This document shows positions 1 through 64,000 of a stretch of 64,000 nt of DNA, piece after piece. Location of the stretch: positions 85,497 to 149,496 of the forward strand of contig JBAZSB010000002.1 of NCBI GenBank assembly GCA_041662625.1. Direction: 5' to 3'. Made by a program: the position numbers and the translations under genes. Source of the DNA: Patescibacteria group bacterium. GTDB taxonomy: Bacteria > Patescibacteriota > Patescibacteriia > Buchananbacterales > UBA6539. The notes beneath the pieces were generated by a model, which was not told the DNA's origin, did not search any database, and was given only the letters and a program-made list of their open reading frames with translations. Numbering within the stretch: position 1 is the stretch's first letter; the number at the start of each line of letters is the position of its first letter.

Positions 1-210
1 AAACACATCAAACTGTTGTTTGAGTGCTGACGCAAGTTTGGTTTGCCAGTTTGGTGTGAAGACCAAATCACAAACCTGCACTTCGCATCCCAGCTGCTTT
101 AGACCAGAAGCAATCGCCAGGATCCCGACTGGTAGCATTGCCTTTGCCGGAATCACCGCTTTGTGGTCAGCGGTCAGAGAATACGGCGGGATGATTGCTA
201 AGACTCTCAT
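1..210 (-). CDS. B12-binding-domain radical SAM protein, N-terminal fragment (gene continues beyond window start)
   Basis: Minus-strand ATG at 210-208 gives MRVLAIIPPYSLTADHKAVIPAKAMLPVGILAIASGLKQLGCEVQVCDLVF..., which fits the PxGxxxLAxxL...G-x-EV-x-D pattern of cobalamin-binding radical SAM N-termini. GGAAAGGAAAAG RBS just upstream on the minus strand. ~50% GC. Absent from the ORF track because it runs off the window. Confidence 0.45.
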   Translation of the reverse strand, partial: MRVLAIIPPYSLTADHKAVIPAKAMLPVGILAIASGLKQLGCEVQVCDLVFTPNWQTKLASALKQQFDVF

Positions 211-315
211 GGCTTTTCCTTTCCGCTAGACGTGATGGCTGTATTGTAATGAACTTAGTTAAGAATCATTCTTAACGATTAATTATATAAAAATTTGGCT
301 AAATTGTCAATAATT

Positions 316-333
316 TTCGTCAATATTGACGAA
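316..333. promoter_or_regulatory. 18-bp perfect palindrome TTCGTCAATATTGACGAA; candidate operator upstream of the TrmB-family gene
   Basis: Perfect inverted repeat, read directly. The half-site GTCAATATT recurs upstream of the second TrmB paralog (2743-2770). Confidence 0.5.
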
Positions 334-455
334 CTTTTTTAGATATGCTACAATTAAAATATAAAATAAGCTAAAAAATTAAATAAAAATGACTAAAGTT
401 TTTTCGTCATTCTTTTGGAAGACTCAATTTTTATCACTTTACCCTGTCTACAGCT

Positions 456-500
456 CCCCTCGCCCCGTCTCAAACGGGGAGAGGGGTTGGGGGTGAGGGG
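456..500. repeat. GC-rich hairpin element (CCCCTCGCCCC..GGGGAGAGGGG followed by GGGTGAGGGG); member of the CCCCTCACC-motif family
   Basis: Imperfect 11-bp stem around a 9-nt loop in AT-rich intergenic DNA. The terminal GGTGAGGGG is shared with the GIY-YIG element inverted repeats at 4335/4629 and with elements at 32212-32480. Confidence 0.5.
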
Positions 501-536
501 TAATGAGAGTACCTAACTCTTAAATTTATAAAACCC

Positions 537-1286
537 ATGCAGTTTGATCGGCTTTTAAGCCAACTTGGCTTTTCTCAAAATGAAACAAAAGTCTACCTAG
601 CCAGCCTGGAAACTGGCCTTAGTTCGGCCCAAAACATTGCCCAAAAATCCGGGCTGCAGCGCACTACGACTTATTCGGTTTTGGCCGCTTTGGTTAGCCG
701 GGGTGTAGTGGCCAAAACCAAAGTCAAAGGTAAAAGTCGTTTTCTGGCCGAGCCGCCGGAAAAGCTGGTTTCTTTACTAAATGATTTACAAGGTAAATTA
801 AAAAAAGCTTTACCAGAATTGGAAGCCATTTATAATCAAGGGGAAGTTAAACCAAAAATTGTTTTTTATGAAGGTAAACGTGCCATTCAAAATGTTTATG
901 ATGATACTTTGCAGGAAAAACCCAAAGAAATCTTGGAATGGAACACCAATGCTTATTTTGAAAATCCGACAGTTGATAAGGAATATATCAGAAAAAGAAT
1001 CGCTTTTAACATTCATGCCAAAAGAATTGCCGGCCAAGGCTCAATTTGGGATACCCAACATAAACGACGCGATGAAACTGAGCTTTCCGAAACTGTCATT
1101 GTTCCGGCTGAACAATTTTGGCCAAGGATCGAAGTCAATATCTATAATGATAAAATTGCTTTTATGAATTATGCCGAAAATATGTCAGTGATTATTGAAA
1201 GTAAAGCCATTGCCGAAGCAATGAAACAGGTTTATCATTTATCCTGGCAAGGCGCAAAATCAATTGAAATGGATAAACAAAATTAA
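537..1286 (+). CDS. TrmB-family HTH transcriptional regulator
   Basis: 249 aa. N-terminal winged-HTH LGFSQNETKVYLASLETGLSSAQNIAQKSGLQRTTTYSVLAALVSRGVV is typical of TrmB (PF01978-like). Paralogous to the ORFs at 2863..3666 and 6903..7706. Confidence 0.7.
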   Translation: MQFDRLLSQLGFSQNETKVYLASLETGLSSAQNIAQKSGLQRTTTYSVLAALVSRGVVAKTKVKGKSRFLAEPPEKLVSLLNDLQGKLKKALPELEAIYNQGEVKPKIVFYEGKRAIQNVYDDTLQEKPKEILEWNTNAYFENPTVDKEYIRKRIAFNIHAKRIAGQGSIWDTQHKRRDETELSETVIVPAEQFWPRIEVNIYNDKIAFMNYAENMSVIIESKAIAEAMKQVYHLSWQGAKSIEMDKQN

Positions 1287-2203
1287 TCCATTTTTATAAA
1301 TATTGGATTTGATTTTCTTTCTAGCAGTGGATAGAAAATCATATTTAGAATAATACCCAGATAAACTAATTCGATCAAAATTAAATAACTTGGGCTACTA
1401 GTAAAATATATTATCATTGAGATTGAAAAAAATGAGGTTGTGAAAATAAATAATTGATGCTGAATATAGTAATTAGTGTAAAAAATTAATCCGATAGCAT
1501 AGGCTAGCAAAGGTATAATTATCAAATAGGAACCAAAATAAAAATGCTGAATTAATATTGAAGTAATAAGCAAACTAAGGGCCAAAAATCGGCCTTTTTT
1601 TAAACCAAAAACAACGGGAAAAGTTTTTTTATTTGCTTCGGCATTATGCTTAATATCTCGAATATCACCAACCATTCCCCGGCTAAAGTAAAGTAAAAAA
1701 ATCAAAATTGCTAATATGATGGTAGTTTGGGAAAAAACTGCAGAATAAAATGTAAGGGCATAAAGAAAATAGCTAACTTGGATTAATCCTCGATTAACAG
1801 AATTAAGCTGACCTAAAATTTCATTTCTATTTTTTTGGAGGTAAAGCAAAACTAAAATGACGGAGATTAAAACTAAAAATATTGAGGAATAATTCTGGAG
1901 TAATCCAATTAAAAAGGTTAGGAGTAAGAAAAATATTGGTATAATAACCGAAACATTCCCCCGATATTGGTACTGATGTTTAACCTCCAATATTAAGTTA
2001 AAAAATATCCATAAAGCTAAAAGACCGATTATGGTTATTACGTCTTTAAGATTAAAAGATAAATAATTGATAACAGAAAATTTAGCTAATAATCCAAGAA
2101 GGGTCAAATCAATCCAAGAATAAGGACGACTATTTAATAAATAACGATAAATCATTTTAAAATTAAGATGTTTTGTTCGCAGCTTTAATAACATAGTTGT
2201 CAA
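1283..2203 (-). CDS. UbiA-family prenyltransferase-like integral membrane protein
   Basis: 306 aa, about 8 TM helices. YFSRGMVGDIRDIKHNAEANKKTFPVVFG matches the second Asp-rich motif of UbiA/MenA prenyltransferases (DIRDI....K.T.PV..G). The first NDxxDxxxD motif is not evident. Confidence 0.5.
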   Translation of the reverse strand: MTTMLLKLRTKHLNFKMIYRYLLNSRPYSWIDLTLLGLLAKFSVINYLSFNLKDVITIIGLLALWIFFNLILEVKHQYQYRGNVSVIIPIFFLLLTFLIGLLQNYSSIFLVLISVILVLLYLQKNRNEILGQLNSVNRGLIQVSYFLYALTFYSAVFSQTTIILAILIFLLYFSRGMVGDIRDIKHNAEANKKTFPVVFGLKKGRFLALSLLITSILIQHFYFGSYLIIIPLLAYAIGLIFYTNYYIQHQLFIFTTSFFSISMIIYFTSSPSYLILIELVYLGIILNMIFYPLLERKSNPIFIKMD

Positions 2204-2666
2204 AATAAATTTTTTCGATAGCTAGTGGCAGTTCATTCATATCATTTAGAAAAATGATTTTTTTATAATGCAAAATGTGATCATTGATAAGCTTCTGATA
2301 AGTATTGCGATTATCAGTAATGACATAATTTATTCCACCTTTAATCATCCAATCCCGAAGCCAATTAGTTTGGTGATGAACAAAAGCCACCAAGGGTTTG
2401 CTTGAATTACTATACCAGCCACATTCCCAAGCACAATCATTGCCAAAACCCGGTAAGCACAAGCCAATATCGGAACTCTTGATGGCATTGAGATCAACCT
2501 CAAAAACTTGGTAAGAAAAGCCCTCATGGCTGGAATTCCAGGGATTATGTTCATGAGGCTTAAACACCTGAATTTTATCTGTATATAAAAAACTGCTGAC
2601 CCAATTATTCCATTCATGGGCATCTTTAGAGATTCTGGCGATTAAATATATTTTAATTTTCTCCAT
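2163..2666 (-). CDS. nucleoside 2-deoxyribosyltransferase-like (Rossmann-type) protein
   Basis: Start moved to the internal Met (MEKIKIYLIARISKD...). KIYLIA...FGNDCAWECGWY resembles the KIYLAGP...DSGTAFELGYA motifs of the PF05014 family. The longer ORF-track start at 2708 has no RBS. Confidence 0.4.
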   Translation of the reverse strand: MEKIKIYLIARISKDAHEWNNWVSSFLYTDKIQVFKPHEHNPWNSSHEGFSYQVFEVDLNAIKSSDIGLCLPGFGNDCAWECGWYSNSSKPLVAFVHHQTNWLRDWMIKGGINYVITDNRNTYQKLINDHILHYKKIIFLNDMNELPLAIEKIYFDNYVIKAANKTS

Positions 2667-2805
2667 ATATTGGTGGTTTTTAAGACTTAACAAATCAATA
2701 TAGCACATCTTTTATAACTTGTCAATATTCACCGACAATATTTATACAATTTTACCATTTATTTAAAGGATTATTAACAATATATAAAAAATTTGTGGAA
2801 TACTA

Positions 2806-2834
2806 TTGACACAAATTTAAATAAGGAGTATACT
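2806..2834 (+). promoter_or_regulatory. sigma70-type promoter TTGACA-N17-TATACT for the TrmB paralog
   Basis: TTGACA 2806-2811, 17-nt spacer, TATACT 2829-2834. Confidence 0.55.
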
Positions 2835-2862
2835 ATAGATATAAACCTAATTTATTAACTTT

Positions 2863-3666
2863 TTGCTTAAAAATATGCTTAATCAAAAACAATTAACCGA
2901 ATTGGGATTCAGCCCTAAGGAAGCTAATGTTTATTTATCTCTATTAGAGCTAGGCCCTTCAACCGCTACGGAAATTGCCAGAAAGGCCAAAATTAACCGA
3001 ACTACCAGCTATGACATATTAGAGTCTTTAACCAGTGAAGGACTAGTTTATTTAATTGGTGAGACTAAAATCCAAAAATATGCTGCTGAAAATCCCCAAA
3101 AAGTAGTTAATTTTTTAGAAAATCGAATAAAAAAAACTGAGCAGCAATTAACAGCAGCCCACGATATCCTTCCCCAGCTATTTTCGATCTATAACACTAA
3201 AGAAAAACCTCGGGTAAAATTTTTTGAGGGCTTAGAAGGTATGAAAGAAGCTTTTGAAGATACTCTAAATGCTGAAAACGAAATATTAGCCTATGCCGTT
3301 GGTAATGATATGTTTAGTGCCTTTAATGAACAATATTTTCATGATTATTTTCAAAAGCGGGTAGCTAAAGACATATTTGTAAGGGTAATTGCCCCCGACG
3401 ATGAAGGAACAAGAAAGGTTATTGCTAATGATAAAAAAGAATTACGTACCACCCTTTTGGTACCAACTGATAAATTTTATTTTTCCGTCGAAACAAATAT
3501 CTATAATAACAAAATTCTAATTGTTTCCTGGAAAGAAAAATTCGCTGTAATTATTGAAAGTAAAGAAATTTCTGATGCCCAAAGAAAAACATTTGAATTG
3601 GCCTGGCTCGGGGCAAAATCGTTGGATATAAATAAAACCAGATACATACAGGCGCAAAAAATTTAG
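2863..3666 (+). CDS. TrmB-family HTH transcriptional regulator (paralog 2)
   Basis: 267 aa. LGFSPKEANVYLSLLELGPSTATEIARKAKINRTTSYDILESLTSEGLV is a TrmB-type HTH. The architecture and C-terminal domain resemble 537..1286. Confidence 0.7.
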   Translation: MLKNMLNQKQLTELGFSPKEANVYLSLLELGPSTATEIARKAKINRTTSYDILESLTSEGLVYLIGETKIQKYAAENPQKVVNFLENRIKKTEQQLTAAHDILPQLFSIYNTKEKPRVKFFEGLEGMKEAFEDTLNAENEILAYAVGNDMFSAFNEQYFHDYFQKRVAKDIFVRVIAPDDEGTRKVIANDKKELRTTLLVPTDKFYFSVETNIYNNKILIVSWKEKFAVIIESKEISDAQRKTFELAWLGAKSLDINKTRYIQAQKI

Positions 3667-4019
3667 AAAATACCTAAAATACCCCAAAAATAAACAAGTG
3701 AATTATCCCCAATCTTTGCTGCCAAAAGATGAAATTTTGGCTTTTTTTGTTTTACGACACTAATTTAGAACTAAATTTAGCGAATTATTAGACTAATTAA
3801 TTGTTTGTCAATAAATACTAACAAAAAATCACAAAAAGTTGCAATAAAAAACCTTAATTGAGTTTCTCTCTTAAAAATATATTGAATAATTAGCTTATTT
3901 TAGTCTAGTTCAGGCGTCGTTAAATACTTCCCAAAAAATGACTCCCTGCTCTTGACTTTTTTAAAAAATAGTATTAGAATAAGGTTACTTTTTTATCGAT
4001 AACGTTCTTTGCCATCATT

Positions 4020-4210
4020 CTTACCCTGTGCGCCTTGCCGGGTGCCACAGGGGCCCGTGCCTACCATGGGCACAAACGAGCTATCTGTTCTCTCCTCGAG
4101 AGACCAGAAACGCTCGCCTTCCGCGGGAACCAACGATCTTACCTCCACCTACAAAGCTTGCTTGGCGCAAGAGGGTCACGGGTACGATTTGCGGTTCCCT
4201 TATTTATTTC
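4020..4210. ncRNA. candidate structured RNA (unclassified): ~190-nt GC-rich island in AT-rich intergenic DNA
   Basis: About 58% GC against a ~30% GC flank. Several stable hairpins read directly (CCCTGTG..CACAGGG, GTGCC..GGCAC, GTTCTCTC..GAGAGACC, CTTGC..GCAAG). Only spurious overlapping ORFs with no RBS. Strand and family (SRP, 6S, other) could not be decided by eye. Confidence 0.3.
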
Positions 4211-4334
4211 CGTCAAAAGAATCACTTAAAACCAATAAAATTTACCTACTTTCCCCTACTTTTGACTTTTTTGGTAATAAACTGTATATTATAAAATATT
4301 CTGAATCAGTACCCCTCACTTTTAGGGGCCCTTA

Positions 4335-4629
4335 GCCCCTCACCTGAAAAGTTTTTATGTTTTATGTCTATATTCTAAAAAGTAAAAAAGATGGTAGTAT
4401 CTATGTTGGGTATACCAATGATTTAAAAAGAAGATTTTTAGAACATAATAATTTAAAAAGTAAATCAACAAAAAATAAGGCGCCTTTTGAGCTGATCTAT
4501 TATGAGGCCTATAAGGCAATGGCTGACGCCAAATATCGAGAAAATAACCTCAAAAGATTCGCTAAAGCCTATATTCAACTGAAAAGAAGGATTAAAAATA
4601 GCTTAATTTAAACTTTTCAGGTGAGGGGC
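4335..4629 (+). mobile_element. mini-element carrying a GIY-YIG ORF, bounded by perfect 20-bp terminal inverted repeats, inserted at the 5' end of tRNA-Ala
   Basis: GCCCCTCACCTGAAAAGTTT at 4335-4354 and its exact reverse complement AAACTTTTCAGGTGAGGGGC at 4610-4629. 11-bp direct repeat GGGGCCCTTAG at 4325-4335 and 4625-4635; the second copy is the 5' end of tRNA-Ala. Confidence 0.6.
4357..4611 (+). CDS. GIY-YIG nuclease family protein (small, ~84 aa)
   Basis: YVYILKSKKDGSIYVGYTNDLKRRFLEHN is the GIY-(10-11 aa)-YIG motif with the conserved Arg and Glu. Same size class as the second copy at 31038..31292. Confidence 0.85.
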   Translation: MFYVYILKSKKDGSIYVGYTNDLKRRFLEHNNLKSKSTKNKAPFELIYYEAYKAMADAKYRENNLKRFAKAYIQLKRRIKNSLI

Positions 4630-4702
4630 CCTTAGCTCAGTTGGCTAGAGCGCCTCCATGGCATGGAGGAGGCCAAGGGTTCAAATCCCTTAGGGTCCAC
4701 CA
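4626..4702 (+). tRNA. tRNA-Ala (anticodon GGC)
   Basis: Cloverleaf folded by hand: acceptor GGGCCCT/AGGGTCC with the G3:U70 Ala identity pair, D-arm GCTC/GAGC, anticodon stem CCTCC/GGAGG, loop ATGGCAT, T-arm AAGGG-TTCAAAT-CCCTT, encoded CCA. Confidence 0.85.
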
Positions 4703-4805
4703 TATAAACAATTAACTATTGGCAATTAACAGTTAACTCGTTTAGCTGTTTTTTGTTAAACAAATGATAGTTAATTGTTAAAGGTTAACTGTTAATTGTC
4801 GAATT

Positions 4806-4819
4806 GTTCCACGTGGAAC
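4806..4819. promoter_or_regulatory. parS-like 14-bp perfect palindrome GTTCCACGTGGAAC, plus a TTAAC-N-GTTAA palindrome array (4727-4737, 4771-4781, 4786-4796)
   Basis: Differs from the canonical chromosomal parS core GTTTCACGTGAAAC at one symmetric position. Lies about 100 bp beyond the 3' end of the ParB-like gene, between it and tRNA-Ala. Confidence 0.45.
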
Positions 4820-4916
4820 ATTTTTTTGTTATTAAAAAAAGAGCCGACATAAGCCTTATAAGCCCTGTGGCTCACTATAAAAAACTATAGATTACGCCTC
4901 CCTCCTGACTCTCCTC

Positions 4917-6113
4917 CTAAAATCTGGAGCTCTCCTTTGATCCGGAAATTCGCTTTGCCAAGCCGCCTAATTGAGTAGTTAGGGTACGAATTTGCGCCAG
5001 AGCATCATCGTGAATATCTGGGTCTTTACCGGCAAAACTGCTGCCAATAGCAGCTTCCTCACTTTGCAGGACCAGAACCAGACTACCAATTGCCGACATC
5101 ACTTCCCGGCGCCGTTCTTCAGCCACCCGAGCGGCGAGAACTTTGGGATCCTCCTGCCTTCTCTTGCCATCTGGGGCAGCATCAGGTTTTTTAGGCCGGG
5201 GATCGAGCTTTTTGAGTCGTTCTAGTAGCTTCCCGAGGTCTTCCAAAGATCTGGTTAGAACCCTGATAATAGTCTCAAAATCAGTGGTGGCATCCGAGGC
5301 TTTCGGAAAAATCGCTTTGAGTGTCACCACTGGAATATCAAGGGCTCGCTGGAGTGATGTTCCAACCCGCTCAACATGGCGGATCAGGCTACGGCGGACA
5401 TCTCTTGGCCGTGCTGGTTTAGCCGCGGCTGCTCCCTGCTGGCCAGCGACAATTGCCTTGACCTTTTCAACCGCCCGGCCAGTAGCCATCAGCATTACAC
5501 TGGTTGCCACCTTAGCTTGGTCAGCTGGAGGCAATTCGGCGATTTCCTTGGCAACACTAACCGGCAATTCACCTGAAATCACCCGCCGCTTAACGGCATC
5601 GGTAAGTTTCAGCAGGGCTAGCCGATCACGCAGCCAGGGTTCTGACTTCTGAAAGGTATCACAGACCTCAGTCCAGATAGCACCAAGGTCGAGCAATTCC
5701 TGGATGTTTCGAGCAGCTTCCAGTGGCGTATGCGGCAGGCGACCCCAATTACTGCCAATTGCCAGCATTTTCCTGCCTTTTCGGTCATTGACATCAATAT
5801 TCACGACCACCGCTTGAAATGGCCTCCCGTTGAGTTTACAGGATTCAAGGCGATGTTGGCCCTTGATTAACCCATAAGGGTGGCTGGAATCATCGGTTGG
5901 GATGACAATACCCGGCTCTTTCTGGCCATTCCGCTGAATGTTGGGAGCCAGATCAGTCTTGATATAGTCCCAGTTCAACCCGTCGCGGGGCTGTTCCAAA
6001 ACGACAATCAGATCGGTCGGAATACTTAGGACTTCCGAAACAACCTCTACTCCTGCTGGCAACCGAAATTTCGTACTGTCTCTCTCTGCTACTGCTGCGA
6101 CTTGTGCATGCAT
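4917..6113 (-). CDS. ParB-like nuclease domain protein (ParB/Srx fold), in a GC-rich island
   Basis: Start set at the Met preceded by AAAGGAG (6113). IVIPTDDSSHPYGLIKGQHRLESCKL is ParB N-terminal-domain-like (GxxxxHR motif). About 52% GC versus ~37% for the host. Confidence 0.6.
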   Translation of the reverse strand: MHAQVAAVAERDSTKFRLPAGVEVVSEVLSIPTDLIVVLEQPRDGLNWDYIKTDLAPNIQRNGQKEPGIVIPTDDSSHPYGLIKGQHRLESCKLNGRPFQAVVVNIDVNDRKGRKMLAIGSNWGRLPHTPLEAARNIQELLDLGAIWTEVCDTFQKSEPWLRDRLALLKLTDAVKRRVISGELPVSVAKEIAELPPADQAKVATSVMLMATGRAVEKVKAIVAGQQGAAAAKPARPRDVRRSLIRHVERVGTSLQRALDIPVVTLKAIFPKASDATTDFETIIRVLTRSLEDLGKLLERLKKLDPRPKKPDAAPDGKRRQEDPKVLAARVAEERRREVMSAIGSLVLVLQSEEAAIGSSFAGKDPDIHDDALAQIRTLTTQLGGLAKRISGSKESSRF

Positions 6114-6328
6114 AGCTAGATCTCCTTTTACACTGGTTTGTTTTCCTCCTCGATTTCCGATCAAGTCTGCCTAAAAATATGAATTCTTCATGATAGCAAA
6201 GAACAAATAAATACTAAAAGCATTTTATCATTTTAATTTCATTCCAACAAACCAATTAAACTAACAAAAAAGAGGGAGCAAGCAACTCGCCGCTACCCTC
6301 GAAAACCTTTGATCTAAAGACCCAAGTG

Positions 6329-6700
6329 CTACCCCCTCCATAGGCTCCGCAAACTCCGCAATCCTGGCAAAGACCAGAATATAGACGAGTGCCGACCGTT
6401 GGTCGGCTGGGAGGCAGGTTTGGCCAACTGTGTAGGCCGAGCTATCCGAAGAGCCGCAATAAGGCGGGCGTCACAGACTACCTCCTCAAATGGACAAACC
6501 TTGCGGAGTTGGTAGGGATTTATCGTCCTCAGGTTACCATCAGCTCCGAGCAACTGCACCATGGGATCAGCCATCCCCGGCCAGATTGTGACAAGTTTCA
6601 TCGGCCCGGCCCAAGCATCGCCATTGAACTTCGACTCACGCCGATAAACTATTGCCCCTACTGCCACCGTAGTGCCATCACCCAACTTCACTTGTTCCAT
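6329..6700 (-). CDS. hypothetical protein (GC-rich island)
   Basis: Start at the internal Met preceded by GGAGGG (7-nt spacer). No recognisable motif. Confidence 0.4.
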   Translation of the reverse strand: MEQVKLGDGTTVAVGAIVYRRESKFNGDAWAGPMKLVTIWPGMADPMVQLLGADGNLRTINPYQLRKVCPFEEVVCDARLIAALRIARPTQLAKPASQPTNGRHSSIFWSLPGLRSLRSLWRG

Positions 6701-6902
6701 TATCGATCCCTCCACGGTCGTACCGCCAATAAGACCCATGACTCTGACTTAGCAACTGGCTAAGCAGAGATACAGTCAAAATCCTAATATTTGATCGTAA
6801 TATTAAATAAGGTGTTTGTCAATCTTAATAAATTATAGCTAAAGATGTTCCCTGGGAAACAAAAAATCAGCCCTAGCTGGTTGGATTAAATCAAACTAAT
6901 TA

Positions 6903-7706
6903 TTACAAATTTTTCAAAAACGAGGCTGTATCTTTGGGATCAACAGTAATTTTTTTACATAACGGCCAGACTAATTCAAATTGGGATTTAATCAATTCCG
7001 TAAAATCGCGGCTGGTCACGGTGAAACCAAAACTTTCCTTTCTTGAAGAAATAAAAGCAACTTTATCGGCATAAGCCCATAAACCCATATTCCAAGTCAT
7101 GCCTTTGGGCGCTAAACGAATTTCGCGATAGAATTCTTTAGTAATACCTAGGAAAGGATATTGTTTAAATTTCACGGCTTTATCTGAAGGCCAAATAGTT
7201 CGCAAATAAATTTTTTTGCGAATTCTTTTTCTATTATTTTCCGCCAGCCAATCCGCGCCCAGTACCCCAATCATTTCGGAAATCGGCCAAATGACTAAAG
7301 TAGTAATATTTTCATACCACAAAATATCATTAACCGCGCGTCTGACTCCTTCTTGGCCGCTGTAAAATTTGATTTTCGGTTCCAAATAATCAGCTTGGGT
7401 AGAAAGTTTAGGAATAATTTCTTTAAGTTGTTTTTCCTGCTTTTGTAAATTAGAAATTTTATCATTAACTAAACGAGAAATATTTTTAACATCATCAACC
7501 CGGAATAATTTTTTATTTTCCTGATCAATCTCGGTGACTAAGCCTAAGCTGATTAAAATTTTTAAATTATCATAAACCGACGGCCGGGGAATATTGAGAT
7601 TTTCAGCAAGTTGTCTGGCGGAAGAAATGCCAATTTCCAAAAGGCGCAAATAAATTCGCGTCGCGGTTTCGGGGATGTTTAGGTTTTTGAGGATGTCTTG
7701 GAGCAT
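6903..7706 (-). CDS. TrmB-family HTH transcriptional regulator (paralog 3)
   Basis: 267 aa. ATRIYLRLLEIGISSARQLAENLNIPRPSVYDNLKILISLGLV HTH. Same length and layout as the other two paralogs. Confidence 0.65.
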   Translation of the reverse strand: MLQDILKNLNIPETATRIYLRLLEIGISSARQLAENLNIPRPSVYDNLKILISLGLVTEIDQENKKLFRVDDVKNISRLVNDKISNLQKQEKQLKEIIPKLSTQADYLEPKIKFYSGQEGVRRAVNDILWYENITTLVIWPISEMIGVLGADWLAENNRKRIRKKIYLRTIWPSDKAVKFKQYPFLGITKEFYREIRLAPKGMTWNMGLWAYADKVAFISSRKESFGFTVTSRDFTELIKSQFELVWPLCKKITVDPKDTASFLKNL

Positions 7707-7708
7707 TA

Positions 7709-7850
7709 ATGTAAATTACAAATCTCAAGTTCCAAATAAATTACAATTACCAAAATTTCAAATCACAAACCCCTTGAGATCAACGTTTGGAATTTTTAAT
7801 ATTGTGATTTGGAATTTGTTTGATATTTGTAATTTTGGATTTGGTGCTTT
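7709..7850. repeat. long imperfect inverted repeat (~60-bp arms of CAAAT/ATTTG-rich words); copy A of a dispersed hairpin repeat
   Basis: Left arm AAATTACAAATCTCAAGTTCCAAATAAATTACAATTACCAAAATTTCAAATCACAAAC mirrors the right arm GGAATTTTTAATATTGTGATTTGGAATTTGTTTGATATTTGTAATTTTGGATTTGGTGC. A second copy is at 55826-55972. Confidence 0.55.
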
Positions 7851-7945
7851 CTATGATAACGACTAGTAGTTTATAAATCCACTCTAACTATTACCACCTG
7901 AACCACACTTTCAAACTATCACATTTGTCGGTTTTCGTCAACAGA

Positions 7946-7974
7946 TTGACAGTTTTAACCTGCTATGTTAATTT
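7946..7974 (+). promoter_or_regulatory. promoter TTGACA-N17-TAATTT
   Basis: TTGACA 7946-7951, 17-nt spacer, TAATTT 7969-7974, upstream of the GC-rich ORF at 8048. Confidence 0.45.
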
Positions 7975-8047
7975 GAAGCGTTTACCGTGGCAGTAAACCT
8001 AGGGCGTGATAACCAGGTGTGCACCTGAAAAGCTAAGGAGGAGCGTC

Positions 8048-9118
8048 ATGCGAAACAACATAATTACGGTTTTGGTTTCAATGTTAGCAATAACGTCGGC
8101 CTGGGCCGAAGGAAAAACCGAGGCCAGGGACCCGACTAAACGGATCCCAATAATTAAGGTCGGTGACACGGCAACACTGGACTTCTGGGGATTTGGCCAA
8201 GGAGCGTTTGTCGAAGACGCTGAACCTGACGAATTCCAGTGGACCAATCTGAGGTTGTACGGCAACCTGGAGGGGAAGCAACTCGGACTCGGGTTTGTCC
8301 TGAACTTCGCCGACCTGCAAGAGCCAGAAGGTAATTGGCTGCGTGAGCTTTACGGTAAGTTCAAACTGACCGATACCCTGGAAACCCGCGCCGGCCTGAT
8401 CCTGACTTCGGTTGGTAATGGTGAGGCTTTCCCCGGACCGCCCAAAAACGAAACCGTACTTTTCCCCCGAAGCTTACAGTTTGGCCAATATGGCTATGGC
8501 CTTCAGCTTCGCTGGAAAACCGATTTCTGGTCAGTAGTGGCTGACATCACCGGTAATACGGCCTTGCCATTCGATGATCCAAACAAGTTCAAGGATCTCG
8601 AGTTCTCCGGCCGGGTCAAACGGATCTTTCGAAACCACGAGCGCGAACTGGGCTATCTGGGGGGAACCGTTCAATTGACTAAAGCTGTCAACCGATTTGG
8701 TCTCGACGGTCAAGGGCAGCCGACCAAGACGCTGACTCTGCGCGGTGGCGTGTTCTACTCTGACTACGCCAGTGAAAAGCAAAGCAACCAGCTTAGTGGT
8801 TTTGGTCTAGCCGCGTATCGACCAAAGTCTTGGTTCGAAGTCCACACGATGATCGAGGGCACGAAAGATTTCGCCAAGGAGTACCAAGACCTCCAAGAGA
8901 AGAAAGACAAGCAGGGGAATGTCATTCACGATGAGTGGGGGAATATCATTTACGAAGAGGTGACGCGGCGGACATCAGATGCGACCGAAATCAGTTGGAC
9001 CAACGGGGTACGCTTCTTTGGAAAAGATGATCATTGGTCGTTAACGCTAGACTACAAGACTGTGCTGGAGGGACAGCGGGAAGACCAAATCTCGTTACGA
9101 GTGCATATTCCGTTCTGA
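8048..9118 (+). CDS. secreted protein resembling an outer-membrane beta-barrel (signal peptide, C-terminal Phe)
   Basis: Start at the ATG 6 nt after AAGGAGG. N-terminus MRNNIITVLVSMLAITSAWA is a signal peptide. Alternating amphipathic segments, and the protein ends ...ISLRVHIPF with a terminal Phe as in Gram-negative beta-barrels. About 52% GC. Confidence 0.45.
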   Translation: MRNNIITVLVSMLAITSAWAEGKTEARDPTKRIPIIKVGDTATLDFWGFGQGAFVEDAEPDEFQWTNLRLYGNLEGKQLGLGFVLNFADLQEPEGNWLRELYGKFKLTDTLETRAGLILTSVGNGEAFPGPPKNETVLFPRSLQFGQYGYGLQLRWKTDFWSVVADITGNTALPFDDPNKFKDLEFSGRVKRIFRNHERELGYLGGTVQLTKAVNRFGLDGQGQPTKTLTLRGGVFYSDYASEKQSNQLSGFGLAAYRPKSWFEVHTMIEGTKDFAKEYQDLQEKKDKQGNVIHDEWGNIIYEEVTRRTSDATEISWTNGVRFFGKDDHWSLTLDYKTVLEGQREDQISLRVHIPF

Positions 9119-9149
9119 TTCCTCGGAATCCAGGAGAGGGTTACTAGCA

Positions 9150-9185
9150 GCGGCGCTTGCCTTTTGGTGAGCGCTCTTTTTTTAT
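9150..9185 (+). terminator. rho-independent terminator
   Basis: GCGCT..AGCGC stem followed by TCTTTTTTTA. Confidence 0.5.
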
Positions 9186-9301
9186 CTCTTATCCTCAATC
9201 TCCTTGTTAAACAAAACTGAAGCTGCTATAATTGCTAATGAAGGGGGTCGTCGATTAACTATTAAACTATTTAATATTAATTAACAGCTAATTTTAACTT
9301 T

Positions 9302-9820
9302 ATGACGCCATTACCTAATCAGGCGAGTATGCCCAAGCCAGCCGCACCCAAACCAGCTGGTAGTAAACCAAATGTTTGGCTGATTGTCAGTATTATTTTG
9401 GCAATCATTTTAGTTGTCGTTGTGGTTATGAACTATACTGCCAAGCAAGGCGGTCAAGATAAATCTTTAACGACAGTTTTATCAACCCAGGCGGCCGGCG
9501 ATAAATTACTGGATTTTGTTAATAAAATCTATGGCTCTCAATTGGGGGCAATGTCAGTTAAAGAGGTAGCGGAAGAAAGTGGTCTATACAAAGTAATCTT
9601 CAGCCTGACTGATCCGACTACCGGCCAACCAGCTGATCAACCAGCCTTTATTACCAAAGACGGTAAAAAATTCATTCCCCAGGCAGTTGATATCGCTGAA
9701 GCTTTAACTCAGTTCGACGCTTTACAACAGCAGCAACAGGCTGCCCCAACTGCCGGAACTCCAACACCAACACCTGAACCAACACCGACACCGGAGCCAG
9801 AAACTCCCCCAGCAGAATAA
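9302..9820 (+). CDS. membrane-anchored protein with Pro/Thr-rich C-terminal linker
   Basis: One TM helix (WLIVSIILAIILVVVVV), then a globular part, then the tail TPTPTPEPTPTPEPETPPAE. Confidence 0.5.
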   Translation: MTPLPNQASMPKPAAPKPAGSKPNVWLIVSIILAIILVVVVVMNYTAKQGGQDKSLTTVLSTQAAGDKLLDFVNKIYGSQLGAMSVKEVAEESGLYKVIFSLTDPTTGQPADQPAFITKDGKKFIPQAVDIAEALTQFDALQQQQQAAPTAGTPTPTPEPTPTPEPETPPAE

Positions 9821-9918
9821 TAAACAAAAAACTCAAAATAAAAACAACTCTGATTTTTCAGGGTTGTTTTTTTAATTAAAAAACCGAACACTTGACGGCA
9901 GATTATTCCAAGAATTTC

Positions 9919-9949
9919 TTGACAAAAAGAAAAATAATTAGTATTATAA
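9919..9949 (+). promoter_or_regulatory. near-consensus promoter TTGACA-N17-TATTAT(AAT)
   Basis: TTGACA 9919-9924; TATTATAAT 9942-9950. Confidence 0.55.
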
Positions 9950-10031
9950 TGAACTTGATCTTTAGCAATTTATACCATTTGGCAACAGATGTTTTGGCAA
10001 TACAGTCTAACGGTAAAGGGAGGAAAAGAGT

Positions 10032-10784
10032 ATGACCATAACGGTCGGGGAACAGCAGGTGCTTGACGCTTCTATTTCACCTGAGGTCGTAGTGTTGTAT
10101 CACAATGGTTCACGAGAGCCCTTTGGGATCATCAGGATTGAGCACCCTGAGACTATTCAAGCAGTTGACGGAAAGACACTCCAACATCTGCTTCGTGATA
10201 CCAATACGGATTGGCTCAGACTCCAGAGTGTTTCTCTTAGGCAAATTCGGGCGCGGCTCGGATTCGAGAAGTGCCTGAGAGCAGCTCGGGGTTTAGTGGA
10301 AACCATTATTGACACCACCGGTAGAGAGGGGGAATTCCAGCAAGCAGCCAGGCTGCTTGAGGACTACCTCCACCTTCCCAATTTGCGGGAAAGGTTGGAA
10401 AACATCCTCTGCTCGCCGACGACACCAATTGTGGTGAGTCTCGACGAAGTAATTAAGTCCATTGATCAGGACACAACGCCGATAGTCCATGAGTTACTCG
10501 TTGGAATTGAAGAATGCCGCAGTCAAAGTGGGACCATCAATTTGGCCTGGGGCACGCTTCCAGTACGGATTTTCGGCAGCCGGGAAAAACGGAAGTACTT
10601 GGAAACAGTTCTAACCCGACTCGGCGTTTTTCGCCGGCTGGCTCAAGGTCATGACCTACAAGCTATTTGTGACGGCTTACGCGCAAACAATCCAGAGTTG
10701 GCTGCGTTGCCAATCTTCGAGCAAGTGATGCGAAGCTGGCAGAGAGATCTACCTACGGGAACGACGGCAACGACGGCGCAGTAG
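10032..10784 (+). CDS. hypothetical protein (GC-rich operon, gene 1)
   Basis: RBS AAAGGGAGGAAAAGAGT-ATG. 250 aa, cytoplasmic, no motif recognised. Confidence 0.55.
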   Translation: MTITVGEQQVLDASISPEVVVLYHNGSREPFGIIRIEHPETIQAVDGKTLQHLLRDTNTDWLRLQSVSLRQIRARLGFEKCLRAARGLVETIIDTTGREGEFQQAARLLEDYLHLPNLRERLENILCSPTTPIVVSLDEVIKSIDQDTTPIVHELLVGIEECRSQSGTINLAWGTLPVRIFGSREKRKYLETVLTRLGVFRRLAQGHDLQAICDGLRANNPELAALPIFEQVMRSWQRDLPTGTTATTAQ

Positions 10785-10806
10785 ACAAGCGCCAGAAAGG
10801 AATGGT

Positions 10807-11415
10807 ATGAGAATCAATTGGATGGTTCTGGTAGCAACAGCGGCTTTCGTAATTGTGGAGATGGCGATCTCCGCATTGGGCCCAAAGACTGACTTCCCTT
10901 TGTGGAAACACGGGGGAATCTGGGGCGACCTGCTCCTATTCGCCGTGATCAACGCTGTCGTCTGGAATCACCTGCGCCTGCCCGGTCTCTGGGTAGTCGT
11001 GGTGATCCTGATAATCGCTGACACAGCGGCAATAGGAATGCACAAGATGTGGTTCGCCGGCCAGGAAGGCATGACCAGTGGGATTTGGCCGACTTGGCCG
11101 AATAACGGCTGCTGGGGCGGCATGAGCCCTGCTGGTTTCATGCACGTGGCTTTCATGACAACGCAGATCGCGATTCTGCTGCTGTTCGTGCTTTCACCCG
11201 CGCCACCTTCGGTCGTCTGGACCGCCGCCATCCTGCTGACAGCGTTCTGGCCGATCAGCGTCCTCCAGCCGTGCTGGTACATAACCAGCAAGTGGATTGA
11301 CGCGATGGCCATCACCAACTCAGCGATTATGGTGGTCGGCACCTGGGGAGCCTGCTGGGTCAAATTGGCCCGGCCGGAATGGATTAAGTTTGTAGTGAAG
11401 TTAACCAGAGGATAA
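10807..11415 (+). CDS. hypothetical Trp-rich integral membrane protein (GC-rich operon, gene 2)
   Basis: 202 aa, about 5 TM segments, ~57% GC. Confidence 0.5.
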   Translation: MRINWMVLVATAAFVIVEMAISALGPKTDFPLWKHGGIWGDLLLFAVINAVVWNHLRLPGLWVVVVILIIADTAAIGMHKMWFAGQEGMTSGIWPTWPNNGCWGGMSPAGFMHVAFMTTQIAILLLFVLSPAPPSVVWTAAILLTAFWPISVLQPCWYITSKWIDAMAITNSAIMVVGTWGACWVKLARPEWIKFVVKLTRG

Positions 11416-11429
11416 GAAGGAGATACCAG

Positions 11430-11672
11430 ATGGGACAAGACGGATTTACCTTCGACAAACTTATCGGCAAACGGTTCCGCTGCACCAAGACCATGCAGTG
11501 GATCCAAATCACAGCCGACGATAAGGACAAGGCCACTTCAGGAAATGACGGTCATCCTTACTGGGATGTGCCGTGTCCGGAACCGGGATGCGGTGGCTTT
11601 CACCGCTTCTGGCACAAGACCAACAACCACCGGCCGGGCAAAGCCGCACTGGCGCCAACGGCGGAAGCGTGA
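11430..11672 (+). CDS. small Cys/His-containing protein (GC-rich operon, gene 3)
   Basis: RBS AAGGAG 8 nt upstream. CPEPGCGGFHRFWH could be a small metal-binding motif. Confidence 0.4.
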   Translation: MGQDGFTFDKLIGKRFRCTKTMQWIQITADDKDKATSGNDGHPYWDVPCPEPGCGGFHRFWHKTNNHRPGKAALAPTAEA

Positions 11673-11912
11673 CCATGACCAGATGCCAAATTCAACGGTT
11701 CGCCGCCGGAGCTACAGCTTTCTTGAATGACCATGCCACCTGGCGGGCGCAACGCGGAAGAAGGCCATCAATGCCTTACATCAAACTCTGGGCAACCCTG
11801 AAAGCCACCCGGTCTACGTGGTACCGCCAGTAAAGGCAGCAGTGCCACTTCAACGGCAACGGCTAAACTAAGCCCAGTACACCTCGGAGGGGAAGGAGAG
11901 GAATTTATAATA

Positions 11913-11958
11913 AGAGCCCCAGCAGGACACCTTGTCCACTGGGCTCTTTTTCTTTTTA
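11913..11958 (+). terminator. rho-independent terminator ending the GC-rich operon
   Basis: GAGCCCCAG..CTGGGCTC stem followed by TTTTTCTTTTT. Confidence 0.6.
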
Positions 11959-11979
11959 CCTGAGGATAACAACCAAACT

Positions 11980-13482
11980 TTAACCTAAACTTTTCCGGAT
12001 TTTCCCCGATTCAATAATTTCTTTACTCAAAGGCTTTTTTGCCTGCCAAAGATAGTAAATATTGGAAGTGAGATTGCGATGGATAAAATCTGCATTAGTT
12101 TTGGGACCAAATTCCGTCTTAAAATGATTTTCTAAAATCTCAACATCAGTTTGAATCTGCTGCCAGACCCGCTGTTTTTTCGCCAATTGATTCAAATTTT
12201 CTTTATTAAGATAACGCCCGGCTAAAAAAATATCTTTTTTGAAATTGAGATAATATTTTTCTAATCTGATTCCCTTTTTACTCAAAGCCTGCAAGCCGCG
12301 GCCGGTACCGATAAACTCCGGCGGCACGCCCAAAGAATAAAGAATTGCCGTAAAGGGAATTGCCCGGGGCAGATGTCTTTTACCAATCAGGCGGGAATAA
12401 CCAAAAAGGCCGACGTGTAATTTGCGCTCCCGCCGCGACGGCACTTGCTCGGAAAGTTTATTGATTAAATCGGCCAACGGCTCAACGCTTCTTCGATAAA
12501 ACGGCTCAAACGTCCGACAAATTTCTTTGGCTTCCTGGAATTCTTTGGGGTTATAAATTTTAACTGGCGTTTTTGGTAATTTTGAATTCAAAATTTTGAT
12601 GGCCTGCTTAACTTTAGCCAGCGGAAAATCATAACGAAAAGCCGATTGAATATAAACTGTGCGCATCCCGGAATATTCTTTCAAGAAATCAGAAATTCTT
12701 TCCGGCGATAAACTGCCGCGGAAAGGCAGCGTGCCAACACCGATTGCCGGATAAACTTTTATCTTATGATCGCGGCCAAAACGATGATATTCTGATAAAG
12801 CAATTTTGCCTGCCACAACGGCCGGAACTAAGCCGGCATTAAGTGCCGGGTCACTGCGGGCAATATGCAACCTCAAATATTCCGGTTTTACCTTGTATTC
12901 TTTTTGATGTAAAACCAAATAGCGATCCAAAAGCTTGCGGCAGCCAATTAAAGTTTCCATTCGTTCCAAAAGCGGCAGAACGTTAAGGTAAGTAAAGCTA
13001 CAACGCTCATTAAAAAGCCGGCATTTAAACTTGGCCAGCTTGGTAAAAGTTTTTTGGATATAAATAATGTGTTCGGCCTTAATCGTCATTGGCAAAATCA
13101 CTTCAAAAAGCGGCGGATGATGAAATTTCAAATCCCGGGCAAAGCTATCAGCAGTCAGAATCCCCATTAATGCCCGCGTTAAGCCGTAACCTTTCTCCTG
13201 CCAGATATTAGGAATCCGAAAAGTCAAAAATTTATCCTTACCCAGCTGGTTAGTCTGGAAATATTGATGATAAGAATGAAACATTTTATCAACTACGGCT
13301 TCATCAACATATTTACCCTCCCAATCCCACATGAATTCCTGGCAATCTAAATCTTTGAAGGCGGAACAACATTCCAAAACCTCTTCATGGGTGGAAACAA
13401 AACCATCCCCATCTTTTTCCCAATAGGGGGCGCAGGCATTATCCGGATGTTGGGTGGCCATAGTGGCCGGTATTTGGCGCAT
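11980..13482 (-). CDS. ppcA: archaeal-type phosphoenolpyruvate carboxylase (PEPcase type 2)
   Basis: 500 aa. The N-terminus MRQIPATMATQHPDNA matches the conserved (M/S)TQHPDN start of archaeal-type PEPC, and the length fits. Confidence 0.75.
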   Translation of the reverse strand: MRQIPATMATQHPDNACAPYWEKDGDGFVSTHEEVLECCSAFKDLDCQEFMWDWEGKYVDEAVVDKMFHSYHQYFQTNQLGKDKFLTFRIPNIWQEKGYGLTRALMGILTADSFARDLKFHHPPLFEVILPMTIKAEHIIYIQKTFTKLAKFKCRLFNERCSFTYLNVLPLLERMETLIGCRKLLDRYLVLHQKEYKVKPEYLRLHIARSDPALNAGLVPAVVAGKIALSEYHRFGRDHKIKVYPAIGVGTLPFRGSLSPERISDFLKEYSGMRTVYIQSAFRYDFPLAKVKQAIKILNSKLPKTPVKIYNPKEFQEAKEICRTFEPFYRRSVEPLADLINKLSEQVPSRRERKLHVGLFGYSRLIGKRHLPRAIPFTAILYSLGVPPEFIGTGRGLQALSKKGIRLEKYYLNFKKDIFLAGRYLNKENLNQLAKKQRVWQQIQTDVEILENHFKTEFGPKTNADFIHRNLTSNIYYLWQAKKPLSKEIIESGKIRKSLG

Positions 13483-13590
13483 AAACTGAGTTTTATAATA
13501 AAAGTATTATAGCACAGAAACAAAAAAGCTAGAAAACATCAAGGTAAATTGCCTTTTTGGCTTTTAGTAAATATTCCTAAGCTATTTTAC

Positions 13591-13619
13591 TAGACAAAAA
13601 ATTCCCCCGGCGCTATAAT
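13591..13619 (+). promoter_or_regulatory. promoter TAGACA-N17-TATAAT for trxA-trxB
   Basis: TAGACA 13591-13596; TATAAT 13614-13619. Confidence 0.5.
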
Positions 13620-13673
13620 ACTTTTGTCTTTAAAAAAACCACCATTTTTTACGCTTAATAATAAAAACTTATT

Positions 13674-14000
13674 ATGTCTGAACTTAAATTTACTGATGAA
13701 AACTTCCAAGAAGAAGTCATAAACTCCAAAGTCCCAGTTTTAATTGACTTTTGGGCTCCTTGGTGCGGACCTTGTAAGATGCAAGCACCGATATTAGAAG
13801 AACTAGCCAAAGATTTTGAGGGCAAGAAGGTAAAAATTGGTAAACTCAACGTTGATGAAGCCGGGAAATCCGCCAGTCAGTTTCAAATCATGAGTATCCC
13901 CACTCTAATGATATTTAAAAATGGCAAACCCTTTGAACAAATGGTGGGTGTTCAGGATAAAAAAACTCTGACCGAAAAATTGAATAAATTATTAGCATGA
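13674..14000 (+). CDS. trxA: thioredoxin
   Basis: 108 aa with the WAPWCGPCK active site. Confidence 0.9.
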   Translation: MSELKFTDENFQEEVINSKVPVLIDFWAPWCGPCKMQAPILEELAKDFEGKKVKIGKLNVDEAGKSASQFQIMSIPTLMIFKNGKPFEQMVGVQDKKTLTEKLNKLLA

Positions 14001-14956
14001 AATCTGAAGATTTATACGATATTATCATCATTGGCGCCGGGCCAGCTGGACTGACAGCTGGTCTTTATAGTTCCAGACGGACTTTAAAGACTTTAATTTT
14101 ATCCAAAGACTTAGGCGGCCAAGCAGCCATTACCTATGAAGTGGAAAATTATCCCGGAGTTGATTTAACTGATGGTTTCAGTCTGATGAAAAGATTTGCC
14201 GAATCGGCCCAAAAATTCGGGGCCGAGATTAAATACAATGAAGTTAAAAAAATCATAAAACAGGAAGATAAATTTTTAGTCAAAACGGATAACGAAGAAT
14301 TTATTGCCAAGACTTTGGTCTTAGCGTTTGGCTTGATGCCTTCTGATCTCAATGTACCAGGGGAAAAAGAATTTAAAGGTCATGGTGTTTCCTATTGTGC
14401 CACTTGCGACGGGCCACTTTATAAAAATAAAACTGTTGCCGTTATCGGCGGCGGCAATTCCGCACTTGATGCCGCAGAATATTTAGCCAAACTAGCGGCT
14501 AAAGTTTATTTAATCCACCGGCGGGATCAGTTCCGCGGGGAAAAAGTTATTTTGGAAAAACTAAAGAATAATCAAAAAGTAGAAATGGTTTTAAGTTCGG
14601 AAATAAAAGAGATCAAGGGCAACGGAGTAGTTAAATCAATTGTTATCACTGATAATGGTCATGGCCAGCTTAAAGAATTAGAAGTTGATGGTGTTTTTGT
14701 GGAAGTTGGCTACTCGCCAAAAACCGAGTTAGTCAAAGATTTAGTCAAACTCAATGAACGAGGAGAAATTATCACTGACAAAGATTCTAATACTACCCAG
14801 CCCGGCATTTTTGCCTGCGGCGATGTTACTGACTCATCCTATAAACAAATTGTGATTTCGGCCGGCGAAGGCGCCAAAGCCGCTTTGCAAGCCTACAAAT
14901 ATCTTTATTTGGAACGCGGAGAAAAAATTCTGCCTGATTGGGAACAGAAAAAGTAG
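13997..14956 (+). CDS. trxB: thioredoxin-disulfide reductase
   Basis: GAGPAGLTAG FAD motif and CATCDG redox-active site. ATGA start/stop overlap with trxA. Confidence 0.9.
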   Translation: MKSEDLYDIIIIGAGPAGLTAGLYSSRRTLKTLILSKDLGGQAAITYEVENYPGVDLTDGFSLMKRFAESAQKFGAEIKYNEVKKIIKQEDKFLVKTDNEEFIAKTLVLAFGLMPSDLNVPGEKEFKGHGVSYCATCDGPLYKNKTVAVIGGGNSALDAAEYLAKLAAKVYLIHRRDQFRGEKVILEKLKNNQKVEMVLSSEIKEIKGNGVVKSIVITDNGHGQLKELEVDGVFVEVGYSPKTELVKDLVKLNERGEIITDKDSNTTQPGIFACGDVTDSSYKQIVISAGEGAKAALQAYKYLYLERGEKILPDWEQKK

Positions 14957-15001
14957 GGAAAAAGAGTTGATAGAGTGAATAAAGCGATAAAGTTAATAAA
15001 G

Positions 15002-15030
15002 TTAATAGCCCGAAAGGGTTATTTTTGTTA
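15002..15030 (+). terminator. terminator (GAAA tetraloop hairpin + T-run)
   Basis: AATAGCCC-GAAA-GGGTTATTTTTGTT. Confidence 0.5.
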
Positions 15031-15108
15031 TTGACAGAATAATATGCTCTTGCTAAGTTACCAGCAGAAAACAGGGAGGAAGTTTAATCACAATAGGAGG
15101 GCCACAAC

Positions 15109-15669
15109 ATGGCCAAACCAGTAATGGAAAAAGTAGTTCACCCCCTCTTGACCGCTGTTGCCAAAGACGATATCAACTCAGTTACGGATCTCCTGGCCGG
15201 AGAAGGGCAGACAGACGTTCTGGTCCGAGATGAATTTGGCTGCACCGCTTTACACATTGCAACATTCCGAGGCAATGTGGACCTCGCCTTTCTGCTGATC
15301 GATACGATGACCAGGAAAGACGAAAAAAGCCTTGACCTGAAGGAACGGGCTGGCGGCCAAGCCGCGTTGCACATCGCCGCAATGGGCAATACTACGGCCG
15401 AAAAAAAGGCCACCCGGTTGGAAATCGCCCGACTTTTGCTGAGCCATGGCGCCGACATCAACTTGAAGGATAATGGCGAAAGGACGGCACTCCACATCGC
15501 TTGCGCCGACGGCTGGTTGGAAATGGTCCAGTTACTCTGCGAAAAGCGAGAGAAGACCGCCGACATCAATGCGCGCGAACGCTGCACCAGCACAGCCTTA
15601 GGTCTGGCAGAAAAAGCGGGCCACCAGGAGATAGTGGACTATCTCAAAGAACGGGGCGGCACCCGCTAA
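15109..15669 (+). CDS. ankyrin-repeat protein (GC-rich single-gene island)
   Basis: Repeated TALHIA..G..D....LL..GAD.N modules (at least 4). RBS AGGAGGG. About 57% GC with its own terminator. Confidence 0.8.
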   Translation: MAKPVMEKVVHPLLTAVAKDDINSVTDLLAGEGQTDVLVRDEFGCTALHIATFRGNVDLAFLLIDTMTRKDEKSLDLKERAGGQAALHIAAMGNTTAEKKATRLEIARLLLSHGADINLKDNGERTALHIACADGWLEMVQLLCEKREKTADINARERCTSTALGLAEKAGHQEIVDYLKERGGTR

Positions 15670-15705
15670 GCCAAGGCCGCGGCGTGATTATAAGTGGACT
15701 ACAGA

Positions 15706-15742
15706 GACGGCTCGACTCAACTCAGCGAGCCGCTTTTTTTTA
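15706..15742 (+). terminator. rho-independent terminator
   Basis: CGGCTCG..CGAGCCG stem followed by T8. Confidence 0.65.
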
Positions 15743-15794
15743 TTCAAAAACTCAGTTATAATAAATAATACCATTAATAATTTATCAAAAAACT

Positions 15795-16994
15795 ATGCCA
15801 TTAAATGTCTCAAAAAGAACCCAACAATTGATTACTTCGCCCATCCGCAAATTCCTGCCATTAGTAGTGCAGGCGGAAAAAAGAGGGATCAAAGTTTACA
15901 AAATTAATGTCGGTGACCCAGACATTGCCCCCCCACCCCAGTTTTTGCAGACTGTCAAAAAATACAATAAAATAAATATCCGTTATGCTCCGTCCCCGGG
16001 TATTCCTGAACATGTCCAAGCCTGGATTAAATACTATGCCGGTTTTGGTATTAATTTAAAACCGCAAAATATTGTCCCGACCGTTGGCGGCGCCGAAGGC
16101 ATAATTTTGGCAATGATGGCTGTAGCTAATCCCGGCGATGAAATCATTGTCTTTGAACCGCTTTATACCAGCTACAAAGGTTTTGCCACAATGTGCGACG
16201 TTAAACTGGTACCAGTCACTTTGAAAGTGGAAAATAACTTTGCCCTGCCTTCCCAAAAAGAAATCGAAAAAAAGATTACCAAAAAAACCAAAGCCATCGT
16301 TGTTATTAATCCTAATAATCCGACTGGCACGGCTTTAACGGACAAGGAAATAAAGCTGGTTATTAAAATTGCCAAAATTCATAGCCTTTTTATTATTTCT
16401 GATGAAACTTACCGCGAGATTGTTTTTACGGGCAAACCCACCAGCTTGCTAAAATTTTCAGCAGCCAAAAAAAATCTGGTTTTAGTGGACAGCGCTTCCA
16501 AAAGATTTTCCATGCCCGGCGCCCGCATTGGCTGCATTGCCAGTTATAACCCAGATATTATGTGGTCAATCTTAAAACTGGCAATGATCCGGCTCTCCGT
16601 GCCGACTTTGGAGCAATACGGCTTAGTGCCAATTTTAAATAATTCCAAACCCTACACGACCAAACTTCAGCGCGAATACAAAAAGCGCCGTGACGTAATC
16701 TTCAACGCTTTGACTAAAATGCCGGGGGTGGAATGTAAAAAACCTCAAGGTGCTTTCTACATCATTGCTAAGCTGCCGGTAAAAAATGCTGAGGATTTCA
16801 TCAAATTTTTGCTGAATGATTTCAACTACCAGGGTAAAACCGTTTTACTGACTCCGGCGGCAGAATTCTATGTCACCCGTGGCATTGGCAAAAATGAAAT
16901 TCGGATTGCTTATGTTTTAAACACCAAGGAATTAAAGGAAGCAATGGTAGTCTTACAAAAAGCCTTGGAGCAATATCAGCTCTCTACATGCTAA
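15795..16994 (+). CDS. pyridoxal-phosphate-dependent aminotransferase, class I/II
   Basis: 399 aa. SASKRFSMPGARIGC carries the PLP-Lys motif. Confidence 0.75.
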   Translation: MPLNVSKRTQQLITSPIRKFLPLVVQAEKRGIKVYKINVGDPDIAPPPQFLQTVKKYNKINIRYAPSPGIPEHVQAWIKYYAGFGINLKPQNIVPTVGGAEGIILAMMAVANPGDEIIVFEPLYTSYKGFATMCDVKLVPVTLKVENNFALPSQKEIEKKITKKTKAIVVINPNNPTGTALTDKEIKLVIKIAKIHSLFIISDETYREIVFTGKPTSLLKFSAAKKNLVLVDSASKRFSMPGARIGCIASYNPDIMWSILKLAMIRLSVPTLEQYGLVPILNNSKPYTTKLQREYKKRRDVIFNALTKMPGVECKKPQGAFYIIAKLPVKNAEDFIKFLLNDFNYQGKTVLLTPAAEFYVTRGIGKNEIRIAYVLNTKELKEAMVVLQKALEQYQLSTC

Positions 16995-17077
16995 AAAAAT
17001 GGGAACAAAACTTATCAACTAATTATTCACCGATCATTCGACGATTTCCACAACTTATTCAGAGATTATACTAAATT

Positions 17078-17689
17078 ATGTATTACCCTAACCGGCGACA
17101 GGAAAAAAAGCTACAAAGAAAGGGTTTTAAATATATTGCCGGGATTGACGAAGCCGGCCGCGGGGCTTGGGCGGGCCCAATTGTTGCCGCAGCGGTAATT
17201 TTAAACCCCAAGGTTAAAATTAAAGGGATAAAAGATTCAAAACTCCTGCGTTCCCCTGATCGCAAAGAACTTTTTTTAAAAATTACCGAAAATGCCGTCG
17301 CTTGGGGAATCGGGGTAATTAGCCATAAAATGATTGATCAGATCGGCATCCAACAAGCCAACATTTTGGCGATGAAAGATGCTGTGAAGAACTTGGCGGT
17401 TTTGCCGGATTATTTATTAACTGATGCTTTAACAATTGAGTACAAAAAATTGCCGAACTTAGCAATTATTGACGGCGATTACAAAATTACGACCATTGCT
17501 GCCGCCTCAATTATTGCCAAAGTCAGCCGCGATCAGATTATGGATGGACTAGATGAGAAATATCCGCCTTATGGCTTTAAGCAGCATAAGGGTTATGGGA
17601 CCAGCCATCATTTTCAAATGATTAACCAGTATGGCATTTGCGAACTGCACCGTAAAAGTTTTGAACCAATCAAGTATTTTATAAACTAA
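17078..17689 (+). CDS. rnhB: ribonuclease HII
   Basis: GIDEAGRGAWAGPIVAAAV signature. Confidence 0.85.
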   Translation: MYYPNRRQEKKLQRKGFKYIAGIDEAGRGAWAGPIVAAAVILNPKVKIKGIKDSKLLRSPDRKELFLKITENAVAWGIGVISHKMIDQIGIQQANILAMKDAVKNLAVLPDYLLTDALTIEYKKLPNLAIIDGDYKITTIAAASIIAKVSRDQIMDGLDEKYPPYGFKQHKGYGTSHHFQMINQYGICELHRKSFEPIKYFIN

Positions 17690-17797
17690 TAAATTGCTGT
17701 ATAATTAAGTCGGGTATTAAATAAAAAAAATCCCTAATTCCTACCTGCCCGCCGAAGCCTCGGCGGAGGCGGGATTCCTAATTCCTAATTCCTAAAA

Positions 17798-18349
17798 ATG
17801 GTCTACGTTTCTGGTGGCAATGAGCTTTTAAATCCGACCACGATTTTAAGCCGGTTGGGAGTCAAAACCGGAGCTAAAATCGCCGATTTAGGCTGTGGCA
17901 GCGCTGGCCATTTCGTTATCCCCGCCGCCCACTTGGTTGGTTCACAGACTACTGTTTATGCAGTTGATATTTTAAAATCGGTCTTGCGTTCTGTTACCGG
18001 GGTTGCTAGACTGGAAGGAGTCAATAATATCAAACCAATCTGGTCAAATCTGGAAATCGTCGGGGCGACCAAGATCAAACCGGGCAGTCTGGATTTTACT
18101 TTGCTGATTAATAATCTGTTTCAGACAAAAAAAATGGAAAATATGATTAAAGAAGCGATCCGACTCCTGAAGCCAGAAGGCAAAATCTTAATCGTTGACT
18201 GGAACCAGGTTCCTGCTTCTTTCGGACCATCGCTGACTGATCGAGTTAAACCTGAGGTGGTAAAAAAAGTTGCCCAAAGTCTAGGCTTAAATTTAGTTGA
18301 GGAATTTGCCGCCGGCACTTATCATTATGGATTAATATTTGAAAAATGA
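17798..18349 (+). CDS. class I SAM-dependent methyltransferase
   Basis: IADLGCGSAGH motif I. Confidence 0.6.
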   Translation: MVYVSGGNELLNPTTILSRLGVKTGAKIADLGCGSAGHFVIPAAHLVGSQTTVYAVDILKSVLRSVTGVARLEGVNNIKPIWSNLEIVGATKIKPGSLDFTLLINNLFQTKKMENMIKEAIRLLKPEGKILIVDWNQVPASFGPSLTDRVKPEVVKKVAQSLGLNLVEEFAAGTYHYGLIFEK

Positions 18350-18750
18350 TCGAGTACTTAAAATACTTTTTTAACCTAAACCATTTATTCAACCTCCGGC
18401 CAGGAGTGATGCATAACCAGGCAATTATAATTTTGGCTGTAGCTTTTGGCTTACTAATAATTTTAGGAATTGTCAGTAAAGTTCTTGTGACAAAAACCAA
18501 AGATGGTCTGAAAGTAAAAGGCTGGCGGCGGCTTTTCCATCTATCTTTAACTATCGGCATCCTGGGTTTTGTTTATCTTTTTTTTGCCTGGCAAGGAGTG
18601 AGTTTGCTGGCCAGCCGGTTTTGGCTGCTAATTTTAGGGTTAACCGCTTTAGTCTGGTTGGGTTTTATTGCCAAATACCTCATGTGGGATGTGCCAAAAT
18701 TGAGAAAAGGCATTGAGGAAAAAAGAAAATTCGAAAAGTATATTCCATAA
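18346..18750 (+). CDS. small integral membrane protein
   Basis: 134 aa, 3 TM helices. ATGA overlap with the upstream gene. Confidence 0.45.
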   Translation: MIEYLKYFFNLNHLFNLRPGVMHNQAIIILAVAFGLLIILGIVSKVLVTKTKDGLKVKGWRRLFHLSLTIGILGFVYLFFAWQGVSLLASRFWLLILGLTALVWLGFIAKYLMWDVPKLRKGIEEKRKFEKYIP

Positions 18751-18791
18751 TTAGGAAGTAGGTTGTAGGAAGTAGGTTTTAGAATCAACAT

Positions 18792-18813
18792 AGCGCAGAG
18801 GTGCGCTTTTTTT
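18792..18813 (+). terminator. rho-independent terminator
   Basis: AGCGCA-GAGG-TGCGC followed by TTTTTTT. Confidence 0.6.
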
Positions 18814-18872
18814 ATAACTAAGAATTACTAAGCAACCTTAATTCTTGATTCATAATTCTTAATTCTAACCAT

Positions 18873-19235
18873 ATGACCGACAAACTCCAACTGGGCCAAC
18901 TTGGTGAAAGACTGGCGGCTGAATATCTAACCAAGAAAGGCTACCAAATTATCGCCAAAAATTACTCCACCCGGGGCGGCGAAATTGATCTGATTTGCCA
19001 AAAAGACAAAGTGATTCATTTTATCGAGGTCAAAACCCGGACTAACCAAAAATTCGGCTGGCCCGAAGAAGCCGTGACTGATGAAAAGCTGGAAAAAATA
19101 ATTATGGCTAGTGAAAAATATTGCCAAGAGTATGATTTAAATTCTGAATGGCAGATTGATATCATTAGTATCCTGATTAATCAGGCAACTAGAATTGCTG
19201 AATTAAGGCATCTGAAAAATATCGCCATTACCTGA
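18873..19235 (+). CDS. YraN-family (UPF0102) endonuclease-like protein
   Basis: GEIDLI......HFIEVKTR motif. Confidence 0.7.
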   Translation: MTDKLQLGQLGERLAAEYLTKKGYQIIAKNYSTRGGEIDLICQKDKVIHFIEVKTRTNQKFGWPEEAVTDEKLEKIIMASEKYCQEYDLNSEWQIDIISILINQATRIAELRHLKNIAIT

Positions 19236-19238
19236 TTC

Positions 19239-19267
19239 TTGACAGAAATTCGGGCTTGCTCTATACT
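19239..19267 (+). promoter_or_regulatory. consensus promoter TTGACA-N17-TATACT for nusA
   Basis: Read directly. The ORF-track TTG start at 19239 is this -35 box. Confidence 0.55.
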
Positions 19268-19364
19268 AAATTCATATTCAGATATTGATGTTTTTGGTCG
19301 CCACTGGCGGCCTTTTTTAAAAGCTCCCTACCGATCTACAAACTACTTACTACTACCTAAAAAT

Positions 19365-20774
19365 ATGGACCAACAATCAGTTGCCGAAGCGGTAAAACAA
19401 ATCTGCAGTGAAAAGGGCATCCCCCTAGAATCAGTTATTGAAACGATTGAAGCGGCTCTGGCCGCAGCCTACCGCAAAGACTTCGGCGAGAAAAACCAGA
19501 ACATTAAAGTTGATTTTGATTTAGCAAGTGGCAAATCAAAAGTTTTTGATATTAAAACCGTGGTGGAAGATATGCCCGAAATTGAAGAAATTGAAGAGGA
19601 AGAAGGCCAAGAAGCTGAGAGCTTAGAGCCAAGGGCTAAGGGCTCCGAAACTAAGAAAAAAGAGGTAGTCAAAGAAGCTCAAAGCCCAGAGCTCAAAGCT
19701 CAAGGCATTGAAGGCGAAGTTGTAGCTGAAGAAGAAATCAGGCGCTTTAACCCCAAGACAGAAATTCAAATCAGTGACGCCAAAAAAATTAAAAAAAGCT
19801 ATAAAGTTGGCGATGAAATCAAAACTGAATTAGAAATTCCTGGGGATTTTGGCCGCATGGCCGCCCAGACCGCCAAACAAGTTATTGTCCAGAAATTACG
19901 GGAAACCGAACGAGAAACTTTATACGAAGAATTCAAAAAACAAGAAGGCGAAATTCTGGTTGGCACTGTCCAAAGAAAAGAAGGCAGCTTGGTTTTAGTT
20001 GACCTGGGCCGCCTCACGGCTCTTTTGCCGCCTGAAGAACAAATCAGAAGTGAAAATTATACGCCGGGTGGCCATCTTAAAGTTTATGTTGTCTCGGTCA
20101 ACACCACGACCAAAGGGCCAGAAGTAATTGTCTCGCGATCACATCCGGAAATTGTTAAAAAACTTTTCAGCCTGGAAATTCCGGAAATTGCCAGCGGCGT
20201 AGTGGAAGTCAAAGCGATTGCCCGTGAGGCCGGCTCCCGCTCAAAAATCGCCGTTTGGACCAAACAAGAAAACATTGATCCAATTGGCTCCTGCATCGGT
20301 CAAAGGGGAGCACGGATTCAAACAATTATTTCTGAACTTAAAGGAGAAAAAGTTGATATTATTAAATATAGTGATGATCCCGCTGAATATATTGCTAATG
20401 CCTTATCACCGGCAAAAATTCTGGATATCAAAACTAATGATAACGAAAGAACGGCTGTGGCCCAAGTGGCCGAAGATCAGCTTTCGCTGGCAATCGGCAA
20501 GGCGGGCCAAAATGTCAGATTAGCCGCTAAACTTACCGGCTGGAAAATTGATATTGCTTCAGAAGCCGGAAAAAAACTCAGGGAAGAAAAAGAAGCAAGA
20601 GAAAAGAAGGAAGCGGAAGCAGAAGAACCAGCGGAGAAAGAGAAGGAAGAAGAAAAGACTCAAGAGACCGAACCGAAAAAAGAAGCTAAGGAAAAAAAGG
20701 AAAAGAAAGTAAAGAAAGAAACTAAAGAGAAAAAAACAAAAGTAAAGAAAGAAAAAACTAGTACCAAAGAGTAA
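19365..20774 (+). CDS. nusA: transcription termination/antitermination factor NusA with Lys/Glu-rich C-terminal tail
   Basis: Start at MDQQSVAEAVKQI. S1 and KH domains (GQRGARIQ, IGKAGQNVRLA). Confidence 0.8.
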   Translation: MDQQSVAEAVKQICSEKGIPLESVIETIEAALAAAYRKDFGEKNQNIKVDFDLASGKSKVFDIKTVVEDMPEIEEIEEEEGQEAESLEPRAKGSETKKKEVVKEAQSPELKAQGIEGEVVAEEEIRRFNPKTEIQISDAKKIKKSYKVGDEIKTELEIPGDFGRMAAQTAKQVIVQKLRETERETLYEEFKKQEGEILVGTVQRKEGSLVLVDLGRLTALLPPEEQIRSENYTPGGHLKVYVVSVNTTTKGPEVIVSRSHPEIVKKLFSLEIPEIASGVVEVKAIAREAGSRSKIAVWTKQENIDPIGSCIGQRGARIQTIISELKGEKVDIIKYSDDPAEYIANALSPAKILDIKTNDNERTAVAQVAEDQLSLAIGKAGQNVRLAAKLTGWKIDIASEAGKKLREEKEAREKKEAEAEEPAEKEKEEEKTQETEPKKEAKEKKEKKVKKETKEKKTKVKKEKTSTKE

Positions 20775-20849
20775 TCCAAAATAACAAAAAGAAGGTGCGA
20801 TTTATTGTTTTCACCTTTTTTTTGTTTCTTTAATTTCCTTATTTTTTTA

Positions 20850-20878
20850 TTGACTTACCCAAAGCAATATGTTACTAT
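20850..20878 (+). promoter_or_regulatory. promoter TTGACT-N17-TACTAT
   Basis: Upstream of the GC-rich ORF at 21013. Confidence 0.45.
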
Positions 20879-21012
20879 ATTTTACTGTTCTTTGACCAAA
20901 TTATTAATCTTGTTTGATCAGAACTGATTATAATTTTATTGTGGCCAGTTTTGGTCAAACAAGAGAAGTTGTGTCCAACAAACCCTACTAATGGTAGGGG
21001 GAGGGTGAAACA

Positions 21013-21549
21013 ATGAGTAAAGAGGTAAGCCCCAGAATCGTGATATGGATACTAGCGGCTATCGGGATTGGTTGCGCCGTCACGTTTATTCTCGCCCTGC
21101 GAGCCATTGTCCAACGGCCACCAGAGCCTGCCGTGACCGTGATCATTCCCGCCAACTCGGGCGCCAGCCAAGAAATGCCCCCGAAGCTCTTCTTCCGGGA
21201 AGGCTTTCCGACCCAAGAACCGGCGGTGGTCAAACTCGAGGTGCAGGATTACAAAACGGCCAACGACTCGCCCAAATACCAGGTGTCAATCTATGCTCGG
21301 CTGCGACGGGAAATCAAACCAAACCAGCCACCCCTGACACCAAGTTGTGACGTTGATGCTGATTCCGTGAGGAGTTGCGCGGCGGTCTTGAATAGCCCAA
21401 ATGAAGATGTGCCTGGCATCAAGTACGATGAAGGTTGGGTGTTCCTAGACACCTGCGATATCAACCAGGATTGCCAATGGGACATCCCGGTCCCGTTCGA
21501 CAAACAAATGATCCGGGAAGTTCGGGCCTATCTGGTCCGGCAACCGTAG
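21013..21549 (+). CDS. hypothetical membrane-anchored protein (GC-rich island)
   Basis: RBS GGGGGAGGG. N-terminal TM, four Cys in the C-terminal half. Confidence 0.5.
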   Translation: MSKEVSPRIVIWILAAIGIGCAVTFILALRAIVQRPPEPAVTVIIPANSGASQEMPPKLFFREGFPTQEPAVVKLEVQDYKTANDSPKYQVSIYARLRREIKPNQPPLTPSCDVDADSVRSCAAVLNSPNEDVPGIKYDEGWVFLDTCDINQDCQWDIPVPFDKQMIREVRAYLVRQP

Positions 21550-21567
21550 CTGGAAAGGAGCCAAGAA

Positions 21568-22008
21568 ATGACAACGACACTGATAGTTTGGTGCGCGGTG
21601 ATCGCGGTAATCATCCTTCTGACTTGGTTCGGCTTTAACCGCCGCGCCAAAGCCAACAAGGCTGATTCCCAACTTTTCGCAATCACCAACCTGCATGCCT
21701 GCAGCATCTCCACGGCAAGAGACCTGATGCCGATGTCAACGGAAGGTGTCTACGAATATTCGGCTGTACTGTCGTACCGGCTGCAAAGCTGGGCAGCGTT
21801 CTTCTTCGCCGCAACAGCGACTCTCGTAGCCATACTGTGTCTGCCTTTCGGCTGGTGGTATTTTCTCCCGGCCTGGATAGCAGCGATGACTATGCTCGTC
21901 AGCCTGATCTTCAGTGCACACTTCCTTTGGCGTGAATTCCTGCTGGATTACTCTGGCCGGATTACCGAAGGTGGCGGCATCAGACCGCCAATAACGCTGA
22001 CCGAGTAA
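21568..22008 (+). CDS. hypothetical integral membrane protein (GC-rich island)
   Basis: RBS GGAAAGGAG; 4 TM segments. Confidence 0.5.
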   Translation: MTTTLIVWCAVIAVIILLTWFGFNRRAKANKADSQLFAITNLHACSISTARDLMPMSTEGVYEYSAVLSYRLQSWAAFFFAATATLVAILCLPFGWWYFLPAWIAAMTMLVSLIFSAHFLWREFLLDYSGRITEGGGIRPPITLTE

Positions 22009-22050
22009 GGGGCAAAATAGGGGGAGGAGAATTCACACAACTTTATGGAT

Positions 22051-22077
22051 GAAGACCCACTGGGTCTTCTTTTCTTA
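22051..22077 (+). terminator. rho-independent terminator
   Basis: GAAGACC-CACT-GGTCTTC followed by TTTTCTT. Confidence 0.6.
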
Positions 22078-22086
22078 CAATTTTAA

Positions 22087-22115
22087 TTGACCTGAAACTA
22101 GATTTCTGCTAAAAT
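22087..22115 (+). promoter_or_regulatory. promoter TTGACC-N17-TAAAAT for tig
   Basis: Read directly. Confidence 0.5.
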
Positions 22116-22204
22116 TAATAAGCATTTTTTACTAATAATTTTACTTGAGAAGTAAAAGTAGCTGAAAAAACTTACCTACCTCCTACTTCCTACCTCCTAA
22201 TCTT

Positions 22205-23488
22205 ATGAAAACAGAAATCAATAAACTTCCCCGCGGCCAGGTTGAATTAACCATCGAACTAAGTATTGATGAATATCAGCCTTTTTTAGAACAGGCGGCT
22301 AAAACTATCTCGGAAGTAACGAAAATCCCGGGGTTCCGGCCGGGTAAAGCTGGTTTAGATATTGTTAAACAAAAAGTGGGGGAAGACAAAATCTGGCAAG
22401 AGGCGTTGGAACCAGCGGTGAGAAAAACTTTTTTACAAGCTCTGGATAAACAAAAGTTGCCGACCGTGGGTTCGCCAGAAATTGATGTGATCAAACTGGC
22501 ACCCGGCAACCCCGTGATTTATAAAGCCAAAGTTAATCTGCTCCCAAAAGTGGAGCTAGGTGATTTAACAAAAATTAAAGTTAGCCGCAAGCCGGTGGTA
22601 ATCAAACCTGAGGAAATCAGCCAAACAATAAGTAATATCCAAAAATCGCAAGCCAAAGAAAGCTTAGTCAGCCGCCCAGCCCAAAAAGGCGATAAAGTCG
22701 AAATTGATTTTTCCGTCTCTTTGGACCAAATCCCAATTGACCAGGGCCAAAGCCAAAATTTTCCTTTGGTCATCGGGGAAAAAGCATTTATTCCCGGCTT
22801 TGAAGAACAACTTATTGGCCTTAAAAGCGGCGAGGAAAAAAAATTCAGTTTGGAGTTTCCGAAGAATTACCACCAAAAAAACCTAGCCGGCCGCCTAGCC
22901 GATTTTAAAGTTAAACTCAATGCTGTCTATAATTTGGAATTACCAAAACTGGATGATGATTTCGCCAAAAGCCTCGGCCAGTTTCAAACCGTCAAAGATT
23001 TGGAAGAAGGGGTAAAAAATAAATTAACTAATGATGCTGAATTTCAGGAAAATCAAAGGTTAGAAGAAGAAATTATCGATGCCATCATTAATCAAAGTAA
23101 ATTTGATGATATCCCTGATCTTCTAATTAATACTGAAACAAAAAAAATGCTGGAGGAATTAGAACAAAGCATCAGCCAAAACGGACTTAAATTTGAAGAT
23201 TACTTAAGCCATCTTAAAAAAACCCAAGACGAGTTACTGCTGGATTTTGTGCCCCAAGCAATTAAACGGGTGAAAGGGGCTTTAATCCTCCGCCAGGCAG
23301 GCGAACTAGGTAAAATTCAAGCGACCGAAGAAGATATTGCCGAAGAAATCAAACAAACCAAAGTCTTATATCAAAATAATCCCGAAATTAGTAAACAAAT
23401 TGATAGCCCGGCTTATCACCAATACCTAAAGAATATCCTGACTGGCCGAAAAACTATGGAGTACCTTAAGTCGCTGACAGTAAAATAA
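22205..23488 (+). CDS. tig: trigger factor
   Basis: 427 aa. GFRPGKAG motif, FKBP-type middle domain. Confidence 0.85.
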   Translation: MKTEINKLPRGQVELTIELSIDEYQPFLEQAAKTISEVTKIPGFRPGKAGLDIVKQKVGEDKIWQEALEPAVRKTFLQALDKQKLPTVGSPEIDVIKLAPGNPVIYKAKVNLLPKVELGDLTKIKVSRKPVVIKPEEISQTISNIQKSQAKESLVSRPAQKGDKVEIDFSVSLDQIPIDQGQSQNFPLVIGEKAFIPGFEEQLIGLKSGEEKKFSLEFPKNYHQKNLAGRLADFKVKLNAVYNLELPKLDDDFAKSLGQFQTVKDLEEGVKNKLTNDAEFQENQRLEEEIIDAIINQSKFDDIPDLLINTETKKMLEELEQSISQNGLKFEDYLSHLKKTQDELLLDFVPQAIKRVKGALILRQAGELGKIQATEEDIAEEIKQTKVLYQNNPEISKQIDSPAYHQYLKNILTGRKTMEYLKSLTVK

Positions 23489-23494
23489 AGGGTT

Positions 23495-23995
23495 ATGAAA
23501 ATTGCTATTGTCTCTGACTCTCATGATAATCTGCCCAACATTGAAAAAATGTTAGATTTTGTTAATAAAAATGAGATTAAAATAATAATTCATTGCGGTG
23601 ACTTGGCCGCGCCTTCAATTATCATCGAGGAATTAGGACCTAAGTTTAAAGGTCCGATTCATTTTGTCCATGGTAATGTCGCGGACCGGGAATTGAACGA
23701 CAAATTTGCCAAAGATTTTTCTCAAGTTACTTCACATGGCGAGCTGGGCGAGCTGGAAGTTGACGGCAAAAAAATTGCTTTCTGCCATTACCCAGATCAA
23801 GCCAAAGAATTGGCCCAAAGCGGCAAATATGATTTGGTTTTTTACGGCCACAATCATACGCCCTGGGAAGAAATGATTGGCAAAACAAAAATGTTAAACC
23901 CCGGAACTTTGGCCGGAATGTTTAATAAAGCTACATTCGCCATTTACGACACCAAAACTGACAAGGCAGAATTAATTTTATTAGAGAAGTTATAA
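23495..23995 (+). CDS. metallophosphoesterase (YfcE/MJ0936-like)
   Basis: IAIVSDSHDN...HCGDL...GNHD... motifs. Confidence 0.7.
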   Translation: MKIAIVSDSHDNLPNIEKMLDFVNKNEIKIIIHCGDLAAPSIIIEELGPKFKGPIHFVHGNVADRELNDKFAKDFSQVTSHGELGELEVDGKKIAFCHYPDQAKELAQSGKYDLVFYGHNHTPWEEMIGKTKMLNPGTLAGMFNKATFAIYDTKTDKAELILLEKL

Positions 23996-24032
23996 TAAAC
24001 TCGCTTAAGATTGCTTTTACCAGCTTTAAACT

Positions 24033-24794
24033 ATGAAAAGCTTTATCATTCAACTGGCAAAAAAAACTGGCGACCAAATTCTTCAACACTTCAACAAAGA
24101 CAGAGTCATCAGAATTAAAAAGAAATCCCAGGTTGTCACCCAGGCTGACTTGATTGCCGACCAAATTATCATTAAAAGCCTTCGAAAAAAATTCCCTGGG
24201 TACGGAATTTTGAGCGAAGAGTCGGGCCAGCATAAAACTCAATCAAAATATCTTTGGGTAATTGACCCCCTCGATGGAACAACTAATTACGCCATCGGCA
24301 GCCCTTTGTTTGCCGTCGGCATTTCCTTATTTTTTGAAAACCAACCAATTTTGGCTTGTGCCTATATGCCGGCAATGAAAGAGCTTTATTTTGCCCAAAA
24401 AGATAAAGGCGCTTTTTTAAACAATAAAAAAATAAAAGTTTCTAAAAGCACTCGTTTGGCTGAATCATTTTTGACTTTCTGCCATGGCAGTGCCAGAAAA
24501 GACATTAAACGCGCTCTTGAAGTCTATAACAAAATTAAACTTATTACTGTTGACTCCCGTCAGCTGGGTGCGGCCGCCGTTGAAATGGGCTTTGTTGCTT
24601 GTGGCCGGACCGACTGCATTATTATTCCCGGTGCCCATGCCTGGGATGTCGGCCCGGGCACATTATTAGTCAGGGAAGCCGGGGGCCAAGTCACTGATTT
24701 TGCCGGGGCGGACTGGAACCTGAAATCAAAAGACATGGTAGCTTCCAATGGCAAAATCCATGGCCAGCTGCTCAAACTTCTAAAAAATATCTAA
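24033..24794 (+). CDS. inositol monophosphatase family protein
   Basis: WVIDPLDGTTNY and GAAAVEM motifs. Confidence 0.8.
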   Translation: MKSFIIQLAKKTGDQILQHFNKDRVIRIKKKSQVVTQADLIADQIIIKSLRKKFPGYGILSEESGQHKTQSKYLWVIDPLDGTTNYAIGSPLFAVGISLFFENQPILACAYMPAMKELYFAQKDKGAFLNNKKIKVSKSTRLAESFLTFCHGSARKDIKRALEVYNKIKLITVDSRQLGAAAVEMGFVACGRTDCIIIPGAHAWDVGPGTLLVREAGGQVTDFAGADWNLKSKDMVASNGKIHGQLLKLLKNI

Positions 24795-24804
24795 AGTTCA
24801 AAAT

Positions 24805-25026
24805 ATGGACATCTTGGTTAAAGTAATTCCCCGCTCCAGCCAAACTGAAATTATCGAGGAAAGACCAGACTACCTCAAAATTCGGCTCAAAGCCGCACCA
24901 GTCAAAGGCAAAGCCAATGCCGAGCTGATTAAATTTTTGGCTAAAAAATACCAAGTTAGTCAGTCGCAAGTGGAAATCATCAAAGGCTTGACCGCCAAAG
25001 AAAAATTGGTTAGAATCTATCAGTAA
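24805..25026 (+). CDS. DUF167 / YggU-family protein
   Basis: 73 aa. KIRLKAAPVKGKANAELIKFLAK pattern. Confidence 0.6.
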   Translation: MDILVKVIPRSSQTEIIEERPDYLKIRLKAAPVKGKANAELIKFLAKKYQVSQSQVEIIKGLTAKEKLVRIYQ

Positions 25027-25078
25027 TTAAAGTTAAAAATAAAAACACCGGTCAAACCGGTCAAAAGAAAAACAAAAA

Positions 25079-25103
25079 AATCGCTAAATTTGGCGATTTT
25101 TTG
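25079..25103 (+). terminator. rho-independent terminator
   Basis: AATCGC..GCGATT followed by TTTTTG. Confidence 0.55.
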
Positions 25104-25123
25104 CTATTCTACAACCGAAACTA

Positions 25124-25155
25124 TTGACAAAGTTTTTAAATTATGCTACCATAAT
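25124..25155 (+). promoter_or_regulatory. orphan promoter TTGACA-N17-TACCATAAT
   Basis: No CDS downstream before the terminator at 25461-25496. Confidence 0.5.
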
Positions 25156-25159
25156 CAGT

Positions 25160-25496
25160 TATTTCGACCATTGAAAAATCGGCAATTTCAATCTGCTCAA
25201 AAGTCTGCAGACAGCCCAAACCGGGTCGCAACACCCTCCGCGGTGCTTATTGTGCCAAGCAGAGAGGGGGCTCTTAGTGCCTGTAGAAATTTGGATAGCA
25301 AGTAACATTTGTACCTTTCAATACAAACCTCCTTTCACTTGCTGTCCAATTTCTGCAGGCACGACAAGCACGGAGTTTGTTTCTTGGAAAATTCGGCTTT
25401 GGCTCAATTCCTCCCAGAAATAAACTTCTTGTCTGCAGACTTCTGAGTAGATTAATCAGGAAACCACTCACTATAACTAACGAGTGGTTTTTTGTT
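25160..25496 (+). ncRNA. candidate ~340-nt structured non-coding RNA (unclassified), delimited by a promoter and a terminator
   Basis: No ORF with a start context. A 13-bp long-range helix AAGTCTGCAGACA (25201-25213) pairs with TGTCTGCAGACTT (25430-25442), and there are internal hairpins. Ends in AACCACTC..GAGTGGTT followed by TTTTTG. Confidence 0.4.
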
Positions 25497-25517
25497 AATT
25501 TCAAACCTTAAGCTAAA

Positions 25518-27416
25518 TTATTGACTTGGGGTTTCAACCACTGGCAAATCTTCGGCTGGGGGCGTAGTCTGATCGGTAGGCGTAAGCTCATCAGTACTAG
25601 TCGCCGTCAGCTCTTTACCTACTAGCCAAACTTCTGGCCAGGCGACATAATGACTTTTGAATTCCTGTTCCTTCACCTCACCATTAGGATATGTGACCGT
25701 ATATTTAAAATAAGTATCCGCCCCTTTATGAGCAGTTTCGATCTTTTTCTTTTCACCCGGTTTTAAATCCTCGGTTTCAATGTAGCGTGGCTCACCCGGG
25801 CTAGAAATATTAAATATTGATGGCGGATCAGGGGAAATTTCTATTTGGCGACCGTCTTTGGTGCCATAAAATTCAAAAATCAAAGTGTCACCGGAAATTC
25901 GGGTGGTAAATAAAACGTAATACCCGGTGTCATTGATAAACTTCATATCCGGGGCGGGATTATAAATAGTGGCATCCATGCCTGCGGGTTCGTAATACAC
26001 CACGCGATAAGAATGATTCTGCCGTTTGGTAATCGGCAAGCCGGAATATAAAGCGGCCCGAAAAGTCGTAGTGCCAATCTGGCAAAGACCACCGCCGTAT
26101 TCCGGAATAGTTCGGTCGCCTTTAATAACCAACTCCTGCTTATAGCCATGCTCACCATCAACCGGACCCAAAGCTTTAAGTAAAGAAAACTCTTCATCTG
26201 GTTTAATTAAAATTCCATTTAAACTGGCGGCGCCAACCGCAATATTATGCCGCCGGTTTTTTGGACTGCCGGCAAAATTAGAAGTCCCTCGACCAATTAT
26301 TTCTTTAATCCCTAAATTGGTCACATCAGTATCAGCCGTTTTAATTCTGGCCGGCTGAACAATAACCACTAACTCAATATCTTTGGCTTCGCCAGTAATA
26401 ACTTGGCTGTTAATTTTTTGGTAACTAGCTTCTGAATCCAAAGTTTTGCCATCTTGGCTAGCCTGAAATTCAGTCACCCGGTCGTTTTCTATTTTCATCT
26501 TGCCATCTTGAACTTCAATGTTGACCGCTTCAATAATTGGCTTTAAAAATTCTAAAACTTTATCTTGGTTAAGACCAAGGACCACTTCACCATTAACGAA
26601 CTGAAATTCTAGCCAATTAACCAATTCTTCTTTTTTAATCTCCCACTCCTGAGAATCGGCAATTAATTTTATTGATTCAATGGCTAGAATTTTCTCCAGG
26701 CTATTGACCGCTGAACCAGTCTGGGCTTTTTTGATTTGCGGCTCCTGGAATTTTAATTCGAAACTAATTGGGGAAAAATCCAAATTATTGATGTTTTTTG
26801 CTAATTGTTCAACGGCTTTCTGATATTCAAAAATATAGCCTGATTGCTCGCCAATTACTTCAATTTCTTTGCCTTGGATTTTCAATTGGGCACCAAGGGG
26901 CGGCTTTTCCAAACTAGCAAAGTTGGCTTGTAAAATATTAACTAACTCGGGGTAATTTAAAGAGTAAGAAATTGGGATTTGCTTTTGAAAAACGGCAAGC
27001 TTAAATTGGCTGACCAAATCATTAAATAAATTCCCTGAATGGCCAGCGGCAAAAGCGGAATCCAAAGTTTTTTCCCAGTCAAAAACTAAAATTGGATTGG
27101 CTAAATCCGGATCAGTGGCCGAAACCATAATCGGGTTGATATCCACTTCTTTTCCCGCCGCACTAAATTTCAAACCTTTAGTTTGGACATTGCCCTCAAT
27201 GGCTTTTAGTTGATCTAGTACCTGATCTTTAGTCTGACCGCCAATTTTTAAATAGCCAATTTTCACACCGGGATAGAACCGCTGGGCATAACTAGTTTCG
27301 ACCCAAAAAATTAGGCCGGCACCAACTAAAACTAAAATAAAAAAAGCGGCGGCCACAATTAACCACCCCTTCTTACTTTTAACTTTACCCGATTTATCAA
27401 AAGGTTTATTTGTCAT
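25518..27416 (-). CDS. VanW-family protein with N-terminal TM anchor
   Basis: GGGLCQIGTTTFRAALYSGLPI is the VanW-domain signature. 632 aa. Confidence 0.7.
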   Translation of the reverse strand: MTNKPFDKSGKVKSKKGWLIVAAAFFILVLVGAGLIFWVETSYAQRFYPGVKIGYLKIGGQTKDQVLDQLKAIEGNVQTKGLKFSAAGKEVDINPIMVSATDPDLANPILVFDWEKTLDSAFAAGHSGNLFNDLVSQFKLAVFQKQIPISYSLNYPELVNILQANFASLEKPPLGAQLKIQGKEIEVIGEQSGYIFEYQKAVEQLAKNINNLDFSPISFELKFQEPQIKKAQTGSAVNSLEKILAIESIKLIADSQEWEIKKEELVNWLEFQFVNGEVVLGLNQDKVLEFLKPIIEAVNIEVQDGKMKIENDRVTEFQASQDGKTLDSEASYQKINSQVITGEAKDIELVVIVQPARIKTADTDVTNLGIKEIIGRGTSNFAGSPKNRRHNIAVGAASLNGILIKPDEEFSLLKALGPVDGEHGYKQELVIKGDRTIPEYGGGLCQIGTTTFRAALYSGLPITKRQNHSYRVVYYEPAGMDATIYNPAPDMKFINDTGYYVLFTTRISGDTLIFEFYGTKDGRQIEISPDPPSIFNISSPGEPRYIETEDLKPGEKKKIETAHKGADTYFKYTVTYPNGEVKEQEFKSHYVAWPEVWLVGKELTATSTDELTPTDQTTPPAEDLPVVETPSQ

Positions 27417-27672
27417 TTTCGTTATTGGTTTTTAAAATTTTGTTCAAAATCGTTTTGGCTGTTTTTTCCCGGTCTTCCTGGTCAGTTTTACTGGTGCTTA
27501 AAATAATTCGGACTTTTTGGCCTTTATCAGAATCTTCCGGCAAATTTTTGATTGGCCAAAGCAACTTTTGGCCATCCTCAACTATAATTACGGCCATTTT
27601 ATCCTCAAACCGATCAATCGTCCCTTCAAAAAAATAGCGGTCTTTTGTTTGATCTAAATCATCACTGGTCAT
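27406..27672 (-). CDS. small hypothetical protein (DUF3006-like)
   Basis: 88 aa, acidic. The family call is a weak guess. Confidence 0.35.
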   Translation of the reverse strand: MTSDDLDQTKDRYFFEGTIDRFEDKMAVIIVEDGQKLLWPIKNLPEDSDKGQKVRIILSTSKTDQEDREKTAKTILNKILKTNNENDK

Positions 27673-27673
27673 C

Positions 27674-28126
27674 TTACTCCTCTTTTATTTTGATCGGAAT
27701 ATTTCTTTTCCTTTCAAGCTTAGGTAGGGTAATAGTTAGCACCCCATTTTTTAAAGTTGCTGAAATCTTATCACTTTTTACTTCGGTTGGCAAGATGATC
27801 GAACGGGAAAAGTTGCCCCAGTAACATTCCTGGAAAAAATAGTCTTTTCCATCCACGGCCTGCTCGTGACTCCGACTGCCGCGGATAGTCAGCATGTCGT
27901 TATTAACCGAGATATCCAAATCCTGCGGCCGCACGCCGGCAATGGTTGATTTGATATAAATGTTTTTGTCATCCTGATAAACATCCAAAAGCAGCTGACC
28001 TTCATTTTCTTCATCTAACCAATTTCGGCCAAGTAATGAATCATCTTCATGATAAAAAGCAACTTTCCCCCCGGCCGAAGACTCGTTTTTAGCCAATAAT
28101 TTTTGTTTCTTTTTTAATAACCCCAT
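27674..28126 (-). CDS. Hsp20/alpha-crystallin family small heat-shock protein
   Basis: Alpha-crystallin domain (...DISVNNDMLTIRGSR...GVLTITLPK). Confidence 0.85.
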   Translation of the reverse strand: MGLLKKKQKLLAKNESSAGGKVAFYHEDDSLLGRNWLDEENEGQLLLDVYQDDKNIYIKSTIAGVRPQDLDISVNNDMLTIRGSRSHEQAVDGKDYFFQECYWGNFSRSIILPTEVKSDKISATLKNGVLTITLPKLERKRNIPIKIKEE

Positions 28127-28163
28127 TGTTTTAAATTTTATTGTCCGATTTTATTGCGCTCTT

Positions 28164-28192
28164 ATTATATAAAATTAGGCTAATAAAAGCAA
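28164..28192 (-). promoter_or_regulatory. promoter TTGCTT-N17-TATAAT for hsp20; a 7-bp inverted repeat ACTCGCA..TGCGAGT (28197-28227) lies just upstream
   Basis: Read on the minus strand. The inverted repeat is a possible heat-shock operator but does not match the CIRCE consensus. Confidence 0.4.
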
Positions 28193-28418
28193 GAAAAACT
28201 CGCATCGGCAAAGTGCTTTGGTGCGAGTAAAAGTCAGGAGTTCTCTTCCCTAATCCGTCTTCCCCATGACAAAAATGGCTATCATTTAATCCGGCAAACG
28301 CCCAAAGGAATTCGCATCAACGGTCCAAAGCCGCTAGGGCAATGAGTGACCTGGTAGATCAGGTAGGGATGATATTCGTTTTATCTGGGCTAGGCTGAAT
28401 CTCCAAAATCCCAAGTTC

Positions 28419-28447
28419 TTGACAAAATAAAGAAGGTATGCTATAAT
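28419..28447 (+). promoter_or_regulatory. consensus promoter TTGACA-N17-TATAAT for the PA14/Fn3 surface protein
   Basis: Exact consensus in both hexamers. Confidence 0.6.
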
Positions 28448-28453
28448 TGAATA

Positions 28454-30847
28454 TTGTTAAAATCCATAAATCTTATGACTACATTTAGCCAAAAAATTCA
28501 ATCAAATTTAAGCAAAAAAGTGGTTATGACCCAACTAATTATTATGACGGTCTTAGCCAGTCTTTTGATTCCTACTGGCATACTTTCAGCCGCTAGTCCT
28601 TTGACGATTTCTAATATTAAAATCGTCAATAAGACGGATAAAACCGCCACGATTAGTTGGCAAACTAACCGGCCGGCTTATGCTAAAATCCAGTATGGTC
28701 TCTTTTCCAATGACTATAATTGGACTTTGCAAACCAACCAAAAAACTAGCGAACAAACTATGACCATTTCCGGTCTTTTGTCGGACACGGACTATTTTTT
28801 CCGAATCACGGCTGATGATGATACCAGCGAAGTTATTTCCTTTGAACAAAATTTCACAACCAATAAAGCGGGTGATAGTAAAAGCCCAACCATTTCTGAC
28901 GTCGCCGTTGCCTATACCACTGGCGGGACAGCTACTATCCAATGGCTGACTGATGAAAATGCCACTAGTGAAGTAGTTTATGGTATGACTACCAGCTACG
29001 GCAAAACTAAAACTGATGGCAAATTGGTTAGAGTTCATGATCTAACTTTAACCGGTCTGACTGATGGCACTTACTATCATTTTCAGGTCCGGTCAAAAGA
29101 TGGAGATAGCAACATTTCAAAATGGTATGATATGACTTTTTGGACTAAAGTCACTAATGTCAGTGATAATGATGCATTAATTATTTATGATATTAAACCT
29201 ACCGGTGAAAATGATTCTGGTGTCACTCAGACGACAGCGGTAATTTCCTGGCGGACTAATAAACTCGCGTCAGGCACTGTGCGTTATGGCACCAGTTCTT
29301 CTTTAGGCAAAACTGTCAGCACTAATCCGCCCCGCGACTTCAGCCAATCGGTTACTTTGGCTGACCTAAAAACTGGTACCCTTTATTATTATGAGATTGA
29401 AGTTAAAGACGTTTTGAATAAAAAAGTAAAAACTGAAGGTCATACTTTCGTAACTAAATCCGCCTCCAGCGATGTCGGCGGCTCTGACCAAGAAACACCG
29501 GATTATCCGGGCCAAGTTTTAGGCGCTTCAACCTGCGATGTTAATTTCAAAACTGACATTGGTTTCTATGGCCTTTACTACAACTTAACCTCAAGCCATC
29601 CAGACATGAACCTCTGGCGCGGCAAAGCAATTTCTAATTCCAAAGTTGCCAGAGAAAATGACTGGTATAATGACCAATATTTCAGTTTCAGCCGAGTTGA
29701 CCAAAGAATTGATTTTGGCTCTCGTTTTTTCCCCATTGACGAAGGTAAGCCTGGCGACCCCTATCACTTTGCTGTCAACTGGCGGTCAATCATCAAGGTA
29801 CCAACCGATGGTGATTACACTTATAAACTTACCTCCGATGATGATTCCTGGTTTTTTATCGATGATAAATTAGTTGCTGACTTAAACGGCGTTCATCCGG
29901 CCAAAACTGAAGAAAAATCAGTCCACTTAACCGCCGGCTACCATAAACTAGAAATATATTATGCTGAAAGAAGCAAAAGTGGCGCAGTCTTCACTTTTAA
30001 AGGCGACAGTCGTTTGAGTTTCTACCCTTTACCCGAAGGTTGCAGTATTCAGGATGTCTTAAACTACAATCAATCACTAGGTAGTGGTTCGGGCGGTGGG
30101 GTAGTCTTAGGCGCCACAACTGACGATGATTACCAACTCGGTTACCAGAAAGGTTATACTGACGGCAGAAACGATGGTGACGCTGACAGAAGTTATGATA
30201 ACAAACGTGGTAATACCGGTGATAACAGCGACAGCTACAATCAAGGTTACGAAGCCGGCTATGATGATGGCTACTACAAAAAAGCTTCAACCAATGTTCC
30301 GTCATACGTCTGTAACCCCAACTTAGGTTATACTAAATTCAAGGCTTTATATAAAACCTCCGACAGTCCTGACATTTGGGCAATCCTGGAAACTGGCCAA
30401 AAGCATTACATCACTAGTCCCCAGGCTTTTGCTAAATACCAATGCCAATGGAGCGAAGTCAAAATTGTGTCTCGCTCGGTTTTAAACAGTTATGCCATTG
30501 CCAATTTGGTCCGGACACCAACTAACCCAGTTATCTATCATTTATTTCAACGGCCTGACCATAAATGGCTGAAAATCAATATTCCTTCACCCACAGTTTT
30601 TGTCAGCTATGACAATAACTACTGGGGTAATGTTGCCCGGGTCGACCAGCTGGATATTGACGCCTATCCTAGTGCTAAATTGATCAAAACTGGCAACCAA
30701 TCCCAAGTTTATCTGATTGATGGCAATAAAAAACGCTTGATTAAATCAGCCGCTGTCTTTGAGGCCAATGACTTTGAATGGGCCGAAGTTGTCGCCCTAA
30801 ATCAAATCCACTTCGATTATTACGAAGACGGCCCGGTGCTGGAATAG
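28454..30847 (+). CDS. large surface protein: signal/TM anchor, ~4 fibronectin-III-like repeats, PA14 domain, Gly/Asp/Tyr-rich linker, C-terminal domain
   Basis: Repeated ...T..ISW.TN...(G/A)...YG.(T/S)..YG.T... modules. PA14 hallmarks WYNDQYFSF....GDYTYKLTSDDDSWFFIDDKLVADLNGVH. Confidence 0.7.
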   Translation: MLKSINLMTTFSQKIQSNLSKKVVMTQLIIMTVLASLLIPTGILSAASPLTISNIKIVNKTDKTATISWQTNRPAYAKIQYGLFSNDYNWTLQTNQKTSEQTMTISGLLSDTDYFFRITADDDTSEVISFEQNFTTNKAGDSKSPTISDVAVAYTTGGTATIQWLTDENATSEVVYGMTTSYGKTKTDGKLVRVHDLTLTGLTDGTYYHFQVRSKDGDSNISKWYDMTFWTKVTNVSDNDALIIYDIKPTGENDSGVTQTTAVISWRTNKLASGTVRYGTSSSLGKTVSTNPPRDFSQSVTLADLKTGTLYYYEIEVKDVLNKKVKTEGHTFVTKSASSDVGGSDQETPDYPGQVLGASTCDVNFKTDIGFYGLYYNLTSSHPDMNLWRGKAISNSKVARENDWYNDQYFSFSRVDQRIDFGSRFFPIDEGKPGDPYHFAVNWRSIIKVPTDGDYTYKLTSDDDSWFFIDDKLVADLNGVHPAKTEEKSVHLTAGYHKLEIYYAERSKSGAVFTFKGDSRLSFYPLPEGCSIQDVLNYNQSLGSGSGGGVVLGATTDDDYQLGYQKGYTDGRNDGDADRSYDNKRGNTGDNSDSYNQGYEAGYDDGYYKKASTNVPSYVCNPNLGYTKFKALYKTSDSPDIWAILETGQKHYITSPQAFAKYQCQWSEVKIVSRSVLNSYAIANLVRTPTNPVIYHLFQRPDHKWLKINIPSPTVFVSYDNNYWGNVARVDQLDIDAYPSAKLIKTGNQSQVYLIDGNKKRLIKSAAVFEANDFEWAEVVALNQIHFDYYEDGPVLE

Positions 30848-30896
30848 ATTGACTAAACGACTAGATTAGATTATTATATAATTTGTTAGAATAAAG

Positions 30897-30923
30897 CTAA
30901 AACTGCCACTTGGCAGTTTTAGC
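30897..30923 (+). terminator. 12-bp perfect hairpin GCTAAAACTGCC-ACTT-GGCAGTTTTAGC
   Basis: Read directly. Confidence 0.5.
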
Positions 30924-30946
30924 TTAGAAAATTTGATGCCATGATG

Positions 30947-31031
30947 GCGCCTTCGTCTAGTGGTTAGTGCCGATGTAAAATCGGCATCCCGATTCGCCGC
31001 ATCGGCGGCGACATCGGGAGACACCAGGTTT
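30947..31031 (+). pseudogene. partial duplicate of the tRNA-Glu 5' half (nt 1-22, then a 53-nt structured insert, then nt 24-34)
   Basis: GGCGCCTTCGTCTAGTGGTTAG and ACACCAGGTTT are identical to the intact tRNA-Glu at 31301. The insert TGCCGATGTAAAATCGGCATCCCGATTCGCCGCATCGGCGGCGACATCGGGAG folds into two hairpins. Confidence 0.6.
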
Positions 31032-31037
31032 CTATCT

Positions 31038-31292
31038 ATGTCTCACTTTTACATTCTAAAAACAAATAAACAGAGCTATTATATAGGCAGTACAGATAAT
31101 TTAGAAACTAGATTAAAATATCATCAAGGCGGTAGGGTAAAAAGCACTAAAGATAAATTGCCAATTGAACTAGTTTTTAAAGAATATTACAAAACAAGGG
31201 CCGAAGCGCAAAAAAAAGAATACAAGGTTAAGGGTTGGAAAAGTAAAAAAATGATTGAAAGATTAATTAAACTTGGCCCGCATCAAAAATAA
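31038..31292 (+). CDS. GIY-YIG nuclease family protein (small, ~84 aa), copy 2
   Basis: HFYILKTNKQSYYIGSTDNLETRLKYHQ is the GIY-YIG motif. The ORF-track N-extension (from 30960) lies over the pseudo-tRNA and is rejected. Confidence 0.85.
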   Translation: MSHFYILKTNKQSYYIGSTDNLETRLKYHQGGRVKSTKDKLPIELVFKEYYKTRAEAQKKEYKVKGWKSKKMIERLIKLGPHQK

Positions 31293-31300
31293 AATAATAT

Positions 31301-31375
31301 GGCGCCTTCGTCTAGTGGTTAGGACACCAGGTTTTCATCCTGGTAACAGGGGTCCGATTCCCCTAGGCGCTACCA
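31301..31375 (+). tRNA. tRNA-Glu (anticodon TTC)
   Basis: Hand-folded: acceptor GGCGCCT/AGGCGCT, D-loop AGTGGTTA, anticodon stem CCAGG/CCTGG with loop TTTTCAT, T-arm AGGGG-TCCGATT-CCCCT, encoded CCA. Confidence 0.85.
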
Positions 31376-31439
31376 AAAAAGATTTCCGGACAAAGAAGTC
31401 TTTTTTGTTTAATCGGGTTTTGTAATATAATAAAGTTAT

Positions 31440-32183
31440 ATGAAAAAAATTTATCTGATTATAATCATTTTGCTTATTGCTCTGGGGGTATACCTAAACC
31501 GTTCATATGCTTATATTTATAATGAAATCGGCAGCGCTGATTTGCGTTCGCCCGACAGCCAGCGCACTTATATGATTACTAACACCAACAAAAACCAGGC
31601 TGAACCAATAGTATACGCGGCATTGGGTGACAGCTTGACTGCCGGCGTAGGCACGGACAACTACCAGCAGGCTTACCCGTATTTAGTTGCCACAAAATTG
31701 GCCGAAAGGGGACCGGCAGTGACTTTGAAAGACTTGGCAGTTTCCGGCGCCAATACCAGCGATGTCATCAAAGGCCAGCTAGCCGAAGCTATTGCGAGCA
31801 AGCCAAACATCATTACTTTGCTAATTGGCGTCAATGACATCCACAATAATGTCGGCAAAGCCACTTTTCAAAAAAATTATGAGGAAATCCTGACGCAGCT
31901 GGCCAAAAACACCAGCGCCAAAATTTATGCTATCAGCATTCCTTACATCGGTACCCACAAGCTTTTTCTGTCGCCTTATCAATTATATTTCAACTTCAAA
32001 ACCAAAAAATTCAACGGGGTGATTAAAGAGGTTGCCGCCGCTTATAAAGTCCAATATATAGATATCTATACTCCCACGGTGAACATATTTAAAAAATCAG
32101 GGCCGCACTATTCAGCTGATTTGTTTCATCCTTCAGCTGCCGGCTACAAATTATGGGCGGACATAATCTCCAAATCGCTGTAA
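31440..32183 (+). CDS. SGNH/GDSL-family hydrolase with signal peptide
   Basis: GDSLTAG block and a GVNDI block. Confidence 0.7.
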   Translation: MKKIYLIIIILLIALGVYLNRSYAYIYNEIGSADLRSPDSQRTYMITNTNKNQAEPIVYAALGDSLTAGVGTDNYQQAYPYLVATKLAERGPAVTLKDLAVSGANTSDVIKGQLAEAIASKPNIITLLIGVNDIHNNVGKATFQKNYEEILTQLAKNTSAKIYAISIPYIGTHKLFLSPYQLYFNFKTKKFNGVIKEVAAAYKVQYIDIYTPTVNIFKKSGPHYSADLFHPSAAGYKLWADIISKSL

Positions 32184-32211
32184 AGACGTGGCTGTGCTTT
32201 CAGCGCTGTTC

Positions 32212-32368
32212 TTCCCCCTCACCCACGCCTTGTCATTGCGAGACCCGCGCTTCACTAAGCTAAGGGCGGGTCGAAGCAATCTCTTTGGCTGTGAGATTGC
32301 TTCGTCGCCTTGCCATCATCGCGACACTCCTCGCAATGACAATAGAAAAACGGAGGGAGAGGGGGAGC
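32212..32368. repeat. ~155-bp GC-rich palindromic mini-element (outer CCCCCTCACC / GAGGGAGAGGGGG ends, 13-bp TTGTCATTGCGAG inverted repeat, three internal hairpins)
   Basis: TTGTCATTGCGAG 32230-32242 pairs with CTCGCAATGACAA 32330-32342. Internal stems GACCCGC/GCGGGTC, GAAGCAATCTC/GAGATTGCTTC (11 bp) and GTCGC/GCGAC. Confidence 0.55.
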
Positions 32369-32442
32369 TAAAAATAAGCTTTTGGCAAAACTTAAGATAA
32401 AAGGGAAGTTAAGCAAGACGCTATACTTAAGTTTCCCCTCCC

Positions 32443-32480
32443 CCCTTGTGGGGGAGGGTTAGGGAGAGGGGGAAGCAAAG
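32443..32480. repeat. GC-rich hairpin element (CCCCTCCCCCC-TTGT-GGGGGAGGG-TTAG-GGAGAGGGGG); same family as 456-500
   Basis: Read directly. Its end GGGAGAGGGGGAAGC matches 32352-32367. Confidence 0.5.
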
Positions 32481-32490
32481 AAAACACTCT

Positions 32491-33639
32491 ATGACCCTAT
32501 CAATCACTGACGCAATTCTATCCACCCAGATATTTACCGTAATTTTTTTACTGTTTGTCTTGGCGTCGGTCAAAGCCAGAAAAGACAACCAAATATTTCC
32601 CTTGGCCACAACCCACGAACTCAAAGGCCTGGCGATTTTAATGGTGGTGTTTTCCCACATCGGCTATTTTTTGACAAGCGACCACCAATTTCTGTTTCCG
32701 CTTTCCATTGCCGCGGGCGTGGGCGTCAATTTATTTTTGTTTTTGTCCGGCTACGGCCTGGCTGTCTCTAACCAGCACAAGCCGCAGACCATCGGCCAAT
32801 TCTACGGCCGCCGCTTAATTCGGCTGCTTCTACCCGTCTGGATTGTTTTGACGATCTTTTTTTTGCTGGATTATTTTATTCTGCATCTTGCCTACGGCAG
32901 CCAATATATTGCCCAGTCGTTCCTTGGCTATTTTCCCACCGCCGACCTATACCACGACATTGATTCGCCGCTTTGGTATTTTACCCTGATTTTATTTTAC
33001 TATCTTATTTTCCCGATATTTTACAGCCGCCGGCGGCCCTGGCTTAGCGCGGCAATAATTTATTTGCTGTCTTATTTTATAATTTTGTGGCAGCCGCCGG
33101 CTTTGCAAAATGTCTTAGGCTTATACAAAGTCCATTTTGCCGCTTTCCCTTTGGGCATCGCCTTTGCCTGGCTGCTGTCTAAGCCGGATTGGTTTAAACT
33201 TAGCTGGCTGAAAAAAATGCTGTGGCGTTTTAAAAAGCCATCGCTGGACAAACTGATTGTAAAATCTTTCGGCTATGCCGGCTATTACGCTTTATTTGCC
33301 GTGCTGCTTGCCGTGACCGCTTACACCGCTTACTATTCCAACATCGGCGGCGGCATGTTTAAAGAACAGCTAACCAGCTTAATTACCATGTCAGCGATCG
33401 TACTGCTATTTTTAATCAAGAAATTTGAGTTTAAACTGTTCGCCCTTTTCGGCACATTCTCCTATGAAATTTATCTGCTCCACTGGCCGGCCATGTCCCG
33501 CTACAATATTTTTTTCACCCTTCTGCCGTCCTGGCTGGCAGTCACATTATACCTAGCAATCTTTCTAGCCCTCGGCTGGCTTTTGCACCGCCTGACAGGC
33601 TGGGCGTTGCGTAAAGTGATGCCAAAGGCTCGGGCTTGA
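32491..33639 (+). CDS. acyltransferase family 3 (membrane O-acyltransferase) protein
   Basis: Start at MTLSITD; the ORF-track start at 32446 lies inside the hairpin element. LKGLAILMVVFSHIGYF is typical of the family. Confidence 0.65.
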   Translation: MTLSITDAILSTQIFTVIFLLFVLASVKARKDNQIFPLATTHELKGLAILMVVFSHIGYFLTSDHQFLFPLSIAAGVGVNLFLFLSGYGLAVSNQHKPQTIGQFYGRRLIRLLLPVWIVLTIFFLLDYFILHLAYGSQYIAQSFLGYFPTADLYHDIDSPLWYFTLILFYYLIFPIFYSRRRPWLSAAIIYLLSYFIILWQPPALQNVLGLYKVHFAAFPLGIAFAWLLSKPDWFKLSWLKKMLWRFKKPSLDKLIVKSFGYAGYYALFAVLLAVTAYTAYYSNIGGGMFKEQLTSLITMSAIVLLFLIKKFEFKLFALFGTFSYEIYLLHWPAMSRYNIFFTLLPSWLAVTLYLAIFLALGWLLHRLTGWALRKVMPKARA

Positions 33640-33712
33640 TTAAAAATAACTTAATCAGAACTATCAAAAAACCGCTAGCATTTCTTGATCTACCGGCTTA
33701 AAGGCAGAGGAA

Positions 33713-33741
33713 TTGACAAAAATAGTTATTCATGCTATCAT
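33713..33741 (+). promoter_or_regulatory. promoter TTGACA-N17-TATCAT with a ~150-nt leader for the cold-shock protein gene
   Basis: Read directly. Confidence 0.5.
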
Positions 33742-33894
33742 GTCTTTAAGGTCAATTAACCGCACTACCAAACCTCCTGCGTTTAGGGGGTTTAAAATTT
33801 GCTGGTTTATTGGCTGAATATAGTAAGCGTAGAAATGAAGTCGAATTTCTAGCTTGGACTATATAGTCTAATTCACTTTTTTTCTACATCTATT

Positions 33895-34092
33895 ATGCAA
33901 GGAACAATCAAAAAACTGACTGACAAAAACTTCGGTTTTATCAGCCAAGACGGCGAACAGAAAGATTTATTCTTTCACGCCAATGAAGTGGTTGGGACTG
34001 ATTTCAGTTCACTCAGAGAAGGCGATACCGTGACTTTCGAAGTCAAAGATACGCCAAAAGGCCCGGCCGCGACTCAAGTTCAGAAGGCCTAA
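33895..34092 (+). CDS. cspA: cold-shock protein (CspA family)
   Basis: GTIKKLTDKNFGFISQDGEQKDLFFHANEV carries the RNP motifs. Confidence 0.9.
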   Translation: MQGTIKKLTDKNFGFISQDGEQKDLFFHANEVVGTDFSSLREGDTVTFEVKDTPKGPAATQVQKA

Positions 34093-34110
34093 ATTCTCTT
34101 CTAAATAACA

Positions 34111-34166
34111 GTCACAAAAAATCGCCCCGAGTTCATCGAGGGGCGATTTTTTGCTATACTGATGCT
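34111..34166 (+). terminator. terminator hairpin (AAATCGCCCC..GGGGCGATTT followed by T-run), copy A of a duplicated ~55-bp terminator/-10 cassette
   Basis: About 90% identical to 42349-42404. TATACT lies 6-7 nt before the next gene's ATG. Confidence 0.6.
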
Positions 34167-35309
34167 ATGGATATTAAAACTGTCAAAACCATAAATGACT
34201 TGGAGAGAATAACTGGACAGAAGGTTAAAGAAAATGACCGAAAAAAAATCCAAGAAGTCTTGGAAAGATATCCAGCTAAGTTCACTAGTCACCTAGCCAA
34301 GTTGATGAAAAAATCTAAAGAGGTAGCACAACAATTTCTGCCTAACATTTTAGAATTGGAAAAATGTGGAACTTTGGCACCCTACGAAGAAGGTTTACAT
34401 GCTGCTGATATTTATGGTTTAGAAAGATTATATACTGACAGAGTAGTTATAACCATAAATTTTAATTGTCCTTCTTATTGTCGATTTTGTTTTAGAAAAA
34501 GTCGGGTGTTGAAGAATAAACCAACAATGTCATATCAAGATATCGATAAAGCAGTAAATTTCATAGATAAACAAAAAGATATTAAAGGGGTTCTAATTAC
34601 CGGCGGTGACCCTTTGGTTCAGCCTGATAAACTCATTTATCTAATCGAAAAATTAGAAAAGATTGATCATCTGATACTTGTTAGAATCGGAACGAGAAGT
34701 TTTCTATACCAACCTGAAAAATTGACTGCTGATCTTGCCAAAAAATTAGCTAGGTTTGTAAAATTCAACTGCCAAAATCCAGCAAAAAGTAAAACTTTAT
34801 CTATTGTTACTCATTTTAACCATCCTGATGAGATTACAGTTGAATCAGTCAGGGCATTTAAAAAATTTACTAGCCAAGGCATTATTTTTCGCAATCAAAC
34901 TGTTCTTTTAAAAGATATAAATGATGATCGGGAAACTTTAAGAAAGTTATTTGAAACTTTAGTCGCCAACAATTTAGTACCTTACTATTTATTTCATTGC
35001 ATGCCTTTGGAAGGTATAAAATATCTTCGACCGCCTGTCCAAAAAGGAATTGACCTTCTAAAAGACCTCTCTAAATTATCCGGTTTAATCAGCCCTCATT
35101 ATGCTGTGGTCACGCCGATCGGAAAAATCAGATTAATTCATAGCAGTAAATTGAAATGTAAAACTAAACATCAGCAGAGATTTGTTATTCTAAAAAGTCC
35201 CTATAAAGTCAAGGAATTTTTACATAATACTAATCAAAAAAAATTGCCAAAGAATTGTTACGCCGACAAAGATGATTTTATTATGGTTGATTATTTAGAT
35301 GGAGAATAA
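34167..35309 (+). CDS. KamA-family radical SAM protein (lysine 2,3-aminomutase / EpmB-like)
   Basis: CPSYCRFCFRK CxxxCxxC motif in KamA-family context. Confidence 0.75.
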   Translation: MDIKTVKTINDLERITGQKVKENDRKKIQEVLERYPAKFTSHLAKLMKKSKEVAQQFLPNILELEKCGTLAPYEEGLHAADIYGLERLYTDRVVITINFNCPSYCRFCFRKSRVLKNKPTMSYQDIDKAVNFIDKQKDIKGVLITGGDPLVQPDKLIYLIEKLEKIDHLILVRIGTRSFLYQPEKLTADLAKKLARFVKFNCQNPAKSKTLSIVTHFNHPDEITVESVRAFKKFTSQGIIFRNQTVLLKDINDDRETLRKLFETLVANNLVPYYLFHCMPLEGIKYLRPPVQKGIDLLKDLSKLSGLISPHYAVVTPIGKIRLIHSSKLKCKTKHQQRFVILKSPYKVKEFLHNTNQKKLPKNCYADKDDFIMVDYLDGE

Positions 35310-35388
35310 TGAATCTAGAAAACTTGGAAACAATTCTAGCCAGCGAGCCTAAATACCGGATTAAAAAAATTGACCAGACAATTTTTTG
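35309..35388 (+). repeat. degenerate duplicate of the first ~80 nt of rlmN (would encode MNLENLETILASEPKYRIKKIDQTIF*)
   Basis: First 54 nt are identical to 36974-37027 except for 1 nt; the rest has diverged. It begins at the TAATG overlap with the KamA-like stop. Confidence 0.7.
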
Positions 35389-35402
35389 ATATAGTTAATG
35401 AT

Positions 35403-36350
35403 ATGCAGTTTATAGACAACTTAAGCCTGAAAAATTTAAAAACAATAATAATTGCTGACTACCCAAGCCTAAAGATCAAATCCACTAAAATCATAAATAA
35501 CGGCTGGGATTTTTTGGCTTTGGAAATAAATAATAAGTACATCTTTCGTTTTCCTCGCCAGCAAACAAGCGAATTAATCGACTACAAAAACAACATTGAA
35601 CGGATGAGGGCAGAAATTCGGGTCTTGAATGGATTAAAAAATAAAATCAGCCTACAAATTCCAAAAGTAAAATATGTCGGCAAAAAATTTGCTTATTTCG
35701 GCTACCAGAAAATCAACGGACAAAAGCTTAGTATGTCTATTATAAAAAAGTTAAATGATAGACAATATAATCAACTGGTGGCTGATGTGGCCAAATTTTT
35801 AAAAGAAATCCACAAGGCTTTAAGTTTGAAGCAGGCCAAAAAGCTTGGCGTCTTATACGAGAATTACGATTCTTACCACCAATTGATAACATCAAAAATC
35901 ATAAGGCCGAAAAAAATAACTGATCAAAAAATTTACAATTTTATTGTTGATACCGTTAAAGAATACAAAAAAATGATACCAAAAAAACAACTAAACGTTT
36001 TTTTATATAATGATTTACATGGTGACAATATGGCTTTTGACAAGAGCCGAGGTAGGCTTAACGGGATTTTCGATTTTAGCGACGTTATGATCGGCGATAT
36101 CCATCTTGATTTCATTTACCACTTTGACATAAATTTTATGCAAGACCTAATCAACAAATATCAGCAAATTACCAATATAAAAAACCTTAATAAACGGCGG
36201 GCCATAATTTACACCAGAATCAACGAAATTTCAGACCTGGCGGCGGTAATTAATCAGCCAAATTGCCAGGTTTACAAAAGGGTAATCAAAGATCTGAAAA
36301 AATGGCAAAAAGAAAAAAATATTTATTATGAAAAAATATTTGCGAGATAA
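35403..36350 (+). CDS. phosphotransferase enzyme family protein (APH/choline-kinase-like)
   Basis: LHGDNMAF and IFDFSDVMIGDIHLD are the Brenner and DFG-like motifs of APH-type kinases. The start is ambiguous: the ORF-track TTG at 35370 lies inside the rlmN-duplicate. Confidence 0.6.
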   Translation: MQFIDNLSLKNLKTIIIADYPSLKIKSTKIINNGWDFLALEINNKYIFRFPRQQTSELIDYKNNIERMRAEIRVLNGLKNKISLQIPKVKYVGKKFAYFGYQKINGQKLSMSIIKKLNDRQYNQLVADVAKFLKEIHKALSLKQAKKLGVLYENYDSYHQLITSKIIRPKKITDQKIYNFIVDTVKEYKKMIPKKQLNVFLYNDLHGDNMAFDKSRGRLNGIFDFSDVMIGDIHLDFIYHFDINFMQDLINKYQQITNIKNLNKRRAIIYTRINEISDLAAVINQPNCQVYKRVIKDLKKWQKEKNIYYEKIFAR

Positions 36351-36966
36351 TCAACAGGTTTATGACCAGCTGGCGGGTGAATACCAAGAACGATTGAAAA
36401 AATTTATTGTTCGGGATCTAAAAATTGCCTCACCATTTATTAACTACTTAAAACATTCCTTTACTAGAGCTAGGGTATTGGACCTTGGACCGGGGTCAGG
36501 CTTAAATTCCGCCTATTTTGTCCAGGCCGGTTTTAAAACTACTGCCATTGATATTTCTAGAAAAATGCTTGCCATCGCGAAAAAAACTTCGCCCCAGACT
36601 AAATTTATTCTGGCTGATTTTTTGCAATACGACTTTAAAAATTTAAAATTTGAAGGAGTTTTTGCCAAAGCCTTTATTCACCTGTTCCCAAAAAAAGATG
36701 CCGTTTTGGTGCTGGAAAAAATTAATAGGATACTAGTACCAAAAGGCGTGCTATTTGTCGCTACCACTTTTCATCAAAAATCAACCCAGGGTTATTTTAT
36801 TAAAAAAGACTACAACCAAAAGCTCAAAAGATTCCGCCGGCAGTGGGCCAAAAAAGATTTGGTACAAACTTTAAAAAATTCTGGTTTTATTATCAAAATG
36901 ATCAAAACTGGCTATGATGCTTCATTGGATAAAAAATGGATTAATATTTTGACCTACAAAAAGTAG
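36328..36966 (+). CDS. class I SAM-dependent methyltransferase
   Basis: VLDLGPGSGLNS motif I. Confidence 0.7.
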   Translation: MKKYLRDNQQVYDQLAGEYQERLKKFIVRDLKIASPFINYLKHSFTRARVLDLGPGSGLNSAYFVQAGFKTTAIDISRKMLAIAKKTSPQTKFILADFLQYDFKNLKFEGVFAKAFIHLFPKKDAVLVLEKINRILVPKGVLFVATTFHQKSTQGYFIKKDYNQKLKRFRRQWAKKDLVQTLKNSGFIIKMIKTGYDASLDKKWINILTYKK

Positions 36967-36973
36967 AATTACT

Positions 36974-37978
36974 ATGAATCTAGAAAACTTGGAAACAATT
37001 TTAGCCAGCGAGCCTAAATACCGGATTAAGCAAATTGATCAGGCGATTTTTGTTAATTTAATTGATGACTGGTCAAAAATTTCTAATCTCCCTTTGGCGC
37101 TACGGGAAAAATTGGCGGTGGGGTGTGATTTAAAAATTTCCGGCCAAAATTTTATTGCTAAAGATGAAAATACTCAGAAAGCTTTAATTACTTTAAGTGA
37201 TGGCCTAAAGATTGAAACCGTATTACTAGGGCATCGTGATGGCCGCAGCACCATTTGCGTCTCCTCCCAAGTGGGCTGCCCGCTTGGCTGCCTTTTTTGT
37301 GCCACCGGCCAGATGGGTTTCAAACGCAATTTAAAGGCTTGGGAAATTATTGAACAAGTTTTATTTTTTGCCCGATTGCTAAAAAAAGAAAATAAAAAAA
37401 TAACTAATGTGGTTTTTATGGGCATGGGCGAACCATTCTTAAATTATGACGAGGTGCTAAAAGCAATCAGAATGATAAACAATCCGGCTTATTTTAACAT
37501 TGGCAGCCGAAAAATTTCTATTTCCACCTGTGGCATAATTGAAGGGATAAAAAAATTGGCCGGGGAAAATCTGCAGGTCAACTTAGCTATTTCGCTTCAT
37601 GCCCCAAATGACAAACTACGTTCCCAGCTGATGCCGATTAATAAAAACTACCCCCTGAAAGAATTGCTGCCAGTAATCGATGATTATGTCAAAAAAACTT
37701 CCCGCCAGGTGATGTTTGAATACTTAATGATTAAAGACGTGAATGATTCACTGGCTCAAGCCAAAGAATTAGCCGCCCTGCTTAAAAACAAACTTTATCT
37801 GGTCAACCTGATTACCTATAATCCGACGGGAAAATTTAAACCAACCAGCGGATCAGTAATTCAGGCTTTCAAAAAAGAATTGGAAAAAAATGGAGTCAAA
37901 GTGACCCAACGCTACAATTTTGGGCAAGACATTGCTGCGGCCTGCGGCCAGCTGGCAACTAAATTAGAGGATGACTAA
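36974..37978 (+). CDS. rlmN: 23S rRNA (adenine2503-C2)-methyltransferase RlmN (radical SAM)
   Basis: CPLGCLFCATG cluster and the GMGEP motif. Confidence 0.85.
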   Translation: MNLENLETILASEPKYRIKQIDQAIFVNLIDDWSKISNLPLALREKLAVGCDLKISGQNFIAKDENTQKALITLSDGLKIETVLLGHRDGRSTICVSSQVGCPLGCLFCATGQMGFKRNLKAWEIIEQVLFFARLLKKENKKITNVVFMGMGEPFLNYDEVLKAIRMINNPAYFNIGSRKISISTCGIIEGIKKLAGENLQVNLAISLHAPNDKLRSQLMPINKNYPLKELLPVIDDYVKKTSRQVMFEYLMIKDVNDSLAQAKELAALLKNKLYLVNLITYNPTGKFKPTSGSVIQAFKKELEKNGVKVTQRYNFGQDIAAACGQLATKLEDD

Positions 37979-37981
37979 AAT

Positions 37982-38806
37982 ATGAAAAAAATATTTTTAA
38001 TAATTACCATAATTTTGAGTCTGGCTCTTTCCGGCTGTACCTTTTTTCAAAAGGATAATTTTATTAGCCCTGACGCAAAGAATGGCGCCTCAAGTTATGA
38101 AGAATCACCACTGGTAGACCCAAAAAATCTTGAAGCTAAAGTGCCGATTTTAATTTACCATCATATTCGTGAGGCAACGACAACTGACGCTGAAAAGAAC
38201 AAACAATTCATTCTTAGCCCGGCAGATTTTGAGCACCAGCTCCAGTACTTAAAGGATAATAATTTTGAGACAATTTCTTTGGCTGACTTGAATAACTACT
38301 TTGCCGGCCAGTTCAGCCTGCCCCAAAAACCAGTCATTATTACTTTTGACGATGGCCTAATCAGCCAATATACCAATGCCTTACCGCTTTTGCAAAAATA
38401 TAATTTTACCGCCACTTTTTTTATTTTTACTAATCCGATTGGCAAAAGCAAAAATTACCTGACCTGGGAACAGCTCAAAGAACTTGATAAGTTGGGAATG
38501 GAAATTGGCGTTCACGGTAAATATCATCTTTATTTAAACAAAGAAAAAGACCAAAAAAAATTGGCTGATGAAATCTTGGGCAGCAAAGAAAAAATTGAAG
38601 AAGAGCTGGGCAAAAAAATCAGCACTTTTTCCTATCCTTTCGGCGCCTATAATGACCAAGTAATTGAAATGGTAAAAAATGCCGGCTACACTTCAGCCCG
38701 CGATATTATTAACGGCGTAAGCCATAAAAAAGCCAATTTATACAAATTAAAAGCTTATTTTATCACCGATAGCTTCCCTCGCTTTACTAAAATAGTAGGG
38801 CAATAA
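37982..38806 (+). CDS. polysaccharide deacetylase family lipoprotein
   Basis: Lipobox LSGC; NodB motifs ITFDDG and HG.YH. Confidence 0.75.
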   Translation: MKKIFLIITIILSLALSGCTFFQKDNFISPDAKNGASSYEESPLVDPKNLEAKVPILIYHHIREATTTDAEKNKQFILSPADFEHQLQYLKDNNFETISLADLNNYFAGQFSLPQKPVIITFDDGLISQYTNALPLLQKYNFTATFFIFTNPIGKSKNYLTWEQLKELDKLGMEIGVHGKYHLYLNKEKDQKKLADEILGSKEKIEEELGKKISTFSYPFGAYNDQVIEMVKNAGYTSARDIINGVSHKKANLYKLKAYFITDSFPRFTKIVGQ

Positions 38807-38819
38807 TTGAAATAATAAA

Positions 38820-38855
38820 AAGAAGGCCAGTTTTAAACCAGGCCTTCTTTTTGGA
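38820..38855. terminator. bidirectional terminator hairpin AAGAAGGCC..GGCCTTCTT
   Basis: 9-bp stem between convergent genes, followed by TTTTG. Confidence 0.55.
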
Positions 38856-38861
38856 AATGAT

Positions 38862-39638
38862 TTATTTCACTTGATAATTCAGACTAACTTCGATGATAAT
38901 TTCCTGTAAACCACTAGGAACTGAACCACCACCAGTGCCACCAGCGCTGGCACCGCCCTTGCCATCAGCATAATAAGCTATTGGGCTCCCCGGCGCCTGA
39001 ATAATATTTTCCCACCAGCCAACGACTTTTTTCAGTCGGATGCCCGCGGCTTGGGCGAGGCTACCGGCTTTACCTTTGGCATCAGAAATGGCCTTAATCC
39101 TGGCCTGATTTTTCAAATCTTCCAAATTAGAAACATCAAAAGAAACGCCATTAATTTGATTGGCCCCGGCTTCACTGCTTTTGGTAATAATGCTATTAAC
39201 TAAATCAGAATTCTGGTCAAGATTTCTGACCTTAACTACCACCTGCTGATTAGCATTATAACCGGCAGGAATAGTTTTGCCGTCGATATAATCATATTGG
39301 GAAAAAACTGTAAAATTTTGGGTCTGAATATCTTCTGGCGGGATACCAAGATCCTTCACAATTTTTAGAACTGCCGCCATTTTTTTGTTAAGTTGATCAA
39401 GTGCTACCTGAGCAGTTGCTGCCTTATCGATTTGCACTCCCAAATTGACAATGGCAATATCGGGTTGATATTTTATTTTGCCTTGGCCAATGACTGACAC
39501 CTGCCACTGGGGCGAATTGACGATGCGATCCCGTAAAATCGAAACTGTAATAATGCCGGCTAAAAGCAGCATACCAATTATGACTAAAATTACATGCGGG
39601 CTGCGCCAAGAGCAACAGGCGGATTCATTTTTTAACAT
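38862..39638 (-). CDS. SIMPL-domain (DUF541) protein with N-terminal TM anchor
   Basis: Call is by overall sequence pattern; moderate confidence. Confidence 0.55.
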   Translation of the reverse strand: MLKNESACCSWRSPHVILVIIGMLLLAGIITVSILRDRIVNSPQWQVSVIGQGKIKYQPDIAIVNLGVQIDKAATAQVALDQLNKKMAAVLKIVKDLGIPPEDIQTQNFTVFSQYDYIDGKTIPAGYNANQQVVVKVRNLDQNSDLVNSIITKSSEAGANQINGVSFDVSNLEDLKNQARIKAISDAKGKAGSLAQAAGIRLKKVVGWWENIIQAPGSPIAYYADGKGGASAGGTGGGSVPSGLQEIIIEVSLNYQVK

Positions 39639-39792
39639 ATATTTTCCCTCTTCTGGCTTGAGGCTAAAGCCAATAATAATTTAATACCTCAAAATCAATT
39701 ATCTCATAGAAGAGGAAAAAATAAAATAGGTGGCAAAAATCAATAAAAATTACTTTTGCTTAGCCCTCTTCGGTGGGGTATAATAGAGATAT

Positions 39793-40395
39793 ATGAATAA
39801 CCGACTAACTAAACATCATTTAATTATTTTGGCGGCCAATGCTTTAATGGTAGTCATCTTTGCTTTTATATTTCTCGCGGATAAAAATTCAGAGTTTATT
39901 TATTATCTGATTTTAATTTTAGCGATGATTTCTTTAGTTTTTTATTCAATGAAAAAAATAAAATATACTTACGGTTTATTATGGTGGCTGTCGTTATGGG
40001 GATTAATGCATTTTGCCGGCGGTGGAATTTCTCTGAAAGGCCAAAGGCTCTATGACCTGATCCTAATACCAATCACCAATGACGTATTTCGTTATGACCA
40101 ATTAGTTCATATTATCGGCTTTGGGGCTTGCACCCTCTTGATGTACCAAATTATTCGAGCCTCTTTGAACTATCCGATCAAAGACTGGTTCGGCGTCGGA
40201 GTGGTGGTGGTGATGGCTGGCTTAGGCATCGGCGCTGTAAACGAAATCATCGAGTTTATTGCCGCCGCATCATTACCCAATACTAATAATGGAGGATACC
40301 TCAATACCTCTTTAGATCTGGTCGCAGATTTGATTGGCGGCCTTTTATTTTTTACTTATATTTACTTCAAAAATCGGGGGGCAAAAATCACTTAA
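39793..40395 (+). CDS. hypothetical integral membrane protein
   Basis: 200 aa, 5-6 TM segments. Confidence 0.45.
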   Translation: MNNRLTKHHLIILAANALMVVIFAFIFLADKNSEFIYYLILILAMISLVFYSMKKIKYTYGLLWWLSLWGLMHFAGGGISLKGQRLYDLILIPITNDVFRYDQLVHIIGFGACTLLMYQIIRASLNYPIKDWFGVGVVVVMAGLGIGAVNEIIEFIAAASLPNTNNGGYLNTSLDLVADLIGGLLFFTYIYFKNRGAKIT

Positions 40396-40448
40396 AAATA
40401 ACTTTAGTCACTTGAAAGAAGCCCCCACTTTATTGCGTATTAATCTAT

Positions 40449-41015
40449 ATGGTGGAAAGCCCTGAATTTGCCAAAAAAACCGACTCTGAACTAGTAGAAT
40501 TGACCCTGGAAAATCAGGACAATTTTTTATATATCGTCAACCGCTACGAGACTAAGTTGCTTCATTTCATCCGGCGTATCTCCAATGTTTCTCTTGACGA
40601 AGCCCGTGATTTGCTGCAAGAAGTTTTTATCAAAGTCTACCAAAACCTCAATGACTTTAACCCAAGTTTAAAATTTTCTTCCTGGATTTACCGGATTACC
40701 CGAAACCACGTAATTTCCCATTACCGAAAAAATAAAAATAAACCAATCCTGCTGGCGGCAGAAATTAATGAAGAAGCGCTAAACAATTTATCCAGTGAAT
40801 TTGACATTGATAAAAAAATCGACCAGCAGATACTAAAACAAAGTATCGACGGAATCCTAAACCAAATGGACAACCGCTATAAAGAAGTAATCGTCTTAAA
40901 ATATTTTGAAGAAAAAAATTACCAGGAAATTTCTGACATTATTAAAAAACCAACTGGTACCGTTGCCACTTACCTCAACCGGGGTAAAAAGCAGTTTAAA
41001 GAAAAATTTAAATAA
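40449..41015 (+). CDS. ECF-type RNA polymerase sigma factor
   Basis: Region 2 (LLQEVFIKVYQ...FSSWIYRITRNHVISHYRK) and region 4 HTH (YQEISDIIKKPTGTVATYLNRGK). Confidence 0.8.
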   Translation: MVESPEFAKKTDSELVELTLENQDNFLYIVNRYETKLLHFIRRISNVSLDEARDLLQEVFIKVYQNLNDFNPSLKFSSWIYRITRNHVISHYRKNKNKPILLAAEINEEALNNLSSEFDIDKKIDQQILKQSIDGILNQMDNRYKEVIVLKYFEEKNYQEISDIIKKPTGTVATYLNRGKKQFKEKFK

Positions 41016-41016
41016 T

Positions 41017-41760
41017 ATGACTGAACAAATTGGCGAAAAGATTCTAGAAAAAATTAAAGAAGGCCATATCAAGCCTAAACCCAGATGGGAATTTTTGCTT
41101 AAAAATTATGTTACCTGGGCAATTTTTGCTATTGCGATTTTGATCGGCAGCCAGGCCACCGGCGTAATGATTTTCATGATGAATCACACCGAATGGGAAG
41201 ATTATATTCAGCAAGAAAGCTTCCCTCAGCAAATTTTAATGAATCTGCCTTTCTTTTGGCTGGTTGTTTTAATAATTTTTATCGCTGTGGCTTTCTATAA
41301 TATCAAACATACTAAACAAGGCTACAAACATAGCCCTTTGATCATTGTCTTGCTCAGTATTATCATCAGCCTGGCGATTGGTACCATTGTTTATGCAACT
41401 GGCGGCGGGGAAAGACTGGAAGATATCTTTTATCGTCGGGTTGGATTCTACCAACAAATTATGCGCCAAAGCGGCCGAATGTTTATTAATCCAGAACAAG
41501 GCCGGATTGCTGGAGTAATAATAGAAATTACTCCGGATTCGGTTATTGTTGAAGATTTTCAGGGTAATATCTGGAAGATTGTAACCAGCACAGAAAATCT
41601 TATTTTGGGACAACGTGTCCATATCTTGGGTAACATGCTACCGGATCAACAATTTGAAACACAAATAATTAAACCACACTTCCGGCCTTTTCGGCCACCA
41701 AAAAATCCGTGTTTAGATCCTCAAATCTGTCCCGGTCCACCGCCAATGCCAGGACTCTGA
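41017..41760 (+). CDS. membrane protein immediately downstream of the ECF sigma gene (possible anti-sigma factor), Pro-rich C-terminus
   Basis: Starts 1 nt after the sigma stop. The ORF-track N-extension (40906) overlaps the sigma gene and is rejected. Confidence 0.45.
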   Translation: MTEQIGEKILEKIKEGHIKPKPRWEFLLKNYVTWAIFAIAILIGSQATGVMIFMMNHTEWEDYIQQESFPQQILMNLPFFWLVVLIIFIAVAFYNIKHTKQGYKHSPLIIVLLSIIISLAIGTIVYATGGGERLEDIFYRRVGFYQQIMRQSGRMFINPEQGRIAGVIIEITPDSVIVEDFQGNIWKIVTSTENLILGQRVHILGNMLPDQQFETQIIKPHFRPFRPPKNPCLDPQICPGPPPMPGL

Positions 41761-41842
41761 AAGAAAATTTTAAACCAGACGTATTACTAAATATAAAAGG
41801 AATTTTGGCCAATTCCAAATTAACAATTAAAGTAATACGCCT

Positions 41843-42298
41843 ATGAAGAAATCCTATTATTTGGCATCAGCGATTTTGGGGCTATTAATTACCACTGCGG
41901 CGATTGGTTTCACCACTTTAGCGGCGTCAGATAATCAGGGGCCGGCTGACCAAGCTGGCCGAAGGGAAGAAAAAAGAGAAATTCACCAAGCCATAATTAA
42001 TAATAATTATGAAACTTGGGAAACCGCAATGCAAGAAATGGTGGCTGACCTACGTGCCAAAGCTGATGAGATGGAGGCAAAAATAAACCAGGACACCTTC
42101 AATAAACTGGTTTTAGCTGATCAGCTAATGAAAGATGGCAAAACTGATGAAGCCAAAGCTATCTTTGAAGAATTAGGCATGGGTGGCCCTGGCCCAATGG
42201 GGCATGGCGGACCAAGAGGTAATCACCAACCGCTAAATGACGCCGCTAGCAATAGGCAAATGCCACAACCTCCTGAACAAGCGCCTGCTGCTGAATAA
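41843..42298 (+). CDS. secreted hypothetical protein (signal peptide, Gly/Pro-rich C-terminus)
   Basis: N-terminal signal peptide. Confidence 0.45.
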   Translation: MKKSYYLASAILGLLITTAAIGFTTLAASDNQGPADQAGRREEKREIHQAIINNNYETWETAMQEMVADLRAKADEMEAKINQDTFNKLVLADQLMKDGKTDEAKAIFEELGMGGPGPMGHGGPRGNHQPLNDAASNRQMPQPPEQAPAAE

Positions 42299-42348
42299 TA
42301 AAAACTAAAAATAAAATCACAATTAAATTCAGGAAACAAGACACCTCC

Positions 42349-42404
42349 TTTCAAAAAATCGCCCCGAGTTTATCAAGGGGCGATTTTTTGGTATACTTAT
42401 GCTA
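42349..42404 (+). terminator. terminator hairpin, copy B of the duplicated terminator/-10 cassette
   Basis: AAATCGCCCC..GGGGCGATTTTTTGGTATACT; see 34111-34166. Confidence 0.6.
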
Positions 42405-42427
42405 ATAGTTATCAAAGTTATATTCTT

Positions 42428-43198
42428 ATGTTATTACCAATAATTCTTGCTACTCTCTTAATCGGCCTAATTTCACTGGCCGGCGTTATTATAATCTTTA
42501 ACCGTAAAGTAAAGCCGGAATTTTTAAAATCATTAATCAGTTTAGCGGCCGGTTCACTTTTGGCCGTATCATTTCTAGATTTACTGCCAGAAGCCTTGGA
42601 ACAAAGTAATTTTAAACCCCAGCTTATTTTTGGCATTACTCTGGTGAGTATTTTATTTTTCTTTCTCTTTGAACGAGTTTTGCACTGGCATCATTGCCGT
42701 TGCGAGCTTCAAGGTTTGCCTTGCGGGCAGAATCGGGATAAAAAAAACTTGATTTATCTAAACTTAAGTGGTGATGGAATTCATAATTTAGTTGATGGCT
42801 TTTTGGTGGCTTCGGCTTTTATGCTTGATTTCCGAACCGGAATTGTAGTAACTTTAGCTGTAGTTATCCATGAAATTCCCCAGGAAATTTCCGATTTTGG
42901 TATTTTGCTTTATGCCGGCCTAAACAAAATTCGGGCTTTGGCCTATAATTTTTTTGTCGCTTTAACGGCAATTTTTGGGGCAATTGTTTTTTATTATTTC
43001 GGCAGTAATTTCGAACCAGCCGTTCCTTTGATGGTAGCTTTTGCGGCTGGTAATTTTATCTATTTGGCTACAGCTGACTTAATGCCGGAACTTCACCAGG
43101 AAAAAGATCCCCAAAAAATAATCCAGCACTCCTTTTGGCTTATCATTGGTGTTATTATTATTTATTTGGTTGGCTGGATTGCGCCCCATTCTGGCTAG
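42428..43198 (+). CDS. ZIP-family metal transporter (ZupT-like)
   Basis: HEIPQEISDFG motif; 8 TM segments. Confidence 0.75.
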   Translation: MLLPIILATLLIGLISLAGVIIIFNRKVKPEFLKSLISLAAGSLLAVSFLDLLPEALEQSNFKPQLIFGITLVSILFFFLFERVLHWHHCRCELQGLPCGQNRDKKNLIYLNLSGDGIHNLVDGFLVASAFMLDFRTGIVVTLAVVIHEIPQEISDFGILLYAGLNKIRALAYNFFVALTAIFGAIVFYYFGSNFEPAVPLMVAFAAGNFIYLATADLMPELHQEKDPQKIIQHSFWLIIGVIIIYLVGWIAPHSG

Positions 43199-43328
43199 TA
43201 GCCAGTAAAAATCTCAATTGGCCAAAAAGGGTGAAGAACCCTCTTTTTTTTATCCACAAGCCAAGCCTTGACAATACTGTTAGAAATATATAACATGACT
43301 ATGTGTTAATTATTTCTAACATAAAATT

Positions 43329-43874
43329 ATGACTTTAAAACAATTCCAAACGATTAAATTAGTCACTGTAGTCATTTTGGCCATCATTTTTAGCCGATCA
43401 ATAATCTACGAAAATTACCTAGTTCCTGTCGTCGTTTTAGTAATAAGCACCCTGGTTCTTTGGTATCTACGTCGTTATGTCAAAGAAGTGATTGCTGATG
43501 AACGCGACTGGCAGACCGCCGGCAAAGCTGCCAGCCTGGCAATCCAAATCTATGCTTGGTTTGCCGTAATTGTAATGATAGTCCTTTATGCCCAGCGCGA
43601 TCTAAACCCATCCTATTTACCAATCGCTGCTACTCTAGCCTACTCGACTTGTTTTTTAATGCTTTTGTATGCTTTGATTTTTCGCTACTACCATAAGTTT
43701 AGTTTGTCGAATAAAAAAACATTTTATCTCATAGCAATTATTTTAGCAATTGCTGTACTGGCGGTTTTTGGCCTGCGACTTTTTTCCGGCGAGGATGATT
43801 GGATTTGTGTTGACGGTCAATGGGTTGAACATGGCCATCCTGATTTTCCCGCACCAGATCAACAATGCCAATAA
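43329..43874 (+). CDS. hypothetical integral membrane protein
   Basis: 181 aa, 4 TM segments, C-terminal CxxGxW....C. Confidence 0.45.
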   Translation: MTLKQFQTIKLVTVVILAIIFSRSIIYENYLVPVVVLVISTLVLWYLRRYVKEVIADERDWQTAGKAASLAIQIYAWFAVIVMIVLYAQRDLNPSYLPIAATLAYSTCFLMLLYALIFRYYHKFSLSNKKTFYLIAIILAIAVLAVFGLRLFSGEDDWICVDGQWVEHGHPDFPAPDQQCQ

Positions 43875-43892
43875 TTAATAACCAATAAAATT

Positions 43893-44327
43893 ATGAAAAA
43901 AGACAAAATTCGCCTTATCCTAATTGCCACTGGAACTATTTTACTTTTAACCACGGCAATTTTATATAGTTTGATGATAGCCCAAAAAGAAAAAATAAAT
44001 TTAGGGAATTTAATCCCTCTGATTATTCCGTTACTTATTATCATCTTTATGGCATTTTTTATCATTAGGCGATATAAAGGTATAAAATCAGGCATGCCGC
44101 TGGAAGATGAGTATTCAAAAAAAGTAATGCTTAAAGCTAGCTCTGTATCCTATTATCTTACTTTGTATTGGCTGCTTTTTATTGGCTGGTTTGAAGAACC
44201 AATTGCTAATTTATTCGGCTTGCAACATTTAGATGCTGGCCAAACGACTGGCGCTGGCATTGTCGGCATGGCAATATTTCTTTTTGCCTTGTGGTTTTAT
44301 TACAGCAAAAAACCAAATCTGGCCTAA
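43893..44327 (+). CDS. hypothetical membrane protein paired with a downstream XRE regulator
   Basis: 144 aa, 4 TM segments. Stop is 1 nt before the XRE gene start. Confidence 0.45.
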
Positions 44328-44328
44328 T

Positions 44329-44520
44329 ATGAAAAATAAAATAAAAGAATTAAGAACAAAATATAACCTAACACAAGAGGAACTCGCCAGACGGGTTGGC
44401 GTCCGGCGCGAAACTATTGTTTTTTTGGAACAAGGCAAATATAATCCTTCGTTGCAATTGGCCCATGACGTCGCCGAAGCTCTCAAAACAAAACTTGATG
44501 AATTGTTTACTTTTGATTAA
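44329..44520 (+). CDS. XRE-family (Cro/C1-type) HTH transcriptional regulator
   Basis: 63 aa. [39 protein letters not shown]. Confidence 0.8.
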
Positions 44521-44614
44521 ATAGCAATCAAAAAAATGACACTTTTAAATTAAAGTGGCATTATAATAATTATTGGTCCAGTCATTTGAACTTAAGCCAC
44601 TGGGTTACCTAGAT

Positions 44615-45415
44615 TCAGTGGTATTTTTTAAAAGGCCAAAATAATATTTTTGTCGCTAAAAAATGGATGAAAGAAATAATTACAGCATAGCTGAAAACGG
44701 CAATAAAGATACTGAAGTAACTCATGATTTTCAAAATTAATTTTGTCGCATCAAATTGAAGAATAAAGGCAAAGATATCAAAAAATAACAAGCTAAAAAT
44801 AATAAAAAGTAAGCCTTGCCACATTCCTCTTCGGTCTTGCTTGCTCGGGCTCATATGGGTAGCAATACAAAAAGAAGTATATAAAAAAAGCCAGAAATGC
44901 CAGCTGGAAATATTAGCCAGGTTGAACAGCTTGACTAAAATCTGCCAAATTGACTGACAAAAAATAACAAAGGATAATTGGCTAAAAGAAAACTCATTAA
45001 AAATTTCTAGGCCATTAGGCACTAAAAAAATAAGCAAAATAACCAGAATAATTGAACCAAAAATCATTGGCCCTAAGGCAATAAAAAAATTACCAATATT
45101 TTGGTAAAAACTTTTTTCGGAATAAGAATGGTCGACCCAACCCAATTCTCCAGTAGCAAAATCAGGTTGAAATAAGGCCACTCGGTTAATTTTATGAAAA
45201 AAAACTTTAGCAAAAATAATATGGCTTAACTCATGAATTGGCGTTCCCAACCAGCCAGTCCAAAAAATGCCCTTCCAGCCAACACTTTTTTGGTAATTAT
45301 CCAAAGTCCACTTCTGCAGTTTAGTCAGAATAAAACCAAAAACAAAAAAAATACCAAAAATAATGAATAATTGGACAATAACTAACAAAATGATTTGTAA
45401 AATAAATTGCTCCAT
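44615..45415 (-). CDS. integral membrane protein with HExxH motif (putative membrane metalloprotease)
   Basis: GTPIHELSHIIFAKVF in a TM context. Confidence 0.45.
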   Translation of the reverse strand: MEQFILQIILLVIVQLFIIFGIFFVFGFILTKLQKWTLDNYQKSVGWKGIFWTGWLGTPIHELSHIIFAKVFFHKINRVALFQPDFATGELGWVDHSYSEKSFYQNIGNFFIALGPMIFGSIILVILLIFLVPNGLEIFNEFSFSQLSFVIFCQSIWQILVKLFNLANISSWHFWLFLYTSFCIATHMSPSKQDRRGMWQGLLFIIFSLLFFDIFAFILQFDATKLILKIMSYFSIFIAVFSYAVIISFIHFLATKILFWPFKKYH

Positions 45416-45480
45416 CCTGATTTAATTATATATATAGATTGAAAAATTAGCCAATTTGGGTTAGAATATTAATACTATTT

Positions 45481-45513
45481 ATGATAATACTAAGCATTGA
45501 AAGCTCCTGTGAC
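45481..45513 (+). pseudogene. duplicated tsaD 5' end (ATGATAATACTAAGCATTGAAAGCTCCTGTGAC, MIILSIESSCD)
   Basis: The 17-mer GAAAGCTCCTGTGAC is identical to 45693-45707 in the intact tsaD start (ILGIESSCDE). Confidence 0.55.
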
Positions 45514-45629
45514 CCCGCCCCAATTCCGCGAGACACATTAATAAAATTTTTAGGTCAAGTGGGCGCGGAGTCGCCTTACGGCTTACTCTCCCCGATGAAC
45601 AAAGTTTAGGTTATAGAATTGGAGCGGGG
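45513..45629. mobile_element. ~117-bp GC-rich mini-element with 14-bp terminal inverted repeats, inserted between the duplicated tsaD 5' fragments
   Basis: CCCCGCCCCAATTC at 45513-45526 versus GAATTGGAGCGGGG at 45616-45629 (13 of 14). Internal CCGCG..CGCGG hairpins. Confidence 0.45.
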
Positions 45630-45656
45630 CGAGATGAAGTACCAATCAAACTTTTT

Positions 45657-46694
45657 ATGAATAAAGAAAATAATCTCATTATTTTAGGAATAGAAAGCTC
45701 CTGTGACGAAACCGCTGCTGCCTTAGTTCAAAAACGAGGAAGCATTTTTAAAATACTTTCAAGTGTAGTATCTTCCCAAATCGAAATCCATAAAAAATAC
45801 GGCGGCGTAGTACCCGAAGTTGCCGCCAGAAATCACATCCTCAATATTATTCCAGTCATCGATCAGGCTTTAGTTGAAGCCAAAGTTAAGCCCGGCCAAA
45901 TTGATAAAATTGCTGTGACCACTGGGCCGGGACTAATCACTTCACTGCTGATTGGTGTTGAAACCGCCAAAACTTTGGCTTACACCTGGCAAAAGCCAAT
46001 TTGCAGCATTAACCACCTTAAGGCCCACCTTTACGCTAACTGGCTAAGTAACCAGCCAATTAAATTCCCTGCCCTGGCATTGATTGTTTCTGGCGGCCAT
46101 ACAGAATTGATTTTAATGAAAAATGAAAAGAGTCTAAAAAAAATCGGCCAGACTTTAGATGATGCCGCCGGTGAAGCTTTTGATAAAGTGGCTCAATTAC
46201 TAAATATTGGCTATCCGGGCGGACCAATAATTTCTCAGTTGGCAAAAAAGGGAAATACCCAAGCTTTTAACTTTGCCCGGCCTATGATTAACAGTAGCGA
46301 TTTTAACTTCAGCTTTTCCGGCCTGAAAACCTCAGTACTCTATACCATCCAAAAGCTCAGAGTTCAGAGTTCAGAGTTCAGAGCCGCCAACTCCAAGCTC
46401 AAAGCTGACCTCTGTGCTTCATTCCAGCAAGCCGCAGTTGATGTCTTGGTGGCAAAAACTTTCAAAGCGGCCAAATATTATCAAGCCAAAACCGTGATGC
46501 TATCTGGCGGCGTCGCCGCTAACTCGCTTTTGCGTGAAAGCTTAAAGCTCAAAGCCCAAAGCTTAAAGCTAAATTTTTTAATGCCAAACATCAACCTCTG
46601 CACTGACAATGCCGCTATGATTGCGGCAGCCGCCACTTTTGAAAAACCAACCCCTTGGCAGAAACTCAGAGTCGATCCGAATTTAGAGATATAA
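45657..46694 (+). CDS. tsaD: tRNA N6-adenosine threonylcarbamoyltransferase TsaD
   Basis: ILGIESSCDETAAAL at the N-terminus and CTDNAAMIA at the C-terminus. Contains in-frame CAGAGTT x3 and AAAGCT-type repeats (46358-46383, 46540-46580). Confidence 0.85.
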   Translation: MNKENNLIILGIESSCDETAAALVQKRGSIFKILSSVVSSQIEIHKKYGGVVPEVAARNHILNIIPVIDQALVEAKVKPGQIDKIAVTTGPGLITSLLIGVETAKTLAYTWQKPICSINHLKAHLYANWLSNQPIKFPALALIVSGGHTELILMKNEKSLKKIGQTLDDAAGEAFDKVAQLLNIGYPGGPIISQLAKKGNTQAFNFARPMINSSDFNFSFSGLKTSVLYTIQKLRVQSSEFRAANSKLKADLCASFQQAAVDVLVAKTFKAAKYYQAKTVMLSGGVAANSLLRESLKLKAQSLKLNFLMPNINLCTDNAAMIAAAATFEKPTPWQKLRVDPNLEI

Positions 46695-46721
46695 AAAAGC
46701 ACAACCCTACGTGCCGCAAGA

Positions 46722-47045
46722 TTATGCTTGCTGATCTTTAACCTGTCGAGTGATGCGCAAGAAACGCGCGAAGCGCTTACCGCTCCATCGGCTTTCTTCA
46801 CAAGAGAAGGTTTTGCCCTCCCAAGCAGCTTCAAGGATTTCATCCGGTTCAGCCGCGACGTTCAGGGCCTGCTGAAAAAACGGCTGAAAATCGAGGCTGT
46901 CCCAAGCTGGGTCAAAACGACGGGCCGTAACGGCAGTCACACAAACCCGAACCGATGCGCAGCCGGATTTCAAATCACTCAAAACCCTACACAGAGTGAC
47001 GGAAAAATCCTTATTCGCATCCTGATGGTAGACTCTTGTCTTCAT
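46722..47045 (-). CDS. hypothetical protein (GC-rich single-gene insertion between tsaD and tsaE)
   Basis: GGGAGGG RBS (minus strand); ~52% GC; no motif recognised. Confidence 0.45.
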   Translation of the reverse strand: MKTRVYHQDANKDFSVTLCRVLSDLKSGCASVRVCVTAVTARRFDPAWDSLDFQPFFQQALNVAAEPDEILEAAWEGKTFSCEESRWSGKRFARFLRITRQVKDQQA

Positions 47046-47133
47046 CTATTCCCTCCCTGACCTAGCCCCACTGGCTAGTCGGTCGTTGACTCTAATCAAA
47101 ATCAGCCTATTACCTTATAATAAAACCAGTAAA

Positions 47134-47577
47134 ATGTCAATAAAAAAAATACTCACTAAATCTGAAAAACAAACCCATAGCTTAGGGAAAAAATTGGCTA
47201 AGCAACTTAGAGGTGGCGAAGTTTTGGCGTTGACTGGCCAGCTAGGTGCGGGCAAGACAGTTTTGGTCAAAGGTATTGCCGCGGGTTTAGGTATAAAAAA
47301 AATTATTACCAGCCCAACCTTTGTGCTGATGAAAGTCTACCACCTACAACCTACCACCTACAACCTACCACCTACTCAACTCGTCCACATTGACTGCTAC
47401 AGGACATCAAGCCAGCAAGAAATTGCTGACATCGGCGCTGCTGAATACTTTGGCCGAAAAGACACAATTACCGTCATTGAATGGGCGGAAAAAATAAAAA
47501 AAATCCTCCCTTCACAAAAAATTGAAATTGAGATAAGGTTAAAGCGCCAAAATACCAGAGAAATAACCATAAAATAA
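47134..47577 (+). CDS. tsaE: tRNA threonylcarbamoyladenosine biosynthesis ATPase TsaE
   Basis: Start at MSIKKIL; GQLGAGKT Walker A. In-frame CTACCACCTACAAC repeat at 47338-47376. Confidence 0.7.
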   Translation: MSIKKILTKSEKQTHSLGKKLAKQLRGGEVLALTGQLGAGKTVLVKGIAAGLGIKKIITSPTFVLMKVYHLQPTTYNLPPTQLVHIDCYRTSSQQEIADIGAAEYFGRKDTITVIEWAEKIKKILPSQKIEIEIRLKRQNTREITIK

Positions 47578-47578
47578 T

Positions 47579-48586
47579 ATGGGAATAGAAGAAAATCCAA
47601 GATTTGGCCGACAAGTGCAAAGAGACCTCGGCGAAGATCCAAACCGAGAAGATGATCCCAGAATTGATGATTTTATCGCAAAAAGCAGAAAAAGATGGGA
47701 ACCAGAAAGGCCAAAGTTGGAACAATTTATGCCGCCGCGGGAAGCCCAAGCGATGACGGCTGAACTGGGAGAAATGAAAAAAGAATTTGGTGATAAGACG
47801 CCAGAATCAATTGCGGCTGAGTTTATGGTAATGGAAGGAATCTATGAATATGGCTGGACTGGTGGCGGCAAAACTGAAGGCCGGGAAGAACCGGCTGACG
47901 TTTATGTCATTCCGGCTTCAGAATCTGATGACATTAAAAATGGCATTGATTTAGTGGTGGCAATAAGAGAAGGAGACGGGGAATGGATGTATTTAGGGAT
48001 TGATGTTACTACTACTCAAGATATGGTAGAACTCCGGGAAAAACTGGAAAGAACAATCCACCCATTGCAAGATAAAAAGTCACCTCACGTTGATTTTTAT
48101 TATTCCAGTGACAGCCCGGACAAAACTATAGGCAGAATTGATCTCCCAAGAGTAGTAATTGGCATTGATAAAGAAAGAATAGGCGAGCTGTCTAATGACT
48201 TTTTACACAATCCAGGTTCATTGGCCGAGCACCCAATCCAGCTTGAGATAAACCAAGAAATAATTGACCAGCTGACAACTGCTATTGAAATAATTGTTAA
48301 TAACATATCACGGCAAAGAAAAAATTTTGTTGAGTATGATTTTGACTCTCCAAAAGAAGCCTTAGATTTAGTCCGTGGCCAAAGGCATCGCCAAGAATTT
48401 GAACAAATCCAACCCGGAGTTTTGAAAATTATAGATAAACACGCAAAAATTTTAGAATATATGGTTGCTGTCCAAAAAGAAAAGGGCTCAGTGAGCGAAA
48501 TTCCTACCCAAAGAGCCACAGAATCATTCACATTTCGGCAGCTGGCGCCGAAAACGACCAAAGAACTACTTCGAAAGGCGGGTTGA
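47579..48586 (+). CDS. hypothetical cytoplasmic protein
   Basis: 335 aa, acidic, no motif. ATG overlaps the tsaE stop. Confidence 0.5.
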   Translation: MGIEENPRFGRQVQRDLGEDPNREDDPRIDDFIAKSRKRWEPERPKLEQFMPPREAQAMTAELGEMKKEFGDKTPESIAAEFMVMEGIYEYGWTGGGKTEGREEPADVYVIPASESDDIKNGIDLVVAIREGDGEWMYLGIDVTTTQDMVELREKLERTIHPLQDKKSPHVDFYYSSDSPDKTIGRIDLPRVVIGIDKERIGELSNDFLHNPGSLAEHPIQLEINQEIIDQLTTAIEIIVNNISRQRKNFVEYDFDSPKEALDLVRGQRHRQEFEQIQPGVLKIIDKHAKILEYMVAVQKEKGSVSEIPTQRATESFTFRQLAPKTTKELLRKAG

Positions 48587-48589
48587 CCG

Positions 48590-48780
48590 CTTCCTTTTCC
48601 GCGACCGCGGACCCATTTGGGCTTGCTGCCTCATCACCCTAGCCAAAGATAACACGTAATGTCGGGGCAGATGCGGCGTTGAATTGCGGCCCGAAAGATC
48701 AACCGGTTTGACATTCCAATATCTGTCTTTACCCAAGGTTATTTCCTCCCTCCAAGTATTTCCTTTCCCGCAGCCAATTT
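48590..48780. other. GC-rich (~55%) non-coding island between convergent genes; candidate structured RNA
   Basis: CGGGG..CCCG and CCGCG-A-CCGCGG hairpins. Only an RBS-less antisense ORF (48566..48805) overlaps. Confidence 0.25.
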
Positions 48781-48900
48781 GCAAAACAGTAAAGTAGTAT
48801 AACAAAAATATCTAGCGATGTCAAGCTATGCTAAAACAAAAAACCCCGAATAAATCGGGGACTTTTTTTCTATTTGGTTAAAAATTGTAAGTTAAAAAAG

Positions 48901-50637
48901 CTAAAGCTTGGCACTGATATCTTTGGCCACCCGGAAGACTTCTTCAACACTAGTAATGCCGTCAACGGCCTTTAATAAACCATCCTGAATCATGGTAATC
49001 ATCCCGTGTTTAACTCCGATTGCCCGCATGTCGTATTCCGAAACTTGGCCGGACAAAATCAAAGTTTCCACTTCTTTATTCATTGTCATGATTTCAAAAA
49101 TACCAATCCGGCCTTTGTAACCCAGGCCTTGGCATTCTTCGCAGCCACCACCTTTATAAAATTTTAATCTTTTTAATTCTTCTTTGGGAACCCTAAAGCC
49201 TGACTCTTCGGGAATTTCCGATAATATCTCCATCACCCGCGACATAGTTTTATTGTCTAATTCAGTTTCTTTTTTACAATTCTTACAAATTTTACGGATT
49301 AACCGCTGGCCAATCATGGCGTTGATGGCTGGTGCTAATAAAAACGGCTTGACCTGCATTGAAAGCAGGCGGGGGATGGTGCCAGCGGCATCATTAGTAT
49401 GTAAAGTACTGATGACTAAATGGCCGGTTAAAGCGGCGTTAATGGCAATTTCTGCAGTTTCCAAATCCCGGATTTCACCAACCATCACAATATCCGGATC
49501 CTGCCGTAAAATCGAGCGCAGGCCATTAGCAAAAGTGTAATTTTTACTATGGTCAACTTGACTTTGATTGATCCCCCCTAATTTATATTCAATTGGATCT
49601 TCAATGGTGATAATTTTGGTGCCTGGATCATTTAATTTATTCAAAACTGCGTAAAGAGTCGTAGTTTTACCTGAACCAGTCGGCCCAGTAGTAACAATCA
49701 TCCCATTAGGTTTGGTGATTTCGATCTTTAAAGCCTCAAAGGCTTTCCCCCGGATACCTAAATCCTCAAAAGCTAAACCCACAGCTGAAGACATTAAAAG
49801 CCGCATGACGACGCTTTCGCCATAGGCAGTCGGCAGCGTCGAGACCCTAACATCAATTTTTTCCTTAGTCATGAATATCGTAAACCGGCCATCTTGCGGT
49901 CGGTCTTCAATATTGATCTTTAATTTAGCCACTAATTTAACGCGGGACACAACCTGCGGCCAAACTTTTGGCTCAAGCTGGGCGGCATCATGCAAAATTC
50001 CATCAATCCGGAAACGAATTTTGACGCCATGTTCTTCAGCTTCAATATGAATATCTGAAGATCGGGCTTTAATCGCGGCAGCGATAATTAAAGTGAACAT
50101 GTCCGTGATCGATACTTCTTTCAATTTATCATTTAGATCACGAAAAGTTTGAATGTCCTGTTCATATTGTTTAATGTCTTCCTCAGTAATTTCCACGCCG
50201 CTGATAAATTTTCTAATTTTTGGTACGGCTTGATACAGTTTCCAGGCAAAATCAAAGCTATAGGGAGAGATTAAATAAACTTGTACTTCTGAGTGGTTTT
50301 CTTTACCCACTCTTGCAGCAGCGGCTTGAACATTAGGGTCAGTTGGGTCAACAGCGCCAATCCGAATATCATAAGAGCCGCGAAAAAAACAAATTGCTTT
50401 TAATTCCTTGGATTCTTCTTCAGAAAAAAGAACTAAAGTTTCCGGACTAATCGGTAAACCCTTAAGATCAATGTATTGAATGCCCATGATCTGGGCTTGG
50501 GTTTGGGCTTCTCTTTCCTTTTCCTTAATCTTAATATTTTTCATTTTATCAGAAAATTTCTCGGCAGTTTCCGCCGAGGAAATTTTTGGCTTTTGGGTCG
50601 CTAAAACTCCTTTAAGTAAATTATCGTCTGGAAGCAT
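48901..50637 (-). CDS. pilB: type IV pilus assembly ATPase PilB (GspE family)
   Basis: GPTGSGKTTTLYA Walker A; Asp and His boxes; C-terminal CxxC....CxxC. Confidence 0.85.
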   Translation of the reverse strand: MLPDDNLLKGVLATQKPKISSAETAEKFSDKMKNIKIKEKEREAQTQAQIMGIQYIDLKGLPISPETLVLFSEEESKELKAICFFRGSYDIRIGAVDPTDPNVQAAAARVGKENHSEVQVYLISPYSFDFAWKLYQAVPKIRKFISGVEITEEDIKQYEQDIQTFRDLNDKLKEVSITDMFTLIIAAAIKARSSDIHIEAEEHGVKIRFRIDGILHDAAQLEPKVWPQVVSRVKLVAKLKINIEDRPQDGRFTIFMTKEKIDVRVSTLPTAYGESVVMRLLMSSAVGLAFEDLGIRGKAFEALKIEITKPNGMIVTTGPTGSGKTTTLYAVLNKLNDPGTKIITIEDPIEYKLGGINQSQVDHSKNYTFANGLRSILRQDPDIVMVGEIRDLETAEIAINAALTGHLVISTLHTNDAAGTIPRLLSMQVKPFLLAPAINAMIGQRLIRKICKNCKKETELDNKTMSRVMEILSEIPEESGFRVPKEELKRLKFYKGGGCEECQGLGYKGRIGIFEIMTMNKEVETLILSGQVSEYDMRAIGVKHGMITMIQDGLLKAVDGITSVEEVFRVAKDISAKL

Positions 50638-50668
50638 AAATTGCTACTTTCTACTTGATTATATAGTT

Positions 50669-50697
50669 ATTATAGTTTTTTTTTCGCTTACTGACAA
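50669..50697 (-). promoter_or_regulatory. promoter TTGTCA-N17-TATAAT for pilB
   Basis: Read on the minus strand. Confidence 0.5.
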
Positions 50698-50707
50698 GAA
50701 ATTGAAT

Positions 50708-50733
50708 TTTAAAACCCCCTAATTAAAGGGGGT
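50708..50733 (-). terminator. terminator hairpin CCCCCT-AATTAA-AGGGGG
   Basis: Follows the membrane-protein gene on the minus strand. Confidence 0.5.
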
Positions 50734-50761
50734 AGGCGAAATGAAACAAACTATTATAAAT

Positions 50762-51691
50762 CTAGCTAAAAATCCTTTGTAAAAGACTAGACATAGCCAG
50801 CTTCCGACCAGCGATTAATTCAAAGACTAAAACCCAGCTGCCCCAACGGAAGGTAACTAAAATAATCTCAACAAACAGAAAAATTACTAATAAAGCCAGG
50901 AATAAAAGAATCAAACCAAAAGTAAACCCGGCATAAACTCCAAGAAAAGTCAGTAAAATAAAAGGCAAAATAATAAATAATAGACCATTGACCAAAAAAG
51001 AGATAAGGAAAAGAATGATAGCAATCTCCAAGCTTAAAAGCCAATTCTTTTTAAAAATTTCTAAAGCTAAGGGAATTGACTCTTTTAATGACCAATCCCT
51101 TAAAACTACACCGCAAATGGCATAACGGCCAATAAAAGAAACAACCAGTTCAATCACCAAAATGATATCAAAAAGTATAATGAAAAGCAGCAGATAGCCG
51201 GGGAATTTGATGGCGGATAATAAAAAGATAATTCCAGTTAAAGACCAGGTGATAATTCTTAAAAATACATTTAAACCTAAAACCGGCCAAAATTTTATTA
51301 AACCAAAATTAAAGCCAGCGCGCCAACTCAAACGTTTACTCTTAGTAACACTAACGACCTGGCTAATCAATGCTGATTGGGAAACAAGGGCCAACCAAAC
51401 TGTTACCACAACAAAACCAAGAAGTACTAGAAAAATCAAAATTATTAAAAATAAAAATAAAGGATGAGCAAAAAATACTTTTAAAGCACCACTCAAACCG
51501 CTAAGGGAAAATAAACCGCCAGCCTGTAGGCCATCCAAAAAAGCAAACAAAATCTGGTCAACGCCGAAATTGTAGCTGCTAAAAATTATATCGCCACCTA
51601 AAAAAACAGCAAAAAATCCGAAAAACCAAATGCTTGGAGTCTGCCAAGCGACTTTAAAAGCTTGTTTGAAAATTTGGCGGTAAGTGTACAT
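50762..51691 (-). CDS. hypothetical polytopic membrane protein
   Basis: 309 aa, about 8 TM segments. Confidence 0.45.
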   Translation of the reverse strand: MYTYRQIFKQAFKVAWQTPSIWFFGFFAVFLGGDIIFSSYNFGVDQILFAFLDGLQAGGLFSLSGLSGALKVFFAHPLFLFLIILIFLVLLGFVVVTVWLALVSQSALISQVVSVTKSKRLSWRAGFNFGLIKFWPVLGLNVFLRIITWSLTGIIFLLSAIKFPGYLLLFIILFDIILVIELVVSFIGRYAICGVVLRDWSLKESIPLALEIFKKNWLLSLEIAIILFLISFLVNGLLFIILPFILLTFLGVYAGFTFGLILLFLALLVIFLFVEIILVTFRWGSWVLVFELIAGRKLAMSSLLQRIFS

Positions 51692-51706
51692 AGGCTAAAT
51701 TGATGA

Positions 51707-53569
51707 TTAAATATTAGCTTTCGCCTCTTCCTTAACAAAAATTGCGTCAAATTCTTCTTTTTCCAAAGTCTCTTTTTCCAAAAGCAATTTGACAATTGCT
51801 TCGAGTCGATCTCGTTTTTTTCTAATGATATTAGTGGCAGTTTTAATTGATTGATTAATAAAATTATTAATTTCTTTATCAATCAATTCGGCGACTTTTT
51901 CACTATAATCACGCTGTTCGGTGATTTCCCGGCCTAAAAATATCAGCTCTTCTCTTTTACCAAATGTCCGGGGACCTAAAACTTTACTCATCCCGTATTG
52001 CATGATTAATTGGCGGGCAATTTTAGTTGCTTCCTTCAGGTCATTGGAAGCGCCAGTTGTCACATCACCAAAAACTTCTTTCTCCGTAATATAACCGGCT
52101 AAAAGAACAGCTAATTCATCAATAAATTCAGCCCGCGATTGCAAGTATTTATCCCGGATCGGCATTTTTAAAGTATAGCCAGCCGCTCGGCCCCGCGAAA
52201 CAATCGAGACTTTCTGAACCGGATCAGCATTGGGTAACTCATGAGAAACTAAAGCATGACCGGCCTCATGATAAGCCGTAATTTTCTTTTCCTCATCAGA
52301 AAGCAGGTGACTTTTCCGCTCTGGCCCTAAAATAACTTTTTCAATACTTTCCAAAATGTCAATCATTTCGATCTTTTTTTGATTCCGCCGGGCGGCCAAA
52401 ATCGCGGCTTCATTAAGTAAATTATTCAAATCAGCGCCGGTGAATCCCGGAGTTCTTTCGGCAACTCGCCGTAAATTAGCTTCTTTGTCCAAAGGTTTCT
52501 TCCGGGCATGAACCTTTAAGATTGCCTCCCGGTCATCGATGTTTGGTGCATCCAAGACAATCCGCCGATCGAACCGCCCCGGCCGCAGTAAAGCGATATC
52601 TAAAATATCGGGACGGTTAGTTGCCGCAATTACAATGATATTAGTACTAATATCAAAACCATCCAATTCCACCAAAATTTGATTTAAAGTCTGCTCTCGT
52701 TCGTCATTAGAACCACCCAGTCCCGCACCACGTTGACGACCAACGGCATCAAGTTCATCAATAAAAATAATACAAGGCGAATTTTTTTTAGCTTTACGAA
52801 ATAAATCGCGGACTCGTGACGCGCCAACACCAACAAACATTTCAACAAATTCCGAGCCAGAAATACTGAAAAATGGAACATTGGCCTCGCCGGCAACCGC
52901 TCGAGCCAGTAAGGTTTTACCGGTTCCCGGAGGACCAACTAATAATACTCCCTTAGGCACGCGGGCACCCAAATTAATGAATTTCTTGGGATTTTTCAAA
53001 AATTCAATGATTTCCAATAATTCTTCCTTGGCCTCTTTAGCACCAGCAACATCCTGAAAAGTTACTTTATTGCGTCGATCCTGGGGCGCGGTTTCCCGGG
53101 CCCGGCTTTGGCCAAACATCAAAGCTTTGCTGTTGGCCCCCTGAACTTGCCGCATCATCAGATAAATAAAGCCAACAATTAAAATCAAAGGAATTAGAAA
53201 TGGCAAAAGCATAGTTAACCAAAATTCAAAGCCAGAGGGTTGCCCCACGGAAACTTGAATTCCTGCTAACTTGGCCGGATCAACATTATAATTCTTCAAT
53301 AAAGTACTTAAAGATTCGGTTGTTTCTTTTTGAGTTTGGACAGTACTATTATCTTTCAGAGTTAAAATGATTTGGTTATCAACTACTTTGATTTCTTTAA
53401 CTTCGCCCTGGTCAATTTTACTGATCATAGTGGTAATATCAATATCAGTTGGCGGTTTTTCCGGATTAATGTAGACACTAAAAAGGCTAGCGATAACCAA
53501 AAAAACTAGAAAGATTACTAAAAAATTTCTTGATAATTTCTTCATAATTTTTAGGGTAATTCCCTCCAC
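51707..53569 (-). CDS. ftsH: ATP-dependent zinc metalloprotease FtsH
   Basis: [18 protein letters not shown]. Confidence 0.9.
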
Positions 53570-53719
53570 CCTGACTAACTCGTGAGGTTAAAATTCAAGC
53601 AGTTGAGAGTCCAGATAAAACCTCACCCCTTAATTAATAGATTAAGGTGGGGCAAAACTAATATTATTATAACCGTTTTAGATGATATAATCAACCAAAT
53701 TATAATTTTTTCGGCTGTT

Positions 53720-54961
53720 TTAAGATTTTTCCGTTTGGCTTAATTCAGCCGGAGATTCTAATTCGGTTTTTGGCGGGGCCAAAGCTTCTGATTTTAGTTC
53801 AGCCGAATCAACTTTTTTGGCCGGTTCTGATTTTTCCTTCAAGGCTTTCAGGCTTAAACCTAACCGATGATTAGTCGGCTCAATGGACAACACTTTGAAA
53901 TCCAAGGTATCTCCGGGCTTAGCGATCTCGCTGGTATCACTAATCGGTTTATCAGACAATTCAGAAATATGAGCTAAACCGTGAATATCCGGATCGAGCT
54001 CAACAAAAAGACCAAAAGGATTAGCTTTTAAAACCTTACCTTTCACGACCTGACCGACTTTATACTTCTCAGCCACATTCTTCCAAGGATCTTCCTTGAG
54101 TTTTTTCATGGAAAGAAAAATCTTAGAACCTTCAACATTGATAATTTCTGCTTTGATTTTATCACCAACCTTAACTAAGTCAGAAGGATTATCAATTCGC
54201 TGCCAAGCTAATTCCGAAATATGGACTAAACCTTCAAGTTTATCAGCGCCAAACTCGACAAAAACACCAAAGTCAGTCACGGCTGTAACTTTGCCACTAA
54301 CGGCATCGCCCACTTTATAACTGGCAATAACATCTTTTTGTTTTTCTTCCCAACCGGCCTTTTCCGATACAATTAATTTTTCTTCAGCTTCGTCCACATC
54401 AATCACTTTGACTTCAAAATCATGGCCGATGTAGCTTCTTAGTCGTTCCAAAATTCGATTTTTATCGCCACCCGGAACCCGCGGATAGTGTTCAGGCATC
54501 AATTGCGAAACCGGTAAAAAGCCAGGAATCCGGCCAACCCTAACCATTAAACCACCTTTATTCGCATCAGTAATTGTTGCTTTGACAATTGATTCTTTTT
54601 GTCTTAAGTCGGTTAAATTGTCCCAGGCCTTTTGGTGACCGGCAAAACGAAACGAAAGTTCCATCTCTCCGTTTTCGTTCTCCAGCTCAATTACCGTTGC
54701 TTCAACGTCATCACCTATTTTTAGACCCGAGTACTCATTTGATTCGTCATAAAATTCTCGGCCCCTCACCACACCGGTGGTAAAACCATCAATGTCTAAA
54801 CGAATTTCGGACCGAGAAATATCAATTATTTTGCCTTTGACCAAGTCACCAACTTTCGGAATCTTAATAAAATCCCCCTCAGCAAGGATTTTCTTAAACT
54901 GAGAGGATTGGTCTTTAGTCTTAATATCAGGCTCATCAAGTTTAGTGTCTTTTGCAGTCAT
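53720..54961 (-). CDS. rpsA: 30S ribosomal protein S1-like (4 S1 domains)
   Basis: Four consecutive S1 (OB) repeats (G.V..V..FG.FV....GL.H.SE pattern). Confidence 0.75.
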   Translation of the reverse strand: MTAKDTKLDEPDIKTKDQSSQFKKILAEGDFIKIPKVGDLVKGKIIDISRSEIRLDIDGFTTGVVRGREFYDESNEYSGLKIGDDVEATVIELENENGEMELSFRFAGHQKAWDNLTDLRQKESIVKATITDANKGGLMVRVGRIPGFLPVSQLMPEHYPRVPGGDKNRILERLRSYIGHDFEVKVIDVDEAEEKLIVSEKAGWEEKQKDVIASYKVGDAVSGKVTAVTDFGVFVEFGADKLEGLVHISELAWQRIDNPSDLVKVGDKIKAEIINVEGSKIFLSMKKLKEDPWKNVAEKYKVGQVVKGKVLKANPFGLFVELDPDIHGLAHISELSDKPISDTSEIAKPGDTLDFKVLSIEPTNHRLGLSLKALKEKSEPAKKVDSAELKSEALAPPKTELESPAELSQTEKS

Positions 54962-55145
54962 AAATTTTTAATTAACCTCTCTTTTACCCAGAGAAGCCCC
55001 TAAATTAATAGGGTAGATTGATTAAAAGTTAATACTAAAAAAGTATAGTCTATATTAACATGCTAGTAAAGATTAGTCAAGCTACCTATCTTAAAACCAT
55101 TATTTATGCTAAAATAAAGGCAAGTTAATCAAAAAATCAGTCTTT

Positions 55146-55760
55146 ATGTACCGAGTATCAACCAATATATCAAAAGAAAAATTTGAGAAAATGATTTCTG
55201 GAAATAAAGGCTACATTCCCAGTGAAACTCTTCGGGCTTTACAAGAAAATAAAAAAGGCGATCTGCTGTACAAAAAATCAGTTAAAAAAGAAGAGGCTCT
55301 AGAAGTTATTCAATACTTGGCCAAAAAAGGCTTAATTCCAATGACGCGCAGCCCTTATAAATTAGTTCAAGCGGCACTTGAAGAACAACAAAAAGAGGAA
55401 CAGAAAAAGCAAGATGAGGAAAAGACCAAGCTGAAAAAACAAAAACAAGCTGAGGAAGAAAAAGCAAAAGAAGAAGCAATGACTAAAAGTATGTCCCCAG
55501 CAAGAGCCAAGGCTTATATTGCTATGGAACGAGGTGAAGAATTATTAGCGGAAGACAGGGGCGAATCTAAAATTCAATATGATCAGCGCAGTCCAAGTAA
55601 TCGGCTACTAGATGAGCTTGATCGAGAAAAGGAAACGCGGGACACCAAGGCCGCTAAGGAAAAAGAAGGGGTGGAAAAATACTATAGTAAAAAAGATAGC
55701 CGGCGACGAAAACCGGACTTAGTGGATATGAGCAAATTACACGATATGGATATTGGTTAA
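55146..55760 (+). CDS. hypothetical Lys/Glu-rich protein ending in DMDIG
   Basis: 204 aa. Shares an N-terminal xNIS motif and the C-terminal DxDIG with 56033..56704. Confidence 0.45.
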   Translation: MYRVSTNISKEKFEKMISGNKGYIPSETLRALQENKKGDLLYKKSVKKEEALEVIQYLAKKGLIPMTRSPYKLVQAALEEQQKEEQKKQDEEKTKLKKQKQAEEEKAKEEAMTKSMSPARAKAYIAMERGEELLAEDRGESKIQYDQRSPSNRLLDELDREKETRDTKAAKEKEGVEKYYSKKDSRRRKPDLVDMSKLHDMDIG

Positions 55761-55825
55761 ATTACATCATTGCCGGCTGGAAGTCAGAATAATCTTTATA
55801 AAGTCTGAAGTATAAACACCAACAA

Positions 55826-55972
55826 TAAAATTACAAATTACAAATCTCAAATACCAAACAAATTACAATTACCAAAATTATAAATTCAAAACTCTTAGGA
55901 TTGCCGTTTCGGATTTTAAAAGTTGGAATTTGAGATTTGCTTGGAATTTGTGATTTTGAATTTGGTGCTTGT
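55826..55972. repeat. copy B of the long CAAAT/ATTTG-rich imperfect inverted-repeat element
   Basis: Shares AAATTACAAATCTCAA, CCAAA(T/C)AAATTACAATTACCAAAATT, TTGGAATTTG and TTTGGTGCTT with copy A (7709-7850). Confidence 0.55.
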
Positions 55973-56032
55973 TCCATACTGTATGTTACATAATAAGGAA
56001 ATAACCCACCTAAATTAAAACCTTATATTAAT

Positions 56033-56704
56033 ATGGCAACAAATCGTTTTTCGGACAATATTTCTCCAATGGCTAGCGGCACTGGCTCTCACTATGCTAA
56101 GGGTAGCTTCACTAGTCGTCGGCCTAAAGGACTATCCAAAGCATTACTAGGAGCTCGCCAAAAAGGAAAACATACCTGGGCTAAAAATTTATCTAATTCA
56201 AATCTTGAAACTATCCGCGAAAAAATTGGCATAAGGGCAAGAAAACTTTCAAAATATTCTAAAGGTTTTTCCCGCAAAACGGTAAAGGAGTTAAATGCTG
56301 AGTTCAGAAAAGAATGGAAAGAAAATCCTGATTTTTCTTATGAAGATTTTAAAGATGCTAAAAAAGTAGTTGAGGCGATGAGGGCTTATAAACCTAACCA
56401 AAAAACTACTACGGCTGAACCAGAAGCGGCCGCGACCGAACCAACAAGGCGAGCAGTTCATTTTATTACCGATAAAAATACAGAAGAGCCATTCAACCCA
56501 GTTTTAGATTCACTAGCCGGCACCACACTTAAAACGACTATGAGAGCTGATACCACCCTATCTAAACCCAAAACAACTAACCCTGCTCCAGATCCAGTTA
56601 AACCAGGAGTTGAGCCAACAAAACCAGACATTATTGCTAAAAGAGAAGGAGACAATTTATCCCCGGATAAAGATGGAAAAGTAGTGGATATTGATATAGG
56701 CTAA
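56033..56704 (+). CDS. hypothetical protein ending in DIDIG
   Basis: 223 aa; see 55146..55760. Confidence 0.45.
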   Translation: MATNRFSDNISPMASGTGSHYAKGSFTSRRPKGLSKALLGARQKGKHTWAKNLSNSNLETIREKIGIRARKLSKYSKGFSRKTVKELNAEFRKEWKENPDFSYEDFKDAKKVVEAMRAYKPNQKTTTAEPEAAATEPTRRAVHFITDKNTEEPFNPVLDSLAGTTLKTTMRADTTLSKPKTTNPAPDPVKPGVEPTKPDIIAKREGDNLSPDKDGKVVDIDIG

Positions 56705-56845
56705 AAATTAAAAAAATACCTAAAAAAATTGCTAAAATTAGCTAAACTTTAAGGCATATTTTTCTTGCCAAAAAACCAAATATTTGCTAAAATAAAAGTG
56801 ACAAAAGAAAGTCATTTTTTAGTTTATAACTAGTAATTAACACCT

Positions 56846-57499
56846 ATGATTATTAACTGGTTTGGCCAATCCTGCTTCAAAATTCAAGGAGAAAAAAGTA
56901 TCGTGGTTACAGATCCTTTTGATAAATCCTGTGGCCTAAAAGTACCGCGTTTGGCCGCCGACATTGTTACAATCAGCCATAATTTTGATGATACTGATAT
57001 TTCCTCGGGGGTCAAAGGTATCACCGAGAATGAACCATTTGTTATTAATGGACCAGGTGAATATGAAATAAAACAAGTATTTGTCTACGGTATCCCTTCT
57101 TATTCAAATAACCAAGGCGACAAGGAGCAAAAAAAGAGCCTTCTCTACCGCCTGGAAATTGACGGCATTAGTTTGGCCCATCTAGGAAACTTGGATCACG
57201 TCTTAGCCAATGGTGAAATTGAAAAATTAGAAGGCGTTGATATATTAATGATTCCGGTAGGCGGCACTTACACTATTAATGCTAAGCAAGCAACTGAAAT
57301 AATTAGTCAGCTTGAGCCAAGAATAGTTATCCCGATGGCTTATGATACTCCCGGTTTAAAGTTAAAGCATAAAATTGATGATATTAAAGTTTTCTGCAAA
57401 GAATTTGGTGCCTGCCCCAGAGAAGAAATCGGCAAATTTAAAGTAACCAAAAAGGACTTACCCCAAGAAGACCTGAAAGTAATTATCCTTCAACCTTAA
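56846..57499 (+). CDS. MBL-fold metallo-hydrolase
   Basis: Short-form MBL pattern with HxHxD-like motifs. Moderate confidence. Confidence 0.6.
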   Translation: MIINWFGQSCFKIQGEKSIVVTDPFDKSCGLKVPRLAADIVTISHNFDDTDISSGVKGITENEPFVINGPGEYEIKQVFVYGIPSYSNNQGDKEQKKSLLYRLEIDGISLAHLGNLDHVLANGEIEKLEGVDILMIPVGGTYTINAKQATEIISQLEPRIVIPMAYDTPGLKLKHKIDDIKVFCKEFGACPREEIGKFKVTKKDLPQEDLKVIILQP

Positions 57500-57500
57500 T

Positions 57501-57905
57501 ATGGCCAGGGGCAAAAAATCAGTTGACCAAAAGAGTAAAATTAAAAAATTTAAAGTCCAGGATTTACCGGAAGATGCCAGAAAAAAAATTCTAATTACTA
57601 GCGTCACGATCCTAACTTTAATAATATTTTCAATTTGGCTAGTTTATTTAAAAGCTAATTTTGAACGGGCAAATAATCAACCTCCGGATGAACAATGGGA
57701 ACAAATCAAAAAAGATTTATCAGGATTTCTAGAAACTACCGGAGAAGATTTAAATAAACTAACAAATCAAGTTAAACAAGAAAATGAATCGACTACTACT
57801 CCGCCAAGTTTACTTGAGGAAACCACCCAACCAACCACGACTCCTAATCTTTCTGAAAAAGAGCTGGAAGAAATAAAAAATAAACTACTGGAAAAAACTA
57901 ATTAA
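57501..57905 (+). CDS. membrane-anchored hypothetical protein
   Basis: One TM segment, then Thr/Pro-rich. Confidence 0.4.
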   Translation: MARGKKSVDQKSKIKKFKVQDLPEDARKKILITSVTILTLIIFSIWLVYLKANFERANNQPPDEQWEQIKKDLSGFLETTGEDLNKLTNQVKQENESTTTPPSLLEETTQPTTTPNLSEKELEEIKNKLLEKTN

Positions 57906-57908
57906 GAT

Positions 57909-60467
57909 ATGCCAAAAAAAGTAAAAAAATCAAAGTTGCCAAAAGCCAAAAAGCAAGGGCCGGAAGAGAAAAAAAAGACCGGCAAGAAAGAAGCTGTCAC
58001 ACAAGAAACTTCGACCCCTTCAGACAAAAAAAATATCGGCAAATTAGTTCAAAGACCAATTGTTGCAGAAATGCAAGAATCATATTTGGATTATGCCATG
58101 TCAGTAATTATTGCCCGGGCCTTACCTGACGTCCGCGATGGTTTAAAACCAGTGCACCGCCGAATTTTATACGCGATGTGGAATATTGGCTTACGGCCGG
58201 GGGCAAAATTTAGAAAATCAGCCACCGTCGTCGGCGAAGTCTTAGGTAAATATCATCCTCATGGTGATGCGGCCGTCTATGAATCAATGGTGCGCATGGC
58301 CCAGGACTTTTCTTTGCGTTACCCTTTAATTAAAGGCCAAGGTAATTTTGGCTCAATGGACGGTGATGGTGCCGCAGCGATGCGCTATACGGAAGCCAAA
58401 TTAGCCAATATTACTGAGGAACTTTTGGCCGATATTGAAAAAGAAACGGTTAATTTTACGCCTAATTATGATGGTACCCAAAAAGAACCAACCGTCATGC
58501 CGGCCAGACTACCAAATTTACTGATTAACGGCACAATGGGAATTGCCGTTGGTATGGCCACCAATATTGCGCCTCATAATTTGACTGAGGTGGTGGACGG
58601 AACAATTCATTTAATCGATCACCCCAACGCGAATGTTGATGATTTATTTAATTTCATTAAAGGACCGGATTTCCCAACTGGCGGCATAATTTTTGATGTC
58701 AACGAAATTAAACAAACATTTGCCACCGGCAAAGGCGGAGTAGTAGTTCGAGCCAAAACTGAAATTATTGAAGGTAGTGGTGGCGCTTTCAAAATTATTG
58801 TCTCAGAAGTTCCTTATCAAGTTAATAAAGCCTCAATTTTAGAAAAAATTGCTGAATTAGTTAAAGATAAAAAAATCGACGGCATCAAAGATTTAAGAGA
58901 TGAATCATCAAAAGAAGGGGTGCGAGTAGTCATTGAATTAAAAAAAGATGCTTATCCAAAAAAAGTTTTAAATACTCTTTTTAAATTAACCGACCTTCAG
59001 ACGACATTTCATTCCAATATGCTGGCCCTAGTGGACGGCATTCAGCCCCGGGTTTTAACGTTGAAGATGATTTTGGAAGAATATATCAAGCATCGTCAGG
59101 AAGTGATTCGAAAACGAACAGAATATGATTTAGCCAAAGCCAAAGAGCGAGCCCATATTTTAGTTGGCTTAAAAATGGCTTTGGCCAAAATTGATGCGGT
59201 CATCAAAACCATTAAACAATCAAAAGATAAGGAAGTTGCCAAAGTTAACTTAATTAAAAAATTCAAACTTTCTGAACGGCAAGCCGTAGCAATTCTGGAA
59301 ATGAGACTACAACAGTTGGCTAATCTGGAACGGCTAAAAATTGAGCAGGAATTGAAAGAAAAACTGGCTCTAATTAAAGATTTAGAATCAATCCTGAAAT
59401 CACCAAAAAAGATTTCGGATATTATTAAAAAAGAATTGACTGATATTAAAGAAAAATATGGTAATGAACGGCGAACGCAAATTGTTGCCCATGGGGCTAA
59501 AAGCTTTTCCACTGAAGACTTAATCCCTAATGAAGACACAATTGTAACAATTACTAAAGATGGCTACATTAAACGCCTACCACCTGAGACTTTTAAAACC
59601 CAAGGCCGAGGCGGCAAAGGAGTGGTCGGCTTAACCACTAAGGAAGAAGATGCCGTCGAACAATTCTTTACTACCACGACCCACTCTGACATCCTATTTT
59701 TCACGACCAAGGGCCGAGTTTTTCAACTAAAAGCTTATGATATTCCCAAAGGTTCCCGTACCGCCAAGGGTCAGGCGATTGTTAATTTCTTGCAACTAGC
59801 CCCGGAAGAAAAAATTTCAGCCGCTTTACCTTTAAGTGAACTAGGTGATTATAAATTTTTGGTGATGGTAACTAATAGAGGTAATATTAAAAAAGTTAAC
59901 GTTACTGATTTTGATAATATTCGCCGTTCCGGTCTGATTGCTATTCGGCTAAAGAAAAATGATGAATTAGAATGGGTTAAACCTTCAGCCGGCAAGGATG
60001 AAGTAATTTTAGTCACGGCCCTGGGCCAAGCCATTAAATTCCGCGAGTCACAAGTCCGACCAATGGGTCGAGCCGCCGCCGGCGTCCGAGGCATTAGATT
60101 AAAAGGCAATGACCAGGTGATTGGGATGGACATTATTGACCCGACCCTAGCTAAAGTTGGCCATCTTTTAACGATTATGGCTCATGGCTATGGCAAACGC
60201 AGCAGCCTGACCAATTATAAAACCCAAGGCCGAGGCGGATCAGGCATTAAAACAGCCAAAATTACCCCCAAAACTGGCAATATTGTTGCTGCCACCGTTG
60301 TTAATGCCAAAGCGGTTGAAGAAGATATGATTATCATTTCCGCCAAAGGCCAAGTAATTCGACTCCCCCTAAAATCAGTCAATGTGTTGGGTCGAGCCAC
60401 CCAGGGGGTAAGATTAATGAAATTCAAAGAAGAGGATGATAAAGTCGCCTCCACCACCTTTGTTTAG
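57909..60467 (+). CDS. gyrA: DNA gyrase subunit A with Lys-rich N-terminal extension
   Basis: [35 protein letters not shown]-terminal beta-pinwheel repeats. Confidence 0.9.
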
Positions 60468-60569
60468 ACCTTGTCTCTTCATTGATTAAAACTTAAAATT
60501 AGCGTAAAATAATTCTAGTTACCAGCTACTGATCACTAACTACTAACAACTATTTACTAAATAACTACT

Positions 60570-60770
60570 ATGTCTGTACCTGCCAAAAGAAGAAGCAGAT
60601 CAAAAGGTAAAAGAGGACGAGCACACCAAGCTTTAGTCAGAAAAAAATTGACTAAATGTTCGAAATGCGGCAAACCAACCTTACCCCACCGGGTTTGTCT
60701 GTTTTGTGGCGCTTATCAAGGTCGCGAAATCATTAAACTAAAAACAAAAAAGAAGAAGGAAAAGAAATAA
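60570..60770 (+). CDS. rpmF: 50S ribosomal protein L32 with Lys-rich tail
   Basis: MSVPAKRRSRSKGKRGRAH....CxxCG...HRVC..CG.Y. Confidence 0.8.
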   Translation: MSVPAKRRSRSKGKRGRAHQALVRKKLTKCSKCGKPTLPHRVCLFCGAYQGREIIKLKTKKKKEKK

Positions 60771-60774
60771 CGCG

Positions 60775-60880
60775 ATGCTAATTTACGGATATCCCGATTC
60801 GTCGGGATCCCGACTTCTTTATTCAAAATAAATTAATGCGTCGGGACATTCGAATAAATTCGCATCATTAGCATTATACT
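60775..60880 (+). promoter_or_regulatory. structured GC-rich leader upstream of nusB
   Basis: ATCCCGA-TTCG-TCGGGAT is a 7-bp stem with a UUCG-type loop. ATGCTAAT (60779-60786) pairs with ATTAGCAT (60866-60873). Shares ATCCCGATTCG with the 53-nt insert at 30990-31005. Confidence 0.4.
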
Positions 60881-61345
60881 ATGTCTAACCGCCACTTAGC
60901 TCGCACGATTGCCTTGCAAACTCTTTATCAATGGGATTTTAATAATAGGAATAAAGAGAATTTAGAAACAGTAATCAGACGCAATCTAAAAGAGTTTGCT
61001 CCTCAATTCGATGACAAAGGTTTCATTGAGCACCTCGTTAAGGGTGTGATTAAAAATCAACCTGAAATTGACCAACTAATTACAACCTATGCTCCGGAAT
61101 GGCCAATTGAACAAATTACGATGGTTGATCGTAATGTCTTGCGAATTGGTATCCAAGAAATGAAGTATGATCCGGAAATCCCGGAAAAAGTGGCAATCAA
61201 TGAGGCAATTGAATTAGCTAAAACTTTTGGCGGCGAATCGTCCGGTAAATTCGTCAATGGAGTGCTGGGGACAATTTATAAAGAATTACTCAAGCAAAAG
61301 CCAGAAGGCAAAAAATTAGACGGGGTAAAACCAACTAACGATTAA
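60881..61345 (+). CDS. nusB: transcription antitermination factor NusB
   Basis: [14 protein letters not shown] and NusB fold motifs. Confidence 0.85.
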
Positions 61346-61366
61346 CTAGCTGGTAGCTTGTAGGAA

Positions 61367-61402
61367 GTAGCTTGGAGAAAGTTACTACCTCCCACAAGCT
61401 AC
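61367..61402 (+). promoter_or_regulatory. stem-loop between nusB and rnc (GTAGCTT-GGAG .. CTCC-cac-AAGCTAC)
   Basis: 7+4-bp stem with a 3-nt bulge, 16 nt before the rnc ATG. Contains the recurring GTAGGAAGTAG motif. Confidence 0.45.
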
Positions 61403-61417
61403 AAGCTAAAAGCTAAA

Positions 61418-62110
61418 ATGAAAGATTTCTCTCGTTTTGAAAAAAAACTTAAAATAGACTTCAAAAATCAGGATCTACTTAAACAGGCTTTTGTTCATCG
61501 CTCTTACATTAATGAAAATCCCAACTTTTCTCTTGGCCATAATGAACGACTGGAATTTTTAGGCGATGCTGTCCTGGAACTGGTGGTCACTGAATATCTC
61601 TATGAAAACTATCCTAATCCGGAAGGTGAATTAACTAACTGGCGGGCAAGCTTAGTCAATAGCCAAATGCTGGCCAAGCTGGCCAAAAAAATTGAAATGG
61701 AGGATTACCTTTATTTAAGCCGGGGTGAAACTAAAGACTCAAACAGTAAAGCCAGAAATTACATCTTGGCCAATGCCTTCGAAGCCTTGATTGGATCAAT
61801 TTACCTTGACCAGGGCTACAAAAAATCCAGCGAATTCATCAATAAAGTGCTAATTCCTGAACTCCCATATATTCTTTCACATCAGCTTTATCTTGATCCC
61901 AAAAGTAAATTTCAAGAAATGGCTCAAGAAAAAATAGGAATCACGCCAACTTATCGAGTCATTAAGGAAAGTGGCCCTGATCATGACAAAAAATTCCAAG
62001 TTGGTGTTTATCTGAACGAAGAATTAATTGCCCAAAGCAGCGGCTCAAGTAAGCAAGAAGCTCAGGTTAAAGCTGCTGCCAAAGCCTTGACTAAAAAAAA
62101 CTGGGAGTAG
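61418..62110 (+). CDS. rnc: ribonuclease III
   Basis: ERLEFLGDAVLELVV signature and C-terminal dsRBD. Confidence 0.9.
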   Translation: MKDFSRFEKKLKIDFKNQDLLKQAFVHRSYINENPNFSLGHNERLEFLGDAVLELVVTEYLYENYPNPEGELTNWRASLVNSQMLAKLAKKIEMEDYLYLSRGETKDSNSKARNYILANAFEALIGSIYLDQGYKKSSEFINKVLIPELPYILSHQLYLDPKSKFQEMAQEKIGITPTYRVIKESGPDHDKKFQVGVYLNEELIAQSSGSSKQEAQVKAAAKALTKKNWE

Positions 62111-62202
62111 TCTCAGGCCTGGAGAAGTTAAAATAAAAATGAGTCGAGACAAGAAAACTTATCTTGACTTATCTGGGCTTAATTCTTATCTTGACTAAAA
62201 TT

Positions 62203-63243
62203 ATGAAGATTGACGATTTATTTAAAGCCGCCGTTGACAGCAAGGCTTCGGACCTCCATATTGTCGTTGGGATGCCACCAATCTTAAGAATTGATGGCAA
62301 TTTAGAAGAAATTAAAGGCCAGACAAGAATCACGGCTAAAGCCGCCGAAGAACTAATTTTTCCTATCTTAACCGAAAAACAAAAAGAGATTTTTCAAACT
62401 AAAAGGGAATTGGATTTATCTTATGAAATAAAAAGTGGCCATCGTTTTCGGGTTAACCTCCATTGGGAAAGAGATAATGTTGGTCTAGTCGCCCGGGTCA
62501 TTTCCTCTAAAATTCCGACTATGGAAGACTTGAGTATGCCCGAAGTTGCTTATAAACTCTTAGAGATGAAGCAGGGTTTAATTCTGATTACCGGACCAAC
62601 TGGCTGCGGCAAATCAACAACTTTAGCGGCAATGATTAATTATATTAATACTCATCGCTCCGTTAATATTATTACCCTTGAAGATCCGATTGAATTTTTG
62701 TTTAAACCTGACAAAAGTATTATTAAACAACGCCAACTCCATACTGACATGATTACCTTTAATGATGCTTTGGTCCACGTTTTGCGTCAGGATCCAAATG
62801 TAATTATGGTGGGTGAGATGCGCGACTTAGAAACAATTGCCGCCACTATCACGATTGCTGAAACCGGTCATTTGGTGCTGGCAACTCTTCATACTCATAA
62901 TGCCGCCCAGACTATTGATCGGATTATCGATATTTTTCCGCCCCATCAACAACAACAAATTAGGCTGCAAGTTTCACTGACGCTCAATGCCGTCTTATCC
63001 CAGCAGCTGATTCCCAAAAAGGATGGCGGTCGGATTGCCACCCGTGAAATTCTTCTGAATGTTCCGGCAATTTCCAATTTAATCCGGGAAAATAAAATCA
63101 CCCAGATTAAAACCGTAATCCAAACCAGTGGCGAAGAAGGGATGGTGACCATGGATCAAGATTTGATCAATATGTATAACAACAGTCTGATTGAAAAAGA
63201 AGTAGCCCAGTCCCATATGACTAGTCCGGATTTACTTGATTAA
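62203..63243 (+). CDS. pilT: type IV pilus twitching-motility ATPase PilT
   Basis: Start at MKIDDLF; GPTGCGKSTT Walker A; AIRNLIRE-like motif (ISNLIRE). Confidence 0.85.
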   Translation: MKIDDLFKAAVDSKASDLHIVVGMPPILRIDGNLEEIKGQTRITAKAAEELIFPILTEKQKEIFQTKRELDLSYEIKSGHRFRVNLHWERDNVGLVARVISSKIPTMEDLSMPEVAYKLLEMKQGLILITGPTGCGKSTTLAAMINYINTHRSVNIITLEDPIEFLFKPDKSIIKQRQLHTDMITFNDALVHVLRQDPNVIMVGEMRDLETIAATITIAETGHLVLATLHTHNAAQTIDRIIDIFPPHQQQQIRLQVSLTLNAVLSQQLIPKKDGGRIATREILLNVPAISNLIRENKITQIKTVIQTSGEEGMVTMDQDLINMYNNSLIEKEVAQSHMTSPDLLD

Positions 63244-63442
63244 TTTAATCCAATTATATTAGCATTGGGGCATTGCCCCGCACCAATTCCAATTGCTGAT
63301 TTTGTCTTTAAATGACCCAAGTTGTTAGACGATTCCGCACGTAAACAACAAACTAAACTAGCGTTAACTACCCCGCGGAATTTAGTGCGGGGTTGATTTT
63401 TTTAAAATTTTATGATAGTCTATTGAAGTTAATTACACTTAC

Positions 63443-63518
63443 GCGCTCGTAGCTCAATGGATAGAGCACTTGGCTTCGGACCAAGGGGTTGTAGGTTCGA
63501 CTCCTACCGGGCGCGCCA
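63443..63518 (+). tRNA. tRNA-Arg (anticodon TCG)
   Basis: Acceptor GCGCTCG/CGGGCGC, anticodon stem CTTGG/CCAAG with loop CTTCGGA, T-arm GTAGG-TTCGACT-CCTAC, encoded CCA. Confidence 0.8.
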
Positions 63519-63535
63519 ATTTTAACCATCAGTAC

Positions 63536-63608
63536 GGGCGCATAGCTCAGCTGGTAGAGCTGCTCCCTCTTAAGGAGAAGGTCGCAGGTTCGAATCCTGC
63601 TGCGCCCA
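63536..63608 (+). tRNA. tRNA-Lys (anticodon CTT)
   Basis: Acceptor GGGCGCA/TGCGCCC, anticodon loop CTCTTAA, T-arm GCAGG-TTCGAAT-CCTGC. CCA not encoded. Confidence 0.8.
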
Positions 63609-63665
63609 CTTTAAAGTCACCTCGTAATTGGGGTGGTTTTTTGATATAATACTTAGGTACTATTT

Positions 63666-64000
63666 ATGAAAAAAATATTTGCTGTCACAATTTTAATTTT
63701 ATTTATTTGGCCCCATTTGGTCCAAGCTACGGAAACTGATTTAGCTCAACAACTTAGTGGCCGGATTCTGCTCCAAGTTGAAAGCTACGGCCGGGCCTGG
63801 TATGTTGATCCAATTGGTAAAGAAAGGTATTACTTGCAAGATGGCAATATGGCTTATGAAATCATGAGAAATATGAGCCTAGGTATTACTAATGCTGATT
63901 TGGCAAAAATTCCAACTGCCAGGGGACAGAAGGCCAATAGTAAACTAGTTAACCGCCTTTTGGGCCGAATACTGCTCCAGGTCGAAAAAAATGGTGAGGC
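63666..64000 (+). CDS. secreted repeat protein, partial (runs off window end); possible cell-wall-binding-type repeats
   Basis: ATG at 63666 and signal peptide MKKIFAVTILILFIWPHLVQA. Repeated GRILLQVE..G.AWYV.P modules. Absent from the ORF track because no stop falls within the window. Confidence 0.5.
   Translation, partial: MKKIFAVTILILFIWPHLVQATETDLAQQLSGRILLQVESYGRAWYVDPIGKERYYLQDGNMAYEIMRNMSLGITNADLAKIPTARGQKANSKLVNRLLGRILLQVEKNGE

Follow-up and report, generated by a model that had tools for sequence, protein, structure and literature searches.

A partial copy of a tRNA-Glu gene carrying a two-hairpin insert, an 84-aa GIY-YIG open reading frame (ORF) and a complete tRNA-Glu gene follow one another in a 64,000-nt stretch of DNA from a Patescibacteria group bacterium (hereafter the window, meaning the whole stretch analysed). 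Because this arrangement recurs at tRNA genes across several bacterial phyla, the locus looks like a selfish element dwelling in tRNA genes and not like a one-off scar. In the account that we favour, with confidence somewhat above even, it is a small selfish tRNA-gene element made of an 84-aa predicted nuclease, its own palindrome and a duplicated piece of tRNA, which would spread by break-induced recombination. The features of the locus, together with one related feature elsewhere in the window, are the following.

30849-30877, + strand: promoter-like site (TTGACT, 17 nt, TATTAT) with 10/12 consensus matches, 5' of the half-copy.
30946-30967, + strand: copy of tRNA-Glu nt 1-22, identical to nt 1-22 of the resident tRNA-Glu.
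30968-31019, + strand: two-hairpin insert of 52 nt, splitting the D-arm between nt 22 and nt 23 of the tRNA-Glu copy.
30968-30986, + strand: hairpin 1, TGCCGAT-gtaaa-ATCGGCA.
30987-31019, + strand: hairpin 2, TCCCGAT..ATCGGGA, whose loop holds a nested CGCCG-catc-GGCGG stem.
31020-31040, + strand: copy of tRNA-Glu nt 23-43, identical over nt 23-34 (31020-31031) and diverged in the remainder.
31038-31292, + strand: GIY-YIG ORF of 84 aa (Pfam PF01541), stop codon included.
31275-31284, + strand: relic, within the last codons of the ORF, of a tRNA-Glu 5' end of foreign type; it reads GGCCCGCATC, where the family consensus is GGCCCCATC.
31301-31375, + strand: intact tRNA-Glu(UUC), called by ARAGORN and scoring 62.3 bits with the Rfam tRNA model.
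31374-31407, + strand: terminator-like hairpin after tRNA-Glu, inverted repeat CAAAAAAGATTTC / GAAGTCTTTTTTG, kept in the closest relatives L112 and L113.
60792-60846, no strand assigned: orphan hairpin pair, TCCCGAttcgTCGGGA followed by TCCCGAC..GTCGGGA, lying between rpmF and nusB in a spacer that has neither a tRNA nor a GIY-YIG gene close to it.

The first segment belongs to a 24-nt exact direct repeat (30944-30967 = 31299-31322) that comprises two leader bases, AT, and nt 1-22; by our own arithmetic, the chance expectation for a 22-nt exact repeat in 64 kb is about 1e-4. An earlier sequence-only reading of this DNA had described both tRNA-Glu identities and the two hairpins of the D-arm insert. 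All of these are real, with small shifts: the first segment lies at 30946-30967 and not at 30947-30968, the second is 31020-31031 = nt 23-34 and not 31021-31031 = nt 24-34, and the insert (30968-31019) measures 52 nt, not 53. The break in the upstream copy, which the same reading had set after anticodon-loop position 34, moves further. Past nt 34, weak similarity of the copy to tRNA-Glu (16/21 positions) continues up to the ATG at 31038-31040, a start codon that coincides with tRNA positions 41-43, and in the related loci L007 and L024 the upstream copy keeps nt 23-41 perfectly, with ATG directly after. The break lies at nt ~41-43, not nt 34, and the anticodon loop of the window's copy has simply diverged. 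When tRNA calling was applied to both copies, only the downstream one, which begins 8 nt 3' of the ORF end, was called (ARAGORN, Rfam). The upstream copy, which is without T-arm and 3' acceptor strand, received no tRNA call from ARAGORN, nor from the Rfam tRNA model even at E<=10.

Two kinds of tRNA-Glu sequence meet at this locus. Across 8 loci, the nt 1-22 copy resembles the resident tRNA of its own locus at 19.9/22 positions against 18.4/22 for the tRNAs of other loci (permutation p = 0.006). The relic at the end of the window's ORF is unlike the resident 5' end, which reads GGCGCCTTC. A half-copy of resident type on the left and a relic of foreign type at the ORF end would be expected if the ORF had come from a different genome and had then recombined, or undergone gene conversion, with the resident tRNA. 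The promoter-like site at 30849-30877 may, tentatively, drive half-copy, ORF and tRNA as a single transcript; such sites are no more numerous in the region than in shuffled sequence. The ORF of the Glu locus lacks bracketing inverted repeats, and no transposase-type enzyme is encoded there or at the tRNA-Ala locus of the same window. An in-frame 110-aa ORF starting from GTG 30960 was rejected, since hairpin lengths differ between loci by non-multiples of three. By eye, promoter-like hexamers similar to those of the window were also noticed 5' of the half-copy in L008 and L011.

The protein encoded at 31038-31292, recognised between the two copies in the sequence-only reading as well, scores 53.3 bits against PF01541 (cut-off 22.6), with the domain spanning residues 2-70 and no other domain present. 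The domain search found no separate DNA-binding region, the 84 aa amounting to a catalytic domain only, and TIGR01453 (group I intron endonuclease) reached 19.1 bits, under its cut-off of 56. Thirteen close homologues share 28 invariant columns, including Y5, Y15, G17, R25, H29, E56 and E61, which cover the Tyr of GIY, the Tyr-x-Gly of YIG and the downstream Arg and Glu. The domain above the curated threshold and the conserved motif residues place the protein in the GIY-YIG superfamily, with predicted catalysis. In a profile search against the PDB, the closest solved structures were the UPF0213 proteins BH0048 (1ZG2; E = 1.1e-11) and EF2693 (1YWL; E = 7e-9). Likewise, tblastn matched B. subtilis YazA and, against plasmids, found only YazA-like and Sphingomonas homologues, these being flanked by unrelated palindromes. 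Among 50%-identity representatives the family counts 1,905 clusters at E<=1e-10, a figure that rises to 13,824 when E<=1e-3 is allowed. The ORFs of most homologues end in GPIV-stop, encoded by tRNA-Glu nt 1-15 (GGCCCCATCGTCTAG/A). Across 21 ORF pairs, pN was 0.12-0.29 and pS 0.66-1.0; for the window ORF against six others, pN was 0.14-0.20.

Related loci show how general this arrangement is. A set of 80, found by protein similarity alone, covers the candidate phyla radiation (CPR), Bacteroidota, Ignavibacteria and others. The module is common to 13 further tRNA-Glu loci from CPR assemblies. In the window, L002, L007-L011, L024 and L081, tRNA-Glu nt 1-22, two hairpins, nt 23-41 and ATG follow in that order, while in L012-L014 the hairpins come after nt 12 instead of nt 22. 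The layout of half-copy, nuclease ORF and intact tRNA is also found at Ser, Asn, Lys, Leu and Tyr tRNAs. The layout of broken 5' half, nuclease gene and intact tRNA, from which the sequence-only reading had suspected a recurring insertion, is therefore no accident: it recurs at these tRNA-Glu loci, at the other isotypes, and in a sister clade and a stacked locus described below. Within the 80 loci, a same-strand tRNA lies no more than 150 nt from the ORF in 59 and no more than 60 nt in 45, and of the tRNAs within 900 nt of an ORF, 98 share its strand and 1 does not. Most ORFs have partial tRNA copies beside them; the ORF starts at the end of the upstream copy (nt 41-43), and in most relatives its 3' end falls within nt 1-15 of the tRNA that follows. 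Culturable carriers of the ORF include Pedobacter albus (L062), P. planticolens (L086), Mucilaginibacter pankratovii (L059), Flavipsychrobacter stenotrophus (L021) and Christiangramia gaetbulicola (L073). The intact tRNA lies 3' of the ORF in CPR and 5' of it in Bacteroidota, where the hairpin is found 3' of the ORF, inside the tRNA copy. Since the side of the intact tRNA differs between phyla, one mechanism may not cover all cases. Hairpin-bearing copies are miscalled by tRNA finders as tRNA-SeC, tRNA-Cys(ACA) or undetermined. A full-text literature search, in which absence is no proof, returned no account of bacterial tRNA genes that are accompanied by GIY-YIG ORFs and by tRNA copies bearing hairpins.

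The hairpins are as characteristic of these loci as the protein. The window's insert folds at -26.4 kcal/mol as DNA (z = -5.0) and at -47.3 kcal/mol as RNA (z = -4.5), values equalled by 0/200 shuffles in either case. It lies 19-70 nt 5' of the ORF, in this window on the 5' side only, and has no second copy in the window with 3 mismatches allowed; of the insert that the earlier reading had proposed to look for elsewhere, only the short hairpin motif recurs, at 60792-60846. Hairpin 1 of L008, a locus from Magasanikbacteria, occupies the same point of the tRNA and agrees with that of the window at 19/19 positions, even though the ORFs next to the two hairpins have saturated synonymous sites. The hairpins, like the protein, are under selection. 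Hairpin 2 is a member of a 7-bp-stem family, TCCCGAY..RTCGGGA, whose density in the 80 loci is 1.79 per kb up to 350 nt from the ORF against 0.12 per kb beyond, a 14-fold difference. The hairpin is carried by 67-68 of the 80 loci (67 when counted within 350 nt of the ORF). Its stem is exactly 7 bp long, Watson-Crick pairing falling to 23% outside and 26% inside, and the innermost pair covaries (T:A 74, C:G 72, A:T 13). For 96/127 nearby hairpins, the 10-nt flank matches the tRNA of their own locus. Insertion points cluster at tRNA nt 27/28, 36, 12 and 22, and the hairpin mostly replaces or interrupts part of the tRNA copy. Far from being the remains of a dead gene, the insert is a conserved and selected component, specific in sequence and common to several phyla. 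We take the 7-bp palindromes (TCCCGAY..RTCGGGA or a GCCGAY variant) to be the predicted nuclease's own recognition hairpins.

A sister element occupies a tRNA-Ala gene in the same window, with the following features.

4324-4336, + strand: tRNA-Ala direct repeat, 2 leader nt and nt 1-11, equal to 4624-4636.
4335-4354, + strand: left arm of a perfect 20-bp inverted repeat, GCCCCTCACCTGAAAAGTTT.
4357-4611, + strand: GIY-YIG ORF of 84 aa, sister clade, PF01541 61.8 bits against a cut-off of 22.6.
4610-4629, + strand: right arm of the inverted repeat, AAACTTTTCAGGTGAGGGGC, overlapping tRNA-Ala nt 1-4.
4626-4702, + strand: intact tRNA-Ala (GGC), found by ARAGORN and Rfam.

The earlier statement that the Glu locus mirrors this one holds for the layout in outline only: the Ala locus has an 11-nt tRNA repeat, its ORF is bracketed by a 20-bp inverted repeat, and it lacks CCCGA hairpins. 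A comparison of the two GIY-YIG proteins, as the same reading had envisaged, gave 41% identity. The Ala-type ORF has 1072 relatives (90%-identity clusters), and the sister-clade layout is also found at Val, Ala and Lys tRNAs (L096, L098, L102, L103). Unlike the Glu-type clade, the sister clade carries the palindrome CCCCTCACC and the 11-nt tRNA repeat. The bracket CCCTCACC..GGTGAGGG is present in 6/6 Ala-type loci against 0/80 loci of the Glu-type clade, and CCCGA hairpins occur in 0/6 Ala-type loci. Protein clade and palindrome thus seem to pair as cognates, different clades having different palindromes.

Signs of movement and decay were found in several loci. In L081 a half-copy is followed by an ORF with an internal deletion, then by another partial tRNA (nt 1-36) with a different GIY-YIG ORF behind it, and lastly by an intact tRNA-Glu; the half-copy is nearly identical to that of L010 from the same assembly. 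This locus can be read as two insertions stacked 5' of one intact tRNA-Glu, the expected product of recurring insertion that spares the tRNA. Furthermore, the ORF of L009 has a premature stop, and 2-5 tandem units are present in 21/80 loci. These stacked, tandem and degenerate copies indicate mobility. In metagenome contigs searched with the downstream SGNH hydrolase as anchor, relatives were only ~50% identical and had no tRNA-Glu upstream. Protein-database relatives of the locus, in which the neighbouring gene is 84%, 78%, 71% and 70% identical, include none with an intact, unoccupied tRNA-Glu, and two retain a 3' remnant only. In the closest of them (84%, 78%, 70%) the ORF is absent, the intact tRNA-Glu is also absent, and homology stops inside the tRNA-Glu gene; in L113 the homology end adjoins another hairpin. 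As neither source yielded a pair of occupied and intact empty sites, insertion is read from the anatomy of the loci and not seen directly.

According to the selfish-element account, the nuclease would bind its own hairpin in single-stranded DNA and cut nearby, as the 94-aa SsnA does at the NTS hairpin. The break would be repaired by recombination between tRNA-derived repeats, and a further tRNA gene of like kind would thereby receive a copy of the ORF, the hairpins and the 5' part of the tRNA. The displaced 5' half would remain upstream, with an intact tRNA regenerated downstream. The ORF would be transcribed from the tRNA promoter and the tRNA freed by normal 5' processing. The element lies head-to-tail in the tRNA transcription unit and the downstream tRNA is whole. 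Several observations speak against this account, among them the missing pair of occupied and empty sites and the misfit of the hairpins to the Ssn-related motif described below. The half-copy offers only short arms for homology, of 22 and ~20 nt; a nuclease that targets tRNA-Glu genes would find the intact one, 8 nt downstream, without visible protection; and the 84-aa domain is without a DNA-binding module, its specificity being putative. In addition, an old gene that had been domesticated could equally show strong purifying selection together with saturated synonymous divergence.

Such a gene, an Ssn-like single-strand nuclease kept in a tRNA operon, is the best surviving alternative, although an unlikely one. 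The half-copy would be the fossil of one ancient insertion and the hairpins host regulatory or recognition sites, with roles such as limiting incoming hairpin-bearing ssDNA in transformation or conjugation, or genome maintenance. Besides the selection pattern, the occupation of the same site in several CPR classes favours it, and CPR bacteria are reported to rely on DNA uptake. Moreover, Neisseria SsnA has been proposed to be domesticated to modulate transformation (Chenal et al., 2025; PMC11893778). It accounts poorly for the truncated or interrupted copies (L081, L009), the stacking and tandem repetition of up to 5 copies per locus, the many tRNA isotypes and phyla affected, the foreign-type relic at the end of the window ORF, and the break of homology inside the tRNA in the closest relatives, all of which are expected of a moving, decaying element.

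It is improbable that the arrangement acts at the RNA level, with half-tRNA and hairpins forming a structured 5' leader through which the nuclease mRNA, as part of a tRNA precursor, would be regulated in its stability, processing or translation. The 98:1 co-orientation of tRNA and ORF, the promoter-like site upstream and the RNA fold of the leader (z = -4.5), which is predicted to pair the AUG region, would suit such a device. However, stem mismatches in the hairpins show no RNA-type wobble asymmetry (G:T plus T:G 19 against A:C plus C:A 21), and the stem sequence is conserved, not freely covarying. The position of the Bacteroidota hairpin 3' of the ORF, inside a tRNA copy, and the orphan pair in an unrelated spacer also argue against it, as does a half-copy that draws no tRNA call and lacks the T-arm and 3' acceptor strand required of RNase P and RNase Z substrates.

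Coincidence, that is, a decayed old tandem duplication of tRNA-Glu with a REP-like host palindrome landed in the dead copy and a small ORF between, is very improbable and strongly disfavoured. The same hairpins do occur once elsewhere in the window without tRNA or ORF, and palindromic repeats do accumulate in non-essential DNA. Yet host repeat families are confined to lineages, while this 7-bp stem goes with one protein clade through CPR, Bacteroidota, Ignavibacteria and other phyla; the 14-fold local enrichment, the identity of hairpin 1 in sequence and tRNA position between distant genomes, and the different palindrome of the sister clade likewise oppose chance. Finally, the idea that the upstream half is exon 1 of a tRNA-Glu whose anticodon loop is split by a group I (or other) intron encoding a homing endonuclease, in favour of which stand the position near the anticodon loop, named in the earlier reading as a place where tRNA group I introns and homing endonucleases act, and the frequency of GIY-YIG genes in group I introns, is refuted for practical purposes: Rfam found no intron or ribozyme at gathering threshold in the whole window or at E<=10 in 30850-31450 (where, besides the intact tRNA, three or four weak matches to unrelated families lay far below gathering scores), the half-copy does not score as a tRNA and has its D-arm split by 52 nt, its downstream partner is a full tRNA with its own 5' half and not a 3' exon, and in relatives the copy reaches nt 41-43 while hairpins replace, not interrupt, tRNA segments.

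Among known systems, the closest functional precedent for the selfish element would be the Ssn/NTS single-strand nucleases (family cd10448). SsnA of Neisseria meningitidis, a monomeric GIY-YIG enzyme of 94 aa, cleaves ssDNA next to the hairpin repeats by which its gene is flanked, irrespective of loop identity (Chenal et al., 2025; PMC11893778). The likeness extends to a single-domain GIY-YIG protein of ~90 aa (84 aa here, 94 aa in SsnA), a gene flanked by short hairpin-forming inverted repeats (20-50 nt in Ssn) with conserved stem and free loop, as is also seen here, a stem core TCCCG..CGGGA shared with NTS (ATTCCCGCG..CGCGGGAAT), cognate repeats that differ by protein clade and an IS-like overall architecture. 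The published Ssn-related motif (SRM), HGTCWYN(0-2)YYVSBRHN(0-5)WNVSBRGN(0-2)RNCYNB, found no match on either strand, whether in the window or in the 80 loci, while the NTS positive control matched. The hairpins were therefore not filed as SRM; they depart from its consensus, lacking the conserved 5' GTCWY flank. A further difference is that tRNA-derived sequence surrounds the repeats and that the gene keeps to tRNA genes, whereas tRNA is nowhere mentioned in the main text of the Ssn paper (PMC11893778). Similarity to the UPF0213/YhbQ/YazA/Slx1-like stand-alone GIY-YIG proteins is significant over the whole domain, but it is a similarity of sequence only: no function has been defined for these proteins, whose genes are single-copy and have not been reported near tRNA genes or hairpins.

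Other systems share the landing site or the palindromes. Seg and I-TevI enzymes have a separate DNA-binding region and are more than twice the size of the 84-aa protein. They further differ in that they are not known to have hairpin repeats, to duplicate a tRNA half or to replace an arm, and in belonging to phage rather than cellular genomes. What T4 SegB has in common with our loci is a GIY-YIG nuclease gene lodged among tRNA genes; this homing enzyme recognises a conserved T-arm motif of tRNA and drives the inheritance of its own gene and of flanking tRNA genes (PMC2330249). Elements with tRNA-targeting integrases likewise use the tRNA gene as a conserved safe landing site, keep the tRNA functional through a duplicate of the disrupted part and leave a partial tRNA copy at the other end. 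They duplicate the 3' part, rely on tyrosine or serine recombinases and extend over many kilobases, whereas the present element, ~0.35 kb in all, duplicates the 5' part and encodes no recombinase. REP/BIME sequences with RAYT (IS200/IS605-like) resemble the present system in short palindromes that are recognised as folded single strands, are dispersed or clustered, and flank the cognate nuclease gene, an analogy also drawn for Ssn (PMC11893778). RAYT is an HUH/Y1 transposase able to rejoin DNA, while a GIY-YIG enzyme only hydrolyses; spread of the element must therefore depend on host recombination. The loci lie outside the IS/TIR transposon class, even though the Ala locus does have a perfect 20-bp inverted repeat and a 13-nt direct repeat. 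In the same host group, GIY-YIG ORFs have been reported within structural RNA genes: insertions in CPR rRNA genes that belong to neither the group I nor the group II introns are placed where stem-loops have their tops or bases, and their authors considered them sparse and did not attribute their spread to homing (Tsurumaki et al., 2024; PMC11270868). That work concerns rRNA genes and describes no tRNA association, hairpin motif or duplication.

The selfish element would represent an additional landing strategy, in which a ~350-bp unit without recombinase enters a tRNA gene and has the 5' half regenerated, the mirror of the 3' half of integrase elements. It would explain the tiny ORFs annotated as 'GIY-YIG nuclease family' beside tRNA genes, the accompanying tRNA fragments and the miscalled hairpin-bearing copies, and it would bear on tRNA gene turnover and duplication in the very small CPR genomes, in which each tRNA is often single-copy. 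In addition, it would link Ssn-type nucleases to a concrete genomic behaviour and provide testable cognate pairs of hairpin and enzyme from a large family, relevant to the development of ssDNA tools. A broader proposal is tentative, falling a little short of even: that these loci form a previously unrecognised and very widespread selfish class resident in tRNA genes, in which a ~85-aa GIY-YIG nuclease with its own palindrome converts tRNA genes, swaps an arm for a hairpin and duplicates part of the tRNA while one working copy survives. If true, many of the pseudo-tRNAs, odd 'tRNA' annotations and tandem tRNA arrays of CPR, Bacteroidota and Ignavibacteria would go back to such a class as a major source, and it would constitute a natural library of thousands of hairpin/nuclease pairs.

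At the tRNA-Glu locus of the window, an 84-aa GIY-YIG protein is encoded between a broken and an intact copy of the tRNA gene, an arrangement that is conserved as a module rather than being a scar. Its features are the following:

30946-30967, + strand: exact copy of tRNA-Glu nt 1-22 (sequence identity)
30968-31019, + strand: 52-nt insert, interrupting the tRNA-Glu copy after nt 22
31020-31031, + strand: exact copy of tRNA-Glu nt 23-34 (sequence identity)
31038-31292, + strand: GIY-YIG ORF of 84 aa, consisting of the GIY-YIG domain and no other part
31275-31284, + strand: relic of a tRNA-Glu 5' end, GGCCCGCATC, in the last ORF codons
31301-31375, + strand: intact tRNA-Glu(UUC) (ARAGORN; Rfam tRNA model, 62.3 bits)

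The layout proposed in the sequence-only reading, including the exact nt 1-22, was reproduced, although its positions were one base off and the insert measures 52 nt rather than 53. With two leader bases, the repeat extends to 24 nt (30944-30967 = 31299-31322). Past nt 34, the match of the copy to the tRNA weakens across nine bases up to the ATG at 31038, which corresponds to tRNA positions 41-43. The insert comprises two hairpins, TGCCGAT-gtaaa-ATCGGCA (hairpin 1) and TCCCGAT..ATCGGGA (with a further stem nested in its loop), predicted both as DNA (z ~ -5) and as RNA (z ~ -4.5). The relic at the ORF end is of another type than the resident tRNA-Glu, which starts with GGCGCCTTC. In addition, a perfect 15-bp hairpin with a 2-nt loop (AAGCTAAAACTGCCA / TGGCAGTTTTAGCTT, 30894-30925) sits between the stop of the upstream gene and the half-copy, 3' of promoter-like hexamers; it may be a terminator of that gene or a component of the element.

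For this protein 13 close homologues were found (63-100% identity); each comes from a CPR (Patescibacteria) assembly or from an unbinned metagenome contig. In the first two contigs examined, one from Magasanikbacteria and one marine, the order was tRNA-Glu nt 1-22, two hairpins, nt 23 onward, ATG, ORF and intact tRNA-Glu. When 80 loci were gathered by protein similarity alone, with one genome per species, the same module was found at tRNA-Glu genes in 11; in three (L012-L014) the hairpins are placed after nt 12, not nt 22. The breakpoint had been put at position 34, but in two loci (L007 and L024) the upstream copy follows the tRNA without mismatch through nt 41 and the ATG comes immediately next, so the boundary is the 3' side of the anticodon stem. 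Most ORFs end in GPIV-stop, whose codons are tRNA-Glu nt 1-15 (GGCCCCATCGTCTAG/A), and thus extend into the next tRNA. Nt 1-22 of the half-copy follow each genome's resident tRNA, matching it at 22/22 in four of eight loci and on average at 19.9/22, vs 18.4/22 for the tRNAs of others (permutation p = 0.006). Hairpin 1 is the same in the window and in a Magasanikbacteria locus (L008) whose ORF is just 72% identical. On the same contig region, a CBASS-type defence pair, CD-NTase (SMODS) and Cap15-like effector genes (L001 3420-4928), lies directly 3' of the tRNA-Glu element.

The association with tRNA genes extends beyond tRNA-Glu. A same-strand tRNA was found within 150 nt of the ORF in 59/80 loci and within 60 nt in 45/80, and within 900 nt 98 tRNAs share the strand of the ORF vs 1 on the opposite strand; the ORF may be co-transcribed with the tRNA. 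Isotypes beside the ORFs include Glu, Val, Asn, Ser, Lys, Leu, Gly, Ala, Tyr, Pro and Gln, and most ORFs are flanked by partial copies of the adjacent tRNA. A recurrent theme is a tRNA copy with one segment swapped for, or split by, a hairpin with a TCCCGAY..RTCGGGA stem:

tRNA-Val, Bacteroidota: hairpin in place of the anticodon arm (nt 27-43), in a copy just 3' of the ORF
tRNA-Asn, Ignavibacteria: hairpin after nt 37
tRNA-Ser, several host groups: hairpin cluster inserted at nt 35/36
tRNA-Lys and tRNA-Leu, CPR: hairpin in place of the anticodon arm
tRNA-Gly, one locus (L016): three hairpins in place of D-loop, anticodon-arm and T-loop segments

At the Bacteroidota tRNA-Val loci, the ORF stop is the TAG of TAGCTCA (tRNA nt 8-10), and upstream lies an intact tRNA-Val that has the same terminator. 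Three of the hairpin-substituted tRNA-Val copies (L062 2738-2813, L067 2731-2806, L072 2382-2460) were labelled by ARAGORN as tRNA-SeC(tca), as tRNA-Cys(aca) and as a tRNA of undetermined type, because the hairpin loop was taken as the anticodon loop; in Bacteroidota, wrong tRNA annotations probably arise from such copies.

The hairpin was found in 67/80 loci. Its density is 1.79 per kb up to 350 nt from the ORFs vs 0.12 per kb over the rest of the flanks. Among 127 nearby hairpins, a 10-nt flank matches a tRNA of the same locus in 96. The stem has exactly seven pairs, with pairing ending abruptly on both sides, and its innermost pair covaries (T:A 74, C:G 72, A:T 13). In the window, an orphan pair of these hairpins, TCCCGAttcgTCGGGA followed directly by TCCCGAC..37 nt..GTCGGGA (60792-60846), lies in the spacer that separates rpmF (60570-60770) from nusB (which begins at 60881). 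Neither a tRNA nor a GIY-YIG gene is close by, and the pair may represent a footprint or a palindrome copy that is free-living.

The ORF at the tRNA-Ala locus (4357-4611, + strand) shares 41% identity with the tRNA-Glu ORF and falls in a very large CPR clade (1072 relatives in the 90%-identity clusters). Its layout, compared in the window and in five other loci (tRNAs Val(CAC), Ala(UGC) and Lys), was found to be constant: a direct repeat of tRNA nt 1-11, GCCCCTCACCT..., the ORF and ...AGGTGAGGGGC, which overlaps nt 1-4 of the intact tRNA. This bracket occurs in 6/6 of these loci and the CCCGA hairpin in 0/6, whereas the other 80 loci show CCCGA-type hairpins in 68 and the bracket in 0. The palindrome is thus specific to the protein clade, as would be expected if the protein recognises it. 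Just 5' of the tRNA-Ala element lies a GC-rich island (~4024-4200; 0.49 vs ~0.28 around). On the + strand its fold is far stronger than that of shuffles (z = -5.2, 0/200), but not on the - strand (z = -1.95). Rfam at E<=1 returned no match, and the island is a candidate structured RNA of a new type. Just 3' of a tRNA-Ala element in L098/L099 (1298-1855), the gene caller predicted a 326-331-aa product with GIY-YIG and pseudouridine synthase (PseudoU_synth_2) domains, a putative fusion or read-through call.

Among seven tRNA-Glu ORFs (21 pairs), synonymous change is saturated (pS 0.66-1.0) and pN is 0.12-0.29, which shows that the protein is kept by selection; against this saturation, the 19/19 identity of hairpin 1 across distant genomes shows that the hairpins are kept too. 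Indications that copies move and decay are common, with stacked, tandem and degraded copies. Tandem ORF units, two to five, occur in 21/80 loci, the largest array being five units with a 392-nt period 3' of a tRNA-Asn in Ignavibacteriales (L031 1714-3512). L081, from the same assembly as L010 and with a nearly identical half-copy and hairpins, has lost ~98 nt within its ORF; behind it come another partial tRNA-Glu (nt 1-36), another GIY-YIG ORF, which is of a different type, and, last, the intact tRNA-Glu(CUC). The ORF of L009 carries a premature stop. A search for an empty site, anchored on the downstream SGNH hydrolase gene, yielded no clean unoccupied tRNA-Glu among the relatives. The two closest (84% and 78% identical; loci L112 and L113) share with the window the terminator and the spacer that precede the SGNH gene, but their homology stops inside the tRNA-Glu gene, leaving only its last ~10 nt in L112 (885-915) and nt ~57-73 in L113 (270-360), the latter adjoining another hairpin with an 8-bp stem (GCCTCGAC..GTCGAGGC). 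Since upstream genes differ in all three genomes, synteny breaks within the tRNA, and the locus is thus a rearrangement hot spot.

The Ssn family comprises monomeric single-domain GIY-YIG proteins (SsnA, 94 aa) that bind NTS/SRM hairpin repeats as single-stranded DNA and cut just upstream, irrespective of loop identity; the gene typically has its repeats on its flanks, and an IS-like look and REP/RAYT analogy were remarked (Chenal et al. 2025, PMC11893778). The tRNA elements agree with this functional picture, and their protein may be a nuclease acting on folded single-stranded DNA. The stem core TCCCG..CGGGA is common with NTS, whereas the SRM consensus gave 0 matches to the hairpins, and that paper makes no mention of tRNA (PMC11893778). 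Among solved structures, the nearest belong to UPF0213 proteins, whose function is unassigned. T4 SegB is a larger, DNA-binding homing enzyme. It is a precedent for a GIY-YIG nuclease that is directed at a tRNA motif and drives inheritance of its own gene (PMC2330249), and GIY-YIG ORFs occur inside non-intron insertions of CPR rRNA genes (PMC11270868). Full-text literature searches returned no account of the tRNA association, arm-replacing hairpins or 5'-half duplication.

Altogether, a selfish element of nuclease and palindrome is modestly favoured. Its weak points are that no empty allele was found, that the adjacent intact tRNA shows no visible protection, that the homology arms are short, and that intact and hairpin-bearing tRNA copies are placed oppositely in CPR and Bacteroidota. 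A domesticated host role, with the protein and hairpins maintained by selection but copies stacked and decayed, is rather unlikely. Still less probable is a role as RNA leader: the hairpins are predicted as RNA too, but their stem mismatches show no G:U-type asymmetry (19 vs 21), so the constraint appears to act on DNA, or either strand, rather than on a transcript. Coincidence is effectively excluded. So is the intron reading, since the upstream copy is no tRNA and Rfam at E<=10 returned no intron ribozyme; apart from the intact tRNA, it matched just a few unrelated families, weakly and far under their gathering scores. As a selfish element, the nuclease and palindrome would spread among genes for a single tRNA isotype by break-induced recombination between repeats of tRNA origin, each event keeping the displaced 5' part upstream and leaving a whole tRNA downstream.

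Follow-up and report, generated by a model that had tools for sequence, protein, structure and literature searches.

The 321-bp spacer that separates a GDSL-lipase gene from an acyltransferase_3 gene in a Patescibacteria genome is probably a BIME-like mosaic that combines two kinds of short DNA repeats, both non-autonomous and structure-forming, namely a dimer of TGTC/CGTC-tagged hairpins (module 1) and BoxC/PIT/TM motifs (module 2); it was inserted at a junction where the two genes formerly overlapped. All coordinates (Table 1) refer to the window, that is, the whole analyzed stretch of 64 kb. The preliminary description of this DNA had combined these repeats with the inverted repeats around a GIY-YIG gene into a single family of at least five loci that no known class of features would explain. 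The loci retained here instead belong to three families, namely the TGTC hairpin dimer, BoxC/TM and the repeats of GIY-YIG cassettes, and the first two of these are of the known REP type and BoxC type, respectively (PMC3733652; PMC4666352). Thus, the apparent unexplained family at this locus resolves into two catalogued repeat families and a separate cassette. The spacer contains local copies of two already described bacteria-wide repeat families; what appears to be new, as judged from sequence comparison, is their reach into Patescibacteria and the existence of a bulged subfamily, module 1, outside of the published pattern.

Table 1. Coordinates of the insertion, its constituent repeats and the GIY-YIG cassettes in the window
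Feature	Coordinates	Strand	Details
Second BoxC/TM motif	456..500	+	CCCCTCGCCCC, 9-nt loop, GGGGAGAGGGG, TT, GGGGGTGAGGGG
GIY-YIG cassette 1	4312..4629	+	extra CCCCTCAC 4312-19; copy of tRNA-Ala nt 1-11 (GGGCCCTTAGC) 4326-36; left inverted repeat 4335-54; 84-aa ORF 4357-4611; right inverted repeat 4610-29
GIY-YIG cassette 2	30946..31375	+	pseudo-copy of tRNA-Glu nt 1-22 30946-67; 50-nt GC-rich double hairpin 30968-31017; tRNA-Glu nt 23-34 31018-29; 84-aa GIY-YIG ORF 31038-31292; intact tRNA-Glu 31301-75
Lineage-specific insertion, 321 bp	32170..32490	none	between GDSL-lipase gene 31440-32183 and acyltransferase_3 gene 32491-33639
C-rich arm CCCCCTCACCC	32214..32224	+	pairs with G-rich arm 32355-65, one mismatch
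Module 1, left half-unit	32231..32283	+	tag TGTC 32231-34; outer stem ATTGC 32235-39 : GCAAT 32276-80; GA 32240-41; inner hairpin 32242-72; GAA 32273-75; tail CTC 32281-83; ssDNA fold
Module 1, right half-unit	32293..32341	-	inverted; same tag, outer stem and tail; different inner hairpin (GTCGC..GCGAC)
G-rich arm GGAGGGAGAGGGGG	32352..32365	+	13 nt at 32354-66 repeated exactly at 32461-73
Complete BoxC/PIT/TM motif	32435..32472	+	C-arm 32435-45; loop TTGT; G-arm 32450-58; linker TTA; mirror G-arm 32462-72

The spacer is an insertion because it is absent from six relatives (L241-L246) in which the flanking genes overlap by approximately 20 nt (..ATAATTTATGAnnATATCAATnAnTAA), with zero intervening DNA; these relatives are distant (47-59%, or roughly 50%, amino acid identity). 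None of the modules was found in about 43 kb of sequence from these six genomes. Accordingly, the earlier proposal of a mobile small-element family holds insofar as the spacer is inserted DNA of repeat families and not a set of locally evolved terminators. The insert provides the present stop codon of the GDSL gene (TAA, 32181-83) and has a GC content of 51% vs 40% for the window. Compared with a MITE, it has an imperfect 19-nt terminal repeat (32206-24/32462-80, 84% complementary), only TCT is repeated at its two junctions, with no clean target-site duplication beyond this triplet, and no second copy of the composite was detected either in the window or in approximately 2.8 Mb of fetched loci. 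The insert may have been assembled in several steps. The polymorphism envisaged in the preliminary description was not observed: two near-identical contigs from two other samples (L001 and L002) are 100% identical across the element. The present effects of the insertion would be passive, that is, uncoupling of the two genes and a new stop codon for the GDSL gene, and the insert could also be a local site prone to rearrangement and to the formation of cruciforms or triplexes. The comparison with the empty sites indicates that mosaics of this type are able to separate overlapping genes and to give one of the two a new stop.

The module 1 dimer, located 48 nt past the GDSL stop codon, consists of two half-units, each with the order tag, ATTGC, GA, variable hairpin, GAA, GCAAT, CTC, the tails of which face each other over a 9-nt spacer (32284-92). 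When folded as ssDNA, the left half-unit reproduces exactly this architecture (-14.4 kcal/mol, z = -4.8), and the segment 32226-32346 forms a four-way 'cloverleaf' (-37.8 kcal/mol, z = -8.3) that none of 200 shuffled sequences matched; for a 295-nt region, the z-scores on the two strands are -6.4 and -7.0. The structural features originally recorded at this site, namely a 13-bp perfect inverted repeat (TTGTCATTGCGAG/CTCGCAATGACAA, 32230-42 and 32330-42) with its outer ends, three internal hairpins and a cloverleaf-like fold, are borne out by this analysis, in which the three hairpins have 7, 12 and 5 bp. The C-rich and G-rich arms bracket the dimer and appear to be a BoxC-type hairpin that is split by it. 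Among viral copies of module 1, a pyrimidine-rich or CCCC tract precedes the head in 18%, compared to 6% of random windows. This is the single module 1 dimer in the window, and four module 1 heads were detected in 534 kb of other Patescibacteria DNA around 80 GIY-YIG cassettes; like TM, with two complete copies in the window and two in the same 534 kb, module 1 is not a high-copy repeat in this lineage.

Beyond the window, the module 1 pattern, GTCATTGCGAG-N(0-30)-GAAGCAATC, is present in more than 120 IMG/VR contigs, on plasmids of Novosphingobium, Methylobacterium, Methylosinus, Legionella and Aulosira, and in Helicobacter canis phages, with up to 6 copies per viral contig and at least 40 sites in one Novosphingobium replicon; plasmid pNL2 of N. 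aromaticivorans carries the same dimer as the window. Searches of full-text literature with the module 1 core strings retrieved unrelated primers only. Among the 189 listed relatives, 100 have the tag TGTC and 81 have CGTC, whereas the tail is CCA(G/T) in 46 and CTC(N) in about 77. The inner hairpin of module 1 covaries: the 101 distinct inner segments found between the conserved flanks in the listed viral contigs have a mean terminal stem of 2.48 bp vs 0.39 bp after shuffling (0 of 500 shuffles reach 2.48), and 15 different stems are represented, many of them in the form of GCGNAGC, a classic DNA mini-hairpin. The listed copies are 61% intergenic in host DNA that is 88% coding, with 41 on the same strand as the flanking genes and 36 on the opposite strand, and half-units in viral contigs are found alone as well as in tandem, with both orientations to genes represented. 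Module 2 behaves in the same manner: 56% of the 170 listed viral copies are intergenic (again in 88% coding DNA), with no strand bias. For both modules, the preference for intergenic regions combined with the lack of strand bias suggests a DNA-level rather than an RNA-level feature.

As part of the same interpretation, module 1 likely represents, by its sequence and architecture, a bulged subfamily of the class that comprises CGTC-tagged REPs and 'Ssn-related motifs' (SRM). CGTC-tagged REPs, which include Neisseria dRS3 and Rickettsia RPE-4 and RPE-6, were described by Di Nocera, De Gregorio and Rocco (2013, BMC Genomics 14:522; PMC3733652); they are characterized by a CGTC tag, for which TGTC and CCTC are allowed variants, a stem whose first two positions are AT, organization in inverted dimers and the lack of a dedicated transposase, and the four published families have a stem of 8-9 bp and a loop of 4-5 nt. 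Module 1 shares the unpaired CGTC/TGTC tag at one end (TGTC in the window, with the plus-strand copy at 32231-34 and the minus-strand copy at 32338-41), the A-T and T-A pairs at the start of the stem (ATTGC/GCAAT), a short C-rich tail (CCA or CTC; CTC in the window), the predominance of inverted dimers, the intergenic location near gene ends, and the spread across phyla with no adjacent transposase. Unlike the single stem of the CGTC REPs, module 1 combines an outer stem of 5 bp with a GA/GAA internal loop and another hairpin, the sequence and length of which are free (in the window, it reaches 31 nt), and its copy number in the window is very low (one dimer per 64 kb). The same study lists a homodimer family, CGTC-2, for N. 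aromaticivorans (PMC3733652); the sole basis for equating module 1 with CGTC-2 is this shared species.

The link to Ssn nucleases comes from the work of Chenal et al. (2025, Nat Commun 16:2388; PMC11893778), who described single-domain GIY-YIG nucleases flanked by tagged hairpins that they cut as ssDNA, SsnA being active on ssDNA but not on RNA of the same sequence. In this class, the hairpins form in ssDNA, where the small single-domain Ssn nucleases bind them and nick the DNA immediately 5' of the stem; the genes of these nucleases are themselves flanked by such hairpins. Module 1 shares the layout of tag, hairpin and C with the Ssn-related motifs (NTS/SRM), and recognition at the ssDNA level would fit its lack of strand bias and its DNA-type mini-hairpins. 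The most direct association is seen in one contig (L347) where an Ssn homologue (701-996) has true module 1 dimers on both sides; sister bulged units (ATTCT.., ATCCC..) flank Ssn homologues in another contig (L337), in Spirosoma and in Planktothrix, and the bulged architecture TGTC-AT..GA-[hairpin]-GA..AT-CTC is found beside the homologues of the latter two. In a re-test, tagged hairpins flanked the Ssn homologues of Azospirillum, Neisseria, Sinorhizobium and N. aromaticivorans, and such hairpins are located near 36 of the 50 Ssn homologues from viral contigs (on both sides in 22). The SRM pattern, HGTCWYN(0-2)YYVSBRHN(0-5)WNVSBRGN(0-2)RNCYNB, has no match in the window, and the module 1 consensus as well as both window halves fail it, whereas the control sequences, NTS and Azospirillum, match. 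Given that the bulged subfamily is missed by the SRM pattern and yet flanks Ssn genes, the current counts of Ssn-linked repeats are underestimates.

In the window itself, module 1 is an orphan: unlike the published Ssn motifs, it is apparently not accompanied by any cd10448-type Ssn gene, and the closest GIY-YIG gene, at a distance of 940 nt, has no copies of the repeat on its flanks. The copy in the spacer could have arrived via an ssDNA hairpin intermediate processed in trans by an Ssn-type nuclease. The suggestion that these elements are substrates of GIY-YIG nucleases therefore divides: for TGTC/CGTC hairpins, the activity is published (PMC11893778) and module 1 flanks the Ssn homologue of L347, whereas no link was found for BoxC and a role of the window's own GIY-YIG genes is unsupported. 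Patescibacteria and phage contigs are not discussed by Chenal et al. (PMC11893778), and the present observations extend both the Ssn-tied hairpin repeats and the BoxC motif to genomes of the candidate phyla radiation and to hundreds of phage-like contigs; the almost unchanged sequence across this range argues for horizontal spread or very strong structural constraint.

Module 2 corresponds to the motif known as BoxC, PIT or TM_ECO (Bachellier et al.; Hoyne et al., 2000; Holder et al., 2015, NAR 43:10126; PMC4666352). The window contains two complete copies, both intergenic, as BoxC typically is; these are the two relatives of about 45 bp that had been recognized from the outset. The copy within the insert lies 18 nt upstream of the acyltransferase start codon and closely resembles TM_ECO no. 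21 (..GGGGAGAGGGTTAGGGAGAGGGG), whereas the other, 37 nt upstream of a TrmB-like gene (537-1286), nearly matches TM_ECO no. 13, CCCTCGCCCCGTTTGGGGAGAGGGTTAGGGTGAGGGG, of E. coli (Table 1 of PMC4666352). Both have the three consecutive blocks of BoxC (pyrimidine arm, purine arm and mirror purine arm, with a typical sequence such as CCCTCGCCCC..GGGGAGAGGG-TTA-GGGTGAGGGG), with loops of 4 and 3 nt at 32435-72 and of 9 and 2 nt at 456-500, the latter with the typical single mismatch in the C-arm ('A mm' type). Thus, the series of C-arm, loop, G-arm, TTA/NNG linker and mirror G-arm is shared with BoxC/TM almost to the letter, as is the occasional arrangement in inverted pairs. The differences are that the host is a Patescibacteria genome with 40% GC rather than E. 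coli, that the 9-nt loop at 456-500 exceeds the range of 1-6 nt employed in the BoxC search (ITxF), and that one window copy appears split, with the hairpin-repeat dimer nested between its arms. In the proposed mosaic, one BoxC/PIT/TM copy would be intact and one split around the dimer, with the further copy at 456-500. The C-arm, G-arm and mirror G-arm of BoxC may fold back into an intrastrand triplex or a G-quadruplex; the window has only two canonical G4 motifs, one of them at 32435-72, and nearest-neighbour folding of the TM copies predicts a Watson-Crick hairpin only. The TM motif is also present in more than 120 viral contigs and on plasmids of cyanobacteria, Azospirillum, Cupriavidus, Vitreoscilla, Deinococcus, Prevotella and E. 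coli, and two related viral contigs (L097 and L068) differ by its presence or absence. The recurrence claimed in the preliminary description is thus real in that each module recurs with hardly any change in more than 120 viral contigs, and both do so in plasmids from many phyla, but they do not form one family. The two modules co-occur only weakly, with both present at 10 of 120 and 5 of 118 of the loci listed, and they were accordingly rejected as parts of one element; that they lie closer together than random positions is mainly because both are intergenic.

The mosaic has several counterparts among known systems. As in REPIN/RAYT and BIMEs (Bertels and Rainey, 2011; Nunvar, 2010), two inverted hairpin repeats make up a larger foldable unit, and different small repeats are combined in intergenic DNA, as in BIMEs; a single-copy nuclease gene flanked by the same repeats and acting in trans would be a further parallel to REPIN/RAYT. 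Unlike the latter, which have a GTAG tag and an HUH tyrosine transposase, the Ssn-linked repeats pair with a GIY-YIG nuclease. The window elements are GC-rich foldable mini-inserts and in this respect also resemble GC-rich palindromic clusters. Yeast mitochondrial GC clusters and Rickettsia palindromic elements are inserts of this kind that land at or inside genes in AT-rich genomes; no sequence relationship to the window elements was found, and six-frame translations of the insert had no match to the Rickettsia RPE or any other model in NCBIfam and Pfam.

The main alternative is a single mobile family with CCCCTCACC/GGTGAGGGG ends, in which the GIY-YIG cassette is autonomous and the BoxC-like hairpins and the 155-bp element around the module 1 dimer are miniatures mobilized by the GIY-YIG nucleases of the window; we consider this unlikely. 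In its favor, the ORF at 4357-4611 is, as noted in the preliminary description, bracketed by a perfect 20-bp inverted repeat that begins with GCCCCTCACC; across Patescibacteria, the layout of cassette 1 recurs, and 61 of the 70 homologues have the ORF between exact inverted repeats starting with CCCC-N-CAC. There are also ORF-less miniatures with the same ends and the duplication of the tRNA 5' end (71 nt in L282, a 20-nt hairpin in L258/L263); furthermore, the third arm of TM, GGGTGAGGGG, resembles the right repeat of the cassette, and in L323 one TM lies approximately 50 nt from a GIY-YIG cassette. However, the cassette repeats vary (CCCCCACAC, CCCCGCAC, CCCCCACCAC), whereas BoxC keeps CCCTC(T/G)CCCC, so that CCCCTCACC, which occurs in BoxC/TM and separately in the cassette repeats, does not link the two. 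BoxC, abundant in E. coli, in cyanobacteria and in over 260 further genomes, was never seen beside mobility genes (PMC4666352). Not a single GIY-YIG homologue is encoded in 0.96 Mb of TM-bearing viral loci, only two TM copies are present in the 534 kb around the 80 cassettes, and the 126 kb around Ssn homologues contain only two loose TM-like matches; a connection of BoxC to GIY-YIG genes was apparent neither in the viral nor in the cassette loci. Finally, neither the window TM copies nor the 321-bp insert have a duplication of the tRNA type. The inverted repeats at 4335-4629 belong to a Patescibacteria-specific cassette family that is separate from the mosaic repeats.

These cassettes often adjoin a tRNA gene at its 5' end and are accompanied by a duplication of 10-12 nt of the tRNA; in cassette 1, the right repeat overlaps the first 4 nt of tRNA-Ala(GGC) (4626-4702). 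Both window proteins consist of 84 aa with a single Pfam GIY-YIG domain and are 41% identical to each other. The cassette 1 protein is 34-38% identical to Ssn homologues but lacks their GFTxRY segment, and its nearest PDB entries are the UPF0213 proteins 1ZG2 and 1YWL; in sequence, the window GIY-YIG genes are UPF0213-like. In contrast to the NTS-ssnA-NTS arrangement, the cassette 1 gene is flanked by the 20-bp terminal inverted repeat and the tRNA 5' duplication, and the cassette 2 gene by tRNA-Glu copies; these genes are shorter than Ssn genes, their flanks are not self-folding hairpins, and there are no CGTC/TGTC hairpins beside either of them. A search for the empty site of cassette 1 via the neighboring gene for a ParB-like protein recovered no homologue other than that gene itself, and two extra contigs end at or before the tRNA. 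A combined reading can be formulated in which the 84-aa UPF0213-like genes are autonomous, nuclease-only insertion cassettes bounded by CCCC-N-CAC inverted repeats that insert at the 5' ends of genes for tRNA, RNase P RNA and rRNA, with duplication of 10-35 nt of the RNA gene, and in which the BoxC-type and TGTC-type hairpins of this genome are non-autonomous substrates of the same enzymes; we regard it as improbable. If it were true, BoxC, which for 30 years has had no known mobilizing enzyme, would gain its first candidate. The tRNA-5'-associated GIY-YIG cassettes may be a new kind of small mobile element.

Rather than mobile repeats, the hairpins could be host signals that evolved in place, such as terminators, attenuators, mRNA-stabilizing 3' hairpins of the GDSL gene or leader structures of the acyltransferase gene. 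The position of the element between the GDSL stop and the next start codon is compatible with such a role; REP elements stabilize upstream mRNA in E. coli, and a weak terminator-like hairpin is predicted at 32194-32206. We nevertheless consider this explanation quite unlikely: none of the strong hairpins is followed by a T-run, in-place evolution does not explain the same 11-mer and 9-mer across phyla and phages, the relatives have overlapping genes with no spacer, and there is no strand bias relative to the neighboring genes. Moreover, PIT/TM motifs acted neither as promoters nor as terminators in E. coli (PMC4666352). For the insert itself, either role was rejected, with one weak prediction each, within the expectation from shuffles.

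An RNA-level function of the cloverleaf at 32226-32346, be it as the gene of a structured non-coding RNA or as an element resembling a tRNA or a viroid, is very unlikely: the fold is highly stable on both strands (z from -6.4 to -8.3) and the inner hairpin shows compensatory variation, but the near-perfect palindromic sequence of the element makes both strands fold alike, half-units are present alone, in tandem and with both orientations to genes, the commonest inner hairpin, GCGNAGC, is a DNA mini-hairpin, SsnA is not active on RNA of the same sequence as its ssDNA target (PMC11893778), and no tRNA is called there. A known RNA family was also rejected for the elements in general: at gathering thresholds, Rfam searches detected only four tRNAs in the window, and at E-values up to 10 they gave only noise for 32150-32520 and 45400-45700.

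Several other sites in the window were considered in the course of this analysis. The inverted repeats at 45513-45629, originally listed as relatives, were removed given that their fold is no better than that of shuffled sequences (z = -1.1) and that they share no module with the mosaic. The window shows an excess of two motifs: CCCCTCACC occurs 5 times vs 0.21 expected (0 of 100 shuffles reach 5) and GGRGWGRGGGG, with at most one mismatch, 14 times vs 3.7 expected; the copy at 54762 is inside the gene of an S1 protein and is probably due to chance. The hairpin at 53620-53660 looks like an ordinary terminator.

The spacer between the GDSL-lipase and acyltransferase genes (32170-32490) consists of repeats from two known families and is an insertion, as judged against six relatives found in metagenome contigs with the GDSL protein (50-59% identity). 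In all six, the two genes overlap by approximately 20 nt (…ATAATTTATGAnnATATCAATnAnTAA), without a spacer, whereas in the window these same flanks are parted by 321 bp. The present GDSL stop codon is derived from the insert, TCT is found at both junctions, the GC content of the insert is 51% compared to 40% for the window, and no copies of either repeat family were detected in 43 kb of the six relatives. Two further samples yielded contigs that do not differ from the window, so these are uninformative about insertion polymorphism. The effects at this locus would be passive: two translationally coupled genes pulled apart, one of them (GDSL) re-terminated, and a stable cruciform-, triplex- or G4-prone segment placed ahead of the second gene, the acyltransferase.

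The preliminary description of the sequence at 32196-32482 was accurate, with the arms, the 13-bp inverted repeat and the three hairpins all present. An AT-rich stretch of 66 nt separates the G-rich arm from the second unit, and folding of 32226-32346 as ssDNA yields a four-way junction (-37.8 kcal/mol, z = -8.3). CCCCTCACC is in excess in the window (5 occurrences versus 0.21 expected). We refer to the TGTC-tagged hairpin repeat (dimer at 32231-32341) as module 1 and to the second unit and its relative as module 2.

Features of the spacer, its flanking genes and related sites in the window
Feature	Position	Remark
GDSL-lipase gene	31440-32183	Pfam Lipase_GDSL_2, 1e-33
C-rich arm CCCCCTCACCC	32214-24	downstream of GDSL gene
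13-bp perfect inverted repeat TTGTCATTGCGAG/CTCGCAATGACAA	32230-42 / 32330-42	three hairpins inside
G-rich arm GGAGGGAGAGGGGG	32352-65	
Second unit (module 2) CCCCTCCCCCC-TTGT-GGGGGAGGG-TTA-GGGAGAGGGGG	32435-72	
acyltransferase_3 gene	32491-33639	start codon 18 nt past end of unit 32435-72
Relative of unit 32435-72	456-500	
GIY-YIG ORF, cassette 1	4357-4611	Pfam GIY-YIG, 8e-17

The spacer hairpins are under structural constraint and act as DNA-level intergenic elements. Among the matches listed, the module 1 pattern GTCATTGCGAG-N(0-30)-GAAGCAATC was found in more than 120 viral contigs, as single, tandem or, as in the window, inverted dimer units. The unit is a half-palindrome that consists of a (C/T)GTC tag, ATTGC, GA, a hairpin closed by G…C, GAA, GCAAT and C(C/T)N. 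In these same matches, 100 of the 189 copies carry a TGTC tag and 81 a CGTC tag. The inner hairpin is free in sequence (101 distinct versions, 15 different stems), its simplest form being the DNA mini-hairpin GCGNAGC and its longest stems reaching 8 bp; the terminal stem of the inner segment averages 2.48 bp versus 0.39 bp in shuffled sequences, with none of 500 shuffles as high. The listed viral copies lie preferentially between genes (approximately 5-fold enrichment) and in either orientation with respect to their neighbors (41 on the same strand, 36 on the opposite strand), which favors a feature of the DNA over one of the RNA. An Rfam search gave no match for module 1. BLAST located the dimer in at least 40 places of one Novosphingobium replicon, in plasmids of Methylobacterium, Methylosinus, Legionella and Aulosira, and in Helicobacter canis phages.

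Contrary to the initial view that no checklist feature class explains these elements, both modules correspond to published repeat families. The CGTC-tagged REPs of Di Nocera et al. 2013 (PMC3733652) are defined by a CGTC/TGTC tag, a CCA-like tail, and a stem whose first two pairs are A-T and T-A, and occur mainly as inverted dimers in several phyla, without a dedicated transposase; CGTC-2 homodimers are listed there for N. aromaticivorans, which we find to carry exactly the module 1 dimer of the window. Module 1 differs from these REPs in lacking the 8-9-bp stem that belongs to their definition. According to Chenal et al. 2025 (PMC11893778), such hairpins (NTS/dRS3, termed SRM for Ssn-related motif) flank Ssn, a family of small single-domain GIY-YIG ssDNA nucleases (cd10448), which cleave them solely as ssDNA, immediately 5' of the stem; in Neisseria, this cleavage modulates transformation. 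The module 1 subfamily escapes the SRM search pattern given there. When this association was re-tested, tagged hairpins were found to flank Ssn homologues in Azospirillum, Neisseria, Sinorhizobium and N. aromaticivorans, and were present near 36 of 50 homologues in viral contigs (on both sides in 22); in Spirosoma and Planktothrix, the flanking hairpins have a bulged layout like that of module 1; and true GTCATTGCGAG…GAAGCAATC dimers lie on both sides of an Ssn-family (cd10448-like) gene in the viral contig IMGVR_UViG_2881247448_000001 (L347, 533-1200). Taken together, these flanking hairpins and dimers identify module 1, at the level of sequence, as an Ssn-type repeat. The TGTC dimer would have spread in the manner proposed for other Ssn-type repeats, via hairpins that extrude when DNA is single-stranded in the course of replication, repair or uptake and that are nicked by a trans-acting Ssn-type GIY-YIG nuclease. 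In Azospirillum lipoferum plasmid AZO_p3 (L329, 255118-256133), sufB and sufC are separated by an Ssn homologue that has a CGTC hairpin dimer on either side, which looks like another insertion into the spacer of two adjacent genes.

Module 2, comprising CCCCTC…GGGTGAGGGG units, can be assigned by sequence match to the BoxC/PIT/'TM_ECO' intrastrand-triplex motif of Holder et al. 2015 (PMC4666352), whose Table 1 includes CCCTCGCCCCGTTTGGGGAGAGGGTTAGGGTGAGGGG, almost identical to 456-500. This motif, reported from more than 260 genomes and intergenic without exception in E. coli, has neither promoter nor terminator activity and no nearby mobility gene, and is associated with local rearrangement (PMC4666352). 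The pattern GGAGAGGGG-N(2-4)-GGGGTGAGG matched, among the matches listed, more than 120 viral contigs, where 56% of the copies are intergenic and strand bias is absent, as well as plasmids of cyanobacteria, Azospirillum, Cupriavidus, Vitreoscilla, Thiothrix, Deinococcus, Prevotella and E. coli. In one pair of related contigs (L097/L068), module 2 is present in one and absent from the other. The C-rich and G-rich arms around the module 1 dimer look like a further BoxC copy with the dimer nested between them; REP dimers nested inside palindromes are noted in PMC3733652. Canonical G-quadruplex motifs number just two in the 64 kb, and each is the G-rich half of a BoxC/TM copy (476-500 and 32450-32472); both are on the sense strand, with start codons 18-37 nt downstream.

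The repeats of the GIY-YIG cassettes are a third kind, apart from modules 1 and 2. Homologues of the cassette 1 ORF at 70-90% identity are confined to Patescibacteria, which places the window in a candidate-phyla-radiation genome. Among 70 homologous loci from 80 genomes (L248-L327), 61 have perfect inverted repeats (8 nt or longer) close on either side of the ORF, almost all of which begin with CCCC-N-CAC; the cassette lies directly 5' of a tRNA gene in 23, and the first 8-12 nt of the tRNA are directly duplicated on its far side in 20. Others adjoin the RNase P RNA 5' end (L274, L285, L307) or are located within 16S rRNA (L279), and ORF-less miniatures share both the ends and the tRNA duplication of full cassettes. 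The miniatures, found at tRNA-Ala 5' ends with an 11-nt duplication, are either a 71-nt element (L282 1349-1431) or the 20-nt hairpin CCCTCTGCTCGCGAGCAGAG (L258 ~4264-4295; L263 ~4091-4122). Cassette 1, at tRNA-Ala (4312-4702), has exactly this Patescibacteria layout. A second 84-aa GIY-YIG gene (31038-31292; 41% identity to the first) lies directly upstream of tRNA-Glu (region 30946-31375) and is preceded by a broken pseudo-copy of tRNA-Glu nt 1-34; a GC-rich double hairpin of 50 nt (30968-31017) interrupts this copy and is itself one more small palindromic insert rich in GC. The nearest PDB entries to these proteins are UPF0213 proteins, and identity to Ssn homologues is just 34-38%. The Ssn paper (PMC11893778) makes no mention of tRNA or Patescibacteria, and we found no description of a Patescibacteria GIY-YIG cassette with tRNA duplication in the literature searched.

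The proposal of a single family tied together by CCCCTCACC ends is unsupported by co-occurrence counts. Among the matches listed, GIY-YIG homologues number zero in 0.96 Mb of TM-bearing loci and one, with its own different hairpins, in 1.07 Mb of module 1 loci; the cassette surroundings (534 kb) contain just 4 module 1 heads and 2 TM copies, those of the Ssn homologues (126 kb) just 2 loose TM-like matches, and the two modules occur together in no more than 10/120 and 5/118 of the listed loci. The related conjecture that the elements are GIY-YIG substrates survives in part: Ssn proteins cleave this hairpin class (PMC11893778) and dimers flank the L347 homologue, but the link to the window's own cassettes through CCCCTCACC finds no support. 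Some phage-like contigs (L005 5561-5650; L019 1913-2000) resemble the window in that a module 1 half-unit is followed directly by a BoxC/TM motif, here shortly before a ribosome-binding site.

Two other candidates were rejected as fitting none of the three families, namely a match at 54762 and 45513-45629, previously counted as a member, which folds no better than shuffles (z = -1.1) and has no Rfam match; the latter contains a 14-nt inverted repeat CCCCGCCCCAATTC/GAATTGGAGCGGGG spanning ~90 nt upstream of tsaD. Four patches have a GC content of 52-55% against 40% for the window (4917-6164, 8006-9118, 10032-11415, 21013-21549). The first encodes a ParB-N/HTH_ParB-like protein with no homologue besides itself at E <= 1e-30, the ORFs of the others have no Pfam match, and all are possibly foreign or orphan genes. 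Within 8 kb lie three genes for TrmB-like transcriptional regulators (537-1286, 2863-3666, 6903-7706), one with a BoxC/TM motif directly upstream and one ~660 nt upstream of cassette 1 (start at 4326).
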